Source: a virus (lineage: Duplodnaviria; Caudoviricetes). Taken from it: DNA of 64,000 nucleotides. Positions 1 through 64,000 of the stretch are shown here, piece after piece. Positions within the stretch are counted from its first letter, which is position 1. Every line of letters begins with the position of its first letter. Location of the stretch: the IMG/VR virus record IMGVR_UViG_3300002026_001699, positions 8,159 through 72,158 of that record. One strand, written 5' to 3'. The notes under the pieces are model-generated. The model was not told the DNA's origin. It ran no database searches and saw nothing but the letters and a program-made list of their open reading frames with translations. Made by a program: the position numbers and the translations under genes.

Positions 1-1
1 A

Positions 2-388
2 AAAGTTTTAACTACACTAGCTGCTGAACTTCCATCCTTAAAAAAAGATCCAGCAATACAAAAACAAATAAATAGTAAAGAGATAGAGGTTAAATCATCT
101 AAACCTAAAGCATATGCTAAATTATTATACTCAGTTTTAGTTAAAAGCAATCAAGAAAAAAGAGTAAAATATATAAATAGATTAAATAGCATATTATTTC
201 AAAATACATTAAAGTTAAATGGACAAGCAATAGAATTTGAAGATCTATTACAAATAATAAAATATATATCTAATCCAACTGCTATGTCAGTATCAGAATC
301 TATAAATGTTTTGTTATATGATTTTTTAGATAGAGAGAATATTTTTAATCAAGCTTTAGAGCTTGGTAAAGAAATGTTTTTAATATAA
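2..388 (+). CDS. 5'-truncated hypothetical protein
   Basis: Open frame from position 2 to TAA 386-388 (KVLTTLAAELPSLKK...GKEMFLI), followed by AGGA and the ATG at 399. Confidence 0.7.
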   Translation, partial: KVLTTLAAELPSLKKDPAIQKQINSKEIEVKSSKPKAYAKLLYSVLVKSNQEKRVKYINRLNSILFQNTLKLNGQAIEFEDLLQIIKYISNPTAMSVSESINVLLYDFLDRENIFNQALELGKEMFLI

Positions 389-398
389 AGGAAAAACA

Positions 399-1079
399 AT
401 GAATTTATTTGAAAAAATTATCCAAGAAATGGCTGAATATAAAGCAGATGATGAATACATAAAACACTCAGATGAATTAGTTGCTAAACAATTAGCAACT
501 AAAAAATATGCTAATGAATATGAAGTTTTAAAATCATCAAGAAAACATCTTAAATTAGATTATAAAACTAAAAAAACACTAGAGAAATCAATATCAGAAT
601 TAAAGATAAAAGATCAAATTGATGTTTATAAGACAATAAATGAATTACTTAAAGTTCATAATAAACAAATGTTTAAGGCTTTAGGTTCTTTATTAGCTGA
701 ATATATAAAAGAATATGAATCAAAAAATAAAAATTATGATGAAGAGTTATATCTTGAATTAAGAGATTCAGAACTTTTAAGTATAGAATCAAAAAAAGAA
801 CTCGATGCAGCTCAAGAAGTAATAATAAGTAGATCACAAAAAGTAAAATCAAAATTATCTGATGATGATGTAAAAACATTATTTCAACAAAAACTTTATA
901 AACTTTTATTTGCTGATCAACAAGGAACATTAGACGGCAAAGTTAGATTAGGCATTATTTTCAAAAAATATCTTGACAAATCAACATCAAGAATGACATT
1001 AATTGATAAATATTTATTACATCGTTTAATTGATCTTATTTATAGCGGACTCACAGAAGAAGAAATAGAAGAAGAATGA
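399..1079 (+). CDS. Hypothetical protein, possible head-packaged protein
   Basis: 226 aa ORF with RBS; N-terminus MNLFEKIIQEMAE resembles other N-termini in the window. Confidence 0.6.
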   Translation: MNLFEKIIQEMAEYKADDEYIKHSDELVAKQLATKKYANEYEVLKSSRKHLKLDYKTKKTLEKSISELKIKDQIDVYKTINELLKVHNKQMFKALGSLLAEYIKEYESKNKNYDEELYLELRDSELLSIESKKELDAAQEVIISRSQKVKSKLSDDDVKTLFQQKLYKLLFADQQGTLDGKVRLGIIFKKYLDKSTSRMTLIDKYLLHRLIDLIYSGLTEEEIEEE

Positions 1080-1774
1080 AAATAAATAATGTATTATCTG
1101 AAAAAGTTTTATATGATGATAAATTAAAATCTATATTATATTCTCTAAAAACAAAATTATTAAATGATAATATTTCTGAAAAAATAAAAACTGAAATAAA
1201 CTTTAATTGGCAAAAAACAAATGAAATAAGATCAATAACACTTGTAACAATTATTGAAAATGTAATATCAAAATATATTGATAATATTAGCATAACAGTA
1301 AATAATCATATTTCTGAATTTGGATATTTTAAAGATCTTGATAATAGTTATGAACTAGGTTTAAACATTTTAGCTTTAGCAAAAGAATCAGGAGTATTAA
1401 AATCCTTGAAATTAAAAGATAAAATTAGTTATATAGATGATTTTTTAATACAATGTATTGATGCAGTTTTACACGAAATGGTTCATTATCTTCAATCTAA
1501 AACAAGACCTAAATTAGTGAAAGTATATTCTAAAAATGATTACTTTAATGATAAAGATGAACTTATGTCTTTTGCCGCAGAGATAACAAGTAATTTAAAA
1601 AGTCAAGGTTATACAAAAAAACAAGCCATGGATATAATTCAAAAAGGTGAAGATGAAGAAGGATTTAAATCAAGTAAGATTTTAAATTTATACAAGAAAA
1701 TGCCTAAAGTTAAAAATTGGAAAACATTCATGAAATATATTTATGGATATTTAGAAAAATGGGATGATTTATGA
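1076..1774 (+). CDS. HEXXH zincin-like metalloprotein
   Basis: DAVLHEMVHYLQ followed by YFNDKDELMSFA (possible third ligand Glu); ATGA-coupled to the upstream gene. Confidence 0.55.
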   Translation: MKINNVLSEKVLYDDKLKSILYSLKTKLLNDNISEKIKTEINFNWQKTNEIRSITLVTIIENVISKYIDNISITVNNHISEFGYFKDLDNSYELGLNILALAKESGVLKSLKLKDKISYIDDFLIQCIDAVLHEMVHYLQSKTRPKLVKVYSKNDYFNDKDELMSFAAEITSNLKSQGYTKKQAMDIIQKGEDEEGFKSSKILNLYKKMPKVKNWKTFMKYIYGYLEKWDDL

Positions 1775-2046
1775 GATGGGAAAAAACATTAGCAACAACC
1801 GCTACATAGAAACCATATTTAGGAAATAATATTATTAAAATAAGTTTTAGTAGATCTACAAGACCAAATAGTTCTTGGGTATTAATTGTAAATGCATGGA
1901 ATATTCCAAGTTATACTTTTAAGATATATGAAAGATTTAATGAAAAGAAATTTTTAGAAACAGCTGGAAAAATAATAATAACACACAATGCCGCAAAGCA
2001 TTGTGTGTTTAATAGGATATTTAATACCCCTTCTAGTAATCTATAA
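1771..2046 (+). pseudogene. Small 91-codon gene interrupted by an in-frame TAG (1807-1809)
   Basis: ATGA overlap with previous stop; the frame stays open after TAG to TAA 2044-2046. Confidence 0.5.
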
Positions 2047-2050
2047 AATA

Positions 2051-3208
2051 TCAAGCTTCTACTAAAACATTGAAACTTCCTACGAAATTAATAAAGTTTC
2101 CATCATTCTCAATTTTACAAGCTACAATTTGGCCCTTCTTTAATTCATATCCTTTTGGACTCTTCCAAGGCCATACATAAATAAATGGTTTAGACTTTGT
2201 TTCGTCACGCAATGTTATACGAGTATAATCTTTTTGTGTTTTTGTTCTTTTGTTTTCTATTCCTTCAACTTTTGCTACAATGAAATAACTGCCAGGCTCT
2301 TCAATCTCATAAACATAATTAACAGTCTTACCTGTACTTGCAGATATTTCTTTTCTTATTTCAACAAAAGATTGCATTTCAGTTAAAGACAAGAGACAAA
2401 ATTCTTCTTCTCTTTCTACAATTAACTTGTATGAATATATATCACCTTTATACGACTTATCCTTTCTAAGAGTTGTAAAGATATAAGAGTGAAGGTCAAA
2501 TCTATCTTGAAAACCTTGTTCAACGAAATCATCAAAAGCACCTGACCATGTCAAAGCATCAATAGCTCTCTTGTTAAGATTAGCCATTTTCTTTCCATTG
2601 TCAGTTACTCTATTGAAAAAGTCATCAATATCTTTAAATGCTCCATTTTTTCTTTCTGCTACTATTTTAAGAATAGCATTATCAGGGAGAGCTTTAATAA
2701 ATGACAAACCCCAAGAAATTGTTTTATCATCAATCAATTCAAAGTTATATCCTGAAGTATTTACATTTGGAGATGTGATATCCATTCCTCTAGCCATAAT
2801 TTCTGTTGCATAAATAGATATCTTTGTCTCACCCTTCTTTTTACTACCCTTATCGGTGTTGTTTAACAAGGCAACATTAAATTCAGGTCTATAATAAGCC
2901 TTGAGCCAATATTCTTGGAATGTCAAGAATGTATAAGAGATAGAGTGACTTTTGTTAAATGCGTAAGTAGAGAAGTTTGACATTAAATCCCACATTTCTT
3001 GAGCTTCCATTTTGCCACCAAGTCCATTTTGATCTAATGGTTTTGAAGCATTCAAGATAAACTTGTCATACAACGGCTTGAGAGATTTAATATAAGTTGG
3101 GTTATCTGAACTTAATTTTCCTAACTTTGTAATAAGTCTTCTTAATTGATTTGTTTCTGCTTTACTAAAAGCGGCAGCAAACTCTGCAATCTGCATCATT
3201 GATAACAA
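2051..3208 (-). CDS. dnaE: DNA polymerase III alpha, fragment 4 (fingers, HhH, OB fold); out of frame with its IntC
   Basis: MMQIAEFAAAFSKAETNQLRR, YAFNKSHSISY, YWLKAYYRPEF, PNVNTS, WGLSFIK; C-terminal OB fold. Confidence 0.9.
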   Translation of the reverse strand: MLSMMQIAEFAAAFSKAETNQLRRLITKLGKLSSDNPTYIKSLKPLYDKFILNASKPLDQNGLGGKMEAQEMWDLMSNFSTYAFNKSHSISYTFLTFQEYWLKAYYRPEFNVALLNNTDKGSKKKGETKISIYATEIMARGMDITSPNVNTSGYNFELIDDKTISWGLSFIKALPDNAILKIVAERKNGAFKDIDDFFNRVTDNGKKMANLNKRAIDALTWSGAFDDFVEQGFQDRFDLHSYIFTTLRKDKSYKGDIYSYKLIVEREEEFCLLSLTEMQSFVEIRKEISASTGKTVNYVYEIEEPGSYFIVAKVEGIENKRTKTQKDYTRITLRDETKSKPFIYVWPWKSPKGYELKKGQIVACKIENDGNFINFVGSFNVLVEA

Positions 3209-3318
3209 TTATGTATTACAATACCATTAGCAATAAAATTATGATTATTATTTACTTCAAGATCATAAACATTTTCAGGTGATACTTCCCTTTTACTAAC
3301 CAATCTAACTGATTGCAT
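3196..3318 (-). CDS. Split intein IntC3 (37 aa) plus extein CYQ; missed by the ORF track
   Basis: Manual translation MQSVRLVSKREVSPENVYDLEVNNNHNFIANGIVIHN-CYQ-stop: intein blocks F/G ending HN with Cys +1. Confidence 0.9.
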   Translation of the reverse strand: MQSVRLVSKREVSPENVYDLEVNNNHNFIANGIVIHNCYQ

Positions 3319-4198
3319 CTTTCAACCTTCCTTTTACATCTTCGATATTATTTTGAATATCATCTTCCCAAAAACGGATTATATTATATCCATTATTTAT
3401 TAAATATGCTTCTTTTTCTATTTCTATTTTTTTATATTCTTGAATATATTGCGACATTTCATTTAATTGATATTTTTTAGGATTAATGTGCCAATAATCC
3501 CCATCTACTTCAATAACCAAATTATTTTCTGGAATATAAAAATCATAAAAATAAAGTTGGTTTTTATTTTTTAATCTAAACTGTTTTATATAATTAACAT
3601 TAAATTCTTTTAATATATTTTCAAAATATTTTTCTAAATTAGATACATATTTTTGTCTATTGTTTTCTTGAATAAGTCTTCCAATTTTAATTTGTTTATC
3701 TTTTATAAAAACGGCATGATCAGAATTATCATGTTTATATAAAAAATGTGTTTGTAATCCAGCATTATTTTTAAATATTTTATTGCATAAAATGCATTTG
3801 AAAATATCATGACATGATGCTTTATGAGCACGTAAAGCAGTATTTGTTTCAAATATTTTATTGCAAACTACACATTTAAAATTACCATATTTTATAATAT
3901 TATCTTTTAATTTACTTTTATTATGATTTTTTTTATGTTCATCAGTCCATACTACCCCTGTAATTCTTTTAGAAACTGCAAGAGAATAACATTCTTTTTT
4001 ACCACAACTTTTTCTATATCCTATAAATGTCCCTTTATTAAAAACAGAATCTAATTTTTTACCACAAAAACATAAAGGGGCTTGATCTATTATTAATAAA
4101 ACTTGATTACATTTTTCCTTGTGTTGTTTTAATTTATTAGATGAAGATGTTTCAAAACCACATATACATTTATACATTTTTCTCCTATCAAGAACCAA
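3305..4198 (-). mobile_element. Free-standing homing endonuclease, Vsr/DUF559-like, with C2H2 zinc fingers
   Basis: YDFYIPENNLVIEVDGDYWH; CxxC...H motifs; lies between IntN3 and IntC3. Confidence 0.8.
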
Positions 4199-4230
4199 TA
4201 TAGTTATCTTATATGTTCTTGATAAATAAA

Positions 4231-4875
4231 TTAAGCAAACTTTGAAAAATCTTCATTTATTACTATTTCATCTTCATCATTAAGATTTTGAGCTTCAATC
4301 CAACCTCTATTATTGGTATAAATTTGATGATCTGGAGTGCATTTTAATATTTGACCACTAGAAAATTCTAATTCAATTAATTTTTTTATTCCATTATCAT
4401 AGTATTTATTAATATTCTGCCATTCAAAATCTAATGTATTTTCATTAAGAGTCAATACTTTAACTTCTAATTTATTATTTACAATTTCTTTGATTTCTAT
4501 TAATCCTTGAGTTGTTAATATTTTAGTATCACCGGTTATACACATAAGTCCGAATGTTGGTTTTAGAATATGATGAATAGATGGAGGGATATCTTTTTCT
4601 GACCACACAACATTATTTTCATCAGCTCTACCATTTCTATCAGAATAAATTTCAGGTATTCCCATTGATAATGTTCCAGGGCGGATAAGAGCAGATATAT
4701 CACAAAGCTCAGAGAAATTATCAGGATCTACTTGCTTACAAACTTTGCTGGCTATAGAACTATTATGTACTATTATATCATTTGCTATGAAATTATTATA
4801 TGGACTTTTCATGGCAATATCATATGTCTCTTCAATATTTAATTGAGTAATGTTTTTTATTCTTTGGTATTTCAT
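4231..4875 (-). CDS. dnaE: DnaE fragment 3: IntC2 (38 aa) + 73-aa extein + IntN3 (103 aa)
   Basis: IIVHN|SSIASK; ALIRPG; ILKPTFGLM|CITGDT; TPDH block B. Confidence 0.9.
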   Translation of the reverse strand: MKYQRIKNITQLNIEETYDIAMKSPYNNFIANDIIVHNSSIASKVCKQVDPDNFSELCDISALIRPGTLSMGIPEIYSDRNGRADENNVVWSEKDIPPSIHHILKPTFGLMCITGDTKILTTQGLIEIKEIVNNKLEVKVLTLNENTLDFEWQNINKYYDNGIKKLIELEFSSGQILKCTPDHQIYTNNRGWIEAQNLNDEDEIVINEDFSKFA

Positions 4876-4930
4876 TTAACTATTGTACTCTCCATCTATA
4901 AGATATATATAACTATGCCAAGGAGTTTAT

Positions 4931-5773
4931 ATGTTATACGAATTTTATAGTAAAACACACAATATATGGATAGATATGTCTAAATGTGGATATGCTTTAA
5001 CCAATCATGTTAGAACAAATCAATATAATAAAAATAAAAAATATTATTTTTATGAAAATGAAGTTATCACAGATAAGACAAAAATAAAATATAAATGTGA
5101 TAAATGTCAAAATATATTTGAATCAAGTTATGCTTCATATAAAAACAGAGAACATAAATTATGTTTAAAATGTATACAAAAAATAAAGAGTAATGACCCT
5201 ATAATTAAAGAAAGAAAAAGACAAGCAGTATTAAAATATGGTCCTGAAACACACAAAAAAAGATCACAATCATTAAAAAATTTAGATACAAATATTAAAC
5301 GTATAAAAGCTTTTCAAAAGACAATGAACAATTTATCAAAAGACCGAAAAGATGAAATAAAAAATAAAAAACAACAAACCTGGTTTAATAAATCTGAAAA
5401 TGAAAGGTTGTTAATAATGGAAAAACAAAGAAATTCTGGGACATTATGGACATCAATAAAAACTAAATTTGGTGAAATAAAATGTCAAGGATATGAAGAT
5501 AGAGCAGTAATTAAACTATTGGAACTTAATGTTGATAAACTGGAACGTGGTCCATCTGTAAAAATGGATAATGGACATTGGCATTATCCAGATTTATATA
5601 CAGAAAAAGATGGAAAAAAAATAATAATTGAAGTTAAATCAAATTATTTATATAAAAAATATAAAGATGATATTTTATATAAAAAATCACAAGGTATAAA
5701 AAATACATCTTGTGATTATTATTTTATTTGGATTTTTGATGATAAACAAGAAGTTGATTGTCAATGGTTATAA
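4931..5773 (+). mobile_element. Free-standing PD-(D/E)xK (TnsA-like) endonuclease, antisense to dnaE
   Basis: GYEDRA...HYPDLY...IIIEVKS; CxxC motifs; lies between IntN2 and IntC2. Confidence 0.7.
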
Positions 5774-6919
5774 TGACAATATTTCATCATTATCACTGAG
5801 ATCTTTTAATTTTTTCCATCCATTTTTTGTTAAAAACTTATGATTTTCAGAACATTTAATTTTTTTTCCATCTTCTAACTCTAGTTCAAAAATCATCTTT
5901 TTACCAGATTTTTTAATAACCAAACAATCATTTTGAATTAATTCTTTTGTTTCTTCATTATACGAAGTTAATTTTTCAGGTAATGAAGAAGTATATAACT
6001 CTTTAATTGTTTTATCACCATTAATTATTGTATCTGGATGTAAGCAATCCATTTGGAATATTCCATAATGATCTCCACCCTTAACAAGATTCTGATAAAT
6101 TGATTGATCCCCTTGCTGACTATTAATAAAGTCTAATGTTAAATCTTTTCCTCTCCTAGTTTTAATTAATTCTAGAGTATCTTGAACTACCTGTAAATTG
6201 TTTAATCCAAGAATATCAAACTTGGCGTATCCTATTTCTGATAATTCATGTCCTGAGTTTCCTTCCATCCATCCTGTAATTATATTTTTTCTTGATTGGA
6301 TGATTGCAATATTATCCATCAAGCTATGAGATGAAATAAGAACACCTGAAGCATGAGAGCCAGCTTGTCTATGTGCTCCTCGCACACCATTAATAAACCA
6401 ACGAATAGGCATTTTATCAGTATCATATTTATTGAGAAATGTTTTTAATGTTGGAACTGCTTCTTCTAATTCTTCTAGAGTTGATGTATCATTAACATCT
6501 TGAGGTATTTTTTTTGTTATAGCAAATACATCAGATGATGGGATATCACAAACACGAGCAACATCTTGAATGGCTGATTTTATTTTAAGCATACCAAATG
6601 TTCCAATGTTAGCAACTCTATCTCTACCATATTTTTCAATAATATGTTCAATTACTTTATCTCTTAATCTGGTTTGAAAGTCAGAGTCAATATCAGGATA
6701 GTCATATCTTTCCAAGTCTAAGAATCTTTCAAAAAGAAGATCATATTTAATTGGATCAACTTCAGTAATATGTAATAGATAATTGATAAGAGAACCAGCT
6801 GATGAATTATGAACTGAATAGTCATTTATAGTATAAGTATGATCAGTTTCAACTTCTAAATCATATACTTTGCCTTTGTAAAAGTATTCATTAACTGATT
6901 TTACTTCAATAAATTCCAT
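5768..6919 (-). CDS. dnaE: DnaE fragment 2 (palm): IntC1 (38 aa) + catalytic core + IntN2 (92 aa)
   Basis: SVHN|SSAGSL; LLFERFL; PDIDSDF; HASGV; KFDILGL; GIFQMD|CLHPDT. Confidence 0.93.
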   Translation of the reverse strand: MEFIEVKSVNEYFYKGKVYDLEVETDHTYTINDYSVHNSSAGSLINYLLHITEVDPIKYDLLFERFLDLERYDYPDIDSDFQTRLRDKVIEHIIEKYGRDRVANIGTFGMLKIKSAIQDVARVCDIPSSDVFAITKKIPQDVNDTSTLEELEEAVPTLKTFLNKYDTDKMPIRWFINGVRGAHRQAGSHASGVLISSHSLMDNIAIIQSRKNIITGWMEGNSGHELSEIGYAKFDILGLNNLQVVQDTLELIKTRRGKDLTLDFINSQQGDQSIYQNLVKGGDHYGIFQMDCLHPDTIINGDKTIKELYTSSLPEKLTSYNEETKELIQNDCLVIKKSGKKMIFELELEDGKKIKCSENHKFLTKNGWKKLKDLSDNDEILSL

Positions 6920-7905
6920 GTATTAATAATCTCCTCTGCTTGAATGTATTTGTCTGTTCTTCTTTTAAACTCTGTAATCTTTCCATGTTGTATCAATATA
7001 TGCTTATTCATCTCTAATAAATATATAATTTGATTTTTTATATCAAATGTGCCAATTTCTGTTAATTCATTTTCTGTTAAGATATTAAAATCATCTAAAT
7101 TATTTTCTTTAATATATTTTATTGCAGCTTCTTCTTTAACTTTAATTTCTTTTGTTGCTTGATAATTTTTCATTATCCAATTACTCTTTATTTCTATAAT
7201 TTTATTATTATAGATAAAATCTGGTCTATATCCTCGTTTTACATTATCTAAAAAATATCTTATTTCGCCTTTAAATCTTTCAAGTTTATTACCTTTTAAA
7301 TCTTGAATAAAGGCATAATACAATTCATATGTTGATTCAAATCTTAAATTACCAGAATATTTAGAATAAAAAACTCCACTTACTCCTTGAAAACCCTTAA
7401 ATTTATCAAGCATCATTTTTCTATATTCTTTATTTTGCCATAATTTTTTAGAAGCTTTACTTATTTTATCACGTTTTTCTTGTGATTTACTGTGTTTAAC
7501 AATTGAATTTCTCCAATTATCAGCCTTATCAGATTGCCAAGCTTTTTTTAATGCTTGAGAGTTTATTTCTCTTTGTCCTAATTTATTTTGTGCTATAAAC
7601 TGTGCCTTAGAGTTTTTATCTCTCCATTCTTTTGAAGAACATGTTGATTTCATTATAACAGATGGATGAATAAGTTTATTTTGAAAATATTTTCTATCTA
7701 TTAAATTAATCAAAATAGTTTCAGTATATAATCTAGATATATCACACTCACCAAAAATTATTTTTTTACTTCTTGGCCAATATTCTAAATATTTATAATA
7801 AACATCTTTTGGTATTTTTTTAATTTTATCTTTATAATATCTAATTACTTCATCTGGACAATCATCTCTAAAAAAATATTCTTTATTACTTACTTTTATA
7901 ATCAT
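6901..7905 (-). mobile_element. Free-standing PD-(D/E)xK (TnsA-like) endonuclease
   Basis: RFESTYEL...YRPDFIYNNKIIEIKS; basic NUMOD-like helical repeats; lies between IntN1 and IntC1. Confidence 0.75.
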
Positions 7906-7935
7906 AGCGTAATACCTCTTCCTGGTATTATCTTA

Positions 7936-8625
7936 CTAATTTGATGCAAGTTTTAATGGCTTATTACCAATTATTTCAAATAATTTTTGTAAAAAACTTT
8001 TTTTGCTTGGTGTTTTAATTTCTTGTTTTGCATCATCTCCAAAATTAGTTTGTTGGGTTTTTATAGTAGTCCCTGTATTATTACTAATTACTTGATTTCC
8101 ATTACCTATTTGATTTCCATTACCAATGATAGCATTACTCATAATTATCTCCATATTTGATTCGATAATACCATTCAAAAGTTTTTTACCTGTTGTAGTC
8201 AAAGGTTCAATTTTAACTTTTTGATCAGACATAAAGATGCCAACATCATCAAACGTTTTGATAGTAAAAGCATTTTTATTTAAATAGCCCCTATCAATAA
8301 AATCTTTTACTAAGTGTCCATTAAAATGAACATTACTTATTCCATTACCAGTTGTATCATTACTTTGATTGTATCGTATTTGAAATAAAAACTTAATATC
8401 TTCTTTATATATTAAAAGCTTTTCTCCTTTTTCTGTTAATGGGTGTTTTTTAATAAGCATCCCTATACTTCCATCTGTAAACCATTGTATTTTAAAACAT
8501 TCTTCTTTTAAAAATCCTTTAGATATTAAATCTTCAACTATAGATATATCACTTTCATCTATAAAATTATTCAATTTTATAGCATTAATTTTTTCTAAAA
8601 AATTAATTTTTTCTAATCCATTCAT
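7936..8625 (-). CDS. Passenger gene inside the dnaE break: two winged-helix-like repeats plus G/N/Q-rich motif
   Basis: Repeated (D/K)LI.KGFL...PLT..G.KLL unit; IIGNGNQIGNGNQVI. Confidence 0.5.
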   Translation of the reverse strand: MNGLEKINFLEKINAIKLNNFIDESDISIVEDLISKGFLKEECFKIQWFTDGSIGMLIKKHPLTEKGEKLLIYKEDIKFLFQIRYNQSNDTTGNGISNVHFNGHLVKDFIDRGYLNKNAFTIKTFDDVGIFMSDQKVKIEPLTTTGKKLLNGIIESNMEIIMSNAIIGNGNQIGNGNQVISNNTGTTIKTQQTNFGDDAKQEIKTPSKKSFLQKLFEIIGNKPLKLASN

Positions 8626-8626
8626 A

Positions 8627-10927
8627 TTATACTCCTTTAATTAAGCAATCCCCAATTTGAAGTTTTGAAGCTTCAATCCAAATTGCATTAATTATATTTT
8701 TTTCTCGTCCTTTAGGAATAACTAAAATTTTATGGTCTTTTGTACACTCTATAGAATCACCATTTTCAAGATTTACTTGAGATATTTTTTCATCAACATC
8801 ATAAATAAATTTGTTTACTACTTTATGTTTTTTACCATAAGCAGTTATAACTTCTTGATTAACTTCTATATCTTGAATATTCTTAAATGACCCATCAGAA
8901 AGTTTTACTTTTGAATTAGGAATGAAACATCCACGCCCTGCACCTACTGATGTTTCACCAAAAGTCTCTTTAGTCCATCCTATAATATCTTCCATGATCA
9001 AGAAATAATCAGTATATCCTTTTTTTACAATAACATCTAATTCAAACTTAACCCTATCAAGATATTCTTTATTGTTTTCTAATCCTCTTTCTTTTAACCC
9101 TTTCATAACTTTATCAACAATAACTTTTTTACCATTATCATAAAGTTTTGGGAGTTTGGCACTTTTATCTAACTCATATTCTTGAACACTATCAACAAGA
9201 GAAATTACAGTATGAATACCTTTCCAAAAAACCTCTTCTGTAAAGACGTCAGACTTATGCCACATTTCCCAAGCATCATGCAATTCTGATACACTTTTGT
9301 AATAAAACTCTTTGCCTTTAATAGTCCAAATTTTACCATCTGTATCTTCTTCAAGTTGTTTAAATGTTTTATCCTGATCAGAAAGCATTTGTAACTCTTG
9401 AATGCGTGATTCTGCTTTGGTGAGATAGTGAGCATCATTAGTAATAACCCATGGAATATTTAATTCCAGAGCAATCTTAATTAACTCTTCATTAATAATT
9501 TTTTGTGGTTCCCAATCAATAGCCATTAATTCAATATAATAATCTTTTCCAAATACACCATGCCACCACTTGATAACTTCTCTAGCCCTCTTTGGAGCCT
9601 CTGCAATTGCCTGTTTATCACTCTCTTCTATAAAATCAGATACATATTTGATATAATCTTCTTCTTCAAATTTGTTTTCTTGGTGAGAATAAAAATATTC
9701 AAAATCATATTGATCTAGATATTCATTTTCTGCAAGTTTATCATCATCCTTTGTTCTAAAAGATGACTTCATTGCCTTTACTTTATTTTCAATGAGGACT
9801 TTTTTATCATTAGCTCTTTTATCACTTTCAAGATAAACTCTCTCCAAGAGAATTCTATTTTGTTCTCCAGTTCCACAACCAGATAAAATAATCAATCCAT
9901 CACTATGATCTTTTATATATTCAGGATCACAAATTGGATTTTTGTAAAATCCATTTACCCAAGCATCATTATGAATTTTAACAATATTTTTAAAACCATT
10001 TAGATTTTTAGCAAACATTGTTATATGTCTTGTTTCTTTTGAGGCTATTTTTCTAATGGCTTTATTTTCAGGAGTATCATCTTTAAGAGCGTCTCTTAAT
10101 TTACCAGCCTGTCTATTTACATAAGCTTCCATTCCAAGAATTGGCTTTAAGCCATTTTCTTTTGCGCCATTATAAATAGAAATCCAATCACAAATATTTC
10201 CATGGTTAGATGTTGCTATTGCAGATTTTTGTTTTTCAACATGCCATTTTATTCTTGTATCAGGAGTTCCAATACCATCTTTAAATGAGAGGGTATTATG
10301 AACATGAAGATGAACATATTTCCAGTCAATCTTTATTTTTTCAACTTCTTGTCTTACACTTTCTAGTTCTTGGACATTGTTAAAAGAAAATATCTTTACA
10401 GTATATACAAGTTGCTTGGCATTAATTCTCAGAGGAAGATCATATGAATTAAGACCTTTAGATATTGCTATTCTAAAAGTTTTTTCAAGGAGAGATTTAG
10501 TATAATCACCAAGTGCAAAAATAATTTCTGGTTGAACAACTAGCAACTCTTTAAAGAGGAATCTTTTTATGTGTAATTTACCATCTTTAAAAAGTGGATC
10601 TTCAGTTGATGGATCTTTTGGATATTTTATACCATATGTTAAATATAAATCTTTTCTATTAAGATCTAGCGATGTGCAAATTTCTTGGACTGATTTTGAT
10701 AAATCAGGGTCTGTATAAAATTTGTCAATGTCAAATGGGGATGGGTATGGACCTAATATCATAAATGGTGATATTCTACCTTCAGGAAGAGATCTGTTTC
10801 CAGGCTGAAGAGCAAACTCACACAACTCAATATCTTTTGCTTTTTGAATATCATCAAAAATTTTGTCTAGTGTAATATCATTTTTTAATAGATTAGCTGT
10901 GATTTGTGATTCTTCATTAAATGGCAT
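8627..10927 (-). CDS. dnaE: DnaE fragment 1: UDG-like N-domain + PHP domain + IntN1 (100 aa)
   Basis: HLHVHNTLSFKDG, SNHGN, GMEAY, TNDAHY; DYFLIMEDII; GAGRG|CFIPNS; TKDH. Confidence 0.92.
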   Translation of the reverse strand: MPFNEESQITANLLKNDITLDKIFDDIQKAKDIELCEFALQPGNRSLPEGRISPFMILGPYPSPFDIDKFYTDPDLSKSVQEICTSLDLNRKDLYLTYGIKYPKDPSTEDPLFKDGKLHIKRFLFKELLVVQPEIIFALGDYTKSLLEKTFRIAISKGLNSYDLPLRINAKQLVYTVKIFSFNNVQELESVRQEVEKIKIDWKYVHLHVHNTLSFKDGIGTPDTRIKWHVEKQKSAIATSNHGNICDWISIYNGAKENGLKPILGMEAYVNRQAGKLRDALKDDTPENKAIRKIASKETRHITMFAKNLNGFKNIVKIHNDAWVNGFYKNPICDPEYIKDHSDGLIILSGCGTGEQNRILLERVYLESDKRANDKKVLIENKVKAMKSSFRTKDDDKLAENEYLDQYDFEYFYSHQENKFEEEDYIKYVSDFIEESDKQAIAEAPKRAREVIKWWHGVFGKDYYIELMAIDWEPQKIINEELIKIALELNIPWVITNDAHYLTKAESRIQELQMLSDQDKTFKQLEEDTDGKIWTIKGKEFYYKSVSELHDAWEMWHKSDVFTEEVFWKGIHTVISLVDSVQEYELDKSAKLPKLYDNGKKVIVDKVMKGLKERGLENNKEYLDRVKFELDVIVKKGYTDYFLIMEDIIGWTKETFGETSVGAGRGCFIPNSKVKLSDGSFKNIQDIEVNQEVITAYGKKHKVVNKFIYDVDEKISQVNLENGDSIECTKDHKILVIPKGREKNIINAIWIEASKLQIGDCLIKGV

Positions 10928-10991
10928 TTATACCTCTTTATTTAAACTATGCATAACTCGTATAATTATTATATCATATAATGAAGATACT

Positions 10992-11390
10992 CTAAAATGT
11001 AATATATATTTTTTTGATTTGACCAAATTTCTTTATTGACAAATAACCTATTTTTCCAGTTATCAATAACTTTTCTTGAATTTGAAAAGCCATAGAATCA
11101 CAGAATGCTAGAAATTGAACTAGCACAATATTTCCTGCAATATAAAAATCATCATCATGGAATTCACCAACTTCATGATTATTACTGCTTCTTTTAGATA
11201 ATTTAATATCATCTAAATTTTTAAAAACTCTATACATAATAGAGAGTAATAGTTTTATATCTCTAGATTTATTATTTTGAGCAATTTTTTCATATATACT
11301 TGCAAATTTAATTTGCTTTGATTTTAAAGGTGGAAGATCTTCTAACAAGAATTTCCACTTTTCAATTAATTCACTATCTTGTTCTGTCAT
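10992..11390 (-). CDS. Hypothetical protein
   Basis: 132 aa ORF in the - strand gene run. Confidence 0.55.
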   Translation of the reverse strand: MTEQDSELIEKWKFLLEDLPPLKSKQIKFASIYEKIAQNNKSRDIKLLLSIMYRVFKNLDDIKLSKRSSNNHEVGEFHDDDFYIAGNIVLVQFLAFCDSMAFQIQEKLLITGKIGYLSIKKFGQIKKIYITF

Positions 11391-12216
11391 TTATTAAATC
11401 CCTTGTTATCTCTAATGCGGCAGCAAAAGGATATTTACAACTCCACTTATCTAAATTTAATTCTTTAACATCTTCTTTTATTATAGAAGATTCACACTCT
11501 TTTATATCATATACTAAATTCAACTCCATAGAATTTGCCATATAATCTATAGCATCTTCTAAAGATCTTGCATTATCATCCATAATTTGAATTGATTTAT
11601 TTTTATATTTTTCTATATCAGATAAAATCATATCAACACCATCTAGAAAATCATCTATAAAAGTATATTTTCTTTTATCTCCAAGATTAGCATAAATTAC
11701 TGCCATATCAGATCTTCCAACTGAAGTCATTAATAATTGACTAATTGATCCATGAAAATCTTCAGGTCCAAATAATTCATCTGTTATTATTTCAATAACA
11801 TCAATCCCCATATTTTTAAACATTAAAGAAATTGCATCTTGTGTATAATTAAACATATTATTAGGATGATTATTATATTTAATAAAAACAATTGGAATGT
11901 CTAATTTTTTAGCATGTTGAGCTATGTAATAACTCCCCTCAATATTATTTCTAACCATCCAATGTGATTTATCATCTTCAGGAACTATCAAGGTAGCGGT
12001 GTGAATTATACATTCAACGCCTGATCTTTCTAATAGATTTTCAAGAGTAGGATCAAAAATATCTATTTCGGAGTGATGATCAAAAGAAAACTTTTTCTGT
12101 CTCCAATAATCATACATATCATTAAGATGAGAATTCTCAACAATATGTTTGTGTGATAAATGCCTAACAAAGGCTCTAGAAACGAAACCATTCTCGCCTG
12201 TCATCCAAATTTTCAT
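11374..12216 (-). CDS. NAD-dependent epimerase/dehydratase (SDR)-like, degenerate
   Basis: MKIWMTGENGFVS Rossmann start, IIHTA, NNIEGS, ELFGP, YTFIDD; YxxxK appears replaced by FNYTQ. Confidence 0.7.
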   Translation of the reverse strand: MKIWMTGENGFVSRAFVRHLSHKHIVENSHLNDMYDYWRQKKFSFDHHSEIDIFDPTLENLLERSGVECIIHTATLIVPEDDKSHWMVRNNIEGSYYIAQHAKKLDIPIVFIKYNNHPNNMFNYTQDAISLMFKNMGIDVIEIITDELFGPEDFHGSISQLLMTSVGRSDMAVIYANLGDKRKYTFIDDFLDGVDMILSDIEKYKNKSIQIMDDNARSLEDAIDYMANSMELNLVYDIKECESSIIKEDVKELNLDKWSCKYPFAAALEITRDLINDRTR

Positions 12217-12821
12217 TGTTCCTCCAAAAGTATTTTTTTATATTTTTCTATAAAAGGTCTTCTAAGTTCATAATAAAATTCTTTTCCAGTTTGCGGGCTC
12301 ATGATTATCAATTTCATTAGGTGTAATGTAAATTCTTCTAATGTAAGATATGCCTTTATTCCATTATATCTAAAACCAGTAGCTTGTTCTATTTGTTCAT
12401 CTTGTCTTTTATTCTTTAAACACGTTTTTCTATAATTAGATACTGTTCTCTGTAATACAATCCTTGCCTTGCCAGGATCTGAAATATCTCCACCTGGAAA
12501 GAAGCAATAAAAATGTCCATTATATCCTTCAATTGCCTTATGCTTTAGAAAAGTTCCTCTAACAACATTAAATTTTAAAGGAACCCATTCTGTCTCAATA
12601 ATAACATCACCTGAAGAAACTCTTGATTTAATATTTCTTATTTTAATTCTATCTAACTCTTGTTGAGATGGAGGAAAAACATCATCTAGTTGTGAAAAGT
12701 TAGCTATATAATTCTCCAAGATATTATGCTTTATTTCAAAATTAAACATATCTTGTAAATAAGACAAAACAACCTTTTCAGCCTCTAAACCATACTCTTG
12801 ATAGTTCTCCATGCACATCAC
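12213..12821 (-). CDS. Hypothetical protein, possibly PD-(D/E)xK fold
   Basis: GLEAEKVV...SSGDVII pattern only. Confidence 0.35.
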   Translation of the reverse strand: MMCMENYQEYGLEAEKVVLSYLQDMFNFEIKHNILENYIANFSQLDDVFPPSQQELDRIKIRNIKSRVSSGDVIIETEWVPLKFNVVRGTFLKHKAIEGYNGHFYCFFPGGDISDPGKARIVLQRTVSNYRKTCLKNKRQDEQIEQATGFRYNGIKAYLTLEEFTLHLMKLIIMSPQTGKEFYYELRRPFIEKYKKILLEEQ

Positions 12822-12829
12822 CTCTTATT

Positions 12830-12870
12830 AAACTATGCTTAAATAGAGACAAATTTGTACAATTTAAAAA
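12830..12870 (-). promoter_or_regulatory. Putative phage promoter TGTACAAATT-N13-GCATAGTTT
   Basis: Same bipartite spacing recurs at 35841-35870; the GCATA element precedes many starts. Confidence 0.5.
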
Positions 12871-13160
12871 GAAAATTGAATATCTATTCTGTCTGATAAA
12901 GCAGACATATTATGTGTTATTTGAATATTGAATGCTGTTGAAAAATTTTCCATTTTTAACACACTGTTTACTATTATAGTTACGTCATATTTTTCTTCAA
13001 GATACTTTAAACAATATATTAGTTTATGTTTTAAATCTTCATTTATTAATTCAAATTGATTTTTTTCTATAAAATCAGTGACTACTTGTTTTACTTCTTT
13101 TTCAACACTATTTCCTAAAAGTAAATCTTTTGCTATTTCAGCTGTTGTTCGCATTTCCAT
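12864..13160 (-). CDS. Hypothetical protein (AKxLLLG family)
   Basis: EIAKDLLLG N-terminal motif shared with 17809, 18036 and 20472. Confidence 0.5.
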   Translation of the reverse strand: MEMRTTAEIAKDLLLGNSVEKEVKQVVTDFIEKNQFELINEDLKHKLIYCLKYLEEKYDVTIIVNSVLKMENFSTAFNIQITHNMSALSDRIDIQFSF

Positions 13161-14019
13161 AAAGCCACCTTAAAATTCTATATCCTGAATCATAGCCTAT
13201 TGATAGAGGGTGCTCAATATTTGTAATAATATTAATTAAACATTTTTCAGGCTCACCTTTTTCATTAATTAAATTTGTTGCCAAGTCTGGTGTGCTTGCT
13301 GGAGTAAATTCTTCTTTCATCATTTTTTCTATCTGCTCAAAATTCTTTTCATAAATATGGAGGGAGTGAGCAATATGTGTATATGTTCCTATCTCTAACT
13401 CTGGATAAACTACTTTAAGGTGATTATACATTTGTTGTTGAAGCATAGTAAAAAATGGATAGTCAAATGTCAATCCAAAAAAGATATCATTACTTCTCAT
13501 ATCAACTGTAAAGTTTAATTTATTATTTCGTATTTGAAAATTACCTATTAATGTGCAAACAAAATCTTTTACACCATTATATTGATGAGCGGGCCGGTTA
13601 AAATGCATAATGGCTTGTCTGGAATCTTTATCTTTAACAAGAGAATCATATGCCCATTGATATTGACTAAATCCATTTTCTGCATCCTTTAAATTAAATA
13701 AAAGATTTCCATAAGCAGAATTACATGTTCCATCTTCATTTGAAATATTTTTCCAAAATGAAGAAAAATTTGATATGAAACTTAGATCATTTCTCCCTGA
13801 AAAATACCATAGCAATTCACCAGCCAAATATTTCAATGGAACATCTCTTGCTTTATTAAGAAAGAGATTAGATGTTGGATCTTCATTGATTAAAATAGCA
13901 TCACTTATTTCTTTAATCTTTTGTCCTCTTGGGGCAGACTCATACTCAGGATTTGTCATCAATTCATTGCAAATATTTTTATATAGTTCAGCAAAATTCT
14001 TTCCCTTAATAACTCTCAT
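13138..14019 (-). CDS. Thymidylate-synthase-fold dCMP hydroxymethylase (T4 gp42-like)
   Basis: SRQA, DFVCT catalytic Cys, MRSNDIFFGLTFDY with Asp at the dCMP-specificity position, SLHIYE. Confidence 0.8.
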   Translation of the reverse strand: MRVIKGKNFAELYKNICNELMTNPEYESAPRGQKIKEISDAILINEDPTSNLFLNKARDVPLKYLAGELLWYFSGRNDLSFISNFSSFWKNISNEDGTCNSAYGNLLFNLKDAENGFSQYQWAYDSLVKDKDSRQAIMHFNRPAHQYNGVKDFVCTLIGNFQIRNNKLNFTVDMRSNDIFFGLTFDYPFFTMLQQQMYNHLKVVYPELEIGTYTHIAHSLHIYEKNFEQIEKMMKEEFTPASTPDLATNLINEKGEPEKCLINIITNIEHPLSIGYDSGYRILRWLYGNANNS

Positions 14020-14823
14020 TTACATCTCCTTTAAATTATCAATCAATGTATTAAAATAATCAACATTCTGTCCAGTAGATCCAAAAATTTCTATATCTAT
14101 TTTTTTATCATCATAAATTGGTTTTATAAAATATTCATATAGTGTAATTATATCAGCAAATAATTCATATTGAATATCAGATGATCTAAAAACAAAAACA
14201 ACCTTGTCATTTAAATAATGTATCATACTTAGACAAGATACATCTAATTTTCCTTTTTCAGATTCTTCGTATTCACCTATTGAATTGGCTATTCTTACAA
14301 CAGCTTTTCTTGAAGATCTATTATTAGAAAATATATTTCTAACAGACTGTAATACTTGTTGATAAGTTAAAGAATTTCTTTGTTCAACTGAATGAGTATA
14401 TATGCTTCCATCTAAAGATGGTAATAAGTCAAAAAACCTTAAAGATCCTCTCTCTTCAAGAAAAGGTTTAAAGTCATCTTTTGTAATATCTTTATTTTTA
14501 AATTTTTCTAATTTTAATAATATATAAGGATCTTTTATTTTATTAATATCATATATAAAATCTTTAATTGTAAAAAGATAGGAATCATTTTCAAATAATG
14601 GTTTTTTATTTATAGTTATTTTCATTCTTTCAATCCTTATTTTTACAATTTCTTGGACATCTTCTCTTTGTGCTTTTATAACTTTAGCAATACAATCACC
14701 ACAAAGATCCCCAATTAATTTAATAGTCAAAACATTCTTTTCAAAAGATACAAACTCACATATACCCCTTGATTCAAACATTTCTTTTAAATCTTGATTT
14801 ATATAGTCTTTAAGATTTTTCAT
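14020..14823 (-). CDS. NifU-C-like N-domain fused to a divergent TS-like domain
   Basis: LTIKLIGDLCGDC; SSRKAV...SCLSMIH...FRSSDI...FAD; internal AAGGA-ATG (MKITIN). Confidence 0.55.
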   Translation of the reverse strand: MKNLKDYINQDLKEMFESRGICEFVSFEKNVLTIKLIGDLCGDCIAKVIKAQREDVQEIVKIRIERMKITINKKPLFENDSYLFTIKDFIYDINKIKDPYILLKLEKFKNKDITKDDFKPFLEERGSLRFFDLLPSLDGSIYTHSVEQRNSLTYQQVLQSVRNIFSNNRSSRKAVVRIANSIGEYEESEKGKLDVSCLSMIHYLNDKVVFVFRSSDIQYELFADIITLYEYFIKPIYDDKKIDIEIFGSTGQNVDYFNTLIDNLKEM

Positions 14824-15433
14824 TCATTTTATTTATGACATCATTTATCATATTCATTAAATAATCTTGATCTTTTAAAATATCAATCTTAACAAGCTTT
14901 GATTTATTAACTAAAACACCATCTGTTATAATTGACATTAAATTATATTCATTCTCCTGAGTAAATTCAATATTTTCTTGAGTATAAATATCTTTTCTTG
15001 TTATTTCTTTGATTGGTTTAAAAAACAAAATTGTATCATATAAATTATTTACATGATCAAGCACTGTGTCAAACAGTTTTGATAAAAATTTATGATATCT
15101 TATTATGTCATCTGTTCCAAGACTTGATTTATCCATATAAAAAGTATAATAAAAATAACTATCAACAAGAGATCTATCTATTAAAATCAATTTATTATTA
15201 AATCTTTCGTTGATACTTTTTTCTGCATTTATTTTTTCACCAATAATATCTAACTCTAAGTCAAGATATTTTGATGCACATTTTCTAATTTCATCAATAT
15301 TACCAATATTAAGATCTCTTATTACTTCATCTAACAAAACAACATCATTTGGATATAAATCCTTTATTGTTTTCATAAAAGTTGTTTTACCTGAATGAGA
15401 AGCACCTGAACATGCTATAATTAAATTATTCAT
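14810..15433 (-). CDS. P-loop nucleotide kinase (dNMP kinase-like)
   Basis: SGASHSGKTT Walker A; LIDRSLVDSY. Confidence 0.75.
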   Translation of the reverse strand: MNNLIIACSGASHSGKTTFMKTIKDLYPNDVVLLDEVIRDLNIGNIDEIRKCASKYLDLELDIIGEKINAEKSINERFNNKLILIDRSLVDSYFYYTFYMDKSSLGTDDIIRYHKFLSKLFDTVLDHVNNLYDTILFFKPIKEITRKDIYTQENIEFTQENEYNLMSIITDGVLVNKSKLVKIDILKDQDYLMNMINDVINKMNEKS

Positions 15434-15450
15434 ATTATCCCTTTTGAAAT

Positions 15451-15477
15451 ATGCCCCAGATTGTTAGTCTGGGGCAT
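15451..15477 (-). terminator. GC-rich hairpin, probable terminator
   Basis: ATGCCCCAGA-7nt-TCTGGGGCAT perfect 10-bp stem just after the acidic ORF. Confidence 0.65.
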
Positions 15478-15481
15478 TAAT

Positions 15482-15652
15482 TTAAACTTCTATATTGTCA
15501 TCATCAAAATCATCATCAGGACCATATCCATCTTCATCATCTTCATCATTAGCATAATCATCGTCATCATCATACTCTGTCCCTATATCATCATCTTCAA
15601 AATTATCTTCTACATCATCTTCAAAGTCATCATCTTCGAACTCATCATCCAT
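15482..15652 (-). CDS. 56-aa hyper-acidic peptide (missed by the ORF track)
   Basis: AGGAG RBS; MDDEFEDDDFEDDVEDNFEDDDIGTEYDDDDDYANDEDDEDGYGPDDDFDDDNIEV; 35 D/E, no K/R/H. Confidence 0.8.
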   Translation of the reverse strand: MDDEFEDDDFEDDVEDNFEDDDIGTEYDDDDDYANDEDDEDGYGPDDDFDDDNIEV

Positions 15653-15665
15653 AAACTCCTCCTAT

Positions 15666-17399
15666 TTATTCCTCATATGTCCCTATCAAAAGATAAGGCT
15701 TCTTGAGACCTAACTCATTAGCTCTATCAAGCTGATACTTAAAGTCATCAATTGCATGTGCTGCTGAAAAGACAATTGGCTTTCCATGAACATTGTAAGA
15801 TGTATTAATCAAGGCTTTTGTAGTTCCTTCAACTTTCTTGAGAATCAAAGAAACAGTTGAATTATCATCTTCAACAACCTGAGGACGCCCTGAATAAAGA
15901 TCTTCATTTGGATATTTATGCATGATTCCTGAATAAAGTTCACAATATTGAATTGTATAATCATATGTAAGAATCATAAACCCATCTGATCCAATTGTCT
16001 TTTCATACTGTTCTTTATCAAAGAAATAATCAAGATTTTTTCTTAACATAATTGGAGCCATTGGCATTACAGTATTTCTCTTATTATAAGTATTAATCAA
16101 CTCTACATTTTCCTTAAATGGAATTGCATAAGTAGTTGTATGGCACAGAGCTCTAGGCCCAAACTCCATACTTCCTAATACAACTTGCGGAATTTGATTA
16201 TCCTTTATTAAAGAAGCAACTCTGTCTGCCATTTCCTGCTTTGTATTATAAATTTCAACATTTTCAGGGAGAGTCTTAATATCTATATTACTAACCTCTG
16301 TCTTTAGATCTCTATGACCCCAGAAAAGATTTGAGAAATCGAAATCACCAATGTTATTTATATAATGACCAATTGCCGCTCCTTGATCTCCGGCTAGAGG
16401 CATAACACAAAATGAATTGCACTCTTTTGCAAGTCTATTGTTTAATTTAACATTATAGAAAATACCACCATTTACAATAAGCGCTCCATTAGAATGTTTC
16501 CTTACAAAATGTGTTGCCACACCCTCAAGAACAGTTTGGATAAAATTACCAATAACAGTTCTAAGATTAAACTTATCATCATCTCTTGTAAATACAAGGG
16601 AGTTTACAAGCTTATCAAGTCTTGCATAGTGATCCTTCTTTACTTTATTAAGAGCATCAATATCAATATAATAAGGATCAGATACTCTTTTTGAAATTGA
16701 TGATTCAAGCCCATAAATCATTTCATCAATAAAACTATTTGCGGCAGTCTGAAGAATTTCAAAATTCTTATCATTAAGAACTTCATGAATATGAGATTCA
16801 TAACCAAGGAATTTATATTCATCCTGGTTTTCTTTCATACCACTATAAGATGTTGCATACTGATAAAACATTCCAAGAGAGTTTTCATAACCATATGATC
16901 TATGGAATAATTCAATATTTCTAAGACCAATGTTATTATAAGTAAGTCTATAAAGAGACATTACTTCTTGCTTATTTCCAAAACCATCTGCTACCATAAT
17001 CATGGCATCATAATTTTCTCCACCGTGGAATTCATAGAAACCAGTGGCTGCATAAGCATGTGCATCATGGTGAGTAAAGTCTTCACCAAGAGATACTACT
17101 TTAAAACCATAATCATTTATAAGAGAATTGATATAATCCTGATTCCAATACTTGGAATGAATTTTCTCATTCTTGTTTGTTTGAAACTCAAAATCATCAA
17201 ACCAATGAGAAACAAAAACCACATTCTCTTCATCTTTTGAAGGTTTTGCAAAATTAATGCATTTAATAGCACTTTCTAATGGAAAGATTGAAGATGATTT
17301 TAGCCTCTCATGTCTTTCTTCCTCATATCCAGCAATTACTTTTCCATCTCTTACAGCAATAGCAGAAGAGTTATGTCCAAGTGTCAATAATAGTTCCAT
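15666..17399 (-). CDS. Carbamoyltransferase (NodU/CmcH/TobZ family)
   Basis: GHNSS, YEEER, HHDAHA, DGFG, NGGIFYNVKLN, GDQGAAIG, EFGPRAL, INTSYNVHGKPIV. Confidence 0.92.
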   Translation of the reverse strand: MELLLTLGHNSSAIAVRDGKVIAGYEEERHERLKSSSIFPLESAIKCINFAKPSKDEENVVFVSHWFDDFEFQTNKNEKIHSKYWNQDYINSLINDYGFKVVSLGEDFTHHDAHAYAATGFYEFHGGENYDAMIMVADGFGNKQEVMSLYRLTYNNIGLRNIELFHRSYGYENSLGMFYQYATSYSGMKENQDEYKFLGYESHIHEVLNDKNFEILQTAANSFIDEMIYGLESSISKRVSDPYYIDIDALNKVKKDHYARLDKLVNSLVFTRDDDKFNLRTVIGNFIQTVLEGVATHFVRKHSNGALIVNGGIFYNVKLNNRLAKECNSFCVMPLAGDQGAAIGHYINNIGDFDFSNLFWGHRDLKTEVSNIDIKTLPENVEIYNTKQEMADRVASLIKDNQIPQVVLGSMEFGPRALCHTTTYAIPFKENVELINTYNKRNTVMPMAPIMLRKNLDYFFDKEQYEKTIGSDGFMILTYDYTIQYCELYSGIMHKYPNEDLYSGRPQVVEDDNSTVSLILKKVEGTTKALINTSYNVHGKPIVFSAAHAIDDFKYQLDRANELGLKKPYLLIGTYEE

Positions 17400-17432
17400 T
17401 CTTTACTCCTTATCTATATTATAATAATTATG

Positions 17433-17855
17433 CTAATTACTTAGAGCTATTTTAGCGTTATCAACTATAATTTCTTTTTCTATGTCTATTTTTTTTAAAT
17501 TACTACAAAGCATACACTCTAATGGTATATATGTATTTGCAACTTTAATAAAATCTTTATATGAGTTGTCAATGATATTGATTTTTTGAAATGATTTTAA
17601 ATTTAAACAACTGTATTGACTCTCATAAATAAATTGTTTCATAATTTGAAAATCTTTAAGAGTGTTATCTAAACAATCAATAATTGAATTTAATGATCCT
17701 GCTAATCTTACTAAATCAAAGTTTAATTGTTTAGTTTTATCAAATTCAGTAATAAAATTATATTGAGTATAATCTATATAAACAGGACATGTTATTTTAT
17801 CACAAGAATTAATCAAAGCAAACCTTCTTTTTAAAGAAATCACAAGTGTTATCAT
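17433..17855 (-). CDS. Hypothetical protein
   Basis: 140 aa ORF in operon. Confidence 0.5.
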   Translation of the reverse strand: MITLVISLKRRFALINSCDKITCPVYIDYTQYNFITEFDKTKQLNFDLVRLAGSLNSIIDCLDNTLKDFQIMKQFIYESQYSCLNLKSFQKINIIDNSYKDFIKVANTYIPLECMLCSNLKKIDIEKEIIVDNAKIALSN

Positions 17856-18036
17856 TTGGAATATTTAATCCAAATTTATGGAAATTACTCCATTCATCTG
17901 ATCCAATAGTTTGAATTTCTATTTCTTGTTTTGCTCTTTCTATAGAATGACACCCTAATCCTGTAAATAAATAATTACCAAAATTAGAACAGTTATCACA
18001 TATATGTCCAAGCAAAAGAGTTTTAGCATCTGTCAT
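17809..18036 (-). CDS. Small Cys-rich protein (AKxLLLG-CxxC family)
   Basis: AKTLLLGHICDNC...PNDNTCDFF. Confidence 0.6.
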   Translation of the reverse strand: MTDAKTLLLGHICDNCSNFGNYLFTGLGCHSIERAKQEIEIQTIGSDEWSNFHKFGLNIPNDNTCDFFKKKVCFD

Positions 18037-18293
18037 TATTCATCTCCATCATAATATATACATGTATTTTCTTTTGGCAAATCAAGTCCTTTTGATCTAA
18101 ATAATCTCCATTCGGCTGAATTGATGCTTTTAATTTCAAAATCTTTTTTAGCTCTTACTGTGGATTTACAGCTTCTATGATTGTTGATTTTAACATTATA
18201 ATAAAAACATCTATCACATGTAAATCCAAGTAAAAGATTTTTGGCTATCTCATTTTCCTGTTGATCCAAATCCACCTTCACCTCTAATAGCAT
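18036..18293 (-). CDS. Small Cys-rich protein (AKxLLLG-CxxC family)
   Basis: AKNLLLGFTCDRC...PKENTCIYY; evident paralog of 17809. Confidence 0.6.
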   Translation of the reverse strand: MLLEVKVDLDQQENEIAKNLLLGFTCDRCFYYNVKINNHRSCKSTVRAKKDFEIKSINSAEWRLFRSKGLDLPKENTCIYYDGDE

Positions 18294-18759
18294 CAGGCTT
18301 CATCCAATCATAAAGATCCTCTTCATCACAAAGTGTAAGATCACAAGATAGAATTGGAACCATAACCATCTGAGCAAGTTTCATACCTTCAACAACTGAG
18401 AAAGGATCATTTCCAACATTATGAAGATCAACATGAACTTCACCTGAATAAAAAGTATCAATAACCTGAGCACCAATGAGCATATCACTTTTTGAAGCAA
18501 CTCCACTCTTGTTTAAGAAAAGACCCATATATCCATATGGTATTTCTACTTTTACACCAGAAGGAATTACAGCATTACATCCAGGAGGAATAGCCATTCC
18601 CTTGTCTGTAAAAACAACATGAGCATTTGCTTCCTTGGATGTAAAATCTTTGATAAATTGTTCATCCATTTTTGGGCACATAAAATCTATACCTGCATCA
18701 GTTGCATGACCTCGAGATGGCATTTTAACATTTCTAATAGTTGCATACTTTAATAACAT
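18250..18759 (-). CDS. dut: dUTP pyrophosphatase
   Basis: DAGIDF, NKSGVA, VIDTFYSGEV, KLAQMV, RGEGGFGSTG. Confidence 0.95.
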   Translation of the reverse strand: MLLKYATIRNVKMPSRGHATDAGIDFMCPKMDEQFIKDFTSKEANAHVVFTDKGMAIPPGCNAVIPSGVKVEIPYGYMGLFLNKSGVASKSDMLIGAQVIDTFYSGEVHVDLHNVGNDPFSVVEGMKLAQMVMVPILSCDLTLCDEEDLYDWMKPDAIRGEGGFGSTGK

Positions 18760-18776
18760 TTTTAACTCCTAATTTT

Positions 18777-19055
18777 TTATTCTTCTATGAGATAAAAGAA
18801 ATCTTTATCACCTATACTTTTAATAGTTATTTTAACAATTTTATTTTCAAAATCTTGATCAATATCATAAAAAGAAATATCTTTATTAAACTCATAAGCT
18901 TTTAATAATTTATGAGCATTTTCTATAATCTCTTTTCCATGATCATTAAACTCAAATTCTTTGAATAAAAACTCAACTTGTTTTTGTATTTCTTTCTTTT
19001 TTAATTTATCCATTCTTATTCCTCTGAAGATATTTTTTCTAAAACTATTCCACAT
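18777..19055 (-). CDS. Hypothetical protein (likely starts at MDKLKK)
   Basis: ORF track; ATG overlapping the end of the upstream gene. Confidence 0.45.
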   Translation of the reverse strand: MWNSFRKNIFRGIRMDKLKKKEIQKQVEFLFKEFEFNDHGKEIIENAHKLLKAYEFNKDISFYDIDQDFENKIVKITIKSIGDKDFFYLIEE

Positions 19056-20434
19056 GAATTTAATAAAAATTTACTATTAGCACTTGATTTATCATAATCA
19101 TGAACAAAATAAATTTTGTTTGGTTTTAATGCCGCTAATATTTTTGAACAATGAATACATGGTTGCATTGATGTATATATATCAATATCTTCAAGCTGAA
19201 TCCCGTTTTTTGCAGATTCACATATTAAAGATTGTTCTGCATGAATTTCATGTTCATTAGACCAATTATGATGTAGTTCTCTCCATTCATCGGTTAAAAC
19301 CCATTCATTATATGGTATAGATATACCTAATGAAATATGCAAATTATGAAAATAATCATCACAATTTATATAACCAGATGGTGTTCCATTTATTCCAGTC
19401 GCAATAATTCTTCCATTTTTTACCGCTATAGCAGCAACTTTTTTACTTTCACAATGTGATTCTTTTGCATAAATATCCACTATTTGAGAAAATAACTTTT
19501 TATTTTTTTCTTCATTTTTTTTATAACTAACATATTCATCAAAGAAACCATAATCAATATCTCTTGAAGAGAAGAAATCAAGTGAATTGTTATTTAAACA
19601 ATTTTCTATAAAACAAATAATATCATCAGTAGTAGAAAAATCATTTTCCCATATAATAATATATTTTATATCAATATTTCTTTTAACCTCATAAAGACAG
19701 TTATAAGCTTTTTTTATTTCAAACATATAATCTTTTTTGCTAAATTGTTTAAACTTAGTAAAATCTTTATGCCAATAAATACCATTATATTCTAATATAT
19801 ATTTTTTATCTATAAAAGCATCATGTAAAAAATTTTTTTTATTATATAATTGTTTTAATTCTTCATTGATAACTGGAGAATAAAAATCTTCAACAAGATG
19901 ATTATTTTTTAATATTTTTTTTATCTCTAATTCAACTAGAGATTCATTGTTTCTATTTACTAAAGATGATGCTAAAGCTCCTGGTTTTCTTGTTTCACAA
20001 AACTCCATGTTGTATGTAAAATCCTTTCTTTTTTCTTTTATAGATAATTGTCCTTTTTTAAAAAAATCTTTTAAAAGTCCTTTTGATTCTTCAAGATTCC
20101 AACCTCTTTTAATCCAATATTCTATATTATGGTTTTTAAAAGATTTAATTTCATTAAATTCATCTATAAACAATAAAAATATATTTATATCCGTAGAAAT
20201 AGCCTTTTGTTTTAAATCATATATAATATCATAATTAAAATTATCATCCTTCAATATAGAATCAAAACAACTTATATCAGAATCTGAAAAAAATAATCTT
20301 ATTTTTTTAAAATATCTTAATTCATGAAATTCGTTTGCTTTTTCTATATCTAATCCTTTAGAAAAAAAAGATTCCCAGTTTAACCACTTAGATTTAATAT
20401 TTTTATCAATTATTAAAAACTCTTCTTTATTCAT
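19016..20434 (-). CDS. dCMP deaminase fused C-terminal to an endonuclease-like domain
   Basis: C-terminal GINGTPSG, HAEQ, PCIHC; N-terminal ILEYNGIYWH (Vsr-like) and YWIKRGW. Confidence 0.85.
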   Translation of the reverse strand: MNKEEFLIIDKNIKSKWLNWESFFSKGLDIEKANEFHELRYFKKIRLFFSDSDISCFDSILKDDNFNYDIIYDLKQKAISTDINIFLLFIDEFNEIKSFKNHNIEYWIKRGWNLEESKGLLKDFFKKGQLSIKEKRKDFTYNMEFCETRKPGALASSLVNRNNESLVELEIKKILKNNHLVEDFYSPVINEELKQLYNKKNFLHDAFIDKKYILEYNGIYWHKDFTKFKQFSKKDYMFEIKKAYNCLYEVKRNIDIKYIIIWENDFSTTDDIICFIENCLNNNSLDFFSSRDIDYGFFDEYVSYKKNEEKNKKLFSQIVDIYAKESHCESKKVAAIAVKNGRIIATGINGTPSGYINCDDYFHNLHISLGISIPYNEWVLTDEWRELHHNWSNEHEIHAEQSLICESAKNGIQLEDIDIYTSMQPCIHCSKILAALKPNKIYFVHDYDKSSANSKFLLNSCGIVLEKISSEE

Positions 20435-20471
20435 TCTTTAACCTCAATTAAAACATATCTAGCCTTAGTAT

Positions 20472-20741
20472 TTACATCCATATATCTAAAGTATGCTTAT
20501 AATTCTCACAAACGTGAGATTCAGGATCACTAACCACAACATTTTGATTCTCAAAATCAAAGAAACAAATACTTTCTAAAACAAGTTTTAGAGGTATATA
20601 CTTTTTTAAATCTATTTCATATACCTCATTTGGATTTTTTAATTCTTTTTTTAGAAACTTACAATTATTGCAATTGTTCCCAAGTAATAACATTTTGGCT
20701 TTTTCATTTGGTTCCATATATATTATCTTTATGATTACCAA
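20472..20741 (-). CDS. Small Cys-rich protein (AKxLLLG-CxxC family)
   Basis: AKMLLLGNNCNNC...HVCENY. Confidence 0.55.
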   Translation of the reverse strand: MVIIKIIYMEPNEKAKMLLLGNNCNNCKFLKKELKNPNEVYEIDLKKYIPLKLVLESICFFDFENQNVVVSDPESHVCENYKHTLDIWM

Positions 20742-21552
20742 ACCAACACTGTTCTCTTAATGGGCAGTTTTCTGCTTTTTTAAGATTTTCACTGTTTTCA
20801 TTTAATATTTCTTGGAGTGTTTTTTCTTTTAAGGATCCTAAAGATTCAACTATTCTGTGTGATTGACATAATCTAACAGTAGCATCTGGCATAATTGTTA
20901 TTTCATTTTGAATAGATGTGCATTGGTAGTCTTCTTTTGTTATCCATCTCAATAAATATTCAAAATTCTTTTGTGTCAAAACACCTTGTTCATTCAATGT
21001 TTTTAAATTTTCTCTACTTATTGCAGGCCATGTAAATTGTTCATTATTATAATAATATCCTTTTTGATATATATTAAAATAAGGCTGCTTCATTTTAGGA
21101 AATATTGTTAAGAGTTTCTTGATAAACAAAGCATCTACATCAATAAATGGAAGATTATATTGACTCATTGTATATGACAATCTTTGAATAGTATCAGCAG
21201 ATTTTAATGATGTTAATAAATATATAAGATCAGAAGTAAATGGTTTTCTTCCTCTTATATTATCGTTCATAACTCCATCCCAATTCATTGATATATATGG
21301 AATCGAGCGTGGATAGTTTATTATTTTAGAAACATCTTCAAGGTGAGTTGTAAGAATATAATTTTTTTTATCTTTAAAAATATCTAACACTTGATTAAAA
21401 TCAGGTCTTAGTGTAGGCTCTCCTCTAAGAATAAACAAATCATCTTCATTATACAATTTTTGAATGATATTTCTATCTAATTGTTGATTAGAAGTAAGAG
21501 GTTTTTTATTGTAATTTACGAAATAATCATTCAAAAAAAGTGATATTTTCAT
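20704..21552 (-). CDS. Radical-SAM-like protein lacking CxxxCxxC, with SPASM/twitch-like C-terminus
   Basis: RGEPTL; CTSIQNEITIMPDATVRLC...LGSL; CPLREQC. Confidence 0.6.
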   Translation of the reverse strand: MKISLFLNDYFVNYNKKPLTSNQQLDRNIIQKLYNEDDLFILRGEPTLRPDFNQVLDIFKDKKNYILTTHLEDVSKIINYPRSIPYISMNWDGVMNDNIRGRKPFTSDLIYLLTSLKSADTIQRLSYTMSQYNLPFIDVDALFIKKLLTIFPKMKQPYFNIYQKGYYYNNEQFTWPAISRENLKTLNEQGVLTQKNFEYLLRWITKEDYQCTSIQNEITIMPDATVRLCQSHRIVESLGSLKEKTLQEILNENSENLKKAENCPLREQCWFGNHKDNIYGTK

Positions 21553-21804
21553 TTAAAACCTTTCAACTAAAACTGTATTTTTAGCATTAAAATAAAATTC
21601 CATCCAATCTTGTTTTTCTTGTATTTCCAACTTTTCATTTTCTAATAAAATTAAATAATTTACATATGCTTGTGAATCACATAATTTTTCAGTTGTTGAT
21701 CTAAAGTCATTCAAAACTGAAAATCTTTTATGAGCCATCTTTTCAATAAACTGTGAATTCTTTTCCTTATTCGGCCCAATAACATTATAATATACCTTAT
21801 TCAT
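21553..21804 (-). CDS. Hypothetical protein
   Basis: 83 aa ORF, coupled to prs. Confidence 0.5.
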   Translation of the reverse strand: MNKVYYNVIGPNKEKNSQFIEKMAHKRFSVLNDFRSTTEKLCDSQAYVNYLILLENEKLEIQEKQDWMEFYFNAKNTVLVERF

Positions 21805-22763
21805 TCTTGCTCCTTTTCAAATAATAAACCAACAGAATCATCAGCATTAACTGCTTTTATTACACGGCAAAGTAAATCTCCTAATGATACTACTTTAAAT
21901 ATATCAGGAAGTTCATCATGATAAATAGAATCTGATACAAAAAGTTTATCTATTGGAGATTTTTGTATTCTTTCAATTGCTCCACATGAAAGAATTGCAT
22001 GAGTTGCACAAACATATATATTTTTTGCTCCTCTAATTTTTGCTTCTTCTGCTATATGACAAAGCGTTCCTGCCGTATCAATAATATCATCAACAATTAA
22101 AACATCTTTATCTTTAACATCACCAACAAATGCCAAAACTTTTGATTCATTATCCTTTGGTCTTGATTTATATGCAAAACCAAGATCTGCCCCAAATCTA
22201 TTTGCATATGCTTTTGCTCTTGATACTCCACCTGCATCTGGAGATAATACAATTACATTTCCGCTCTTAAATAAATGTTCAACAGCTGGATAGAAAATAT
22301 AAGAAGATGTTATATTATCAATAAGAATATCATCAAAAGCAGCAGCCGATGCTTGATTATGAAGGGAGACAGTAATGATTCTTTTTATTCCTGAGGCTTG
22401 TAATAAATCAGCCATTAGTTGAATAGTTATAGGAGTTCTTGGTTCTGTTTTTCTATCTTGTCTGCTTCCATAAATATAAGGAATAACTGCTGTAATTCTC
22501 CTTGCTGATGCCTTCTTTGCAGTATGTGCCATAATAAACAACTCCATCATGTCTTTAGCAGGATTATTTGGAGTTGTTGTCTGTAAAATATAAACGTCTT
22601 CGCCTCTTACACTTTCATCAATCTTAACCTTCATTTCACCATTAGAAAAATCAGTAAACTTCATACTTGACAATCCAAAACCATTAGCATCAGAAATACG
22701 TTTTGCTAAAACTGGGTTGGATCTTCCAGAAAAAAACTTTAATTCAGGAAGTCTTGCAGCCAT
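21801..22763 (-). CDS. prs: Ribose-phosphate pyrophosphokinase
   Basis: FSNGE, YGSRQDRK, SPDAGGVSRA, VDDIIDTAGT. Confidence 0.96.
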   Translation of the reverse strand: MAARLPELKFFSGRSNPVLAKRISDANGFGLSSMKFTDFSNGEMKVKIDESVRGEDVYILQTTTPNNPAKDMMELFIMAHTAKKASARRITAVIPYIYGSRQDRKTEPRTPITIQLMADLLQASGIKRIITVSLHNQASAAAFDDILIDNITSSYIFYPAVEHLFKSGNVIVLSPDAGGVSRAKAYANRFGADLGFAYKSRPKDNESKVLAFVGDVKDKDVLIVDDIIDTAGTLCHIAEEAKIRGAKNIYVCATHAILSCGAIERIQKSPIDKLFVSDSIYHDELPDIFKVVSLGDLLCRVIKAVNADDSVGLLFEKEQE

Positions 22764-22765
22764 GT

Positions 22766-23055
22766 TTAATTCTCCTTTAATAACTCTTTTGCTTTCAATG
22801 AAATCAATTCTTCTAATTCTTTTTTTTCTACTAAATTATTAAACTTGGGATTGCTTAATTTAAAAGTGTCTGAATAATTTGCAGATACTTTTATTAATTT
22901 CCCTCTCCTTCACAAACTCTACATAATTCTGATTCATAATCAGAGGTATGATGTCCAACATCAACCCATCTAAAACCCTTCCCTTTACAATCATGACAAA
23001 TAACTATTTCTGAATGTCCATATAAAGATAAATATTTGTCAAGCACCTCATCCAT
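22766..23055 (-). pseudogene. DnaJ-type zinc-finger protein split by a single-A deletion near 22898-22900
   Basis: CHDCKGKG...CRVCEGEG then stop; adding one A (GGA AAA TTA) restores the frame to TAA 22766-22768 abutting prs. Confidence 0.65.
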
Positions 23056-23057
23056 AA

Positions 23058-23249
23058 TTATCTCCTAGGTATTTTATTCTCAACATTCTTAACCATTTGT
23101 CTTAATTTTCTTTCCAAGATTGACATGTTATTATTTGTAATAATATTTTTTCTAAATAAGTCATTAAACTTTTTTTCTAAATTAATATAGTTTAGTTTTA
23201 ATTCCTCAAATTCTTTTTTTGAAACTCCTTCATCTAGTTTTTGATTCAT
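23058..23249 (-). CDS. Small coiled-coil hypothetical protein (MNQKLDEG...)
   Basis: ATGA overlap with the glf stop; the longer track ORF overlaps glf. Confidence 0.5.
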   Translation of the reverse strand: MNQKLDEGVSKKEFEELKLNYINLEKKFNDLFRKNIITNNNMSILERKLRQMVKNVENKIPRR

Positions 23250-24349
23250 TTTTCTCTCCTGTTGTGTTTTATAGTTGCTGATATTTTTTGTGCCTGATCC
23301 ATTATGCCATCCATTTCCATGAAAGACCATGAACCATTTCTACCAGCAAAAATAATATTCTCATATTGCTTATCTTTGTGTGAGATTATTCCAGATGTAT
23401 GTTGATTGTAAATCTTGAAATTATTTTTTGTGGGAATTGGAAAGATTGCTTGATCACTATCATCAATAAATGTTTTTACAATAATGTTCTTTTCATAATC
23501 ATTATTATAATTATCTTTTTTAAAAAACTTTCCAAATTGTGTCATATAAACAAATGGAGTGTGATTAGGATATATCATTGTATCAGGAGAACCTGATTTA
23601 TACTTTGTTGAATCAATATCAAAAGAACAGTGAGAATATATTTTATTTTTTAGATTTAAAAAAGAGTTGATATCTATTGTAGATATAATAATGTCATTAG
23701 AAGAGAATGATGATAAATCAACTTTTGAATTTAATCTAACATCTACATTTTTAGTAAAATCATCAAACAGTTTATTCCATCCGGTATTTATTGGGAATAA
23801 TATATATTTTTCATTATAATGAGAAAAATTAGAATGAACATCTCTCATATTGCCTTTAAACCAATCAACTATATCCAAATTAGATGTTCCAAAAAGTCGC
23901 TTAAAATAATTTTCATAAAATACATTATAAACAGTGTTACCATAAAAATTTGTAATAAGTTGTTCAATATTTTGAGCATTTTCCCCATTAGATTTTTCAA
24001 GATCTAAAAGAATAGATTCTTTCCAATGCCATGGCATTGTATCAATGGATGCTTTATTAAATGGATGATTATAATATCTAAAATCAAATAGAGGGTCCAT
24101 GGCAACAACATAATCAATAGGCTGTAAAGAAACAGATTTTGAAAATAAATCAACTATCCAATCTTTATTAGTATGAAGAACGGAAGGAACTTGTTGCCAT
24201 GGAATATTTTCTATACTTTGTCTTGTGCGTATGAGACCACCTAACTCTGATGTTTTTTCATAAAGAATAACATTAAAATCTTTAGATAAAAAATAAGCAA
24301 AAGCACAACCAGATATGCCTCCGCCTATTATGTGAATGGTCTCACTCAT
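23246..24349 (-). CDS. glf: UDP-galactopyranose mutase-like flavoprotein
   Basis: IIGGGISG...EK...GGLIRT; PINTGWNKLF; FAGRNGSWSFMEMD. Confidence 0.75.
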   Translation of the reverse strand: MSETIHIIGGGISGCAFAYFLSKDFNVILYEKTSELGGLIRTRQSIENIPWQQVPSVLHTNKDWIVDLFSKSVSLQPIDYVVAMDPLFDFRYYNHPFNKASIDTMPWHWKESILLDLEKSNGENAQNIEQLITNFYGNTVYNVFYENYFKRLFGTSNLDIVDWFKGNMRDVHSNFSHYNEKYILFPINTGWNKLFDDFTKNVDVRLNSKVDLSSFSSNDIIISTIDINSFLNLKNKIYSHCSFDIDSTKYKSGSPDTMIYPNHTPFVYMTQFGKFFKKDNYNNDYEKNIIVKTFIDDSDQAIFPIPTKNNFKIYNQHTSGIISHKDKQYENIIFAGRNGSWSFMEMDGIMDQAQKISATIKHNRREK

Positions 24350-24357
24350 AAAAATCC

Positions 24358-24498
24358 TTATTTAGAAAAATTATCTTTCTGCACAAAAAACTTGCAAGAC
24401 AAACATCTTTTCATTGAAAACCTTAAAAAATGTAAGGTTGCATTTGGATGATATTTACAATCTGGTTTTCTGCAATGGGTATTTTCTTTATTTTTCAT
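24358..24498 (-). CDS. 46-aa Cys-containing peptide
   Basis: Manual translation MKNKENTHCRKPDCKYH...RCLSCKFF. Confidence 0.45.
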   Translation of the reverse strand: MKNKENTHCRKPDCKYHPNATLHFLRFSMKRCLSCKFFVQKDNFSK

Positions 24499-24739
24499 TT
24501 TTCTCCACTAAAAGATCTGTTATCCCAGACTTGCTAAATCTGCGAAACGCCTTTTTTACAAACGGTTCAATTTTGTTTTCATATTCAGCCTGAAGTTTAA
24601 ACAATTCTTTAATTTCTTCAGCCTCTAATTTATCTAAATCAAGAGCATCAACATACTCTTTATTAGAATTTAAAACCATAACTCTACGATGTGATTTCTC
24701 ACCGTCTTTTTTCTCATAATTAAACTCTTCAATTTTCAT
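24488..24739 (-). CDS. Hypothetical protein
   Basis: 83 aa ORF next to the sigma gene. Confidence 0.55.
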   Translation of the reverse strand: MKIEEFNYEKKDGEKSHRRVMVLNSNKEYVDALDLDKLEAEEIKELFKLQAEYENKIEPFVKKAFRRFSKSGITDLLVEKNEK

Positions 24740-24752
24740 CTTAACCTCTATG

Positions 24753-25388
24753 TTAAATTGTTGGATTCTTTTTAGAATCTCTTTCTTCCTTTCTACTAAT
24801 TATGCCCAAAACACAATCACGAAGAAGACCAGTTTCTATTTTGTCTATAAACTGTTTTTTAGCATCTTCTGATGAAAGTTTATTTACTTTCCTAGCAAGA
24901 ACTTTGCCTTCTTTAACTAGAGCAATAAGATCATCTCTCATATATTGCTGGCCTGCAAATATAACTTGATTTGTTGAATCATCAAGTGTTAAAGGATCTG
25001 GAATCTCTGATTCATAATCCCCTGAAACAATATTTGATAATTCATCGAATGAACATGTATTTGGCATTTTAGCTCTCTTCCTGCCATCACGCCTGAGAGA
25101 GTATCTGAAAGAGTTTGACATGACCTTGTAGAAATAAGAATAAGTTGAAGACTTGCCTAATTTGAAGTTTTTTAGTGCTCTTTGTGCTTGATCTAGCGAC
25201 TCTGATATATAGTCATCCCTATAATAACTATTTATACCAAATTTCCTGGCAAAATATTCTGCCATCTGATGGAAATATCCTACTAATTCCACCATAGCCA
25301 TTGGATTGGCATTCCTGTTGATCCATGCCGTGTCCATCTTCTGTTTTTCAATGTTCAATGTATTCCTCCTGTAATGTTTCATAAACAC
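24753..25388 (-). CDS. T4 gp55-like late sigma factor (probable start 25382)
   Basis: YRDDYISE...ALKNFKLGKSSTYSYFYKVMSNSFRYSLRR parallels the gp55 region 2 pattern; GGAGG before ATG 25382. Confidence 0.7.
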   Translation of the reverse strand: MFMKHYRRNTLNIEKQKMDTAWINRNANPMAMVELVGYFHQMAEYFARKFGINSYYRDDYISESLDQAQRALKNFKLGKSSTYSYFYKVMSNSFRYSLRRDGRKRAKMPNTCSFDELSNIVSGDYESEIPDPLTLDDSTNQVIFAGQQYMRDDLIALVKEGKVLARKVNKLSSEDAKKQFIDKIETGLLRDCVLGIISRKEERDSKKNPTI

Positions 25389-25430
25389 CTCCCATAAATG
25401 AAATAGGACTCATGTTTTGAGAGGTGTTTA
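25382..25430 (-). promoter_or_regulatory. Hairpin sequestering the RBS of the sigma gene
   Basis: TAAACACCTC (25382-25391) and GAGGTGTTTA (25421-25430) form a perfect 10-bp inverted repeat. Confidence 0.55.
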
Positions 25431-25487
25431 ATGTTTAAATCTTTCCCTGTTTATATTATATACTATATGTATTATTCTCTAAAATGT

Positions 25488-25646
25488 TTAATCGTTTAAA
25501 ACACCAAAAACCTTGTCTTTAAATGATTCAAGGAGATGATTTACATCCTTATTACTCTCTAATAGCTTTTCTATTGTAGTATTCATTTTTGCTGCCATTT
25601 CTTTCAAAGATTCTATCTGCTTTTGACTTAGGTTGCTTAGATCCAT
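25488..25646 (-). CDS. 52-aa hypothetical protein
   Basis: GGAGG RBS; MDLSNLSQKQIESLKEMAAK... Confidence 0.6.
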   Translation of the reverse strand: MDLSNLSQKQIESLKEMAAKMNTTIEKLLESNKDVNHLLESFKDKVFGVLND

Positions 25647-25658
25647 TTTTTATCCTCC

Positions 25659-26117
25659 TTATTTATAAGTATTACCAAAGGCTGATTTTTCTATTCTATA
25701 ATATTCATCATTATTATTTACAAGAAAATCACCATTTGTAAGAATCATCTCTTCACCCCATGAAGCCATAAAACTCATAGCTTCACCAGAATATTGTTTT
25801 GCCTTAATTTTAACTGGTTTTGTTTTTGCAGTAATATTATCAATAATTTCATATCTACTTTTAAATTTATCTGGTGTTAAAATATATTTTTCACCTTTTG
25901 TTCCTGTTAAAATATAATCTCCTATGTTAGCCTTATTTGATGTTTCTTTTTTACCATTAATAACTGTATCAACAGAAGTTACTTCTGTTGCAATAATGTA
26001 TTTAAACATTAAATCTTTTTTTGCATATTCTTTTTCTTGAGATTCTAAGTTTTTATAAAAACTTTTCATTGCTTTTTGATCTAAAACTTTAGATGTAACT
26101 GCTTCATTTAATTTCAT
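25659..26117 (-). CDS. PGDYG-like duplicated-domain protein
   Basis: GDYILTGTKGEKY...FKSRY and GDFLVNNNDEYY...FGNTY; MKLNE start. Confidence 0.55.
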   Translation of the reverse strand: MKLNEAVTSKVLDQKAMKSFYKNLESQEKEYAKKDLMFKYIIATEVTSVDTVINGKKETSNKANIGDYILTGTKGEKYILTPDKFKSRYEIIDNITAKTKPVKIKAKQYSGEAMSFMASWGEEMILTNGDFLVNNNDEYYRIEKSAFGNTYK

Positions 26118-26126
26118 TTTTATCTC

Positions 26127-27677
26127 CTATTTTTCAATGATATCATCTTTAATTTTTTTTATAAATTTTTTTTCTTTAATAAATTTATAATATTTATCTA
26201 TACTATCAATAGATGGAAATTTGCCATTACCTGAAAAATCAATGCTATCATTTATTTCTAATGGAAATCCTTCTAATGAAACAAGTGATTTATTATCTAC
26301 GCAATAAAAAGAATTTAATATTTGAGGACTACCTTTCAATGAAACAAGTGATTTATTTTCTAAACAATAAAAAGCATTTACTTTTTGAGGACTACCTTCT
26401 AATGAAAGAAGTGAATCATTCCCTTGACAAGAAAGATAATTTACTTTTTGAGGACTACCTTTTAATGAAACAAGTTTATTATTATAATAACAATAAAAAG
26501 CATTTACTTTTTGAGGGCTACCTTCTAATGAAACAAGTGATTTATTACTTATACAATTAAAAGTATTTACTTTTTGAGGGCTGCCTTCTAATGAAACAAG
26601 CAAATTATTAAAAGCACAATCAAAAGTATCTACTATAAAATCACTCATATTAGGTAAAACTTTCAAATTTGTATTATTAATCCTTATATTAGAATCAGCA
26701 TGATATTTATCATTTATTTTTTTCCAAATACCTAGTTCTACCAATGTGTCTTTTTTATCTAAATTATTAATTATAAAATTAGGCGATATAGATAATTTTT
26801 TTAATATTTTTTTGTCTAATTCTTTAAAATCTCCAGTTATAGCAAAGTTTTTAATTTTAGATTCTTTGTTTCTATTAATTGTATCTAACTCTTGAATCAA
26901 TTGTTGAGGTAGTGTTTTACAAATATTAGCTGTAAAATATTCCGAAACCAAACTTATAGCCCATATATCATCTTCAAAATTATCGTTGTAAACATCTTGA
27001 ATATCACAATGATCATCATTACTAGGATTATTATTACTTAAAAATAAACTTAATCCTATATTATCATAAGGTAGATGTCTCAAAAAGAATAGTCTACCTT
27101 TAGACTTATTAGGATCTTTACCCATATATTCTTTATAATAATGATCATCACCTGGTCTTGAAACACAAACTTTACCATTACATTTATGTCTACCAAAAAA
27201 TACTGAGGCTTCATGATTGAATACTTCGGCAAGAATCCAAGATCCATTTTGAAATATAATTTTATGTTCTCCTGGAATATTATCTGATATTATTTTATTT
27301 ATTTCACTAGAACCTTCTCCTTCACCTGAAGATAATTTATTTATTAAATTATGTAATTTTTCAAAATCATGTTCACCTAATATATTAATAAGTTCAGCTT
27401 TTAGATCTTTAGATTTGATATATCCATCTCTAATATATCTAGCTTGACTTGACATTTTATACCAGCTTGATAAATCATTTTCTATATTTTTTTTATTTTC
27501 TTTAAACCAATCCTTTTGTTCAGGAGTTAGTCTTAAATAAGCTCCTATAATCCATTCTAATTTTTTAGGATCAGTGTCTCTTACAAAGAGAAATTCTTCC
27601 TCTGACATTTTTTTTGAGAATGGAATATAATTTGCAGCTTCATTTAATTCAAAATATATTTTTTTAAATAAATTCAT
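26127..27677 (-). CDS. LRR-like repeat protein with capsid-targeting-like N-terminus
   Basis: About six LVSL(E/K)GSPQKVNxFxCxxN units. Confidence 0.7.
   Translation of the reverse strand: MNLFKKIYFELNEAANYIPFSKKMSEEEFLFVRDTDPKKLEWIIGAYLRLTPEQKDWFKENKKNIENDLSSWYKMSSQARYIRDGYIKSKDLKAELINILGEHDFEKLHNLINKLSSGEGEGSSEINKIISDNIPGEHKIIFQNGSWILAEVFNHEASVFFGRHKCNGKVCVSRPGDDHYYKEYMGKDPNKSKGRLFFLRHLPYDNIGLSLFLSNNNPSNDDHCDIQDVYNDNFEDDIWAISLVSEYFTANICKTLPQQLIQELDTINRNKESKIKNFAITGDFKELDKKILKKLSISPNFIINNLDKKDTLVELGIWKKINDKYHADSNIRINNTNLKVLPNMSDFIVDTFDCAFNNLLVSLEGSPQKVNTFNCISNKSLVSLEGSPQKVNAFYCYYNNKLVSLKGSPQKVNYLSCQGNDSLLSLEGSPQKVNAFYCLENKSLVSLKGSPQILNSFYCVDNKSLVSLEGFPLEINDSIDFSGNGKFPSIDSIDKYYKFIKEKKFIKKIKDDIIEK
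26255..26620. repeat. Tandem ~63-66 nt coding repeats
   Basis: Recurring CCTT(C/T)(T/C)AATGAAA(C/G)AAGT...TTTACTTTTTGAGG. Confidence 0.85.
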
Positions 27678-27722
27678 CTTATCTCCTATTTTTTAATAAT
27701 TTTACTTTTTCAAATTCCACAA

Positions 27723-28103
27723 TTATTTTCCCCTTCTATCAACTTTACCATCCCATGGTTTCTGAAAATATTTTACTTCATCAAAATCATCAAATCTTGG
27801 TAGTGGATATTCTTTTACACCATCAACATACATACTTATTGGAATTTGAATTGTTCTTTTATCATCATGAGCTTCAATATGTTTAAATGTTATATTATCT
27901 ATTATTAAAATTTCACCTTTAAAATATATTCTTTGTCCTCTTCCTATATCACTCATTCTGGCTTTAAAATAATTTACTAAATCTTGAACAAAACTTTTTA
28001 ACATTATTAAAACAAATCCAGTTATTACAAATGATATAAATGTCATCCATAATTGTTGTCCAAATTGTTGTAAAAAATCGTTTAATATCTCAGTTGGTGT
28101 CAT
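27723..28103 (-). CDS. Small membrane protein with MscS-like beta domain
   Basis: TM WMTFISFVITGFVLIML, then GRGQRIYF...IQIPIS. Confidence 0.45.
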   Translation of the reverse strand: MTPTEILNDFLQQFGQQLWMTFISFVITGFVLIMLKSFVQDLVNYFKARMSDIGRGQRIYFKGEILIIDNITFKHIEAHDDKRTIQIPISMYVDGVKEYPLPRFDDFDEVKYFQKPWDGKVDRRGK

Positions 28104-28143
28104 AATAGTCCTCCAACTATTATCTTACATCATATGATGATAT

Positions 28144-28908
28144 TTATTTAATATCCCAGGCCATCTTTCTGCTTGCTTTTGTGTTTTTATAATAAGCCTG
28201 AAGTTTACCCTTTAAATATAAAAATACAAATACTGAAATAGTATGATCTGATTCTTTTGTCCATTTATCAATTTCATCTAAAGACCACATTGTATCAACA
28301 TATTTTAAGGCTTCTTTAGGTTCTATTATTTTGAAGATTTGATCAAAATCTTGTTTTGTATAAAATCTAGAACCAGTATGTTGTTTCCATGCTTTAATAA
28401 TCTTTTTAATAAGTTTATTATAATCTTCTATTTTTTCTTCATTAGCTTTTTCTTGTTCTGGACTTTCCTCTGTAGTAGTATTATTTTTATAATCTATATT
28501 TATACGTTCATCTGGTGAACTATCACTGTTTTCTTCAGAAACAGGTTTATGTTGTGAACAGCTAAGATATGATCTATCAGGTTCAATAAATTTTCTTCTA
28601 GGCAATGTATATCCAGGAATTATATTTATTAAAAATGGTTTAGTAGGTCCTTCACTTGTAATCTTAATCAATCCTGATTGAGCTAATAATCTATTACATT
28701 TTGAAATAGCACCTTTACTTATTCCAGTGTTTGCTTCAATAAACCTATAACCCATTTTTATTTCATCAAAACCTGCAACTGATCTATAAAAACTATATAG
28801 AACAAAAGCAGTATGAGTTATAACTTTTTCAGCAACTAATTGCATTACATAATTTTGAACTTGGAGAAAATCTCCATCAGCATTTATAATACGAGCTTCT
28901 TGTTTCAT
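28144..28908 (-). CDS. HTH-containing replication initiator-like protein
   Basis: AFVLYSFY...IEANTGISKGAISKCNRLLAQSGLIKI; linker; helical C-domain. Confidence 0.55.
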   Translation of the reverse strand: MKQEARIINADGDFLQVQNYVMQLVAEKVITHTAFVLYSFYRSVAGFDEIKMGYRFIEANTGISKGAISKCNRLLAQSGLIKITSEGPTKPFLINIIPGYTLPRRKFIEPDRSYLSCSQHKPVSEENSDSSPDERINIDYKNNTTTEESPEQEKANEEKIEDYNKLIKKIIKAWKQHTGSRFYTKQDFDQIFKIIEPKEALKYVDTMWSLDEIDKWTKESDHTISVFVFLYLKGKLQAYYKNTKASRKMAWDIK

Positions 28909-28944
28909 TTTTACACCCTTAGTATATTATTCGAGATAAATGTA

Positions 28945-29124
28945 TTATTTTAAATCTGATGGTAGATATTTAGGGTAGTTTGCCTCTATAAATGTTTTAA
29001 TTGCCTTGTCTTCAAGGTGATACATTTTTAATCCAGTATCTTTACAAATGTTTTTAATTACCTCTTTCCATTTTTTTGATATAGAAATCTTTGTATATTC
29101 TAAATTGTTTTCCATCTCATCCAT
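28945..29124 (-). CDS. Small DNA-binding-like protein (MDEMENN...)
   Basis: Strand-helix-helix pattern TKISISKKWKEVIKNICKDTGLKMYHL. Confidence 0.4.
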   Translation of the reverse strand: MDEMENNLEYTKISISKKWKEVIKNICKDTGLKMYHLEDKAIKTFIEANYPKYLPSDLK

Positions 29125-29404
29125 TTTTATCTCCTTCATCCCAATCATACAATGGTTTGAAATTATCAACAAACCAATATTTTTGTTCTTTTTCCAAATT
29201 ATCAAGTTTTTTATATGCTATACTATTTATACAAATAGAACATTTTGTAGAAAAATAGTCTAACATTCTTTTAGATGTTTCTGTATTTGTATATATATAA
29301 TTTCTCCATTTATATTTACAAAAATCACATTTTGGAGTTCCAGCACTTGATATCAATTTTTTTAAAAATGTAATTTTGTCAATATTTATATTAAAATCTT
29401 TCAT
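29117..29404 (-). CDS. Hypothetical CxxC protein
   Basis: CDFC and CSIC. Confidence 0.5.
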   Translation of the reverse strand: MKDFNINIDKITFLKKLISSAGTPKCDFCKYKWRNYIYTNTETSKRMLDYFSTKCSICINSIAYKKLDNLEKEQKYWFVDNFKPLYDWDEGDKNG

Positions 29405-29470
29405 ATAATACGTATTTGTCCTATAATGTATTTTTATTTATCTTTATAATATTATACATAAAATATGCTT

Positions 29471-29968
29471 TTAATTGTAGATAAAGTTATAATATTCTTG
29501 TTCTGTGTCAAATATTATTTTTTTATTTGAATTGTAACATTCTTCGTCTCTTTGTTTAAATGGTATTTCTTTTTCTATAGGTAGGAGTCCAAAATGTGTC
29601 ATATAGAAGCCTTTATCTTCTGCCATTTTCCATACTTCATCACATCTAGAATCTGGTCCTTTTATTAAAAAAATGGATGAAGGGATAAATTGCTTTTTAA
29701 CACAATGAACAGAAAATTTTAATTGTTCAATAACAAAAGTGTATATAGTAGCATGTTTATATCCTATATATTTTATTTTATTTCTAATTAATTTATGTTT
29801 AACTTTATCAATATCACATACTATATCTATATCACCAACAGTTTCACATCCTCTTGAATATGATCCACCTATAATATAATCTGGGAATATTTCTTGAATG
29901 AATTCTTGATATTTTTCTAATATTTCTTGAGCTTTTTCTCTAGTTAAGCGGACATATTTTGCATTCAT
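29471..29968 (-). CDS. Minimal DNA polymerase X family nucleotidyltransferase
   Basis: GGSYSRGCETVGDIDIV; KG; C-terminal FDTEQEYY; start trimmed to MNAKY. Confidence 0.75.
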   Translation of the reverse strand: MNAKYVRLTREKAQEILEKYQEFIQEIFPDYIIGGSYSRGCETVGDIDIVCDIDKVKHKLIRNKIKYIGYKHATIYTFVIEQLKFSVHCVKKQFIPSSIFLIKGPDSRCDEVWKMAEDKGFYMTHFGLLPIEKEIPFKQRDEECYNSNKKIIFDTEQEYYNFIYN

Positions 29969-30803
29969 CTCCACCCCTATTCTGCATTTTAAACATAATA
30001 TTTTCATCTAATTTAAAATCTTTATTAAAGATATTACCTAAATATCCTGATTTAGCTGCAAGACAACATGAATACATATCACCATTATATAAAACATATG
30101 GAGTTTTTGCTGTATTACATTTTTTATATTTTCTGATTTTTAAATCTTGGTTTAAATATCTTGAATAATATTGAGAATCCTCTGACGTAGGATATAATTC
30201 ATCAATTAATTTTTGTTTTAATTCTAAATCATCAATTTCATTGATACCAAAATCGAGACCAGAAATCCAATAATATTTTTCTAATGCAATACTTTTATAC
30301 ATAAAATCATCTATTTCATTTTCATTGTATTTTGATATAATCATCTTTAAATGATAATTGATTTTATATTCATCAAGTTTTTGAATATTATAAATAACAT
30401 TATCAATTTTTCTTCCAGTTAATTTTAAATAAGTTTCAGGGTTAAATGAATGAAGGGAGATGTATATTTCACTTATTGTATCTTTAATAAGTTTAAAATC
30501 TAAATTAGGCATGTTAAGATTAGTTGTGAGGGTAGTTGTTATTTTTCTTTTTTTTATTTCTGACAGAATGTCATTAATTCTAGGATGAATAAGAGTTTCA
30601 CCTCTTCCAACAATCCTCAAGAATGTTGGTTGGTAAATATCTAATATTTTGATAAAGTTATCAAATTCAATATGTTGTTTTGGGTGCAGATCAAATCTTT
30701 GTCCAAAACACATTTTACAATCATTATTACATATTGAAGATATTTCTATTTGTAATGGTTTTCCATCATTATAAAAATAAAGAGAATTTATCTTGTTTTT
30801 CAT
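29940..30803 (-). CDS. Radical SAM protein with SPASM/twitch domain
   Basis: ICNNDCKMC (CxxxCxxC), GRGETL, TTNL, NGDMYSCC...LGNI, CKIC. Confidence 0.88.
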   Translation of the reverse strand: MKNKINSLYFYNDGKPLQIEISSICNNDCKMCFGQRFDLHPKQHIEFDNFIKILDIYQPTFLRIVGRGETLIHPRINDILSEIKKRKITTTLTTNLNMPNLDFKLIKDTISEIYISLHSFNPETYLKLTGRKIDNVIYNIQKLDEYKINYHLKMIISKYNENEIDDFMYKSIALEKYYWISGLDFGINEIDDLELKQKLIDELYPTSEDSQYYSRYLNQDLKIRKYKKCNTAKTPYVLYNGDMYSCCLAAKSGYLGNIFNKDFKLDENIMFKMQNRGGDECKICPLN

Positions 30804-30820
30804 TTTTTACACCTTGTATA

Positions 30821-31318
30821 CTATTTTAGTAATATATTATATAGAGCTTTAAGATTCTTTGGTTTATTAGATATAAGTTTTGGTCCAGATGCTTTTGAAG
30901 CTAGAGGAATCATCTTTTTTATCAAGTTTATTTCACTTGCATCATCATTTTTATCTAAATATGCATTTGAATATGCTTCCAATGCATCAGCAAGACTTGG
31001 AAATAAATTTGCTCCAACATCTTCTGTTCCAGTTATAATCCATGGACCTGAGCCAGCTATATAACCGCTAGAATCATTATCAATTTCATCATCATCATCT
31101 ACACCAGCTAATGTATTTTCATATTTATTCCAATCTCTTCTGTATGTAGGCCAATATAATAGTGTTTGTTCAGGCTCGCCGTCGCCAAAATCTCCAAGTT
31201 CACAAATAGTATTAGCTTCCCAAGCATCTCTCCAATCATCTTCAAAATCTTCACTTAACCTTCTTCTGGCCCCATTTGATTCTTCACTTAATTGCTTTAA
31301 AAAACTATTCAAATCCAT
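30821..31318 (-). CDS. Acidic hypothetical protein, capsid-targeting-like N-terminus
   Basis: MDLNSFLKQLSEES. Confidence 0.6.
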   Translation of the reverse strand: MDLNSFLKQLSEESNGARRRLSEDFEDDWRDAWEANTICELGDFGDGEPEQTLLYWPTYRRDWNKYENTLAGVDDDDEIDNDSSGYIAGSGPWIITGTEDVGANLFPSLADALEAYSNAYLDKNDDASEINLIKKMIPLASKASGPKLISNKPKNLKALYNILLK

Positions 31319-31322
31319 AATT

Positions 31323-31863
31323 AATTCTCCTTTATATTTGATATAATAATTATCTTTAATATTTATTTTTAATAATTAAGTAGACGTATTACCTTGCAAA
31401 TTTAACACCAGAATTGGGATCTTTTATCATCTTTGTTAATTTTTGAATTATATTAAATGGATCAATATTCATAAAATAACCATAATCATAATTATCATAC
31501 TTTGTTTTTCCATCTAGAGATTTAACAAAACTATCAAACACCTTAGTAACTTTAGGTGCATTGTCTCCAGTACCCCAGTTAGTGTGAAATACTTTTTGTG
31601 GTGAATTATTCACATCATATACAATAAGATCATGATCCCCTCTATTTAATTTAATCCAACATTTTGCACTAGAATTATTTACATTTTTATTAAAAGCATC
31701 ATTTTCAGTTTGAGAAATACTTGCTTCGTTTAACTTTTTTATAAATTCATTTATTTGCATTATGATTCTCCTTTATATTTGATATAATGATTATCTTTAT
31801 TATTTATTTTTAATAATGAATGTTTTTAATAATTGTTTTTAATAATTAAGTAGACGTATTACC
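31323..31863. repeat. Direct repeats flanking gene 31389-31760
   Basis: 31323-31393 and 31765-31863 share ATTCTCCTTTATATTTGATATAAT, TTATCTTTA and AATAATTAAGTAGACGTATTACC. Confidence 0.85.
31389..31760 (-). CDS. Hypothetical protein, capsid-targeting-like N-terminus
   Basis: MQINEFIKKLNEAS. Confidence 0.6.
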   Translation of the reverse strand: MQINEFIKKLNEASISQTENDAFNKNVNNSSAKCWIKLNRGDHDLIVYDVNNSPQKVFHTNWGTGDNAPKVTKVFDSFVKSLDGKTKYDNYDYGYFMNIDPFNIIQKLTKMIKDPNSGVKFAR

Positions 31864-32958
31864 TAATAAGGCTTCCTTGATTTGCATATTTCCATAATTT
31901 ATATTAAATTGTGCATAAACATTAGATTCACCATTTCTGTTTTTTGCAGCATATAAATTAATTTGTCCTGAATCCTTTTCAGATCTTGTTTGAGTAATAG
32001 TAAAAAGAGCATCAATGATACGATTCTTTTCCATGGAGTCTGCTGTATTATTCATACCAATAATTTCTTTAGTGGCTCCATCTGCTCCTAGAGAATCTCT
32101 ATTAGATTGTGTTGCTGTAATAACAATTACATTTTTCTTTACAGCAAGACCTCTTAACTCTCTAAAAATCCATCCTTGCTCTTCATAAAGATTTGCTGAT
32201 TTATGGGCTGAACGCATAATATCACCATAGTCAATAATAATCATATCAGGAATAAAATCCTCATGTAATTTAAGATTCTCTAAATGAGATTCTATATCCA
32301 TAACACTTGCCATACCAGTTGGAAACTCTTTCATTTTCAATCTTGTTTTTGTTATTTTCTGAATTGTATCATACTTCTTTTTAATCTCATCAGGGTGCAT
32401 ACTCAACTCTTTCATTATTAACCCCGTTGATATAGCATCATAACGCATACCAAGTCTTTCTTCTGACATTTCAAGAGTATAATGAACAACATTCATTCCA
32501 TTTAACAATGCCTTTATTCCAAAATTTGGAAGGAAGATACTATTATGTCCATGAAATTTATCTGCATAATAACTGCTTGTTTCAGCAACTTGAAAATCAT
32601 ACATATATGATTCTTTTCCATTATACTCACAAGTTTTTATTTTATCCCACCCATTCTCAGTAAAAATAAAATCACTGTTTATTAATTTATCAACAAACTG
32701 CCATTTTCTATCTTTATCAAATAATGGTCCTTCTTTTGTTTCAAATTTGTGTTTATCAGCTACAATAGTTTTTAATCCACTAGTTGTTTCAATTTCCCAT
32801 TCTGGGTTTAACTGTGTTTTTCTTATGGCTTCAACTTTTTTATAGCCTAGTGGAGTATTAACTTTTAATGTCTCTGGTGCTATATTTTCTTGTCCTGGAT
32901 TATTACACCCCAGTGCCTCTATTAATTCACCAATTTTTACTCTAGCTTTTATTTTCAA
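31846..32958 (-). CDS. dnaB: Replicative helicase C-fragment preceded by a long IntC (139 aa)
   Basis: KFHGHN|SIFL; YTLEMSE, IIIDYGDIM, ATQSNR, AKNRNG. Confidence 0.92.
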   Translation of the reverse strand: MKIKARVKIGELIEALGCNNPGQENIAPETLKVNTPLGYKKVEAIRKTQLNPEWEIETTSGLKTIVADKHKFETKEGPLFDKDRKWQFVDKLINSDFIFTENGWDKIKTCEYNGKESYMYDFQVAETSSYYADKFHGHNSIFLPNFGIKALLNGMNVVHYTLEMSEERLGMRYDAISTGLIMKELSMHPDEIKKKYDTIQKITKTRLKMKEFPTGMASVMDIESHLENLKLHEDFIPDMIIIDYGDIMRSAHKSANLYEEQGWIFRELRGLAVKKNVIVITATQSNRDSLGADGATKEIIGMNNTADSMEKNRIIDALFTITQTRSEKDSGQINLYAAKNRNGESNVYAQFNINYGNMQIKEALLGNTST

Positions 32959-33766
32959 CTGTTCTCTCCCATGGAAAATATGTTATTTTTATCAAATCTT
33001 TATATTTTTGTTGTTGTTCTAATATCCAATTTTTTGACATATCTGGAATTATAAAGCCTAAATCTTTAATATAATTTTCATCAACTAAAATAAAATCATA
33101 TTCTAATTCAATAGCTTTTATTTTAAATGAATGTTTACCGTCTTTATATCCTTTACACTCAATAACAGTCTTATTATTAATAATAAAATCAGGGTAATAA
33201 TGGTGTTTATTATTCCGATATTCATATTCAATAGGATCTAAATCAAATCTTTTTATTGAAATATTATTTTCATAGCAATAAATTAAATATGTGAGTTCAT
33301 AACTCCCTTGCCATAAAATATTATTAAATAAACCAGAAGGGTATATATATCCTTCTTTTTTCCTATTTTTAACTATTTTTTCTTTTGTCTCAATACTATG
33401 ATGTTTGCCATAAAATGGATTGTTTTCTTTCATTCTTGAAATAGAATAGTGTTTTCTCTTTTTGTTTGCCTCTTCATTGCCATAAATTTCTTCAAATGTC
33501 TTGCCCTTCATTTTTTTAGATGATGCTGCTTGGCCACCTGTAATCCAATTACTTAATTTTTCTTTTGATATCTCTCCACTTTTCCACTTTGTTTTCATTG
33601 TTTCAGAAATTTTTTGTTTATTTTTTTCTGAAAGATGTTGACCAGTTTTAGATTTATTATTAAAAGCCATTGCACATTTATGACAACAAAATTTCTTGTG
33701 AAATCTTACTTCACTTTCAAATTCTTTTTGACAATTCTTACAAATTAAAATTTCCATTTTTGACAT
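32942..33766 (-). mobile_element. Free-standing endonuclease (NUMOD3 + TnsA-like PD-(D/E)xK)
   Basis: NPFYGKHHSIETKEKI; QGSYEL...YYPDFIIN...IECKG; lies within the dnaB break. Confidence 0.8.
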
Positions 33767-33769
33767 CTA

Positions 33770-34474
33770 TTATTCCTTTAGAAACAAATGTTTGATTTTT
33801 TCATATTCAGGATCATTATCATCTATTTCTATATCTATATATGTATTAAAATGTCCGCATTTGCCAAAACCAGGCGGAGACATTACACAATACAACTCTC
33901 GCTTTGCCCATCCACCACCAAGGATTTTATCAATTTGACCATAACCAGATGATACTTTATTTTCAATACTTTCTGCAATTTTTAAATAACGTTCATCAAC
34001 ATCATAAAGATCAAAACCAATATTTATATCAAGATTAAAAATAAGAGCATCTTTAACAACAGAAATAATAGAATCAAAATCATCTTTTTCAATAAGATTT
34101 ACAGATTCATTTATTGCTTCAACCATTCTAGCACGTTTTGCAAACTTTACAACCTCTTCTGTTACATAATCTTTTTCTGCAATATCAATATCTATCTGTT
34201 CTTTTGGAATAAAAATCTGATCAAAGAATGGAGCGGTTTTTTTATTATCTACGCCAACACCACCTAGAATACTTTCTACTACATTTCTATTAGGAAGTTT
34301 ATTGTGCTTTTTAAAAAATTGTTCATAAATAGTAAATGTTTTACCAAGTATTTGTGATTCAAAATAATCTTTTTTAAGATGCTCAATCATCATTACAGCA
34401 AATGATCTGTCTAAATGCATCATTTTAAAAATATCTATTTCAAGATCACCTAGTTCTAGTTTTTCATTATTCAA
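33770..34474 (-). CDS. dnaB: Replicative helicase N-fragment ending in a 29-aa IntN
   Basis: SSGYGQIDKILGGG, Walker A SPPGFGK|CGHFNTYIDIEID. Confidence 0.9.
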   Translation of the reverse strand: MNNEKLELGDLEIDIFKMMHLDRSFAVMMIEHLKKDYFESQILGKTFTIYEQFFKKHNKLPNRNVVESILGGVGVDNKKTAPFFDQIFIPKEQIDIDIAEKDYVTEEVVKFAKRARMVEAINESVNLIEKDDFDSIISVVKDALIFNLDINIGFDLYDVDERYLKIAESIENKVSSGYGQIDKILGGGWAKRELYCVMSPPGFGKCGHFNTYIDIEIDDNDPEYEKIKHLFLKE

Positions 34475-34738
34475 TTATTCATCCCTCCAATTTTTTATTT
34501 CATAAAGCATATCATTGTCATTTGAATATAATCTAAGACTAAATCCATTTTCTTCAAAAGATTCAGTCAAGTTAGGTATAACTTTTGATAATTCATATAA
34601 ACAATCTTTTATACACATAATTCTTTCATATTTTTTTTTATTTAAAATACGACTTGATATATATTCTCTAATATATTCTTCAATTTCTTTATCATCAAGG
34701 AGATGTTTTGCTAATTTTTCTATTTCCGGTATACTCAT
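34475..34738 (-). CDS. Hypothetical protein
   Basis: 87 aa ORF between primase and helicase. Confidence 0.5.
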   Translation of the reverse strand: MSIPEIEKLAKHLLDDKEIEEYIREYISSRILNKKKYERIMCIKDCLYELSKVIPNLTESFEENGFSLRLYSNDNDMLYEIKNWRDE

Positions 34739-35816
34739 ATTTTATCAAATCCTCTTCAATAACAGAAAGATTTAAATCATTAATATCTTTTTTGCCATTA
34801 ACTAATTTTGTCTTATATCTGTTATACCATTCATAAATACCAATTTTAATATTTTCATCTTGTATGTGGAATTTTACTTTTTCAATATTCTTTTTTAATG
34901 TTTTAAAAATAGCTTCTCTAGTTTCTTGCTTTGTATCATAATCAGGAATGAATATAATTTCAGTTGGATTCTTTTTTAAGATTTTCAAAACCTGAGGATC
35001 CGATAATTTATTTCCCATAACACAAGTTGTTGAATAATTAGAAAGAGTCATTGCATCAAACGGCCCTTCTGTAATAAATATTCTATCATTCTCTTTCAAT
35101 TGATCATAAAAATAAACAGTTTGTATTCTTGGAATGGGAGGGTTTCTATATCTAAACTCAGAATCTCTATCAGTATTTCTTGCTTGAAAATATACTAATT
35201 TACCATCTTCATAAGTTGGTATAATAAGGAAACCATAATAAGGATTTCTACCTGAAGAATGATCACACGTTGGGCAAGCGTCTCCATCTATTTGACCAGC
35301 ACCACGACATGTCCAACAATCATACTCATCAATATATTTTAAATTATATTTTTTAATATGATCTAAATTAAGATTCTTTGACCATAAAAATCTTATAGCT
35401 CTCCTTCCAAGTTTGTTTCTTAGAACCTTTTCTTCAACAAGGCTTTTCATGTTTGGCATATTTTTTATTTCTGGTAAATCTATTGGGAGTATTTGTTTTG
35501 GTTTATTATCTGTAAAAGTAAGTTTCATTCCAGATTTTTTTTGCTTCATAAAAATACGAAGTAAAATACCTTGAGCTTCTGTTTCACTTCTTATTGTTTG
35601 ATCATATTCTTTAATAAAACCAGGAATAGTCCATCCTTGACCTAGTTTAAAATCAAATACTCTATTCTCTTCTGGATTAAAACCAAGTTTATGTTGATTA
35701 TCTCCAGTAAATACTGAGTTGATGTTTATCCATGGATCGTATCTTTCATCTATGTCTTCTGTAATGTATTTTGTTATATACTCTAACACTACTTCTTTTG
35801 GAAATTTTATAGGCAT
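34695..35816 (-). CDS. DNA primase (T4 gp61-like, TOPRIM)
   Basis: IIP...YFQAR, RYRNP, ITEGPFDA, PDYD, KDINDL. Confidence 0.88.
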   Translation of the reverse strand: MPIKFPKEVVLEYITKYITEDIDERYDPWININSVFTGDNQHKLGFNPEENRVFDFKLGQGWTIPGFIKEYDQTIRSETEAQGILLRIFMKQKKSGMKLTFTDNKPKQILPIDLPEIKNMPNMKSLVEEKVLRNKLGRRAIRFLWSKNLNLDHIKKYNLKYIDEYDCWTCRGAGQIDGDACPTCDHSSGRNPYYGFLIIPTYEDGKLVYFQARNTDRDSEFRYRNPPIPRIQTVYFYDQLKENDRIFITEGPFDAMTLSNYSTTCVMGNKLSDPQVLKILKKNPTEIIFIPDYDTKQETREAIFKTLKKNIEKVKFHIQDENIKIGIYEWYNRYKTKLVNGKKDINDLNLSVIEEDLIKYEYTGNRKISKTSP

Positions 35817-35840
35817 TTTTAATTATTCCTTATACATCTA

Positions 35841-35870
35841 TATATGCATAATATTGTACTAATTTGTACA
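35841..35870 (-). promoter_or_regulatory. Putative phage promoter TGTACAAATT-N13-GCATATAT upstream of primase
   Basis: Matches 12830-12870. Confidence 0.5.
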
Positions 35871-35884
35871 GTTTTAGAGATAAT

Positions 35885-35914
35885 AAAAACTCAAGCTTCA
35901 ATGCTTGAGTTTTT
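35885..35914. terminator. Rho-independent terminator
   Basis: AAAAACTCAAGC-6nt-GCTTGAGTTTTT downstream of the tubulin gene. Confidence 0.8.
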
Positions 35915-35918
35915 TAAA

Positions 35919-36959
35919 TTAAACGTCTAAAACTCTGTCTTCTTTATTTTCTAGTTTTTTACTTGTTTTGACTGCCATTTTTTCATTGTATTTTGTTGCT
36001 GAAAGAGTAGCTTTGTCTTTAAGTTTAGCAAAAACCTTATCAACAGAAATGCCAGAAGCAATAGTTATATATTGTGGAAGATTCTTATCTTCAACTCTTA
36101 AAACACCAAAAATAGTACGAGCACTTTTAATACTATTATTAATCTTCATAGTAACTTGCATAAGTTTATCACTTTCAATCTGTGTTGTTTCTTTATTATG
36201 TTTTACATTAATAAGCTTTGTAATAAGAACATTTGCCGATTCATTAAACTTTCCATAAGAAAATTTTGGTATTTTTGGTTTTCCAGTTTCTTGAAAATCC
36301 TCTTCAAGATTATCATAAGAAACGTTAATAAATCCTCCTGAAAAGGCAACAGAAGAATGGTCTTCTTCATCAATTGCAAATGGTGTAAATGAGTTATTAT
36401 CATGCAAGTATGGAAGATCTGTTATATGTCTAACCTTTTCTACAATTCTATTATTAATTTTTTCAAATGTCATTGTTCCAATTTCTTTACCAACATCATC
36501 ATTAGCTGCTACATAAACACTCATATTATTTGAGAATTCAGCAACACGTGAAAGAAGACGAGTTGCATTAGATGTTGCAGGAATAGATTCTGCTAGGAAT
36601 GGTGTTGCTACAACAAGAAGAATCCTATTATTCTGTTTCATAAGAATATTTAAGAATGTTATAACAGAAGATGATCCTGATCCTCCTCCACCAGATACAA
36701 AGTATACAACATCTTGATCTTCAACTGTTGCAAGATATTTTTCAAGAATTTCTCTGTTTTCAGCCCAAATTTTCAATCCCTTAGAATAAGACTGACCTGC
36801 TCCACCATTTACAATAAGATGATCATTACCAAGTTTAATTCCGCCTGAATCTCTGTGATCAGTATTAAATGTTAAAAGTACATCATTTTTCTGTGCGTAA
36901 AGTGAAGCTAGTCTTGTTCCAACCTGACCAACTCCAATTACTGTTTTATATTTTGCCAT
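35919..36959 (-). CDS. Tubulin/FtsZ-family GTPase (PhuZ/TubZ-like)
   Basis: IGVGQVG, FNTD, GGAGQ, SGGGGSGS signature. Confidence 0.85.
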   Translation of the reverse strand: MAKYKTVIGVGQVGTRLASLYAQKNDVLLTFNTDHRDSGGIKLGNDHLIVNGGAGQSYSKGLKIWAENREILEKYLATVEDQDVVYFVSGGGGSGSSSVITFLNILMKQNNRILLVVATPFLAESIPATSNATRLLSRVAEFSNNMSVYVAANDDVGKEIGTMTFEKINNRIVEKVRHITDLPYLHDNNSFTPFAIDEEDHSSVAFSGGFINVSYDNLEEDFQETGKPKIPKFSYGKFNESANVLITKLINVKHNKETTQIESDKLMQVTMKINNSIKSARTIFGVLRVEDKNLPQYITIASGISVDKVFAKLKDKATLSATKYNEKMAVKTSKKLENKEDRVLDV

Positions 36960-37011
36960 GTGTTACAACTCCCTTATTTTTTTAGTTATATTATAAATAT
37001 GCTTTATTTTA

Positions 37012-37326
37012 TCATCTAAATGCATGATATGGGTCTTCTTTTCCAGCCTCATATCCTTTTCTTTCTTCAAAATCCATGTTTGCTTTAGTTTTGGCAGATT
37101 CTTCAGGTGTCATTGTATGGCTAGATTTCTTTTTTTTTCCACCATATCTTTTATCCCACCCCTTGTTTCTTGTTCCACCTGAAGACATTACAAATCCAAC
37201 GCCTCCACTGATTTTTCTTTTCATCTTATTTCCTTTAGAATCTAAGACTTCTGGCATCTCTGTCATACTATGAAAAACCTCTATTTCTTCATTAGTTTCT
37301 TCTGAATAATAATCATAAAATGGCAT
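37012..37326 (-). CDS. FmdB-family zinc-ribbon-like protein lacking Cys
   Basis: MPFYDY...EVFHSM...MKRKIS...F. Confidence 0.6.
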   Translation of the reverse strand: MPFYDYYSEETNEEIEVFHSMTEMPEVLDSKGNKMKRKISGGVGFVMSSGGTRNKGWDKRYGGKKKKSSHTMTPEESAKTKANMDFEERKGYEAGKEDPYHAFR

Positions 37327-37334
37327 ATTTTCTC

Positions 37335-38762
37335 CTATTTAATTTCTTGTAATTCTGCTTGATTTGTTTTTACAGCTTTAATATATGGTGTTAGGTCTAT
37401 AACTGTTCCTAATATAGAAACACCATCATTATATTCTATTTTTTTTGCATACAGTTCTATATATTTAATTATGCCAGATTTAGATATAATTCTTAATTTA
37501 CCTTTAATTTGATCTTGTTTTTGAACAACTTGATACATAGTTTTAAATTTTTCAATATCACCTTCATGCACCATTTTATTAATATCCATTTTACTAATAT
37601 CCATTATACTTAAAAATTCTTCTTTTCTATACCCTGTTATTTCACTTATTTTATTATTCATATATTCTATTTTATTGTTTTTCATAATAAAAATACCTAA
37701 AACTGAATCATCAGTCAATGCAGAGAATGTTTCTTGTGATATTCTTAAGGTGTCTTTAACTGATGCTATGTCTGAAAAATCTTGTATTATATTGATAATA
37801 TTACTATCAAGTTTTTCTTCCTCATTTATAATTTTTGCTTGTATAATTAAATCTTCTATACCATTAATATTTAAACTGAATTGGTGACTGGTATGTTTAA
37901 ATCTCATCAACTCTAATGTATTTTTGTAAAATGTTTTAGAGGCATCATTTGAAAAAATATCAAATATTGTCTTTCCTTTAAGATCATCACCTCTTTTTAT
38001 AAAAGATGAAAAAGAAGTATTATAATCTGTTATCTCACCTTTCATATTTTGAAGAAACATTGGTATTGGTATTGTATCAAAAATAGATCTTAATAAATTA
38101 TAGTTAAACTTATAATCTTGTTTTATTTTATTAATGGCTGTTACATCTAGTATTATACCCCTCGTTCCTATAATATCTTTAACATCATTAAATCTTGTCA
38201 TAGCGTGTAATAGTATTGTTTTTTTATTACCTTTTTTTGTTATAATATTATATTCATTAACACCTAAACTTTCTACATTACTAACTCTTTCAGAAAAGTT
38301 CTTTTTTGCTATTTCAGCATGTTCAACAGAAACGAAATCAAAAATATTTTTATCTAATATAGAATCTTTTTTATTAAGATCAAAAAGCTCATAAAGATTA
38401 TCAGTAACGAATGTTATATTTCCAAACATATCTGTTTCATATAATCCTTCAGGCAATAGATTTGCAAAATTCTCAAATCTGTTTATTGTTTTATCCTGAT
38501 TTTTTAAAGTATATAAAATAACTTCGTTTTGCTTTTCTAACATTTCTTTGTTTTTTATAAAAATATTTAAAAAAGAAACAAAACTAAAACTAAAAAATGT
38601 TGATACTATAGCTCTTGGATAAGAAAATACAGCCATAATATATTCAAAACTTATATTAGTACATTTTAACACAGAATAATATTTAGTAACACATAATATT
38701 AAATAAAATAAAAAACAAAACACAATAAAAACTGGTGTTAAATATAATAATCTTTTTTTCAT
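37335..38762 (-). CDS. Membrane-anchored triple-PAS sensor with no output domain
   Basis: Two TM helices; LPEGLYETDMFGNITFV, IPIPMFLQNMKGEITDYN, GIFIMKNNKIEYMN. Confidence 0.8.
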   Translation of the reverse strand: MKKRLLYLTPVFIVFCFLFYLILCVTKYYSVLKCTNISFEYIMAVFSYPRAIVSTFFSFSFVSFLNIFIKNKEMLEKQNEVILYTLKNQDKTINRFENFANLLPEGLYETDMFGNITFVTDNLYELFDLNKKDSILDKNIFDFVSVEHAEIAKKNFSERVSNVESLGVNEYNIITKKGNKKTILLHAMTRFNDVKDIIGTRGIILDVTAINKIKQDYKFNYNLLRSIFDTIPIPMFLQNMKGEITDYNTSFSSFIKRGDDLKGKTIFDIFSNDASKTFYKNTLELMRFKHTSHQFSLNINGIEDLIIQAKIINEEEKLDSNIINIIQDFSDIASVKDTLRISQETFSALTDDSVLGIFIMKNNKIEYMNNKISEITGYRKEEFLSIMDISKMDINKMVHEGDIEKFKTMYQVVQKQDQIKGKLRIISKSGIIKYIELYAKKIEYNDGVSILGTVIDLTPYIKAVKTNQAELQEIK

Positions 38763-39442
38763 AATTCTAAATTATATCCTTGATCAATTTTTGTATTTGT
38801 TAATATATAGTTGATAACAGAAAACATGTTAACAATATCATCCTTGTATAAAAACATTTCATTTTCTTGACATAAAAATTTGTATCTTTTTTGATTAAAA
38901 AGAAATTTTCTAGTATATTTGTTTATATTTTTCTTTTTTATATTATTAGGAAAAGCCCATGACATTTTAAATTCCATTATTTTATTGTCAATAATATCGG
39001 CTGCTAAAACAAAATCTTCTTTAGATTTGAATAATATAATATCAAAAGCATTATCATCTTTCCACATAAACTTGGTAAATTCTTGTGGCTTCCAATTGTT
39101 TATTTTTGTAATATCTTCATTTAATAATATTTCATTCTCTAAAGCATCATTAAAAAGAGTTGAATAAAACTCATTTAATTGATTATAGTTAATGCCAATA
39201 CCAGAATATGTTTGACAATCTCCATCAATAAATTTTTTCCAATCTTTTCTAATTTTTAGAAATGTCTTTAATCTTGTCTTAAAATCCCACTCATCAGTAT
39301 CTATAAACTTGACATAATATGCTTGTTGATCATTATTATCATTATATGATTTATCTCTTTGAAATTCAATATAATCATGTCCACCCATACAATTGCAATT
39401 TATTTTCAATATACTTTCCCAATATGCATCAATAGTTTTCAT
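38759..39442 (-). CDS. Hypothetical protein
   Basis: 227 aa ORF with RBS. Confidence 0.55.
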   Translation of the reverse strand: MKTIDAYWESILKINCNCMGGHDYIEFQRDKSYNDNNDQQAYYVKFIDTDEWDFKTRLKTFLKIRKDWKKFIDGDCQTYSGIGINYNQLNEFYSTLFNDALENEILLNEDITKINNWKPQEFTKFMWKDDNAFDIILFKSKEDFVLAADIIDNKIMEFKMSWAFPNNIKKKNINKYTRKFLFNQKRYKFLCQENEMFLYKDDIVNMFSVINYILTNTKIDQGYNLEL

Positions 39443-39464
39443 TATTTCTCCTATAATATATATG

Positions 39465-39743
39465 CTAATTTATACTTCCTTTAAATATTCTATTTAAAAC
39501 TTGTCCACTTGTTCTAACAGATACTTCTTCATTTAATGAATACTTTTTAATGGTAGTTTTATTAAATTTTTTTGTTTGAAAATCAAATACTTGAACCTGA
39601 ACATGATATATATCATCAAGAAGTTCTATTCTATCTATCCTATAAATTGTTCTAACATTATTCATGGTTGAATACATATCAAAAACATTTAGATATTTCA
39701 TCGTTCTATAGTCAGGTTTCATTGTTTCTCCTAGTTTAGACAT
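39465..39743 (-). CDS. Hypothetical protein
   Basis: 92 aa ORF. Confidence 0.5.
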   Translation of the reverse strand: MSKLGETMKPDYRTMKYLNVFDMYSTMNNVRTIYRIDRIELLDDIYHVQVQVFDFQTKKFNKTTIKKYSLNEEVSVRTSGQVLNRIFKGSIN

Positions 39744-39747
39744 AAAA

Positions 39748-39780
39748 AAGCCTAGATATATTATCTTTATATCTAGGCTT
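39748..39780 (-). terminator. Hairpin terminator
   Basis: 13-bp stem AAGCCTAGATATA/TATATCTAGGCTT followed by a T-run on the - strand. Confidence 0.7.
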
Positions 39781-39812
39781 GGTTTAATTATGATAATTGT
39801 AAATTCTGTAAA

Positions 39813-39955
39813 TTACTTTTAGAAGGGTTCTTTTCAACATAAGAATCTAGTTCGTCTTCTTGAATGGTTTTTAGTTGTTCTAACCAATTTCTCCATTCAC
39901 GTCTGACACTTTTGTTTTCTCGGCGATGTTCATTTCTGATAGACTTACTTTTCAT
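39813..39955 (-). CDS. 47-aa hypothetical protein
   Basis: GGGGG RBS; MKSKSIRNEHRRENK... Confidence 0.45.
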
Positions 39956-40083
39956 AAGTTTCCCCCTATCTAAGGAGACATTCTATTTGGAGATATATCT
40001 CCTTATTTTAAAAGATCTTATACACCATATAGTGTAATTTTAAAAATATTAACAAATGTTCTTACCCCTAATATTATCCTCCT

Positions 40084-43000
40084 TTACATACATTTTGAGA
40101 AACCACAAGTGCAACTAACACAACCTTCAACATATCTCATTTCGCCTCCACATTCAGGACAAACATCACCAGTCATTACCCTTTCACCATCTTTTATATA
40201 TTTCTTGAGAACACGAGAAACAGCTCTTTCAAATCCCATAAAATGTTTAGATTTTGACATCTGGTCAACAACAAATTGCAGAGGTGTTCCATGCCTTAAT
40301 GCCATTGAGGTCATTCTTGCCATAACACCATAAGTTGCATCCATTGTTTCAGCCAAGTTATCTTTAACAACTTTTTCAACTCCATTTCTTATAATTAAAG
40401 AATATTTTCCTTTACCATTCTTTTTTATAATACCTTCTTTATGATTATTTACATCAATCAAACCATCTTTGTTTTCATCAACGAAAATTTCATATAAAGA
40501 ACCTTGAAGTTTACCAACAAGAACCATCCATTTTTTACTATCAACAGAAATCTCATGAATATCACATGGAAGTTCATCTGGTCTTTTTGGTGCCATATGT
40601 CTTTCTATATATTCTTCTTTTTTTACTTTAGGCTCATTATATTCTAATATACCTTTCAAATTTCCAGAAGGATTAAAAGTTGTGAATCCTTTAAGTCCTT
40701 TATCATAAGCATACATAAAAAGATCTTGATATTCTTCAAGAGATGTTCCTGGAGATAAATTAGCAGTTTTACTAATTGAAGAATCAATATATTTTTGCCA
40801 TACTGCTTGTATATCAATAGATTTTTTTACATTAATTGTTGTAGTTGTTATAAAATAATCAGGATGAGCTAAATTTATTTCTTGTTCTGTAAGATTAATA
40901 TAACTTTTATTATAATGATGTTCAAGATATTTTAACCAAGCATTATCATATACAATTTGTTGTTTTGTTTCATCACCAAGTCCTGTTCTATAACTTCTTT
41001 TATAAGAAAGAGAAAACATTGGTTCTATTCCAGAACTACAATTTTGACCAATACTTAATGAAATAGTTCCAGTTGGAGCACATGTATTTATATTTATATT
41101 ACGAATACCATTTTCAAGAATTGATTTTTTAATATCATTTGGTAGTCTCTTGCAAAAACCAGATTCAATAAATTTTTCTCTATTTAAAACAGGAAATTGA
41201 CCTTTCTCTTTTGCTAATTCTATTGATGCTTTATAAGATTCGTTTCTTAGAAATTCACCTAATTTATGAGTAAGCTTTAAACTATCTTCTTCACCATAAG
41301 TTATTTTCATCATAGCTAACATATCTGCAAATCCAGTAAAACCAAGACCTATTCTTCTTTCTCCCATAGACCTATCTTTAATTTTTTCTAATGGATATTC
41401 CGTCACAGTAAGAACATTATCAAGAAATCTTACTCCAACTTTTATAGTTTTAATTAAATTTTCCCAATCAATTTTAGCATCGTCAGTAAAAGGATTTAAA
41501 ACAAATTTACTAAAGTTTATAGCACCGAGGTCACACACGGCATACTCTGGCATCGAGATTTCACCACAATTTAAAGTGTTACAGGATAACAACTTATCTC
41601 TACCTGATGCAGTTTTTGTTTGATTAAATATAATATCAAAGTTATGAACATCGTCTACTGTACCATTATAAACTGTATCAACTCCAATTTTTGTTACTGA
41701 AACAATTTTATGATTATAAATCATTCCATTTTCTATTAATTGTTTAGCTACTGTAGTTTTGCAATTATTTGTGTTTTTATTTATAGATTGAACAGAGATA
41801 GGATTTATATTAAAATTGTCAAAAATATTGCTAATAAATGTTTTATAAGAACCACTTAAGCCAGCAGTTCTAAGATCATTTATTCCATAACTATTTAAGA
41901 TATAAGAAAATTCTGCCCAAGATGGGATAATATTATTTTCATTTACATATTTAGAAAAAAGATTAAAAATCATATCTTGAGATGTTACATGACTTTCATT
42001 TGCTTTATCATGTGAAATTTTTGCCATTTTTTTATTATGTTCAAAAGCTCCACAACTCTGGGAGCAATAGGCTTGTTCTCTTCTGCCAAAACGTACAGAA
42101 AATTCATTACCGCAGTGCTCACATGTCTTTTTAACCATAACTACATTGTTTTCAACAAAACATTCAAGATCAGTTAATTTTTGACATTCTTTAAAATGTT
42201 TATTTGTTCTTTTTTCTATTCCAGTTACAAAAATATCCTTAAAATTAATCCATGCCTGTTTTGTATTAGATGACGCTTTAACTTTATATTCTAAAGTAGA
42301 ACACCTTTCTTTTGCTTTTTGACTAATTTTTGATTTTGTTTCTTGGGATCTTTTTGCGCCAATGTGATATTTTTCTCTCATTTTTTGTTGTGCTTGAGGA
42401 TCATTCCTCCAGTTTTTTTCTGGGTAACGAATCATTGGATTTTTATCACCAGAAATATCATGTATGATATCATGTTCTTCTTTTGTCATCATTTGAAGAT
42501 TATTTACAGAATTATTTGAAGGATTAAAATCTTTATGATGTATTATATATCCTTCTGGTATTTTACTCTTAGTAAGTTGTTCATAAACAAATCTATGCTC
42601 TCCTATCAGTTTTTTTCCATTAGACATTAACCAATATCCATCTTTTTCAGAATACTCATCTTCTTTTAATGTATTCCATTTAGAATAAACAGCCAGGCTT
42701 TCACCAGACTGAAGATTTATAGCCTCTTTATACATTCCATCTTTCATTCTAAATTTATGATTTCCTGTACATTTAATTGTTGATCCATCATCTAATAGGA
42801 CTTGATAAATATCTTGATCATATCCTGTAATTCGTGGGTTGCGCATTGTTTTTATAATGGGCTCTCCATTATCATCACGTGCATAAACTGGAATATCCTT
42901 TCCTTCTTCAGCAAGTTGTTTGATTGGGATAAAATTTCTTCCATCAGCAACAGCTACAAGAGTATCACCAGTAAGACATGGATTACATTGCTCAATATTA

Positions 43001-43788
43001 TACATATAATAACCATTGTTTTCTTTATTAACATGGTCAAGATTAAAAATACCTGGCTCATTATTCATGAATGCATTTTTTGTAATCTTATCATATAGGT
43101 CTTTAGCTTTAACTGTTTTATAAACTTTATCTTTAAACTTTAAATCCCAATCACCATCATTTTTTACTTGTTCAATAAAAGCATCAGTAATACCAACTGA
43201 GATGTTAAATTGCGTTAGAGCTTTATTTTTATCACCTTGTTTGATTGTTATGAACTCTTCAATATCAGGGTGGTCAACGTTCATAATTGCAATATGTGCA
43301 CCTCTTCTCCCTCCACCTGTATGGATTGTTTTAGCAGAGGCATCAAATATTTGAGTAAAAGATAGTGGTCCTGATGATTCTCCACCTTTAGAGATTGATG
43401 AATTTCTTGGTCTCATGTTAGATATATTAAATCCAACTCCTCCACCCATTTTACCAATTAGAGCGTCTTCTTTAAGGGCATCATAAATACCTTCCATTGA
43501 ATCATCTATTTTAATAGTAAAACAATTGTTATAATTCTTCATTTTACTGTCTGGTCTTGCATTGGCAAGTATTCTTCCAGCTGGTATAAATTTACCAGAA
43601 ATAAGTTGATTATAAAACTCATCCTTTACAAGATTGAATTTATCATTTGTTTCACATGATGCAATTTCTGTTGATATATCCTCGAATATTTTCTCCACAG
43701 ATTCTTGATTGTGAATATTATATTTCATTTCAAATATTTCTTTTGATATTGGTTGTTCCCATTCCCATTTTTTATTATTATCACCCAT
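40084..43788 (-). CDS. nrdJ: Class II (B12-dependent) ribonucleotide reductase with intein
   Basis: PAGRIL, NNCF, GGGVG, RRGA, NP|CGE, CDLGAIN, RRIGLG, APTGT; C-terminal TSCPD-like domain and CPECG ribbon. Confidence 0.9.
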   Translation of the reverse strand: MGDNNKKWEWEQPISKEIFEMKYNIHNQESVEKIFEDISTEIASCETNDKFNLVKDEFYNQLISGKFIPAGRILANARPDSKMKNYNNCFTIKIDDSMEGIYDALKEDALIGKMGGGVGFNISNMRPRNSSISKGGESSGPLSFTQIFDASAKTIHTGGGRRGAHIAIMNVDHPDIEEFITIKQGDKNKALTQFNISVGITDAFIEQVKNDGDWDLKFKDKVYKTVKAKDLYDKITKNAFMNNEPGIFNLDHVNKENNGYYMYNIEQCNPCLTGDTLVAVADGRNFIPIKQLAEEGKDIPVYARDDNGEPIIKTMRNPRITGYDQDIYQVLLDDGSTIKCTGNHKFRMKDGMYKEAINLQSGESLAVYSKWNTLKEDEYSEKDGYWLMSNGKKLIGEHRFVYEQLTKSKIPEGYIIHHKDFNPSNNSVNNLQMMTKEEHDIIHDISGDKNPMIRYPEKNWRNDPQAQQKMREKYHIGAKRSQETKSKISQKAKERCSTLEYKVKASSNTKQAWINFKDIFVTGIEKRTNKHFKECQKLTDLECFVENNVVMVKKTCEHCGNEFSVRFGRREQAYCSQSCGAFEHNKKMAKISHDKANESHVTSQDMIFNLFSKYVNENNIIPSWAEFSYILNSYGINDLRTAGLSGSYKTFISNIFDNFNINPISVQSINKNTNNCKTTVAKQLIENGMIYNHKIVSVTKIGVDTVYNGTVDDVHNFDIIFNQTKTASGRDKLLSCNTLNCGEISMPEYAVCDLGAINFSKFVLNPFTDDAKIDWENLIKTIKVGVRFLDNVLTVTEYPLEKIKDRSMGERRIGLGFTGFADMLAMMKITYGEEDSLKLTHKLGEFLRNESYKASIELAKEKGQFPVLNREKFIESGFCKRLPNDIKKSILENGIRNININTCAPTGTISLSIGQNCSSGIEPMFSLSYKRSYRTGLGDETKQQIVYDNAWLKYLEHHYNKSYINLTEQEINLAHPDYFITTTTINVKKSIDIQAVWQKYIDSSISKTANLSPGTSLEEYQDLFMYAYDKGLKGFTTFNPSGNLKGILEYNEPKVKKEEYIERHMAPKRPDELPCDIHEISVDSKKWMVLVGKLQGSLYEIFVDENKDGLIDVNNHKEGIIKKNGKGKYSLIIRNGVEKVVKDNLAETMDATYGVMARMTSMALRHGTPLQFVVDQMSKSKHFMGFERAVSRVLKKYIKDGERVMTGDVCPECGGEMRYVEGCVSCTCGFSKCM
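41569..42978 (-). mobile_element. Contiguous intein (470 aa) with HNH endonuclease
   Basis: CLTGDT start; HHKDFNPSNNSVNNL; ends SCNTLN before CGE. Confidence 0.9.
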
Positions 43789-43948
43789 ACAACACTACTC
43801 CTTGTTATTATTATTTATGAGAAAATGAATTAAATTGATTTTTTTAATCTTGGATTGTTTGCCCATATTTTCTCCACTCTCATTTATTATTATCTTAAAG
43901 CCAATTTTATATAAAGTCAAATAAACATTTTTATATATTTTTGTAAAA

Positions 43949-44224
43949 TCAAATACTTTTTAGTACAACAAACTCTTCTCCTTGTAGTATAAGAATACAT
44001 CCTTCATTTATAAATCTTGATAATGTTATTTTTTTACCAAATATATACAAGTCTTCAATGCCATCTTTCTCTATTATTTCAACATTTATATATGCTGAAA
44101 CATCATCAAGTTGATGTAAAAACAATTCAGAAGACTTTATTTCTTTAATAATATTAAAGTTTTTTTTAATTAAAGATGATATTTTCTTTATATTTTTGAT
44201 TTTTTTCTTTAGTTCTCTATCCAT
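43949..44224 (-). CDS. Hypothetical protein
   Basis: 91 aa ORF. Confidence 0.5.
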   Translation of the reverse strand: MDRELKKKIKNIKKISSLIKKNFNIIKEIKSSELFLHQLDDVSAYINVEIIEKDGIEDLYIFGKKITLSRFINEGCILILQGEEFVVLKSI

Positions 44225-44285
44225 AACACAATTAAATATGCCTGTATTATGCTATTTTAATCTTATATTTCTATAAGATAAATGA

Positions 44286-44537
44286 ATGGAAAGAGTAGCG
44301 TTTAATACATGGTATAAGGCATCAGATAATGACTGGCAGAGCTGTTTTTATAATTATTTTATATCTTTAGATGATGATAAAATAGGATATTATTCTGTTG
44401 GTTTTGGAATACGTGGTTTTGGATATTTTATGGATTATATGGAAGATTTTCGTGAAGTTGTTATGGAAGAGATATTTGATAATTTTGTATTTAAAAAGGT
44501 AGCTTTGCATGATATAATAAAGGATTGCTTTTCATGA
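44286..44537 (+). CDS. Hypothetical protein
   Basis: First gene of the + strand block. Confidence 0.5.
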   Translation: MERVAFNTWYKASDNDWQSCFYNYFISLDDDKIGYYSVGFGIRGFGYFMDYMEDFREVVMEEIFDNFVFKKVALHDIIKDCFS

Positions 44538-44761
44538 TATATAGAAGAACAAATCCGGAAATAGATTCTTTTCTATTATTTATGGATGATAAGATTCAAT
44601 TATTTCACATTGACGCAAAATATAATTCTATTACAATTAATTATATGGAGAATAATACTTCAGTAGAAGGGATACATGCACATGGTTATAAAAAAGTGAC
44701 TGATACAAGTTTAAGAAAATTAATTCAATTAATGTTTATATACAAGGTAGAAATAAGATGA
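44525..44761 (+). CDS. Hypothetical protein
   Basis: Overlapping coupled ORF. Confidence 0.5.
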   Translation: MLFMIYRRTNPEIDSFLLFMDDKIQLFHIDAKYNSITINYMENNTSVEGIHAHGYKKVTDTSLRKLIQLMFIYKVEIR

Positions 44762-44889
44762 TTAAAAAGTTAAATGAAACAATTATCAATGAATTGTATG
44801 GAATAATGAAATTAAATAAAAAATGTTCCAAGTTTATATTTCAGCAATATCCTGATAATAAAATAGAAATAATCTAAGGTGGACAAAAT

Positions 44890-46659
44890 ATGAAAACAGC
44901 TATAATAATGGGAAGATTTCAACCAATAACAAATGCTCATTATGGGATAATACAAAAGGCTATAGAAAAATATCCTCAAACTTTTGTTGTAATTATAAAC
45001 TCTAAAGTTTCAATTGCTGCAAATGTAAGAAGAAGAGCAAGAGTTGATGGAAGTGATTTACCAAAAGAAGGCGATATAGAAGCTTGGAAGGGTATGAAGG
45101 CAAAGGGTAAATTATCAAAATCAGCAAATCCTAAAAGAATGGAAGATGAAATACAAATAAATCCATTTTCAGGAGCATTGAGAGCAAAACTTATATATGA
45201 TGCCTTTAATGGTAAATTACATAATAATATGATTATTCAATCCCCTCTTGCTAATATAGAACAAATTATAAATAGAATAATAGACCAAACAGGTTCAAAA
45301 GAATTTGTAATTTTATGTGGTGAGGATAGAAGACAAGTTTATACTGACCAAATAAAATCAGCAATTGAGAAAGAATATGTTCCTTCTGATACAAAAATAG
45401 ATATAGAAGTTTTATCAAGGGATATGGATTCTGCTGATAATGTATCAGCTACAAGAGTAAGACAAGCCTTGAAGGATAATGATAGAGAAGAGTTTAATAA
45501 ACTTGTTCCAAATGGAATACAACAACATTTTTATAGAATGAGAAAATTTATAATGACAGAGGGTCAAAGGTCTTTCTTTAGAAGAATGTTATTAGAAATG
45601 ACACATATTGAAGATTTAAAAGTAAGTGATTTTATATCATTTGTTAAAGAAATTTATTCATCAGAGGCTTCAATAAAATTAGATGGAACTGCTAATCTTG
45701 CAATTGGAATAGATGATAGTGGAAAATTATATACAGCATTTGGTAAGAATGCCTTCTTTAAAGGTGATATTACTCCAGTTGATAAAAGAGTTTATAGTGT
45801 TGATGATTGGATTGGAAAGAATAAATTATATTTTAATTCTGCCGCCTCTGCTCATTCTGCTTTAGAAAAAGTAAAAGAGGATATTAAGTCTGTATTAAAA
45901 CCTGGTCAAGAAGCATCGGCAGAATTAATGTTTGGTGATAAACCAAATTGTATTAAATATGATTTTGGTGGAGTTAATTATTTAGTTATATTAAATAATG
46001 AAGAGTTGGCAGATATTTTAAACAAGAAAGTAGTTCATACAGATGTAGTTAATTTAGAGATTGATGTTGAAGAATTAAAAAAGGTGAATGTTAAACAAAC
46101 ATGGACTTTTGGTAAAACTCAGGTAATAGACCCTAAAAAATATGATATAAACATTAATCAAGAGTTGCAAGAGTTAGAGGCTTTTTTAGAGGCTGAAACA
46201 GAAGGATTTAGAAATATAGATATTATTGGTATGAAGGCTATTGGCAAGAAAAGTGAAATGATACAGCTTGTAAGAAATAAAGCTTTAAAATTAAAACTTA
46301 ATATAAAAGAACAATTATTAAAACAATTCGTAAGAAAAGTAAAAGAAGGAAGTTATATACCTTCTGATGGATACTCTCACGAAGGAATAGTTTTAAAAAA
46401 CAAATCTGGTGAAATGACAAAAATAATAGATAAAGATGTATTTACAGCCATTCATGAAAAAGATTGGAAACCATCTCATGATGCTGATAAAGTTATAAAA
46501 TCTTTTGAGAAAAATGGAATTACAAAAGAAGAAGCAATTACTTATTTAACAGATAGAATAACAAATTTTGATAAATATTATTCTGATGTTGCAGATGATA
46601 TGAAGGATAGAATGAAGAATGCTCTTAAAATGATGAGAATTGATTTAAAGAGGGGATAA
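44890..46659 (+). CDS. HIGH-family nucleotidyltransferase fused to an ATP-dependent ligase-like domain
   Basis: MGRFQPITNAH, CGEDR, VSATRVR; then SIKLDG (KxDG), HEGIVLK, TKIID. Confidence 0.75.
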   Translation: MKTAIIMGRFQPITNAHYGIIQKAIEKYPQTFVVIINSKVSIAANVRRRARVDGSDLPKEGDIEAWKGMKAKGKLSKSANPKRMEDEIQINPFSGALRAKLIYDAFNGKLHNNMIIQSPLANIEQIINRIIDQTGSKEFVILCGEDRRQVYTDQIKSAIEKEYVPSDTKIDIEVLSRDMDSADNVSATRVRQALKDNDREEFNKLVPNGIQQHFYRMRKFIMTEGQRSFFRRMLLEMTHIEDLKVSDFISFVKEIYSSEASIKLDGTANLAIGIDDSGKLYTAFGKNAFFKGDITPVDKRVYSVDDWIGKNKLYFNSAASAHSALEKVKEDIKSVLKPGQEASAELMFGDKPNCIKYDFGGVNYLVILNNEELADILNKKVVHTDVVNLEIDVEELKKVNVKQTWTFGKTQVIDPKKYDININQELQELEAFLEAETEGFRNIDIIGMKAIGKKSEMIQLVRNKALKLKLNIKEQLLKQFVRKVKEGSYIPSDGYSHEGIVLKNKSGEMTKIIDKDVFTAIHEKDWKPSHDADKVIKSFEKNGITKEEAITYLTDRITNFDKYYSDVADDMKDRMKNALKMMRIDLKRG

Positions 46660-46660
46660 T

Positions 46661-47116
46661 ATGGATTTTAAATATGAACAAATAATATCACTATTTACTA
46701 ATCCTCTTCAAACTATGGCTAAAGGCTTATGGATGGATGGAACAGAAGGTGAAGGAGAGCATAAATTTTGGTATAATAGTGGTCAATTATATCAACATTG
46801 TTTTTATAAAGGTAGAGAAAGAGAAGGTGAATATAAGAAATGGTGGGGAAATGGTCAATTATCTATTCATACTTTTTATAAAAATGGTAATAGAGATGGT
46901 GAATATAAAAGTTGGCATAGTAATGGTAAATCGCTTGTTCATGCTTTTTTTAAAGATGGTAAAGAAGAAGGTGAACTTAAAAGATGGTTTGATAATGGTC
47001 AATTAGAATATCATTGTTTTTATAAAAATGCTGAAAGACATGGCGTTCGTAAAGAATGGGATGAGAAAGGTAATCTTATTAAATCAACAACTTATAAAAA
47101 TGGTAGAGAAATATGA
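46661..47116 (+). CDS. MORN-variant/YwqK-type repeat protein, paralog 1
   Basis: 24-aa units NGQLxxHxFYKNGxxDGEYKxW. Confidence 0.85.
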   Translation: MDFKYEQIISLFTNPLQTMAKGLWMDGTEGEGEHKFWYNSGQLYQHCFYKGREREGEYKKWWGNGQLSIHTFYKNGNRDGEYKSWHSNGKSLVHAFFKDGKEEGELKRWFDNGQLEYHCFYKNAERHGVRKEWDEKGNLIKSTTYKNGREI

Positions 47117-47637
47117 TAATGCATGAACAAACTAAGGATTTATTTACTTCTCCAATTAAAACTATGGAAGCCGGTTTATGGTTTAGTGGTGTGAGAGGTG
47201 AAGGTTTATATAAAGAGTGGTGGGAAAATGGTAAATTATATACACAACGTTTTTATAAAAATAATAAAAAAGATGGTGAATATAAAAAATGGTTAGAAAG
47301 TGGTCAATTAGAAATTCATTGTTTTTATAAGAATGATAAGTTAGAAGGAGAATATAAACAATGGAATGATAAAGGTAAATTATATCAACATTGTTTTTTT
47401 AAAGATGGTAAATTAGATGGTGAATATAAGAAATGGTATGAAAATGGTAAATTATATATACAATATTTTTTAAAAAATGATAAAAGAGATGGTGAATATA
47501 AATCTTGGTATGAAAATGGAAAATTATGTCAACATGGTTTTTATAAAAATGGTAAATTTGATGGTGAATATAAAGAATGGAATGATAAAGGTAAATTAAA
47601 AAATTCAGCAATTTTTAAAAATGGAGAAGTAGTATGA
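47113..47637 (+). CDS. MORN/YwqK-type paralog 2
   Basis: Same leader and repeats; ATGA overlap. Confidence 0.85.
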   Translation: MIMHEQTKDLFTSPIKTMEAGLWFSGVRGEGLYKEWWENGKLYTQRFYKNNKKDGEYKKWLESGQLEIHCFYKNDKLEGEYKQWNDKGKLYQHCFFKDGKLDGEYKKWYENGKLYIQYFLKNDKRDGEYKSWYENGKLCQHGFYKNGKFDGEYKEWNDKGKLKNSAIFKNGEVV

Positions 47638-48158
47638 TAATGTATGAACAAATTATAAATCTATTTAAATCTCCAGTTAGAACTATGAATATTGGATTGT
47701 GGATGGATGGAACAAAGGGTGAAGGCAAGTATAAACAATGGAATAAAAATGGAGTATTATATGAACAATCATATTATAAAAATGGTAATTTAGATGGTGA
47801 ATATAAAGTGTGGAGTGAAAATGGTAAATTAGATACTCAATGTTTTTATAAAAATGGCAGAAAAGATGGTGATTATAAAAGATGGTATGAGAATGGTCAA
47901 CTTCGTGAACACTGTTTTTTCAAAAAAGGAAATAAAGAAGGTGAATATAAAGAGTGGCATGAAAATGGTCAATTAAGCACAGTTTGTTATTATAAAGAAG
48001 GACTATTAGAAGGTGAGAATAAAGAGTGGCGAGACAGTGGTAAATTACTTATTCATTGTTATTATAAAGATGATGAATTAGACGGTGAATTTAAATATTA
48101 TAATATAAAAGGTGAAATTACAAGACATGAATTTTATAAAGATGGTCACAAAGTATGA
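47634..48158 (+). CDS. MORN/YwqK-type paralog 3
   Basis: Same leader and repeats; ATGA overlap. Confidence 0.85.
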   Translation: MIMYEQIINLFKSPVRTMNIGLWMDGTKGEGKYKQWNKNGVLYEQSYYKNGNLDGEYKVWSENGKLDTQCFYKNGRKDGDYKRWYENGQLREHCFFKKGNKEGEYKEWHENGQLSTVCYYKEGLLEGENKEWRDSGKLLIHCYYKDDELDGEFKYYNIKGEITRHEFYKDGHKV

Positions 48159-48453
48159 TAATGCATGAACAAATAATATCATTATTTATTTCTCCAGAAG
48201 AAACATTATATAATGGACTTTGGATGAGTGGTAAAAGAGAAGGTGAATATAAAAAATGGTATAGAAATGGTCAGCAACGTGAAAGTTGTTTTTATAAAGA
48301 TGAAGAAAAAATGGTCCATTTAAACAATGGTATACTAACGGTCAATTGTATATTCTTTGTTATTATAGATATAATGAATTAAATGGTGAATATAAAGAAT
48401 GGGATGATAAAGGTAAATTGATGGATTCAGGAACTTTTAAGGATGGTAAATAA
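48155..48453 (+). pseudogene. MORN/YwqK-type paralog 4, frameshifted at the A6 run 48306-48311
   Basis: One extra A restores ...EEKNGPFKQWYTNGQL...FKDGK to TAA 48451-48453. Confidence 0.8.
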
Positions 48454-48455
48454 GT

Positions 48456-48851
48456 ATGAATGTAATGCGCAAACAAATTAGAGATTTTTTTACTAATCAA
48501 GAAATGGCTATGATAGGTGGTTTATGGTTTAGTGGCATAGAGTTTGATGGTGAATATAAAGAGTGGTATGATGAAGATCAATTATCAGTACATTGTTTTT
48601 GGAAAAATGGAGATTATGATGGTGAATATAAATCATGGTATGATGATGGAAAACTTATGGAAAAATGTTTTTATAAAGATGGAGTAAAAGATGGTGAGTT
48701 TAAAATCTGGAGTAATGATGGAAAAATAGAATCACATGGTTTTTATAAAGGTGGAATTTTGGAAGGTGAGTATAAGAAATGGGGCGCAAGAGGCAAACTA
48801 AGACAGCACTCAATATATAAAAACGGTAGAATAAAAGAAAAGATAGTATGA
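48456..48851 (+). CDS. MORN/YwqK-type paralog 5
   Basis: Same leader and repeats. Confidence 0.85.
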   Translation: MNVMRKQIRDFFTNQEMAMIGGLWFSGIEFDGEYKEWYDEDQLSVHCFWKNGDYDGEYKSWYDDGKLMEKCFYKDGVKDGEFKIWSNDGKIESHGFYKGGILEGEYKKWGARGKLRQHSIYKNGRIKEKIV

Positions 48852-49240
48852 TAATGCATGAACAAATAATATCATTATTTACTTCTCCTATTGAAACAAT
48901 GACTGGTGGTTTATGGTTTAGTGGTATAGAAGATGAAGGCGAATATAAACAGTGGTATAAAAGTGGTAAATTATTAAAACATACTTTTTATAAGAATGAT
49001 AATTTAGATGGTGAATATAAAATATGGTATTATAATGGAGTTTTAAAAAATAGTTGTTTTCATAAAGATGGACTATTAGAAGGTGAGTATAAAGAGTGGT
49101 ATGAGAATGGTCAATTATCACTTCATTGTTTTTTCAAGAATGGAAAAGAAGATGGTGAATCAAAAGAGTGGGATAGTAGTGGTAATTTAATAATACGTTC
49201 AATATATAAAAATGGTAAATTTGTAAAGGTGATAAAATGA
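48848..49240 (+). CDS. MORN/YwqK-type paralog 6
   Basis: Same leader and repeats; ATGA overlap. Confidence 0.85.
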   Translation: MIMHEQIISLFTSPIETMTGGLWFSGIEDEGEYKQWYKSGKLLKHTFYKNDNLDGEYKIWYYNGVLKNSCFHKDGLLEGEYKEWYENGQLSLHCFFKNGKEDGESKEWDSSGNLIIRSIYKNGKFVKVIK

Positions 49241-49632
49241 ATGTAATGCATATACAAATCATTGATTTATTTACTAATCCTCAACAAACTATGTATGATG
49301 GTCTATGGTATTGCGGCATATATGGAGAAGGTGAATTTAAAGAATGGGATGATAGTGGACAATTATTTCAACGCACCTATTGGAAGAATGGAAAGAAGGA
49401 TGGTGAGTTTAAAGAATGGCATAGAAATGGTCAATTATTTCAACAATGTTTTTATAAAAATAATGGTATAGACGGTGAGTATAAAAGATGGCATGAAAAT
49501 GGTCAACTTCGTGAACACTCTTTTTATAAAGATGGTAAAAGAGATGGTGAATATAAAACATGGCGAGACGATGGCAAATTATTAGCACATAAGATATATA
49601 AAAATGGTGCGTTAGTAAAGGAGATAAAATGA
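49237..49632 (+). CDS. MORN/YwqK-type paralog 7
   Basis: Same leader and repeats; ATGA overlap. Confidence 0.85.
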   Translation: MNVMHIQIIDLFTNPQQTMYDGLWYCGIYGEGEFKEWDDSGQLFQRTYWKNGKKDGEFKEWHRNGQLFQQCFYKNNGIDGEYKRWHENGQLREHSFYKDGKRDGEYKTWRDDGKLLAHKIYKNGALVKEIK

Positions 49633-49940
49633 CATTTGCAGAACAACAAATTATAGACTTATTTACTTCTCCTCTTAAAACAATGACAAATGGATTATGG
49701 TTTAGTATGATATATGGAGAGGGTGAATTCAAACAATGGTTTGTTAATGGTATATTATGTGAACACTCATATTATAAAGGTGGAGAAAAAAATGGTGAAT
49801 GTAAATTATGGTGGCGGAATGGTCAATTATATACTCATGCTTTTTATAAAAACAATAAAAAAGATGGTGAGTGTAAAGTATGGAATAAAAATGGTGAGTT
49901 AGATATTCATACTTTTTATAAGGATGGTAAAAAAGTATGA
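49629..49940 (+). CDS. MORN/YwqK-type paralog 8
   Basis: Same leader and repeats; ATGA overlap. Confidence 0.85.
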   Translation: MTFAEQQIIDLFTSPLKTMTNGLWFSMIYGEGEFKQWFVNGILCEHSYYKGGEKNGECKLWWRNGQLYTHAFYKNNKKDGECKVWNKNGELDIHTFYKDGKKV

Positions 49941-50317
49941 ATTATAGACAACAACTTGTAGACTTATTTACTTCTCCAGAATCAGCAATGGTTAATGGTT
50001 TATGGTATAGTGGAACATATGGAGAAGGTTTATTGAAAAGTTGGCATTATAAGGGTCATGTATATTATGAAATTTATTATAAAAATGGTAAACAAGATGG
50101 TGAATATAAAATGTGGCATGAGAACGGTCAATTATCTGAAATTAGTTTTTATAAAGATGGTAAAAGAGAAGGTGAATGTAAAAGATGGTTTGATAATGGA
50201 CAAATGTTTAAACATTGTTTTTATAAAAATAACAAGTTAAGTGGTGAATATAAAGAATGGAATAATAAAGGTGAACAAATAGGCTCTATGATGTTCAAGG
50301 ATGATAAACAAATATGA
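49937..50317 (+). CDS. MORN/YwqK-type paralog 9
   Basis: Same leader and repeats; ATGA overlap. Confidence 0.85.
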   Translation: MNYRQQLVDLFTSPESAMVNGLWYSGTYGEGLLKSWHYKGHVYYEIYYKNGKQDGEYKMWHENGQLSEISFYKDGKREGECKRWFDNGQMFKHCFYKNNKLSGEYKEWNNKGEQIGSMMFKDDKQI

Positions 50318-50697
50318 ATTTAAGACATGAACAAATTATATCTCTATTTACTTCTCCTAAACAAACTATGATGGGTGGTTTATGGTATAGTGGTGTAAGG
50401 AAAGAAGGCGAATATAAAGAATGGTTTGATAATTGGAAATTAAATGTTCATTGTTTTTATAAAAATAATAAATATAATGGTGAATATAAATCATGGTTTG
50501 ATAATGGTCAATTATGGAAACATTTTTTATATAAAGATGGAAGTTTAGAAGGTGAGTATAAACACTGGTATGATGATGGTAAATTATTTATGCATATGTT
50601 TTATAAAAATGGAAAAAAAGATGGTGAATATAAAGCATGGAATGAAAAAGGTCAGTTAGTAGATTCAAGAAATTATAAAGATGGTGTTGAAATATGA
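50314..50697 (+). CDS. MORN/YwqK-type paralog 10
   Basis: Same leader and repeats; ATGA overlap. Confidence 0.85.
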   Translation: MNLRHEQIISLFTSPKQTMMGGLWYSGVRKEGEYKEWFDNWKLNVHCFYKNNKYNGEYKSWFDNGQLWKHFLYKDGSLEGEYKHWYDDGKLFMHMFYKNGKKDGEYKAWNEKGQLVDSRNYKDGVEI

Positions 50698-51074
50698 TAA
50701 TGCATGAACAAATCAAAGATTTATTTACTAACCCTGAAGATACTATGATTAGTGGATTATGGTTTAGTGGTATAAGAGGTGAAGGTGAATATAAAGAGTG
50801 GCACGAGAATGGTAAAATATATGAAATTGCTTTTTATAAAAATGGTAAAAGAGAAGGTGAAAGTAAAGAGTGGTTTAAGAATGGTCAATTAAATATACAA
50901 TGTTTTTGGAAAAATAGTAAATTAGATGGTGAGTATAAACTATGGAATGATAAAGGTAATTTAGAAACAAGTTGTTTTTGGAAAAATGATAAATTAGATG
51001 GTATTCGTAAAGAATGGAATGATAAGGGTAAATTGATTAAATCAAAAACTTATAAGTATGGTAAAGAAGTATGA
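50694..51074 (+). CDS. MORN/YwqK-type paralog 11
   Basis: Same leader and repeats; ATGA overlap. Confidence 0.85.
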   Translation: MIMHEQIKDLFTNPEDTMISGLWFSGIRGEGEYKEWHENGKIYEIAFYKNGKREGESKEWFKNGQLNIQCFWKNSKLDGEYKLWNDKGNLETSCFWKNDKLDGIRKEWNDKGKLIKSKTYKYGKEV

Positions 51075-51376
51075 TGCATGAACAGATAATAAAATTATTT
51101 ACTTCTCCAAGAGAAACTATGTTTTATGGTTTATGGTATAGTGGAGTGAAAGGTGAAGGTGAGCATAAAGAATGGCATAGAAATGGTCAATTATCTCAAC
51201 ATTGCTTTTATAAAAATAATTATATAGATGGTGAGTATAAAAGATGGCATGAGAATGGTCAATTAGAAACAGAACGTAATTATAAGAATGGAAGGTTAGA
51301 TGGTGAATTTAAAATGTGGAATAATAAAGGTAAATTAATAAAATCAATAATTTTCAAGGATGGAGTTGAAATATGA
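51071..51376 (+). CDS. MORN/YwqK-type paralog 12
   Basis: Same leader and repeats; ATGA overlap. Confidence 0.85.
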   Translation: MMHEQIIKLFTSPRETMFYGLWYSGVKGEGEHKEWHRNGQLSQHCFYKNNYIDGEYKRWHENGQLETERNYKNGRLDGEFKMWNNKGKLIKSIIFKDGVEI

Positions 51377-51753
51377 TAATGCATGAACAAATTAAAAAAT
51401 TATTTACTAACCCTGAAGATACTATGATTAGTGGCTTATGGATGGATGGAACAGAAGGTGAAGGTGAATATAAAGAGTGGCACGAGAATGGTAAAATATA
51501 TGAACAATGTTTTTGGAAAGATGGTAAAAGAGAGGGTGAATATAGATTATGGCATAATGATGGTCAATTAGGTTTATGTTGTTATTTTAAAAATGGTAAA
51601 CAAGATAGTGAATATAAGAAATGGTATATTAATGGACAATTATATGTAAAATGTTTTTATAAAAATGGTAAAAGAGATGGTGAGTGGAAAGAATGGGATA
51701 ATAAAGGTAAATTAATAAAATCAATAATGTATAAAAATGGAAATGAAATATGA
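51373..51753 (+). CDS. MORN/YwqK-type paralog 13
   Basis: Same leader and repeats; ATGA overlap. Confidence 0.85.
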   Translation: MIMHEQIKKLFTNPEDTMISGLWMDGTEGEGEYKEWHENGKIYEQCFWKDGKREGEYRLWHNDGQLGLCCYFKNGKQDSEYKKWYINGQLYVKCFYKNGKRDGEWKEWDNKGKLIKSIMYKNGNEI

Positions 51754-52007
51754 TTGGTAAAATATATTATGGTTTTTTAGATAAATGGGATGATTCTTAT
51801 GAAGGTTTGATTATTCAAGAAAATCTTATAAAGATAATGTATATTAAATATTCAAATATGGTATATGGTAATAGATTAAGAATTTGTGATTATGATAAAA
51901 CAAATAAATTAAAAGAATTAGATAAATCACCAAAAGATTACTTTGATTTGTTATTTAGTGGAAAGATAGATTATGATGATTGGTATGATTTAAAAGGAGA
52001 TATATAA
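51750..52007 (+). CDS. Hypothetical protein
   Basis: ATGA-coupled to paralog 13. Confidence 0.55.
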   Translation: MIGKIYYGFLDKWDDSYEGLIIQENLIKIMYIKYSNMVYGNRLRICDYDKTNKLKELDKSPKDYFDLLFSGKIDYDDWYDLKGDI

Positions 52008-52189
52008 TGGGACCAGTAGAATATGTAATGTTAAATAGCGAATCTTCTCAATGGGTTGCTGGTAAATGGGCCGTTGTGTCTGCAACTTTAACAGGAGCAG
52101 GCACAGGATTTGCCTGGATAAAAAGAATTAGTTTTGGAGTTGCAACTGAACAAGATTTAAAAGATTATGTAGAATCATATAATGATTAG
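52007..52189 (+). CDS. 60-aa hypothetical protein
   Basis: AGGAG RBS. Confidence 0.5.
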   Translation: MGPVEYVMLNSESSQWVAGKWAVVSATLTGAGTGFAWIKRISFGVATEQDLKDYVESYND

Positions 52190-52344
52190 TGGAGCGGGAC
52201 GTCCTAATAAAGATAAATTGTTTGGAGTATTAGGAGAGTATCAGGTTGTTGCCATCTCTTCTATATCACAACACAAGAGAAATTCTCTTAGAGTTGAAAA
52301 CGTCCCAATGTCTATTTATCCATTAGGTTAAATTAGGAGTAATT

Positions 52345-53247
52345 ATGGATTTCAATCAATATATAGACATGTTGTTAGAAGGTGGAGCTGCAATGGATGC
52401 CTCACGTATTCAAGTTGGAAAAATTAAATCTACATTTGATAAATATATTAAAGATGTTATAAAAAATATAGACCCTAAAGCTCAATATAAAACAATCGGT
52501 TCTTTGGGGAAAAAAGAAACAAGTGGTGATATAGATGTAGCAATAAAAACAGATTTAGACTTACAAACAGTAAGTGATAAACTAACTTCATTAGGAATCA
52601 GACATAAAGTAAATAAAGGTTTAAAACAAATATATACAGAGTTTCCAATATTTAATCATGATGGAACAGATTCAGGAGAAAAAGTTCAAGTTGATTTAAT
52701 GTTTGGAGATGTTGAATTCCTTTCAGCAACTTATTGGGCACCAGGTGAAAGTCAATCAAAATACTCTGGTTCTGACCTATCAATTATTTTTGCAAGTATA
52801 ACAAGATTTACAAAAATACATGAAATTAAAAATCAAGAAAATAAAGAAGCATTAAAAGAATTTAAAAAAGAACATCCTGACCTTACATACTCTTATGTTT
52901 ATGATATAAATCGTGGTATCTTTATTAAAGTAAGATGGATGGAAGAACTTAAAGCTGGAAAAAACAAAGGTCAAATGGGAGAAAAGAGTGATAGACTCCC
53001 TAACCCAGAAGCTACAACAGTTGAAGACGTATTAGCAATTTGGAATAAAGATTCAAAGGTTGAATGGACAAAACAAGATTTCAATATCTCATTAGAAAAA
53101 GTGTGGCAAAAAGCTAAAAAAGCTTTTAGTAGTGAAAAATTACGTAGTATAATGGATTATATAAATCCTTCAATGGAAAACAAGCCACAATTAGAATCAA
53201 AATTTTTAAATAGTATTTATATGGAGATGTTGAATGAATCTGTTTGA
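52345..53247 (+). CDS. Pol-beta-superfamily nucleotidyltransferase
   Basis: IGSLGKKETSGDIDVAI (GS...DxD); third Asp in VQVDLM; N-terminus MDFNQYIDMLLE. Confidence 0.8.
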   Translation: MDFNQYIDMLLEGGAAMDASRIQVGKIKSTFDKYIKDVIKNIDPKAQYKTIGSLGKKETSGDIDVAIKTDLDLQTVSDKLTSLGIRHKVNKGLKQIYTEFPIFNHDGTDSGEKVQVDLMFGDVEFLSATYWAPGESQSKYSGSDLSIIFASITRFTKIHEIKNQENKEALKEFKKEHPDLTYSYVYDINRGIFIKVRWMEELKAGKNKGQMGEKSDRLPNPEATTVEDVLAIWNKDSKVEWTKQDFNISLEKVWQKAKKAFSSEKLRSIMDYINPSMENKPQLESKFLNSIYMEMLNESV

Positions 53248-54616
53248 GAGAATGGCTATTGAACTTTTAAGAGAAGAAACATCATCTGAAAGATTAAAAG
53301 AATCAACACCAGAACAAAGAAAACAAATAAAAGAAATAAAAAGAAATCTTTCTGATTTTTTTATCAACAGTGGAATTAAAGTTGGTAATGAAAAGCATGG
53401 TGAAGATTTCCGTCTTCAAGTTCAAAACTCTCCAGTTGATAAAAATTGGATTGATATTGCATTAAAAAATATGGGATATAATGCAAATATAATTGAAATA
53501 GCAGGAGGGGAAACTGATTCAAAATCAAGGTCTCTTCCTACACTAAAAATAGTAACATCTATAGGTTCAAGAATATATATTGTTTTATCTGGATTTGGAA
53601 AGAAAACAAATAAAAAAGAATTCTCACCAAATAAATTTAATATAGAAGGAAAGGATTATAAATATAAAGAACTCTATAATGAATTAGTTAAAAAAATACC
53701 CGAAAAAGGTTTTGATAAGAATGTTCAAAATTATTTATTATATTTATTAGACCTTGTTGCTAATAAAGAATCTGTAAAATCTGGTAATATGTTTAAAATA
53801 AATAAAGGTGATTTTGATGAATCCCTTGTAGCTGATAGTGATAAAAAAAATATACAAAATGATTTTGGTGAAATATTAGGTGCAATTATGTTATCTAAAT
53901 ATGAGAAAGATATTATCTTTTTTCCAAAATCTTCTAATGAGCCTTTAATAGATTATGAAATTGGAAATATTCGTTACTCAGCAAAATCAATTTCAGGAGC
54001 AGCTCCTACACTAACATCAATAGCAAATAGTTATTATGATTTTGTTAAAAATGATTTAGATATACCAGAAGATGACAATGTTTTATTAAAAATATTTGAC
54101 CTAATAAAAGGAAATATTTCAGTTGAACAAACATATTTGGCTATTACAAAAATAATAGATGATAACTCATGGGAAGCTTTATTAGAATTATTAAATGTTG
54201 ATGACGTTGATACTAACAAGAAATCATGTCTTCAATTAATTAAAGATAAATTAGATGAATATTATGATGATGGAAACCTTTATAATAAACTAACAACTTT
54301 CTATGATAAAATAGGAACAACACCTTTCACACCAATAAGTAAATATGACCAAAATGCAAGTTGGAGACATGGATATGTTATTGCAGCTTTAGCCTATCAA
54401 ATACCAAAAATATTAAATAAAGATGAAGAAATAATTGAAAATATGAAAGAAGTAATTTCTCAAAATGAAAATGTTAGACAAATAAACATGTATAATAACT
54501 CAAAAGACTTGTCTTTTAAAATTACTAATTTTGATAAAAATATAAATATTAAATTTGTTGGAGGAGGTTCTGTTCAAGGACCAAATCATCAAAACTTAAG
54601 ATTCAAGATTTCTTAA
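53234..54616 (+). CDS. Putative PD-(D/E)xK nuclease-fold protein
   Basis: DFGEILGA...SNEPLIDY...YSAKS; N-terminus MNLFERMAIELLRE. Confidence 0.55.
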   Translation: MNLFERMAIELLREETSSERLKESTPEQRKQIKEIKRNLSDFFINSGIKVGNEKHGEDFRLQVQNSPVDKNWIDIALKNMGYNANIIEIAGGETDSKSRSLPTLKIVTSIGSRIYIVLSGFGKKTNKKEFSPNKFNIEGKDYKYKELYNELVKKIPEKGFDKNVQNYLLYLLDLVANKESVKSGNMFKINKGDFDESLVADSDKKNIQNDFGEILGAIMLSKYEKDIIFFPKSSNEPLIDYEIGNIRYSAKSISGAAPTLTSIANSYYDFVKNDLDIPEDDNVLLKIFDLIKGNISVEQTYLAITKIIDDNSWEALLELLNVDDVDTNKKSCLQLIKDKLDEYYDDGNLYNKLTTFYDKIGTTPFTPISKYDQNASWRHGYVIAALAYQIPKILNKDEEIIENMKEVISQNENVRQINMYNNSKDLSFKITNFDKNINIKFVGGGSVQGPNHQNLRFKIS

Positions 54617-54943
54617 TAAATCACTTATATTCAAAATGTCCCCATTATATTTTGAACTGATACGATGAAAACCTTCGTATTTTAATGCAAAACTTATTTC
54701 TTTATTATTAATAAAAATAAGCCCATCAAACTTTTTTAATTTTTCTTGTTTATATAACGGCGCTATATCAACAACATCTACCATTTTGCCCCTATAATTA
54801 ATTAAACCATCAATTAAATCAGAATGGAGGGTATTAAGTGTTGCAGGCCCTATTTTATTAATTAATGTTGGTTCTATATTAAAATCATCTGATACTTCTA
54901 TTGCTAAATCTTTTTCGCCTATTTTAAATTCTAAATATTTCAT
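54596..54943 (-). CDS. CheW-like chemotaxis adaptor
   Basis: YLEFKIGEKDLAI...IDGLINYRGKMVDVVDI. Confidence 0.7.
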   Translation of the reverse strand: MKYLEFKIGEKDLAIEVSDDFNIEPTLINKIGPATLNTLHSDLIDGLINYRGKMVDVVDIAPLYKQEKLKKFDGLIFINNKEISFALKYEGFHRISSKYNGDILNISDLLRNLES

Positions 54944-56892
54944 AATATTTCTTCAACCTCTTTTTTATCATGTTCAATAATATCTTTATAACCATAATCA
55001 TAATATATTTTTAATCTATCTTTTGAATGTTTATGCAAAATCTTATTTGTATTATCCATAAAATCATGAATATCAACTTCTTTCTTTGTTTCTGTAATAC
55101 GAGTTCCTCTACCAACTCTTTGAAGTGTTTTCGTAAATGAAGCACCCCCTCCTGCAAGAATAACATGATTTATATTATCAATAGAAATACCCTCATCAAA
55201 AATTGTAGAAGCTATTAATATAAAATCTTCACCATTATCAAATCTTTTTGTAATACTTTCTCTTTCCTTATCTTCAATATCACCAAATAAAAATTGTGAG
55301 TTTGGAATTAATTTCTGCAACTCCTGTCCTTGTTCAATTCTCTTACAAAGAATAAGAACTTGACCTGTTACAGACATGGCTAATTTACTGATAAATTTGT
55401 TTCTTTGAGCATTCTTAACTATGCCATGATTTTCTGCACCTTGCCACCCATATTCGTCTAATCCACCTGGTTTGTCAATTGGCCAAATATGAATTTTAGG
55501 TCTTGCAATTTGTTGATTATCTAATAACTCTTCAGGTTTAACGTTGTATATTATCCCACCAAGCCACATTTTAACTTGAGCATTCTTCCATTTATCCATT
55601 GGAGCTGGTGAAAGTGGTGTAGCAGAAAAACCAAATCTATATCTGAAAATATTACTATTCAATGTCTCTTGATATTGAACGGCAGATACGCGGTGGCATT
55701 CATCCGTAATAACCATTTTATAATCATTTCTTTTTAATTTATGAGCTGATTGAATTGTTGCCATGATAACTTGATGGTCTTCATCTAAATGATTCCCTTG
55801 AACAATTCCTGCATCTATACCAGCAGCCTTCATTCTCTTTAATGTTTGTTGGGCTAAAGCAATACGTGAGAAAAATATAATAGTTGGAATATTTGTTAAT
55901 TTACAAAGTGAAAGAAACATTTCTGTATTATGACTTAATATATTGTTTGTATAAAATGAATGTGTATTTTCTACTTGTAAATCATAACAATTTTCAATAT
56001 TTAATTTTTGAGATTCAATATTTGTAATATTATTGTGCCATATTAAAACATTTCCAAAACCATTTATTGTTTTAACTTTATCAATTTTTCCATCTATATC
56101 TTTTAAATATTTCCATCCTGAATCTGTTAAAACTCTATGTTCTAAAACACCTTTAATTAAATATTTTTCTTTGGTTTTTGGGTCTTGAACAATAACAAAT
56201 ATAACTTCTCTTTTATTTGTTTTATATAAACCACTAACTTTTTCAAATCCATTTTCAGATTTAACTTTTAAAGATTTTGGTGCTATCCAAGTATTTTCAT
56301 CTTGATAATATCTAAGTTTATCAAATAATTCTTTTATTTTTATTTTTTTTCTAATTACTTTTAAAGATTCATTCCAAGGATTAATGTCATTGCTGTCAAA
56401 TTCTATTTCTATTTCAGTATCTCCAACAACACATTTTCCACTTCCTGTAGGGGATTTTATTATTCCTGACCCTTCATTTAAACAAGATTTAATTGCTTCT
56501 ACTTGATAAGGGTAAAGAGTTAAATAACCTAAAGATTCTGCTATCTCAGCATCTGATAATACTAATTCTTTATCTTCTGTTCCATTCCAATTAATTAGAA
56601 GATTACCATTATGAGGTCTATTATCATAAAATTTATATTTAGCTTTAAGTCTTAAAAGCCAAACTTCTAAATCTTGTTTAAAACCAATTGGGAGGAGTCC
56701 AACTGTTGGGTATTTCTTTTTTCTTATTAAAACTTTTCGTTGTTTTATTTTTTCTTTTTTAAATTTTCCATAAACAAAACACTCTGAATAATCTTGATAT
56801 GTAAAAAATTCACTTAACTTATCAAGGTCATCAGGAGCGGCTTCTACTGTCATGAAGCGATTATCGTCTATAGTAATTTTCATTACTATCAT
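54940..56892 (-). CDS. uvsW: UvsW-like SF2 helicase with mini-intein
   Basis: LYPYQ, PTGSGK|C...SHN|T, DECH, GFSATP, STIFDEGISI, QRVGRGTR. Confidence 0.88.
   Translation of the reverse strand: MIVMKITIDDNRFMTVEAAPDDLDKLSEFFTYQDYSECFVYGKFKKEKIKQRKVLIRKKKYPTVGLLPIGFKQDLEVWLLRLKAKYKFYDNRPHNGNLLINWNGTEDKELVLSDAEIAESLGYLTLYPYQVEAIKSCLNEGSGIIKSPTGSGKCVVGDTEIEIEFDSNDINPWNESLKVIRKKIKIKELFDKLRYYQDENTWIAPKSLKVKSENGFEKVSGLYKTNKREVIFVIVQDPKTKEKYLIKGVLEHRVLTDSGWKYLKDIDGKIDKVKTINGFGNVLIWHNNITNIESQKLNIENCYDLQVENTHSFYTNNILSHNTEMFLSLCKLTNIPTIIFFSRIALAQQTLKRMKAAGIDAGIVQGNHLDEDHQVIMATIQSAHKLKRNDYKMVITDECHRVSAVQYQETLNSNIFRYRFGFSATPLSPAPMDKWKNAQVKMWLGGIIYNVKPEELLDNQQIARPKIHIWPIDKPGGLDEYGWQGAENHGIVKNAQRNKFISKLAMSVTGQVLILCKRIEQGQELQKLIPNSQFLFGDIEDKERESITKRFDNGEDFILIASTIFDEGISIDNINHVILAGGGASFTKTLQRVGRGTRITETKKEVDIHDFMDNTNKILHKHSKDRLKIYYDYGYKDIIEHDKKEVEEIL
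55927..56433 (-). mobile_element. Contiguous mini-intein (169 aa, no endonuclease)
   Basis: CVVGDTEIEIEFD...EHRVLT...YDLQV...ILSHN; Thr +1. Confidence 0.9.
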
Positions 56893-56909
56893 CTATTGTT
56901 GTGCTCCTA

Positions 56910-57146
56910 TTAATCTGCTAATTCATTTAGTAAATTTGCTCTTTCAACTCTAATTTCTTTTACACCTTCCATTACACTATTAATAACTTTTCCTCTAATA
57001 AACTTTTGTAGCTTTTCATATTGAACTTCTAAATCTGCATCATCTTTTACATCCATTTCAATTTCTATATTATCTGTTTGTTCAACTGGATTAAATTGTG
57101 TTGCTTGAACCTTGGCTGAAAACTGTGTTGAAATCTTTACTTTCAT
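56910..57146 (-). CDS. Hypothetical protein
   Basis: 78 aa ORF with AGGAG RBS. Confidence 0.55.
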   Translation of the reverse strand: MKVKISTQFSAKVQATQFNPVEQTDNIEIEMDVKDDADLEVQYEKLQKFIRGKVINSVMEGVKEIRVERANLLNELAD

Positions 57147-57159
57147 AATGTATCTCCTT

Positions 57160-57318
57160 TTATGAATATTTTTTCTTTAATGTATTTATTTCTCGTTCTA
57201 TCTTGTCAAGAACAAAAACAATATCATCAATTTTATCTCTATTTTTATTTTTAATAAAAAAAATCACTATACTTAAAATTATATTTAAACATAAAGATGC
57301 TAATAAAAATAAAAACAT
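57160..57318 (-). CDS. 52-aa single-TM protein
   Basis: Manual translation MFLFLLASLCLNIILSIVIFFIK...; GGGG RBS. Confidence 0.45.
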   Translation of the reverse strand: MFLFLLASLCLNIILSIVIFFIKNKNRDKIDDIVFVLDKIEREINTLKKKYS

Positions 57319-57327
57319 ATTCTTCCC

Positions 57328-57534
57328 CTAATTTTTCTTAAATGTAAATATCACTTGATATATTTTTTCATCTTCTTTTTTTTTGAATTTATTTATTAAT
57401 TTCTCAAAAGGAGATGAAGAAAGTTCATCAATAATTGTTTCAACTTCATAGCCATCTACTGTAATATCTGTATGAAACAAATCTACAATTTCTTGGGGAT
57501 ATTTAGCTAAAATTTCTTGAATATTTTTTTCCAT
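57328..57534 (-). CDS. Hypothetical protein
   Basis: 68 aa ORF. Confidence 0.5.
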   Translation of the reverse strand: MEKNIQEILAKYPQEIVDLFHTDITVDGYEVETIIDELSSSPFEKLINKFKKKEDEKIYQVIFTFKKN

Positions 57535-57535
57535 A

Positions 57536-57787
57536 TTAGCTCCCTAAATAACATGCTTCTTCTTCCCAATTATTACATGATTCACACCAGTGTCTATTAT
57601 CATATATTTGAAATATAAAATAAAAACATAAACAACTAAATAAAATATCCAAACCAGCATGGTCTCTTTTCCAAGACCATGAGACACTAAAATCAAAAAT
57701 AGAAGTGCTATCTTCTGCCCAGCCTATTTGAAGATTAAAATATTTATGTCCAATTATTTTGCCTTCTTTATAAATCCAATCTTTCAT
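57536..57787 (-). CDS. Hypothetical protein
   Basis: 83 aa; DHAG...YDNRHWC. Confidence 0.5.
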   Translation of the reverse strand: MKDWIYKEGKIIGHKYFNLQIGWAEDSTSIFDFSVSWSWKRDHAGLDILFSCLCFYFIFQIYDNRHWCESCNNWEEEACYLGS

Positions 57788-58335
57788 TTAATTAAATCCC
57801 AATTATCTTGTCTATGGCTCATATATTCTATTATCTCCTCTTCTGACCATGGTTTATAATTATGAAACTCAATATTTACATTAAGAGCTTTGCCAACAAC
57901 TTTATTTTCTAATTCCTGCCATCCATTAGATTTCATATGGTGGTGTCCAAATAATTGCCATGAATTATAATGACTTTTGTTCCATGTTATCATTGGGTAA
58001 TGACAAAGAATAACTGAATTATCACCAATTTTTGTTTCACTGATTGATGAAATTGATGAACAATTCTTTTTAAATTGTTCCCAACCTTTTTCATGATTTC
58101 CTAATATCCAATGAAATTTAACATCCTTTGGAAATCTTTCAAAAAACTTGAATGTTGTTTCGTGACTCCAAGATAAATCTCCTAAAAAGAAAAATTCATC
58201 CTTTGGTTTTAAAGGAGAAATTATATTTGTTATAATTGTTTCATCCATTTGTTCTATACTCTCAAATGGTCTATCTGAAAATTTTATAACTCCTGTATGT
58301 GAAAGGTGCCAGTCCGATGAAAAGTATTTACTCAT
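57784..58335 (-). CDS. Calcineurin-like metallophosphoesterase
   Basis: SDWH, LGD, GNHE, CHYP, GHHH; start trimmed to MSKYF. Confidence 0.88.
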   Translation of the reverse strand: MSKYFSSDWHLSHTGVIKFSDRPFESIEQMDETIITNIISPLKPKDEFFFLGDLSWSHETTFKFFERFPKDVKFHWILGNHEKGWEQFKKNCSSISSISETKIGDNSVILCHYPMITWNKSHYNSWQLFGHHHMKSNGWQELENKVVGKALNVNIEFHNYKPWSEEEIIEYMSHRQDNWDLIK

Positions 58336-58537
58336 ATTACTATATATGCAAAAAAAAAGGAAAAGAATAAACTGCATGAAATTTAAATACATAAGAAATC
58401 TTATAGTTTTAAGTTTTTAACTTTAAAAAACGTATCAAACTCTTTTAGTTTATTATAAGTTTTAATTCGTCTGATATCATTTTCACCTTTGATATAATCT
58501 GTATTCAATAACAATTAGTCTATTCTTTTCCTAAAAT

Positions 58538-58978
58538 TTAAATTTCTGTTTGCCAGTTAGACTTTTGAAGTTCTTTATCCGTCTTCCTTCTCTCATTTTC
58601 AAGTCTTTCAAGTTCTGTTTTAATTTCATTAAAATCAAAAGCCTTTATTTGAACAACAACTTCATCACTATAACCAATTGTTCCATGCTTTTTCCATGAA
58701 AGGAGAGCAGTCATTATGTTTGTATAAGTTACTATTTCTTCATCAAGATATTTTAACTTTTGGAGCTTTTCAATATTAACTCTATTAGCAGTATCAATCT
58801 TAACGTTAAGGTCAAAAAGTTCATTATGGAGAATTTTTAATTCTTCAAGTTTTTTTACTGCATCAAACTGAACTTCACTTCCTTCTTGAAAAATAATTAC
58901 TGTTTGTAATTCTGTCCAAGTTCTTTGTATCTTTTTCTTTAAATCATTTCTTTCCATGAATGATTCTTGTAGTGTCAT
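58538..58978 (-). CDS. Coiled-coil hypothetical protein
   Basis: MTLQESFMERNDLKKKI...LQKSNWQT. Confidence 0.55.
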   Translation of the reverse strand: MTLQESFMERNDLKKKIQRTWTELQTVIIFQEGSEVQFDAVKKLEELKILHNELFDLNVKIDTANRVNIEKLQKLKYLDEEIVTYTNIMTALLSWKKHGTIGYSDEVVVQIKAFDFNEIKTELERLENERRKTDKELQKSNWQTEI

Positions 58979-59226
58979 AAATCCTCCTCTATAAACCTTA
59001 ATCCATTATAATCTTCTGTTTCAACTTTTCCAAAAAATTCTTGTAAAGGTCTTACCCATACTTTAGAATCTTGAAGTGATTTATAAATAACCATTGGTTT
59101 TTGGTCTTCAGCATTGAATGCTGAACCAATTATTTCATATAACCCACCTTTAAAATGTCTATATCTTGATTTCTTTATCTCAAGTTCAAAACTAAGTGTT
59201 TCTTCCATATTTTTTCTCCATCTCAT
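58975..59226 (-). CDS. DUF1653-like protein
   Basis: YRHFKGGLY...MVIYKSL...WVRP..EF. Confidence 0.8.
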   Translation of the reverse strand: MRWRKNMEETLSFELEIKKSRYRHFKGGLYEIIGSAFNAEDQKPMVIYKSLQDSKVWVRPLQEFFGKVETEDYNGLRFIEEDL

Positions 59227-59770
59227 TTATTTCATCAACATATACTTTTATTTCATTCCAATCTTCTGCATCAAAGGCTACCATGTTTTCATTAAAAGGA
59301 TAATTCATTTTAATTTGCCATCTGCAAGAATTATTTACTAAAAACTCTGGGCAATCATCAATAATAATATCACCATGTAATAAATATTTATATTTTGTAA
59401 AAATGATCTTATTTACATCAAAAAATGGTAGGTGATGTTCTACCCATCTTCTTTTTTCTAAATAACACTCTGGTGCATCAACCCAAGGAGCGGTTACAAT
59501 ATACACATCATGTTTTTTATACAAGTCTTCCATAACTCTTGCTGCATTCTCATAAATAGGAATACTCTTCCAAAAACCAGGAATATTAAAAATCTGGCAT
59601 TTTCTTTCTTTTTCAACTTCAATATCAGTTCCTATTAAAGTATCAAGTTGATAGTTAGTTAAATTTTCCCTTTTTAAACCAGGATCTATATTAAATATAT
59701 TATTATAGTAATCATTATATGTCACATATAGTTTATTTAAAGTGTGATCCATATCAACAAAAATTTTCAT
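59192..59770 (-). CDS. 5'(3')-deoxyribonucleotidase (HAD, NT5C-like)
   Basis: FVDMDHTL, IVTAP, EKRRWV, IIIDD. Confidence 0.88.
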   Translation of the reverse strand: MKIFVDMDHTLNKLYVTYNDYYNNIFNIDPGLKRENLTNYQLDTLIGTDIEVEKERKCQIFNIPGFWKSIPIYENAARVMEDLYKKHDVYIVTAPWVDAPECYLEKRRWVEHHLPFFDVNKIIFTKYKYLLHGDIIIDDCPEFLVNNSCRWQIKMNYPFNENMVAFDAEDWNEIKVYVDEINEMEKKYGRNT

Positions 59771-59858
59771 CAGTTATCTCCATTAGTGTTATTAAATATG
59801 CATTCTATGTATATAAAATTGTAAAGATAATATAAATACAAGAACATAAGGAGATAAA

Positions 59859-60824
59859 ATGGACACAATTTTTATTTATTTAATTCTAACAGGCATCATT
59901 TTAGTAATAGTAAGCCCTATAATAATGCTTGTAAAATATGCAAAAAACAAGTTAAAAAAGAAAAAAAAGACAATAATATCTTTACCTTTAACTCAATCTT
60001 TCCAAACTGCAACAGTTAGCAAAGTTGATCAATCTTACCCAAATATTATAGTTAAAAGTGCTGATCATATATTATATGAAGAATTTATGAAAGAATACGA
60101 CTCTGGTGGATTCAAATTTGAAAATGTAAATTATAGAAAAGGAGCCAAAAATACTTGTCCTTTTGGCATCTCAGAAGGTTTTAAAATTATTAATAAAAAA
60201 ATGGAATGGGGATATGTTAGACTTCATACTGGTGTTGATAGAGCCAGAGGTGGTGAAACAAATAATACAAAGGATGTTGTTATTTGTCCATTTAATTTCA
60301 ATAGATCTAATATTGTTGAATATAAAGATAGAAATGGTAAATATACCAGTTATGGAACGTTGATAACCCTTTATAATGATAAATATCAGTTTGCAATGAA
60401 AATAGCTCACATGGATCCTAAAAAGGATATTGTTCCTTGGTCATTAGAAAGATTAAAAAAAGGCTCAAGTTTTGAAAGAGATTGGGTCCTTGGATCTGCT
60501 GGAACATGCGGTGATTCATCAGGTGCTCATACTCATACTGAATTTATTTCATTAGATGATTCTTGCGAGGTTTTTGATATATTATTAGAAGAAAAGTATG
60601 GTGATAAAGTATTGGTAGAATATAGTAAAACAGAAATATTAAATGAATATAGAAAACAAATACATTTTAAAGATGCAAGTGATAGTGTTATTTTAAAAGA
60701 TTGGGATGCTGTTAAAACAGATAGAGGTGCAACATTTGTAAATAAATATAAGTATAAATATCAACCTTATGGAGGAGCAAAATGCACAAGATATTCTTCA
60801 GAGTTGCTTTTTAATGGTTTATGA
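59859..60824 (+). CDS. M23 peptidase with N-terminal TM (candidate lysin)
   Basis: LHTGVD (HxxxD), YGTLI, AH, SSGAHTH (HxH). Confidence 0.8.
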   Translation: MDTIFIYLILTGIILVIVSPIIMLVKYAKNKLKKKKKTIISLPLTQSFQTATVSKVDQSYPNIIVKSADHILYEEFMKEYDSGGFKFENVNYRKGAKNTCPFGISEGFKIINKKMEWGYVRLHTGVDRARGGETNNTKDVVICPFNFNRSNIVEYKDRNGKYTSYGTLITLYNDKYQFAMKIAHMDPKKDIVPWSLERLKKGSSFERDWVLGSAGTCGDSSGAHTHTEFISLDDSCEVFDILLEEKYGDKVLVEYSKTEILNEYRKQIHFKDASDSVILKDWDAVKTDRGATFVNKYKYKYQPYGGAKCTRYSSELLFNGL

Positions 60825-61105
60825 AAAATATTAATGAAATCGAAGCTTTCCATATATATGAATTATTTGATAATAATGGAAATCATTACAATAGAATACA
60901 TATCCCACTTATATTATATAAAAAAGATTCAGCTACATGGGGATTTTCATCTTCAACCAGTAATAGAAAAACAATGATATATAGAAATGAATATTCAGAT
61001 TCAAAGTTTAATAAAAATAAAATTGTTCTTTTTAAAGAGTTATCTCCAGAAGATATAGATTCTAATTTATTATACTCTACTATTATACATATATTTTTAG
61101 ATTAA
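60821..61105 (+). CDS. Hypothetical protein
   Basis: ATGA-coupled to the peptidase. Confidence 0.5.
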   Translation: MKNINEIEAFHIYELFDNNGNHYNRIHIPLILYKKDSATWGFSSSTSNRKTMIYRNEYSDSKFNKNKIVLFKELSPEDIDSNLLYSTIIHIFLD

Positions 61106-61128
61106 AAAAGGAGCAATGCTCCTTTTTT
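61104..61128. terminator. Bidirectional terminator between convergent genes
   Basis: AAAAAAGGAGC-AAT-GCTCCTTTTTT. Confidence 0.85.
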
Positions 61129-61129
61129 A

Positions 61130-61351
61130 TTATCTTGAAGATCTTCCTGTTTCCAAGGTTTCTGCTTCTTTGCTTTTTAGATGACTTTTTCTAATAGCAC
61201 TTTTAAGCTTCTCTCTTTTTACTACAGATGGTTTCCTATAATATCTTCTTTCTTTATATTCCTTAAGAATACCTTCTTCATCTACCTTTTTCTTAAATCT
61301 TCTCAACGCTCGTTCAAGATTTTCTTTTTCACCAACAGTGACTGATGCCAT
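61130..61351 (-). CDS. rpsU: 30S ribosomal protein S21
   Basis: ENLERALRRFKKKV...GIL...RRYYRKPS. Confidence 0.92.
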   Translation of the reverse strand: MASVTVGEKENLERALRRFKKKVDEEGILKEYKERRYYRKPSVVKREKLKSAIRKSHLKSKEAETLETGRSSR

Positions 61352-61354
61352 AAC

Positions 61355-61525
61355 CTATTCCTTCTTTATTGTCTTGTTTTTAATAAGAATATTTAAAATA
61401 TCCTCATATTTTTCTTTTAAATTAACTTCAAGTTTTAAACCATTAACAAATAAAAATCCATCTTTATTTGTTCCAAAAGTATAATTTGGGAACTCTTCTT
61501 CTAGTTTATTCAAATTATCAAACAT
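61355..61525 (-). CDS. 56-aa hypothetical protein
   Basis: GAGG RBS; MFDNLNKLEEEFPNY... Confidence 0.45.
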   Translation of the reverse strand: MFDNLNKLEEEFPNYTFGTNKDGFLFVNGLKLEVNLKEKYEDILNILIKNKTIKKE

Positions 61526-61528
61526 CTT

Positions 61529-62047
61529 TTACCTCTTCATATAAACTGTTAAACTTGGCTTTCCATCACCATTTCCACAATGATCAATTTCATGTTGATG
61601 TTCAAAAGCTTCCATACCTTTAAATTTCTTTTTCATATGAACGAGAGTATTATTTACAATCATATCATAATGAACAATAACTTCTTTCCATCTTTTAACT
61701 TGTGCATGTTCTGTTAATGGATAAGAAAGACAACCCTCAAGATGAGAATTTCTTGAACCACTTCCTAGAAAATATTTTGCATTACAAAATAATTCATACT
61801 CTCCATTAATGTGTGCAAGATAAAATTTCTTTTTTATTCCAACTTGAGGGGCTGCAATACCAAGTCCAATATGTGCTGTTACTATTTTATTCATATCAGG
61901 AATTTGTTCCAAAATGAATGGAATGTCCTCATTAGTAACATTAGAACAAACTACACCTTCTACTTCTTCTTTAGGAACAAGATGAAGTTTTAAGTCTTTT
62001 AGTTCTTCGTTTATTAAATTTAATTTTTCTTCAATTTCTTTATTCAA
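61529..62047 (-). CDS. def: Peptide deformylase
   Basis: GLGIAAPQVG, EGCLS, QHEIDH. Confidence 0.93.
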   Translation of the reverse strand: MNKEIEEKLNLINEELKDLKLHLVPKEEVEGVVCSNVTNEDIPFILEQIPDMNKIVTAHIGLGIAAPQVGIKKKFYLAHINGEYELFCNAKYFLGSGSRNSHLEGCLSYPLTEHAQVKRWKEVIVHYDMIVNNTLVHMKKKFKGMEAFEHQHEIDHCGNGDGKPSLTVYMKR

Positions 62048-62066
62048 AATATCCTCTTTTAAGATG

Positions 62067-62163
62067 TGGAAGTAGAAAGGCGAATTATCTAATAATTATT
62101 TCATTGCCGGACTGTCTGACCAGTCCCTTAAAAGACGGGTGGGAATTACCCTCTCTACTTCCA
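62067..62163 (-). ncRNA. Candidate structured RNA or def leader
   Basis: GGAAGTAGAGAGG pairs with CCTTTCTACTTCC; internal GGACTG/CAGTCC hairpin; GC-rich intergenic island. Confidence 0.5.
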
Positions 62164-62170
62164 TATATAA

Positions 62171-63616
62171 CTATGCCGTTGCTTGATCACCTTTCTTCTT
62201 TTTAGAGGTTTTTTCTACTGGCTCACCAGATTCTACCTCTTGAACCTCTCTTGCAATAATCTCTTCAGCTTCCTTGTCTTCAACAACTTCATCAATTGCT
62301 TTTTCCATCATAAAAACAGAATCAAGACATTCCTGAATCAGATTCAAAAACCATTCATTCTTGCAAAACTCACCAAGCTGTTTCTCTCTCCACTTTCCAC
62401 TCTTGGATAAATCCTTTTCAATAATTTGATCATATGTTGATTTAAGTTTTTCATTCTTCCATGGTGTAAAAGCCCACCAACCAGTTGATGATTTACCCAT
62501 TTCTTTAGCAAGTAATTGAGCATCCCAATCCTTTTTTACAGGCGTAATCATTTCATAATCTCTAAGAATATCAAACAAACCTGCATAAGGATCTAGGCCT
62601 CTTTCCATATCAAGATCAAACTTTACTCTTTTACCCAAAGTTCCAAATCTTGATTTTACCATTTCGGCTCTAATCTTTATCATTGTAGCACCAAGAGCTG
62701 ATTTTTCAATTTCACTCTCAGCATTTACTTTAGCAAATCTAACTTCAGCAGATGGAGCATATTGAAGAATAGTTCCGCCTGTAACTTCTTTACTTGGACC
62801 ATATCCACCAATTGTAGAAGTAAGGTGACCAGTCATAACACAAGCAATATTCATCTTTTGCATCTTGCGAATATAAGATCTAAAGAACTCACGTGTTTGC
62901 TTTGCCTTATTACCCATATCAGCTCCACCTTTTTCATCAAGCTCACGATCTGTTGTAAGCATTGAGATAGAGTCAATAATCATAAGGACATTCTTTTTTG
63001 TTTTATTCTTTTCAACAATATCAATAACAAGTCCCATCTTTGCTTTTAATTCTTCAATAGTTGACATTGCTTGATAAAGTATTTTTGAAGAATCAATACC
63101 TAAAAAGTCTGCAAAGTCTTCACTAATACCACCACCTTCAGAATCAAAATAAACAATAAGATCAATTGTTGGTTCTCTCATCATAGAGAGAGCAATCATA
63201 CTGTTATGACTCAATATTCCATTTGTAAAATAAGCATGTGTTGGATCAACTCTAAAATCAAAAACATTACCATTATTTGCCTCAATAATTTCAATAATTT
63301 CTTGAGCTCCTGATAATGTAATAATCTTATCACCAATATTTAATTCTTTTAAATTTTTCCAAATAGGTTCTTTATTCTCAACATACTGCAAAAAAGTATG
63401 ATCATCTTTAACAACATTGAGAAAATAATCTTTTGTTTTTATAGTTGTAAGTTTTTCATCCTTACTTCTATAAACACCAGTTATTGGAAAATAACCTAAA
63501 TTTGTTGAAATTAATGGAGCAACTTCAAAAAATGAATTATCCTCATTTTTTAATGAGAGCCCTTCATAGTAAAAATCTACCATTTTCTTTTTTGTCTTTC
63601 TAATGTTTTTTATCAT
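62171..63616 (-). CDS. recA: RecA/UvsX C-fragment preceded by a long IntC (138 aa)
   Basis: GILSHN|SMIAL; YFDSEGG, IIDSISML, TGG...YAPS; Walker A absent and expected beyond the window. Confidence 0.88.
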   Translation of the reverse strand: MIKNIRKTKKKMVDFYYEGLSLKNEDNSFFEVAPLISTNLGYFPITGVYRSKDEKLTTIKTKDYFLNVVKDDHTFLQYVENKEPIWKNLKELNIGDKIITLSGAQEIIEIIEANNGNVFDFRVDPTHAYFTNGILSHNSMIALSMMREPTIDLIVYFDSEGGGISEDFADFLGIDSSKILYQAMSTIEELKAKMGLVIDIVEKNKTKKNVLMIIDSISMLTTDRELDEKGGADMGNKAKQTREFFRSYIRKMQKMNIACVMTGHLTSTIGGYGPSKEVTGGTILQYAPSAEVRFAKVNAESEIEKSALGATMIKIRAEMVKSRFGTLGKRVKFDLDMERGLDPYAGLFDILRDYEMITPVKKDWDAQLLAKEMGKSSTGWWAFTPWKNEKLKSTYDQIIEKDLSKSGKWREKQLGEFCKNEWFLNLIQECLDSVFMMEKAIDEVVEDKEAEEIIAREVQEVESGEPVEKTSKKKKGDQATA

Positions 63617-63628
63617 TCTTATAACTCC

Positions 63629-63999
63629 TCAAGTATTTTTTCATATAACTTTACATTATTTAATATAAATATAAAATCTTCATAATTATTCTTAATTATA
63701 TATGCTTTAGCAGCATCATTTTTAGCATACAGTTTGCCATTATTTAGTTCTTCATAATACCATTTATGTGTTCCTTTTAACTCAACCAAATATTTTTTAT
63801 TATTTTTTATTATTTCAAAATCTACAAAATATATTCTTGATTTTTCATCCCAAATATATTTTAATAAAGGTCCTCTTTTTATTAAGATTGATAATTCATA
63901 ACATTTTAGTATAAACTTTTCTTCAAATGAAGAATTTACAATAAATTGTTTGTTTTCAATAATTATTTTTCTACCCCATGTATTTTTAATTATTGATTT
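63629..63999 (-). mobile_element. 3' end of a TnsA-like endonuclease within the recA break (partial)
   Basis: Manual translation VNSSFEEKF...IKRGP...YFVDF...VELKG; TGA 63629-63631. Confidence 0.75.
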
Positions 64000-64000
64000 T

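What the first reader, a model, noticed from the sequence alone, without database searches (positions are those of the whole stretch)
2051..10927. DnaE built from four separate genes by three split inteins
Seen: junctions GAGRG|C...HN|SSAGS, GIFQMD|C...HN|SSIAS and TFGLM|C...HN|CYQ. IntN parts are 100, 92 and 103 aa; IntC parts are 38, 38 and 37 aa. Fragment 3 contributes only a 73-aa extein between two intein halves. Known: fractured genes with split inteins and intervening endonucleases are described in phage metagenomes, usually with one break. Inference: the three pairs must be mutually orthogonal for ordered four-part assembly, giving a ready-made orthogonal intein set and a possible post-translational control of replication.
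Basis: partly seen in the sequence, partly recalled or inferred. Interest (0 to 1): 0.8.

Follow-up and report, generated by a model that had tools for sequence, protein, structure and literature searches.

The report
Phage polymerase gene split by inteins
An uncultured phage encodes its DNA polymerase in pieces that split inteins (self-splicing protein elements) must stitch together; two breaks are fixed, but the third is a recent, still-polymorphic insertion of a mobile nuclease element that left the last piece out of frame.

Summary
Three split inteins break this phage's only detected dnaE: IntN 100/92/103 aa, IntC 38/38/37 aa, and a 73-aa middle extein. All splicing motifs are present, and the pieces tile an unsplit 1384-aa homolog exactly at the predicted junctions.

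IntC3 reads HN|CYQ, then a TGA stop. The remaining 382 aa lie in the -1 frame behind an ATGA overlap and have no ribosome-binding site.

Two near-identical assemblies of the same phage explain this. L018 has no intein at site c and reads TFGLM-VYQEE-MMQIAEF. L017 ends exactly at that site. The site-c intein plus its zinc-finger/DUF559 endonuclease is therefore a recent presence/absence polymorphism, and the filled allele lacks 7 nt that the empty allele has. Relatives with a filled site c read CYQEQMM in frame.

Across the clade, dnaE carries zero to at least three split inteins at six sites.

This is the known "fractured gene" arrangement (Dassa et al. 2009, which included DnaE), with more breaks than published. 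This scan has already noted a two-split-intein dnaE on other DNA. Orthogonality is plausible but is the default for divergent inteins. Nothing supports control of replication.

The parts
8930..10927 (-). dnaE extein 1 (666 aa): N-terminal UDG-like region, PHP domain and start of the pol III alpha domain; ends GAGRG
   Evidence: Pfam PHP 2.3e-30, DNA_pol3_alpha 3.7e-10, weak UDG 0.0044. Aligns to P0133 residues 1-667 at 53% identity. Own Shine-Dalgarno AGAGG.
8630..8929 (-). IntN1 (100 aa), site a: Cys1, block B TKDH
   Evidence: Pfam Hint 1.1e-07, 32.1 bits against a 29.7 cut-off. Sequence. No solved relative by sequence.
7936..8625 (-). 229-aa ORF of unknown function in gap 1
   Evidence: No Pfam match, one weak PHROG match. 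Own Shine-Dalgarno AGGAG. L009 has a 167-aa ORF at the same position; I did not compare the two.
6901..7905 (-). 334-aa ORF in gap 1, putative PD-(D/E)xK (TnsA-like) nuclease
   Evidence: Shares a PDF...EIK motif with ORF280 (BLASTP E 0.005). Atlas leads are TnsA-like N domain, NUMOD3 and DUF7487. 63% identical homolog at the same place in L009. phrog_33911 1.7e-11, function unknown. The fold model failed.
6806..6919 (-). IntC1 (38 aa), ends HN, followed by +1 Ser (SSAGS)
   Evidence: Conserved in P0014, P0018, P0022 and P0024.
6047..6805 (-). dnaE extein 2 (253 aa): rest of the pol III alpha domain including PDIDSDF, start of the fingers; ends GIFQMD
   Evidence: Pfam DNA_pol3_alpha 1.9e-51. 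Fragment-2 residues 44-298 align to P0133 residues 681-942.
5771..6046 (-). IntN2 (92 aa), site b: Cys1, block B SENH
   Evidence: Pfam Intein_splicing 2.3e-12. Nearest solved relatives are DnaB mini-inteins (1.6e-08) and gp41-1 (3.2e-05).
4931..5773 (+). 280-aa ORF in gap 2 on the opposite strand: Cys4 zinc ribbon plus a C-terminal PD-(D/E)xK-like domain
   Evidence: Weak ZZ / Zn-ribbon match. Model residues 150-270 have pLDDT 70-79. Best fold matches have Z of only 5.6 or less, but PD-(D/E)xK nucleases (Bax1, AF1548, TnsA, R2 endonuclease, I-Bth0305I, Vsr, Hjc) are the commonest kind on the list. 68% identical homolog at the same place and strand in L003.
4762..4875 (-). IntC2 (38 aa), ends HN, followed by +1 Ser (SSIAS)
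   Evidence: dN/dS 0.24 against L003.
4543..4761 (-). dnaE extein 3 (73 aa), fingers; ends TFGLM. Carries a private in-frame 3-nt deletion at 4634.
   Evidence: Pfam DNA_pol3_finger 1.2e-07. Maps to E. coli Pol III alpha residues 618-685. Contig L017 ends at 4543. L017 and L018 both have GTT at 4634 where the window does not.
3200..4542 (-). Inserted site-c element, absent from the near-identical contig L018: IntN3, endonuclease ORF, IntC3 and 8 nt TGTTATCA. It replaces 15 nt (GTATATCAAGAGGAG, encoding VYQEE) of the empty allele.
   Evidence: blastn of L018 against the window: L018 1-3490 matches 8024-4537 and L018 3501-4221 matches 3199-2479 at 100%. L018 translation is; alignment A4 is.
4234..4542 (-). 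IntN3 (103 aa), site c: Cys1, block B TPDH
   Evidence: Pfam Intein_splicing 1e-15. Nearest solved relative is the NrdJ-1 split intein, 1e-16. dN/dS 0.31.
3305..4177 (-). Free-standing endonuclease of gap 3 (290 aa from ATG 4177; the listed TTG at 4198 is probably not the start): C2H2 zinc fingers plus a DUF559 / Vsr-type nuclease domain
   Evidence: Pfam DUF559 1.5e-08, 34.9 bits against a 20.6 cut-off, plus C2H2 families. PHROG homing-endonuclease families 1.9e-17 and 2.6e-09. AGGAG lies before ATG 4177. Homologs sit at the same place in L003 and L011.
3208..3318 (-). IntC3 (37 aa), ends HN; own Shine-Dalgarno AGGAAGG
   Evidence: dN/dS 0.19.
3196..3207 (-). Broken junction: Cys-Tyr-Gln then TGA. 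ATGA at 3199-3196 overlaps the stop with the ATG of the next piece. 7 nt are missing here.
   Evidence: Alignment A1 against L003 shows CAAGAACAAATG reduced to CAATG. The empty allele L018 has CAAGAGGAGATG. This is the only frame switch among the window genes I could compare with relatives.
2051..3199 (-). dnaE C-terminal piece (382 aa, MMQIAEF...): rest of the fingers and HhH, out of frame with IntC3, no Shine-Dalgarno
   Evidence: Pfam HHH_6 4.5e-18. Aligns to P0133 residues 1005-1373. No Shine-Dalgarno. dN/dS 0.16 against L003. Positions 3199-2479 are 100% identical to L018.
1980..2009 (-). Intrinsic-terminator-like hairpin (13-bp stem plus T run) closing the dnaE cluster

Best explanation
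This is the only dnaE (Pol III alpha-type polymerase) found on the contig of an uncultured, AT-rich, probably large phage. It is organised as a multiply 'fractured gene'.

Three unrelated class-1 split inteins sit at three sites:
- site a, after GAGRG
- site b, after GIFQMD
- site c, after TFGLM

Each gap holds one or two free-standing ORFs, of which one per gap is nuclease-type. Fragments 1, 2 and 3 and the IntC3 ORF each have their own ribosome-binding site. Inferred mechanism: cognate IntN and IntC halves pair, and protein trans-splicing joins the exteins.

Sites a and b are settled parts of this phage. They appear in three assemblies, are conserved in relatives, and are under purifying selection. 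Site c is a very recent insertion of an intein-plus-endonuclease element (C2H2 zinc fingers and DUF559) into a previously uninterrupted site. Empty and filled alleles coexist in otherwise 99.9-100% identical DNA.

In the filled allele sequenced here, 7 nt just after the Cys-Tyr-Gln codons are missing. Splicing can therefore only yield a 995-aa product ending in CYQ. The last 382 aa would have to be made separately, if at all, by re-initiation at the ATGA overlap.

I think the 7-nt loss is more likely real, a scar of imprecise repair during the invasion (about 0.6-0.65), than an assembly error. The configuration I expect to be functional in this population is three genes joined by two split inteins.
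For: Shown:
- Junctions, lengths and motifs (Cys1, TxxH/SxxH, terminal HN, +1 Ser/Ser/Cys).
- HINT and intein Pfam hits.
- The pieces tile unsplit P0133 at exactly these residues.
- No intron-like RNA in the region.
- Separate Shine-Dalgarno sequences for each intein-bearing ORF, none for the last piece.
- dN/dS of intein halves 0.19-0.31, of exteins 0.16-0.18.
- L003 has the same layout at sites b and c with an intact HN|CYQEQMM junction. L011 has the same intact junction.
- L018 has an empty site c reading TFGLM-VYQEE-MMQIAEF, with flanks 99.9-100% identical to the window.
- L017 is 99.95% identical over 12.4 kb and ends at window 4543, the last base before IntN3.
- The only frame switch in the window genes I could compare is this junction.
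- Two private small deletions (3 nt at 4634 and the 7 nt) flank the insertion, against only 3 SNPs in the other 12 kb.
- The gap-3 ORF is a DUF559 / homing-endonuclease-type protein.

Inferred:
- That trans-splicing actually occurs.
- That the deletion arose during invasion.
- That the nuclease-type gap ORFs act as homing endonucleases.
Against: - No read-level data. The filled allele's proteins occur only on this one 72-kb contig, so the 7-nt gap has no independent confirmation.
- Consensus errors tend to cluster near polymorphic branch points, which could also explain the two small deletions.
- An assembled, presumably abundant, genotype with a broken essential polymerase is unexpected.
- The C-terminal piece shows no decay (dN/dS 0.16). 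That fits a very recent lesion but fits an artefact equally well.
- The nuclease nature of the gap-1 and gap-2 ORFs rests on weak evidence (Z of 5.6 or less, atlas leads, a short motif).
- The donor of the site-c element is unknown. Its parts are only about 65-68% identical to L003's.
Confidence: 0.75

Rival explanations
1. The filled allele really encodes four in-frame pieces, and three orthogonal trans-splicing reactions give a complete DnaE of about 1380 aa. The 7-nt gap is a sequencing, consensus or merging error in this contig.
For: - Relatives with a filled site c (L003, L011) are in frame.
- The C-terminal piece is under purifying selection and is 100% identical to L018.
- A dominant genotype with a broken replicase is unlikely a priori.
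- The two private indels lie next to an assembly-graph branch point.
Against: - A 7-nt deletion is not a typical sequencing error.
- Stitching an intact filled allele to the empty allele through shared k-mers cannot create the observed junction, because the sequence spanning the gap occurs in neither.
- Across roughly 12 kb shared with other assemblies, the contig shows only 3 SNPs and no other frame break.
Confidence: 0.33
2. The lesion is real and tolerated. The polymerase works as two polypeptides: a 995-aa spliced N-part ending in CYQ, and a 382-aa C-part made by termination-reinitiation at ATGA, held together non-covalently within the fingers domain.
For: - The ATGA stop/start overlap sits exactly at the break.
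- The C-terminal ORF is intact and followed by a terminator.
- Earlier scan notes (unchecked) describe phage DnaE enzymes built from non-covalent pieces.
Against: - No ribosome-binding site precedes the C-part.
- Two residues of the conserved Y-Q-E-Q/E motif are lost. Every relative inspected keeps that motif's length.
- I found no relative with a non-intein break at this position.
- The cut falls inside the fingers, at about residue 685 in E. coli numbering.
Confidence: 0.2
3. The lesion is real and inactivating. The filled allele is a defective by-product of endonuclease-driven invasion. It persists only transiently, or through co-infection with phages carrying the empty allele and the super-Mendelian drive of the endonuclease.
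For: - Empty and filled alleles coexist in near-identical backgrounds.
- The lesion lies exactly at the insertion boundary, and a second private deletion lies 91 nt from the element's other boundary.
- The endonuclease ORF is intact.
Against: - The filled allele assembled into a 72-kb contig, which suggests it is not rare.
- There is no direct evidence for drive or complementation.
Confidence: 0.3
4. The pieces are joined at the RNA or decoding level (group I/II intron splicing, TGA recoding or programmed frameshifting) rather than by protein splicing.
For: None found.
Against: - No intron family at E up to 1 in 9.4 kb on both strands.
- Complete in-frame intein halves flank every break.
- Reading through the TGA gives non-DnaE sequence and another stop 17 codons later.
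- There is no slippery heptamer at TAT CAA TGA, and a Gln-tRNA cannot re-pair in the -1 frame (my inference).
Confidence: 0.02

Closest known systems
Fractured genes of Dassa, London, Stoddard, Schueler-Furman and Pietrokovski 2009 (PMC2677866), including their three DnaE loci
   Same: - A conserved replication enzyme of phage origin is broken by a split intein, with a free-standing endonuclease gene between the halves.
- A Vsr-related (DUF559-type) endonuclease occupies one gap.
- DnaE is one of their eight host enzymes. Its integration points differed between loci and from the cyanobacterial site, and their DnaE-1 locus carried part of a second intein.
   Different: - Their loci are 'fractured in two' with all ORFs on one strand.
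- Here one gene has three breaks. Gap 1 has two ORFs and the gap-2 ORF is on the opposite strand.
- Here the empty and filled alleles of one site are both seen in the same phage.
- Their exact DnaE sites could not be compared, because no supplement is held.
Cyanobacterial split DnaE intein (Ssp / Npu DnaE)
   Same: Pol III alpha is made from separate genes and joined by trans-splicing of a class-1 split intein. Solved DnaE inteins are weak sequence matches of IntN3 and IntN2.
   Different: - It has a single break at a different site, before CFNKSH (from memory). The clade's site d (GFNK|C...N|SHS) lies three residues away, and the window has no intein there.
- The halves usually lie at distant loci with no endonuclease gene between them.
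NrdJ-1 and gp41-1 natural split inteins (from fractured genes)
   Same: NrdJ-1 is the closest solved relative of IntN3 (1e-16). gp41-1 is a weaker match of IntN2 (3.2e-05). IntN and IntC sizes are similar.
   Different: They have different host proteins and insertion sites. Splicing kinetics and specificity of the present inteins are untested.
Engineered tandem trans-splicing with orthogonal split inteins (for example Pinto et al. 2020, PMC7090010)
   Same: A protein is assembled from three or more pieces by several non-cross-reacting split inteins.
   Different: Those systems are laboratory constructs. Here the arrangement is natural, and in this allele it is incomplete. That work already offers 15 mutually orthogonal pairs.
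I-Bth0305I / Vsr-like homing endonuclease family (PMC3239194)
   Same: The gap-3 ORF has a DUF559 nuclease domain of the Vsr / PD-(D/E)xK type and sits in a split-intein gap, as half of Dassa's loci do.
   Different: - phmmer finds no direct sequence match to I-Bth0305I or Vsr among solved structures.
- The DNA-binding part here consists of C2H2 zinc fingers.
- Cleavage activity and target are untested.

Membership tests
Fractured gene (split intein plus free-standing endonuclease within a conserved enzyme gene) | The pieces together make one conserved enzyme with no missing or duplicated segment | tested here: met
   Fragments map in order to P0133 residues 1-667, 681-942, 903-1000 and 1005-1373. 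P0133 reads GAGRG-S, FE-S and YGLL-IYQEQ at the three junctions.
Fractured gene (split intein plus free-standing endonuclease within a conserved enzyme gene) | The N-side piece continues in frame into an IntN with a Cys/Ser1 nucleophile and a block B (T/S)xxH | tested here: met
   All three IntN parts start with Cys and carry TKDH, SENH and TPDH respectively. Pfam Hint or Intein_splicing hits.
Fractured gene (split intein plus free-standing endonuclease within a conserved enzyme gene) | The C-side piece starts with an IntC ending HN, followed in frame by a +1 Ser/Thr/Cys and the rest of the enzyme | tested here: inconclusive
   Met at sites a and b (HN|SSAGS and HN|SSIAS continue into DnaE). 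At site c, HN|CYQ is followed by TGA and the enzyme continues in the -1 frame. Whether the 7-nt gap is real cannot be settled without reads.
Fractured gene (split intein plus free-standing endonuclease within a conserved enzyme gene) | A free-standing endonuclease gene lies between the intein halves | tested here: inconclusive
   Gap 3 meets it (DUF559 1.5e-08, PHROG homing endonucleases). Gaps 1 and 2 have only weak support for a PD-(D/E)xK fold, and the ORF334 model failed.
Fractured gene (split intein plus free-standing endonuclease within a conserved enzyme gene) | All coding regions lie on the same strand (as described in 2009) | tested here: not met
   The gap-2 ORF (4931-5773) is on the plus strand, opposite to dnaE, and the same is true in L003. 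This is a layout variation and does not bear on the mechanism.
Fractured gene (split intein plus free-standing endonuclease within a conserved enzyme gene) | The halves trans-splice to give the ligated enzyme | not testable with these tools
   Needs co-expression and mass spectrometry of junction peptides.
Bacterial-type DNA polymerase III alpha (DnaE, family C) | PHP, pol III alpha catalytic, fingers and HhH domains in order | tested here: met
   PF02811, PF07733, PF17657 and PF14579 are spread over the four extein-bearing ORFs. This is the only dnaE on the 72-kb record.
Vsr-like homing endonucleases (I-Bth0305I family) | Vsr-type catalytic core detectable by sequence | tested here: inconclusive
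   The Pfam DUF559 hit is above its cut-off. phmmer against solved structures finds only C2H2 fingers, not I-Bth0305I or Vsr.
Group I / group II intron-interrupted gene | Intron RNA structure in the gaps | tested here: not met
   No intron family at E up to 1 in 1800-11200 on both strands.

The most novel reading that the evidence does not exclude
The filled site-c allele is a genuine natural snapshot of a split-intein and homing-endonuclease element invading an empty site in a phage replicase gene. The repair was imprecise, so it removed 7 nt and turned a splice junction into a true gene break. That would show directly how selfish elements create gene fragmentation, and how a driven allele can spread despite damaging an essential gene or forcing it into a non-covalent two-subunit form. 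The clade's six insertion sites would then be a natural source of co-adapted, mutually compatible split inteins, including an S11-like intein with an IntC of only 13-20 aa.
Probability: 0.35. Interest if true: 0.7.

Novelty: new variant of a known kind. Interest (0 to 1): 0.55.

Why it matters
For intein and homing-endonuclease biology:
- A single essential gene can carry several independent split inteins. This phage has three, a relative has at least three, and the clade uses six sites.
- The empty and filled states of one site are seen in otherwise identical phage genomes, with a damaged junction in the filled one. That makes it possible to test how 'fractured genes' arise and what they cost.

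For protein engineering:
- The locus offers three co-resident natural split inteins with Ser, Ser and Cys at +1. This adds little, because many orthogonal pairs already exist.

For the scan:
- A plausible 'four-part assembly' read from sequence alone hid a frame break. It also hid the fact that the third break is not fixed in this phage.

Tried and rejected
- TGA recoding: read-through gives non-DnaE sequence and a further stop.
- Programmed frameshift: no slippery site.
- RNA splicing: no Rfam intron.
- General assembly sloppiness: no other frame switch in the genes shared with relatives.
- Closer relatives or an independent assembly of the damaged junction:
  - Fragment 4 in viral contigs found nothing.
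  - Fragment 3 in the JGI metagenomes found nothing, and in viral contigs only distant hits.
  - A degenerate DNA pattern for the end of IntC3 found nothing in either collection.
  - Exact-protein look-ups of the site-c endonuclease, fragment 3 and the C-piece found only the 72-kb contig.
- P0002 looked like a free-standing C-piece but is cut by its contig edge.
- Structure of ORF334: model pLDDT 34, unusable.
- tblastn of ORF334 and ORF280 against cultured phages: no match.
- phmmer of ORF334 and ORF280 against solved structures: nothing meaningful.
- Foldseek on the ORF280 model: no hit at E of 0.001 or better.
- Comparison with Dassa's exact DnaE sites: no supplement is held.
- A natural non-intein subunit boundary at YQEQ in relatives: none seen.
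- The promoter scan is uninformative in this AT-rich DNA: 60 found against 71 expected.

Full report
**What is there**

The window is part of a 72-kb IMG/VR viral record (estimated 48% complete, about 26% G+C). Most genes run on the minus strand. Between 10927 and 2051 on that strand lie, in order:
- a 766-aa ORF (fragment 1)
- ORFs of 229 and 334 aa
- a 383-aa ORF (fragment 2)
- a 280-aa ORF on the plus strand
- a 214-aa ORF (fragment 3)
- a 297-aa ORF
- a 385-aa ORF (fragment 4)

Pfam places PHP and the start of DNA_pol3_alpha in the first ORF, the rest of DNA_pol3_alpha in the 383-aa ORF, DNA_pol3_finger in the 214-aa ORF and HHH_6 in the last. Hint or Intein_splicing hits sit at every broken end. 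This is the only dnaE on the record.

**Check of the observation**

| Part | Length |
|---|---|
| IntN1 / IntN2 / IntN3 | 100 / 92 / 103 aa |
| IntC1 / IntC2 / IntC3 | 38 / 38 / 37 aa |
| Exteins 1 / 2 / 3 | 666 / 253 / 73 aa |

- Each IntN starts with Cys and has a block-B (T/S)xxH. Each IntC ends HN and is followed by Ser, Ser and Cys respectively.
- An unsplit 1384-aa homolog (P0133, 54% identical) is covered by the pieces in order. It reads GAGRG-SAAGG, FE-SNLAS and YGLL-IYQEQ at the three sites.
- The three inteins are only 23-35% identical to one another.
- IntN3's closest solved relative is the NrdJ-1 split intein (1e-16). IntN2's are DnaB mini-inteins and gp41-1. IntN1 has none.
- Fragments 1-3 and the IntC3 ORF each have their own Shine-Dalgarno sequence.
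- A strong terminator-like hairpin follows the last piece.
- Rfam finds no intron anywhere in the region.

HN|CYQ is not part of the 385-aa ORF.
- It ends a separate 40-codon ORF (3196-3318) that stops at TGA right after Cys-Tyr-Gln.
- The remaining DnaE sequence (MMQIAEF..., 382 aa) is in the -1 frame. Its ATG overlaps the stop as ATGA, and no Shine-Dalgarno precedes it.
- Reading through the TGA gives unrelated sequence and another stop. There is no slippery site.
- As sequenced, the locus is five ORFs and splicing can only produce a 995-aa protein ending in CYQ.
- An earlier first-stage note (e1-5899797) flagged the same break. I confirmed it independently.

**Relatives**

| Locus or protein | Source | Split-intein sites | Key point |
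|---|---|---|---|
| L003 | Logan, about 70% aa identity | b, c | Same gap ORFs, including the opposite-strand one; third junction in frame as HN|CYQEQMMRIAEF |
| L011 | Logan | e, c, d (at least three) | Also in frame at site c |
| P0014, P0015 | Logan | a, b | Same fragment-2 architecture at 83% identity |
| L009 | Logan | a, d | Same upstream synteny |
| L014 | JGI | e, d | |
| L005 | JGI | b, d | |
| L006 | Logan | b, d | N-terminal dnaE pieces are not adjacent |
| P0022 | NCBI | a, c | |
| P0024 | Logan | a, f | |
| L012, L013 | ENA | none | |

- The DNA alignment against L003 shows the window lacks exactly 7 nt at the third junction.
- The clade therefore carries zero to at least three split inteins per dnaE, at six distinct sites.
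- Between the window and L003, the intein halves have dN/dS of 0.19-0.31 and the exteins 0.16-0.18. This is consistent with the inteins being needed.

**The decisive comparison**

The exact fragment-2 protein occurs on two further contigs.
- L017 (Logan SRR931707) is 99.95% identical to the window over 12.4 kb. It ends at window 4543, the last extein base before the IntN3 Cys codon.
- L018 (JGI 3300000939) matches window 8024-4537 with no mismatches and window 3199-2479 at 100%, but has nothing corresponding to 4542-3200. Its dnaE reads straight through as TFGLM-VYQEE-MMQIAEFAAAF.
- The site-c element (IntN3, the C2H2/DUF559 endonuclease ORF and IntC3) is therefore a presence/absence polymorphism in one phage population. 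Given the identical flanks, it is a very recent insertion.
- The empty allele has Val at +1, like other uninvaded relatives, so I take it as ancestral.
- The element plus 8 nt (TGTTATCA) replaces 15 nt (GTATATCAAGAGGAG). That is a net loss of 7 nt (GAGGAGA).
- The window also has a private in-frame 3-nt deletion 91 nt upstream of the insertion. The other 12 kb differ from L017 by three SNPs.
- Among the window genes I could compare with relatives, this junction is the only frame switch.

**Interpretation**

The anatomy, and the existence of empty and filled alleles, are shown.

That sites a and b are spliced by their cognate intein halves is inferred from intact motifs, conservation and selection.

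I judge the 7-nt loss more likely real (about 0.6-0.65) than an artefact:
- It sits exactly at the insertion boundary.
- It is paired with a second private deletion nearby.
- It cannot arise by stitching intact alleles through shared k-mers.

No independent assembly or read data confirm it, however. If it is real, the allele is either tolerated as a two-polypeptide enzyme made through the ATGA overlap, or it is a defective product of endonuclease-driven invasion. I cannot separate these. The missing Shine-Dalgarno, the loss of two residues from a length-invariant Y-Q-E-Q/E motif, and the position inside the fingers (about residue 685 in E. coli numbering) argue against a long-adapted fifth gene.

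**Gap ORFs**

- The gap-3 ORF is a C2H2 zinc-finger plus DUF559 protein with homing-endonuclease PHROG hits. Its likely start is ATG 4177.
- ORF334 and ORF280 share a PD...E(I/V)K motif.
- The atlas points to TnsA-like, NUMOD3 and DUF7487 phage proteins for ORF334.
- ORF280's moderately confident C-terminal model gives only weak matches (Z of 5.6 or less), although PD-(D/E)xK nucleases are the commonest kind among them.
- ORF229 remains unknown.

**Comparison with what is known**

- This is the fractured-gene arrangement of Dassa et al. 2009. That work already included three DnaE loci with different integration points, Vsr-like endonucleases, and a hint of a second intein in DnaE-1, but described genes 'fractured in two'.
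- I found no paper describing a natural gene that needs several trans-splicing events. Every hit for multiple split inteins was an engineering study. The library is not exhaustive.
- This scan has already reported a dnaE with two split inteins on other DNA (e1-5887381), and many single-break cases.
- Orthogonality of unrelated split inteins is the norm: 15 of 16 in PMC7090010.
- No evidence bears on regulation of replication.

**Verdict**

I class this as a new variant of a known kind. Its most interesting aspect, the polymorphic and imprecisely inserted third element, was not part of the original finding.

Noticed in passing
L014:7500-8210 and L014:10001-11449; also P0016, P0017, P0019, P0025, P0026, P0027: Relatives carry a split intein at a further site (PDID|...HN|TDF, inside the catalytic PDxD motif). 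It is split atypically. IntN is about 145 aa and includes a block-F-like strand. IntC is only 13-20 aa (block G, NFTLCSHN). A DUF7487 ORF lies between them. According to a 2025 review, the known natural atypical splits have a short IntN (AceL-TerL), while C-proximal 'S11' splits are synthetic.
   Followed up: partly
window 40084-43788 (-): A 1234-aa ribonucleotide reductase carries a contiguous intein with an HNH endonuclease domain, inserted at the NPC|GEI catalytic motif. The same phage therefore also has a non-split intein. Its N-part resembles the IntN of the relatives' site d.
   Followed up: partly
window 10322-10927 (-): About 200 aa ahead of the PHP domain give a weak UDG-superfamily hit (E 0.0044, below the cut-off). 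The L014 homolog has a recorded PF03167 hit. P0133 and P0134 also carry the region, while L009's fragment 1 lacks it.
   Followed up: partly
window 7936-8625 (-): A 229-aa ORF with no family match sits in gap 1 next to the putative nuclease ORF. L009 has a 167-aa ORF in the same position, which I did not compare with it. It looks like a passenger gene in a split-intein gap.
   Followed up: no
L006:1-4700 (also L007, L008): In this relative the dnaE piece that starts with IntC of site b is preceded by unrelated small genes (Phage_VG64 and a 161-aa ORF). The N-terminal dnaE pieces must be encoded elsewhere, a dispersed rather than clustered arrangement.
   Followed up: no
window 4634: A private in-frame 3-nt deletion (RKFG becomes RNG) in extein 3, 91 nt upstream of the site-c insertion. 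It is absent from both near-identical assemblies L017 and L018.
   Followed up: yes
P0033 (protein found): A 444-aa DnaE fragment with an IntC-like start (HN|CGGSLV), labelled as an Acinetobacter brisouii hypothetical protein on an 87-kb contig. Fractured dnaE may also occur in a cultured bacterium's prophage or plasmid.
   Followed up: no

Follow-up and report, generated by a model that had tools for sequence, protein, structure and literature searches.

A phage gene cluster predicted to carbamoylate 5-hydroxymethylcytosine, and the divergent thymidylate synthase-fold protein that accompanies it

Organisation of the locus

The window, a stretch of 64,000 nucleotides, lies within a 72 kb contig that represents approximately 48% of the genome of an uncultured, low-GC and probably jumbo phage. 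Between positions 13138 and 17399 the minus strand encodes five genes, all in one orientation, and genes for a dUTPase and a dCMP deaminase are found just upstream of them. The features of this cluster and its surroundings are as follows.

11374-12216, minus strand: divergent SDR (Pfam Epimerase, 1e-9, N-terminal part only)
12213-12821 and 12864-13160, minus strand: two ORFs without assigned function, directly downstream of TS1 with the SDR
13138-14019, minus strand: TS1, predicted dCMP 5-hydroxymethylase (5hm-dCMP synthase), 293 aa (Pfam PF00303)
14020-14823, minus strand: TS2, divergent second TS-fold protein, 267 aa (structural match of an AlphaFold model)
14810-15433, minus strand: KIN, P-loop nucleoside/nucleotide kinase, predicted 5hm-dCMP (or 5cm-dCMP) kinase, 207 aa (Pfam AAA_28)
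15482-15652, minus strand: hyperacidic ORF between CbT and KIN, 56 aa (translation)
15666-17399, minus strand: CbT, predicted 5-hydroxymethylcytosine O-carbamoyltransferase, 577 aa (Carbam_trans_N and Carbam_trans_C)
18250-18759, minus strand: trimeric dUTPase-family protein (Pfam dUTPase, 1e-15)
19016-20434, minus strand: dCMP deaminase-domain protein (Pfam dCMP_cyt_deam_1, 2e-16)
20704-21552: SPASM protein
23246-24349: UDP-galactopyranose-mutase-like (Glf-like) flavoprotein (match to E. coli UGM 1i8t)
29940-30803: radical SAM protein

The initial annotation had described a gp42-like TS homologue with a diagnostic Asp, a second TS-like gene, a P-loop kinase and a carbamoyltransferase, with dut and dCMP deaminase genes nearby, and each of these was recovered: TS1 is found where it had been placed and has Asp186 in MRSNDIFFGLTFDY, TS2 has a TS fold in its AlphaFold model, KIN has a Walker A motif and matches AAA_28, CbT contains both carbamoyltransferase domains, and Pfam verifies the two upstream genes. 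A megablast search with the cluster as query returned zero matches among 50,697 phage genomes, and a scan of the locus for promoters and terminators gave signal no better than that of shuffled sequence.

The dUTPase-family protein matches TIGR00576 (2.5e-25) as well as PDB dUTPases, and has no similarity to the T4 gp56 dCTPase. Its gene adjoins TS genes in loci L004, L007, L008 and L013, and is a conserved companion of the cassette. The deaminase domain (phrog_174) occupies residues ~305-471 of its protein, the N-terminal 300 aa of which match nothing in Pfam at E<=1; the homologues in relatives are 172-187 aa long. No dCTPase, MazG, PRA-PH or ThyX was found in the contig, approximately half a genome, and given the absence of the first three from this sequence, full replacement of cytosine is not supported.

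The suggestion that the SDR, radical SAM and Glf-like proteins add further chemistry stands as far as the presence of these genes is concerned, but the connection of the SDR to the cassette is weak and none is seen for the other two. Only L001 and L004/5 keep the SDR and a 202-aa ORF behind TS1. The cassettes of L008 and L009 do contain SDRs, of the canonical sugar-nucleotide kind, but the one studied here has no BLAST similarity to them and no match among PDB sequences; its linkage exists at the superfamily level only. An ESM Atlas model of the 202-aa ORF (pLDDT 0.44) gave an uninformative search. The SDR and the two ORFs downstream of TS1 possibly belong with the cassette. The Glf-like protein matches E. 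coli UGM 1i8t over its full length (E 1.4e-7); its gene and that of the radical SAM protein are conserved in closely syntenic relatives only, with no linkage to the cassette.

Predicted hydroxymethylase, carbamoyltransferase and kinase

TS1 matches Pfam PF00303 (Thymidylat_synt) over residues 13-249 with an E value of 7e-25, and its best matches among PDB sequences are the CMP hydroxymethylase MilA (4e-21) and T4 gp42 (4e-19). The catalytic Cys is C155 in FVCTL (E. coli C146, T4 C148), and the Asp186 of MRSNDIFFGLTFDY shares a column with E. coli Asn177 and T4 Asp179. In E. coli numbering, TS1 keeps E58, Y94, R126, C146 (C155), R166, S167, D169 (D178), G173, H207 and Y209, and has changed L143 to D152, H147 to T156 and N177 to D186; in the alignment it is identical to T4 gp42 at positions 143, 146, 147, 169 and 177. 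Asp at E. coli N177 (T4 D179) specifies dCMP according to published diagnostic rules (PMC13326640, PMC8670742), an acidic residue at L143 gives water access, and thereby a hydroxymethyl rather than a methyl group (PMC13326640), and Asn at position 169 marks 5-hydroxy-dCMP synthases (PMC13326640), unlike which TS1 keeps Asp (D178). With every diagnostic position checked matching gp42, TS1 is predicted to be a T4-type dCMP hydroxymethylase. Asp at position 177 is also present in all 11 TS1-type genes aligned from CbT-bearing loci, including those of Xanthomonas phage Xp15 and Bacteroides phage BF503P1. BLASTP finds no similarity between TS1 and TS2. Canonical ThyA was considered as an identity for TS1, and is ruled against by a score of 68 bits to the NCBIfam ThyA equivalog, for which the cut-off is 327 bits, and by the Asp at position 177.

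The relatives of CbT among PDB sequences are NovN, GdmN and TobZ, with the alignments to GdmN and TobZ extending over the full length. Residues H110, H114, D138 and D338 (HxxxH, D, D), which we take to be the Kae1/TobZ-type iron site, are invariant in 40 homologues. The signature of CbT is V406/C419/T421 (MEFGPRALCHTTT), where GdmN and NovN carry W/G/R; these residues were placed at TobZ positions 408/421/423 through the W-to-G spacing of 13 in GdmN. The residues at these TobZ positions differ between modified and unmodified contigs (Yang 2021, PMC8670742), and the validated 5hmC carbamoyltransferase has I/C/T, a comparison made at the signature residues printed in PMC8670742. Of the 120 closest homologues of CbT, 103 carry an x/C/T signature; the validated MetaGPA enzyme, when sought by short motifs, was absent from the 120 best homologues. 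The V/C/T signature, rather than W/G/R, leads to the prediction that CbT acts on 5hmC and not on a sugar or antibiotic.

KIN matches Pfam AAA_28 (3e-8) and phrog_2107 ('thymidylate kinase'), has a Walker A motif (SGxxxSGKTT) that is invariant, together with a DRS motif, and in an ESM Atlas model resembles dNK/thymidylate-kinase clusters with TM scores of 0.70-0.71. A tblastn search at E 1e-3 found its homologues among cultured phages in Bacteroides phages only, in which they adjoin the carbamoyltransferase, making KIN specific to the cassette; no T4-like phage was matched, and no similarity of the T4 gp1 type was seen. Hyperacidic ORFs of 85 and 82 aa, as acidic as the 56-aa ORF, fill the slot between CbT and the kinase in L001 and L004.

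Conserved linkage and the second TS-fold protein

The cassette was followed across 80 viral CbT loci. A TS1-type gene lies no more than 8 kb away in 72 of them, and by a crude motif scan most of these genes are of the D169/D177 type. Within the same distance a kinase is found in 39 of the loci and TS2 in 21, and 38 have a second TS-fold gene in the slot of TS2, in two unrelated forms. The clustering of CbT with TS1 is far beyond chance, and the pairing is kept across distant phages.

Single-sequence searches with TS2 produced no match in Pfam (E 0.01), PHROG, NCBIfam or PDB sequences, and neither did tblastn against the 50,697 phage genomes; a family profile recovered no TS from the PDB and no canonical TS from 1.84e9 representatives. 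The sole sequence-level link to TS is an hhalign alignment with 91.5% probability. The AlphaFold model (pLDDT 85) has a TS fold, the best structural match of which is T4 dCMP hydroxymethylase (Foldseek E 5e-7, probability 1.0; VIA Z 12.8, with 172 residues aligned at an rmsd of 4.0). The TS-like domain comprises residues 67-267, and residues 1-66 form a CxxC extension seen in this phage only.

The TS2 family consists of 98 clusters at 50% identity. Among 78 full-length representatives, conservation reaches 100% for Y142, 97% for C197, R213 and D224, 95% for E220 and 90% for D194 and D216. The counterparts of Cys146, Tyr94, Arg126/127, Arg166 and Asp169 are C197, Y142, R172/K173, R213 and D216; these residues are 87-100% conserved among the representatives, and the family also keeps the cytosine-specifying Asp equivalent to position 177. 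A nearly invariant Glu stands at the position of Gly173 of TS, a residue that in ThyA lies no more than 6 A from C5. The N-terminal half aligned weakly in global hhalign, such that Glu58 and the folate-site residues could not be mapped. Asp occupies the position-169 equivalent in 70 of the 78 representatives; the identification of TS2 as a flavin-dependent 5-hydroxy-dCMP synthase was rejected because D169N is absent.

At every informative locus examined, TS2 sits with the CbT cassette, either directly downstream of CbT or separated from it solely by the kinase and small ORFs, with a UDG-like gene also intervening in L021. Sequence and model together predict a catalytically intact TS-fold enzyme of the cytosine type that belongs to the same pathway, to which TS2 probably adds a further step. 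The earlier idea that this gene contributes undescribed chemistry is thus strengthened by a conserved family, an intact active site and an association with CbT.

The fold of TS2 is shared with MilA and the 5-hydroxy-dCMP synthases (RB69 gp48, DLP3 gp80 and HY126 AfhB; PMC13326640, PDB 9iqu/9iqc), with Z values of 11.5-12.8, as are the equivalents of Cys146, Asp143 and Asp177. However, TS2 has Asp at 169, where the flavin-dependent 5hoC synthases have Asn, and Glu at 173, and its TS-like domain of ~200 aa has no sequence-level match to MilA or the 5hoC synthases. A literature search on AfhB/HY126 found no paper.

Proposed pathway and its alternatives

The 5cmdC pathway described from uncultured phages by Yang et al. 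2021 (eLife, PMC8670742) employs the same NodU/TobZ-type two-domain enzyme as found here, with the same aliphatic/Cys/Thr signature at TobZ 408/421/423, and likewise has a paired Asp177 TS homologue and a dCMP deaminase near. That pathway requires neither TS2 nor the kinase. A kinase and a second TS-fold gene go unmentioned in PMC8670742; here, unlike in that description, both are parts of a conserved operon. The best explanation of the cluster, to which a probability of roughly 0.6 is assigned, is a pre-replicative cytosine-replacement pathway of this kind that would lead to 5-carbamoyloxymethylcytosine, with TS2 acting in the same pathway. All sequence-level tests agree with the reading first proposed, in which a dCMP hydroxymethylase and a 5hmC carbamoyltransferase yield carbamoylated 5hmC as the predicted modified base.

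The identities of the genes, the patterns in their active sites and their conserved linkage are observed directly, and from them we infer the chemistry that follows, the order of its steps and the extent to which cytosine is replaced. Using methylene-tetrahydrofolate and the catalytic Cys155, TS1 would convert dCMP to 5-hydroxymethyl-dCMP, Asp186 selecting cytosine and Asp152 admitting water to the exocyclic methylene intermediate. KIN would phosphorylate the modified monophosphate, a host NDP kinase would complete the triphosphate, and the modified nucleotide would be incorporated by a phage DnaE-type replicase. CbT, using carbamoyl phosphate and ATP via carbamoyl-AMP, would O-carbamoylate the 5-hydroxymethyl group to give 5-carbamoyloxymethylcytosine, on either 5hm-dCTP or single-stranded DNA. 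The dUTPase and dCMP deaminase may balance the dUMP/dTMP supply.

The hydroxymethylcytosine pathway of T4 comprises gp42, the gp1 dNMP kinase, the gp56 dCTPase, the cd deaminase and glucosyltransferases. It resembles the present system in the gp42 active-site pattern of TS1, in the logic of a kinase and a deaminase, and in pre-replicative nucleotide synthesis. By contrast, KIN has no detectable similarity in T4-like phages, no gp56-like dCTPase was found in the contig, and carbamoylation is predicted here where T4 glucosylates. Among cultured phages, the same carbamoyltransferase, at ~38-40% identity, is found in Bacteroides phages BF503P1/BF486P2, Acinetobacter phages Effie/HHU4 and Xanthomonas phage Xp15, where it adjoins one or two TS homologues with Asp177; a kinase of the same family is also adjacent in the Bacteroides phages. 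By tblastn of the 50,697 phage genomes, a TS2-family gene is missing from all of these, and the literature searched contained no report on the modification of their DNA.

The role of TS2 has no explanation in the published pathway; it is conserved yet unneeded there, which suggests that the end product may therefore differ from 5cmC. It is conceivable, although rather unlikely, that 5cmC or 5hm-dCMP is an intermediate, and that Cys197 of TS2 attacks C6 of a 5-substituted dCMP in a further, non-folate step at C5, for instance by losing carbamate as the leaving group and taking up a different nucleophile, so that the virion base would be an undescribed one. The equivalents of the catalytic Cys, Tyr94, the phosphate Arg, Asp169 and Asp177 in TS2, its Glu at the Gly173 position, its constant place in the cassette, the second TS-fold genes of two unrelated forms in 38 of the 80 loci, and the addition of an ATP-grasp enzyme or SDRs in some loci would all be consistent with such a step. 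Against it, cultured phages such as Xp15 have CbT with a single TS, so TS2 is unneeded for the core pathway, and the window has no identified enzyme to supply the new substituent.

A very improbable alternative is that 5hmC is glycosylated with a sugar nucleotide made by the phage, using the SDR and Glf-like mutase, and that CbT decorates the sugar in the manner of TobZ, NovN and NodU. Both genes are present in the window, canonical sugar-nucleotide SDRs occur in the L008 and L009 cassettes, and a UDP-galactopyranose mutase serves cytosine glycosylation in phage RL38J1 (PMC13326640). However, the 72-kb contig contains no GT1, GT2 or GT4 glycosyltransferase, the signature of CbT is of the 5hmC type and not the W/G/R of sugar carbamoyltransferases, and the Glf-like gene is 6 kb distant and conserved in close relatives only. 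Less probable still is a different identity for TS1, be it a dCMP methylase, an ordinary thymidylate synthase, or a dUMP hydroxymethylase in a pathway of thymidine hypermodification. In cultured phages tblastn does match it to dUMP hydroxymethylases, SPO1 gp29 (~30% identity) among them, but TS1 has Asp at position 177, a column in which E. coli ThyA and SPO1 gp29 both carry Asn, it has Asp in place of Leu at position 143, and its score is far beneath the ThyA equivalog cut-off.

As hydroxymethylation and carbamoylation form a core pathway that is already published, the chief contribution of the locus is one more well-supported member, from a probably jumbo phage of low GC content. Tentatively, TS2 might represent a new functional class of TS-fold enzymes acting on 5-substituted dCMP from TS1 and CbT, in which case the DNA would contain an undescribed cytosine derivative, with carbamoylation as an activating rather than final step. 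Modified cytosines allow phages to escape restriction enzymes and CRISPR, and have been a source of enzymes for epigenetic sequencing; as a small family that databases fail to recognise, whose active site is intact and which accompanies a carbamoyltransferase, TS2 is a useful lead.

Composition of the cluster and its linkage across viral loci

Every gene named in the initial annotation is present, as a series of open reading frames on the minus strand separated by small gaps or overlaps. In transcription order, these are:

17399-15666 (-): CbT, a NodU/TobZ-type carbamoyltransferase (577 aa)
15652-15482 (-): hyperacidic ORF (56 aa)
15433-14810 (-): KIN, a P-loop kinase (207 aa)
14823-14020 (-): TS2, a second, divergent TS-fold gene (267 aa)
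14019-13138 (-): TS1, the first TS-fold gene (293 aa), followed by two ORFs without an assigned family and a divergent SDR

The dut and dCMP deaminase genes noted nearby correspond to a dUTPase and a dCMP deaminase domain just upstream. The N-terminal 300 aa of the deaminase protein (19535-20434 (-)) have no Pfam match at E ≤ 1; related phages encode homologues of just 172-187 aa. In three related phages, a small hyperacidic ORF of 56-85 aa, consisting mostly of D and E, separates the carbamoyltransferase gene from that of the kinase (window 15482-15652 (-); comparison loci L001 2921-3178 and L004 7156-7404). A UDG-family gene adjoins the carbamoyltransferase in two relatives (L001 405-1130; L021 918-1643), and in the window the DnaE fragment (8627-10927) has a weak UDG-like match at its N-terminal end.

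The association between these genes was studied in 80 viral loci fetched by their carbamoyltransferase and scanned with profiles built for this analysis. A TS1-type gene, in most cases with D169/D177 (E. coli ThyA numbering throughout for TS positions), lies within 8 kb of the carbamoyltransferase in 72 loci; the kinase is present in 39 and TS2 in 21. In 17 further loci a second Pfam-type TS gene is found right behind the kinase, and two TS-fold genes are present in 38 loci, about half. Most of these 17 genes read MRSSN..LLPYD (D169N, G173L, N177D), in which D169N is the published signature of a 5-hydroxy-dCMP synthase (PMC13326640). The loci concerned (L050, L056-L058, L064-L066, L068, L070-L072 and L104; compare L013, Bacteroides phage BF503P1, 9456-10262) also hold a hydroxymethylase-type gene with D169/D177.

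Predicted hydroxymethylation and carbamoylation of cytosine

TS1 scores as a thymidylate-synthase-family protein (Pfam, E = 7e-25), and at 68 bits falls far short of the NCBI ThyA equivalog cut-off of 327. Its best solved relatives are the CMP hydroxymethylase MilA (4e-21) and T4 dCMP hydroxymethylase (4e-19), with weaker matches to E. coli ThyA (2e-9) and the flavin-dependent dCMP hydroxylase 9iqu (3e-7). Published rules state that N177D confers use of dCMP as substrate (Yang et al. 2021, PMC8670742), that L143D/E yields a hydroxymethyl rather than a methyl product, and that D169N specifies a 5-hydroxy-dCMP synthase (both PMC13326640). These diagnostic columns were read from an alignment of TS1 with E. 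coli ThyA, T4 gp42, SPO1 gp29 and 11 carbamoyltransferase-linked homologues. TS1 has E58, Y94, R126, D143, C146, T147, R166, S167, D169, G173, D177, H207 and Y209, the column at 177 bearing out the aspartate originally reported. As it is identical to T4 gp42 at positions 143, 146, 147, 169 and 177, and unlike both E. coli ThyA (L143, H147, N177) and the dUMP hydroxymethylase SPO1 gp29 (N177), TS1 is predicted to act as a dCMP hydroxymethylase that depends on folate. The carbamoyltransferase-linked TS1 proteins have a common C-terminal tail that closes with an aromatic motif (RWLYG, KWL or RFIYG; window 13138-13290 (-), and the same region in L001, L004, L006, L008, L014 and L018), which is lacking from T4 gp42 and ThyA and may be a docking element.

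CbT contains both NodU/TobZ domains, and its alignment with GdmN and TobZ spans the full length. H110, H114, D138 and D338 are invariant, and correspond to the iron ligands of TobZ. According to Yang et al. (PMC8670742), enzymes encoded on modified contigs differ from the others at the positions of TobZ W408, G421 and R423. GdmN, NovN and 7xb6 have the motif W...EFGPRALG(H/N)RS, whereas CbT has V...MEFGPRALCHTTT, and the enzyme that was purified in the same study and shown to turn 5-hydroxymethyl-deoxycytidine into 5-carbamoyloxymethyl-deoxycytidine has I...MEFGPRALCNTTT. The x/C/T pattern is found in 103 of the 120 closest database homologues of CbT; in all, more than 1,500 homologues can be detected at E ≤ 1e-10. 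Among cultured phages, copies with 38-40% identity occur in Bacteroides fragilis phages, Acinetobacter phages and Xanthomonas phage Xp15, in each of which an Asp177 TS gene adjoins the carbamoyltransferase.

The kinase and the second TS-fold enzyme

In KIN, a Walker A motif is accompanied by an invariant DRS motif; the protein belongs to the Pfam family AAA_28 and yields a model that aligns with the deoxynucleoside-kinase and thymidylate-kinase clusters (TM 0.70). In a tblastn search of cultured phages, homologues were found only in the CbT-bearing Bacteroides phages, directly after the carbamoyltransferase. T4 gp1 and the dNMP kinases required in 5hoC assays (PMC13326640) provide an analogy, on which KIN would most likely phosphorylate modified dCMP.

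TS2 is recognised by none of the sequence libraries searched and has no BLAST match to TS1. Its AlphaFold model, for which 11 homologues were used (pLDDT 85, exceeding 90 over most of residues 70-267), adopts the TS fold, upholding its original description as TS-like, with Z scores of 12.8 to T4 dCMP hydroxymethylase, 12.2 to MilA, 11.5 to AfhB and approximately 10 to ThyAs. Alignment by hhalign (91.5% probability) maps Y142 to Y94, R172/K173 to R126/R127, D194 to L143, C197 to C146, R213/S214 to R166/S167, D216 to D169, E220 to G173 and D224 to N177. Among 1.84 billion cluster representatives, a profile search retrieved only 98 relatives, mostly of about 200 aa with the remainder shorter fragments, and no canonical TS among them. 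Conservation among the 78 full-length representatives is 87-100% for the active-site residues and 95-100% for the family-specific K104, E220 and Q252. TS2 and the carbamoyltransferase share a cassette at all informative loci, even at 35% identity; TS2 comes either directly after the carbamoyltransferase or with the kinase and small ORFs in between (in L021, a UDG-like gene too), and is usually followed directly by TS1; tblastn found no TS2 gene in cultured phage genomes. This conservation of residues, and retention within carbamoyltransferase cassettes, argue that TS2 is a real, selected enzyme, predicted to bind a cytosine nucleotide.

A role for TS2 as a 5hoC synthase is ruled out by the D169N rule, since D216 occupies position 169. 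The residue at position 173 lies within 6 Å of C5 in ThyA, and the glutamate of TS2 at this site may reflect altered cofactor use. The TS2 of this phage also has a unique 66-residue N-terminal CxxC extension (14626-14823 (-)) with a GDLCGDC motif and a weak match to NifU (E = 0.012); the position of Met67 is where all other members of the family start. As AAGGA is found 8 nt upstream of this codon, a short isoform, and hence two forms of the protein, may exist.

Neighbouring enzymes and the source phage

It had been suggested that the second TS-like gene, SDR, radical SAM and Glf might add further chemistry. The suggestion is supported for TS2, which is conserved with CbT, but no firm linkage was found for the others. 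The SDR and a 202-aa ORF follow TS1 in closely syntenic relatives only; two distant lineages have canonical sugar-nucleotide SDRs within the cassette, and the SDR in the window has no similarity to them. Linkage of the radical SAM and SPASM proteins is limited to close relatives. Similarity of the Glf-like protein to E. coli UGM extends along its whole length; a phage UGM serves cytosine glycosylation in RL38J1, but no GT1, GT2 or GT4 glycosyltransferase was found in the contig. In two distant lineages (L009 4945-6219; the Logan contig of P0204, SRR13425446), the gene immediately upstream of the carbamoyltransferase encodes an ATP-grasp enzyme (ATPgrasp_Ter), which might provide carbamoyl phosphate or catalyse an additional ligation.

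The IMG/VR viral contig containing the window is 72,158 bp long (CheckV completeness estimate 48%). The window has a GC content of ~27%, and its gene content is that of a large-phage replication region:

window: DnaE-type polymerase with inteins
window: primase, helicase and sigma factor genes
40084-43788 (-): ribonucleotide reductase large subunit, containing an intein and HNH endonuclease
35919-36959 (-): tubulin/FtsZ-like gene

Since relatives of the cluster are found on contigs of 270-460 kb, the contig is probably a jumbo-phage fragment, an origin with which the tubulin/FtsZ-like gene and intein-split reductase are consistent. The window also holds 12 tandem paralogous genes of 101-174 aa (46661-51753 (+)), with 42-66% identity among the pairs reported by BLAST and repeated GEYKxW..NGxL motifs of MORN-like appearance, in a region of strongly positive GC skew.

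No dCTPase was identified in the contig, about half a genome, and hence complete replacement of cytosine is not supported by this portion. Membership of the locus in the published 5-carbamoyloxymethylcytosine pathway is well supported, with its chemistry predicted from sequence. The conserved TS-fold enzyme TS2 makes it a variant of that pathway, and one worth a bench test.
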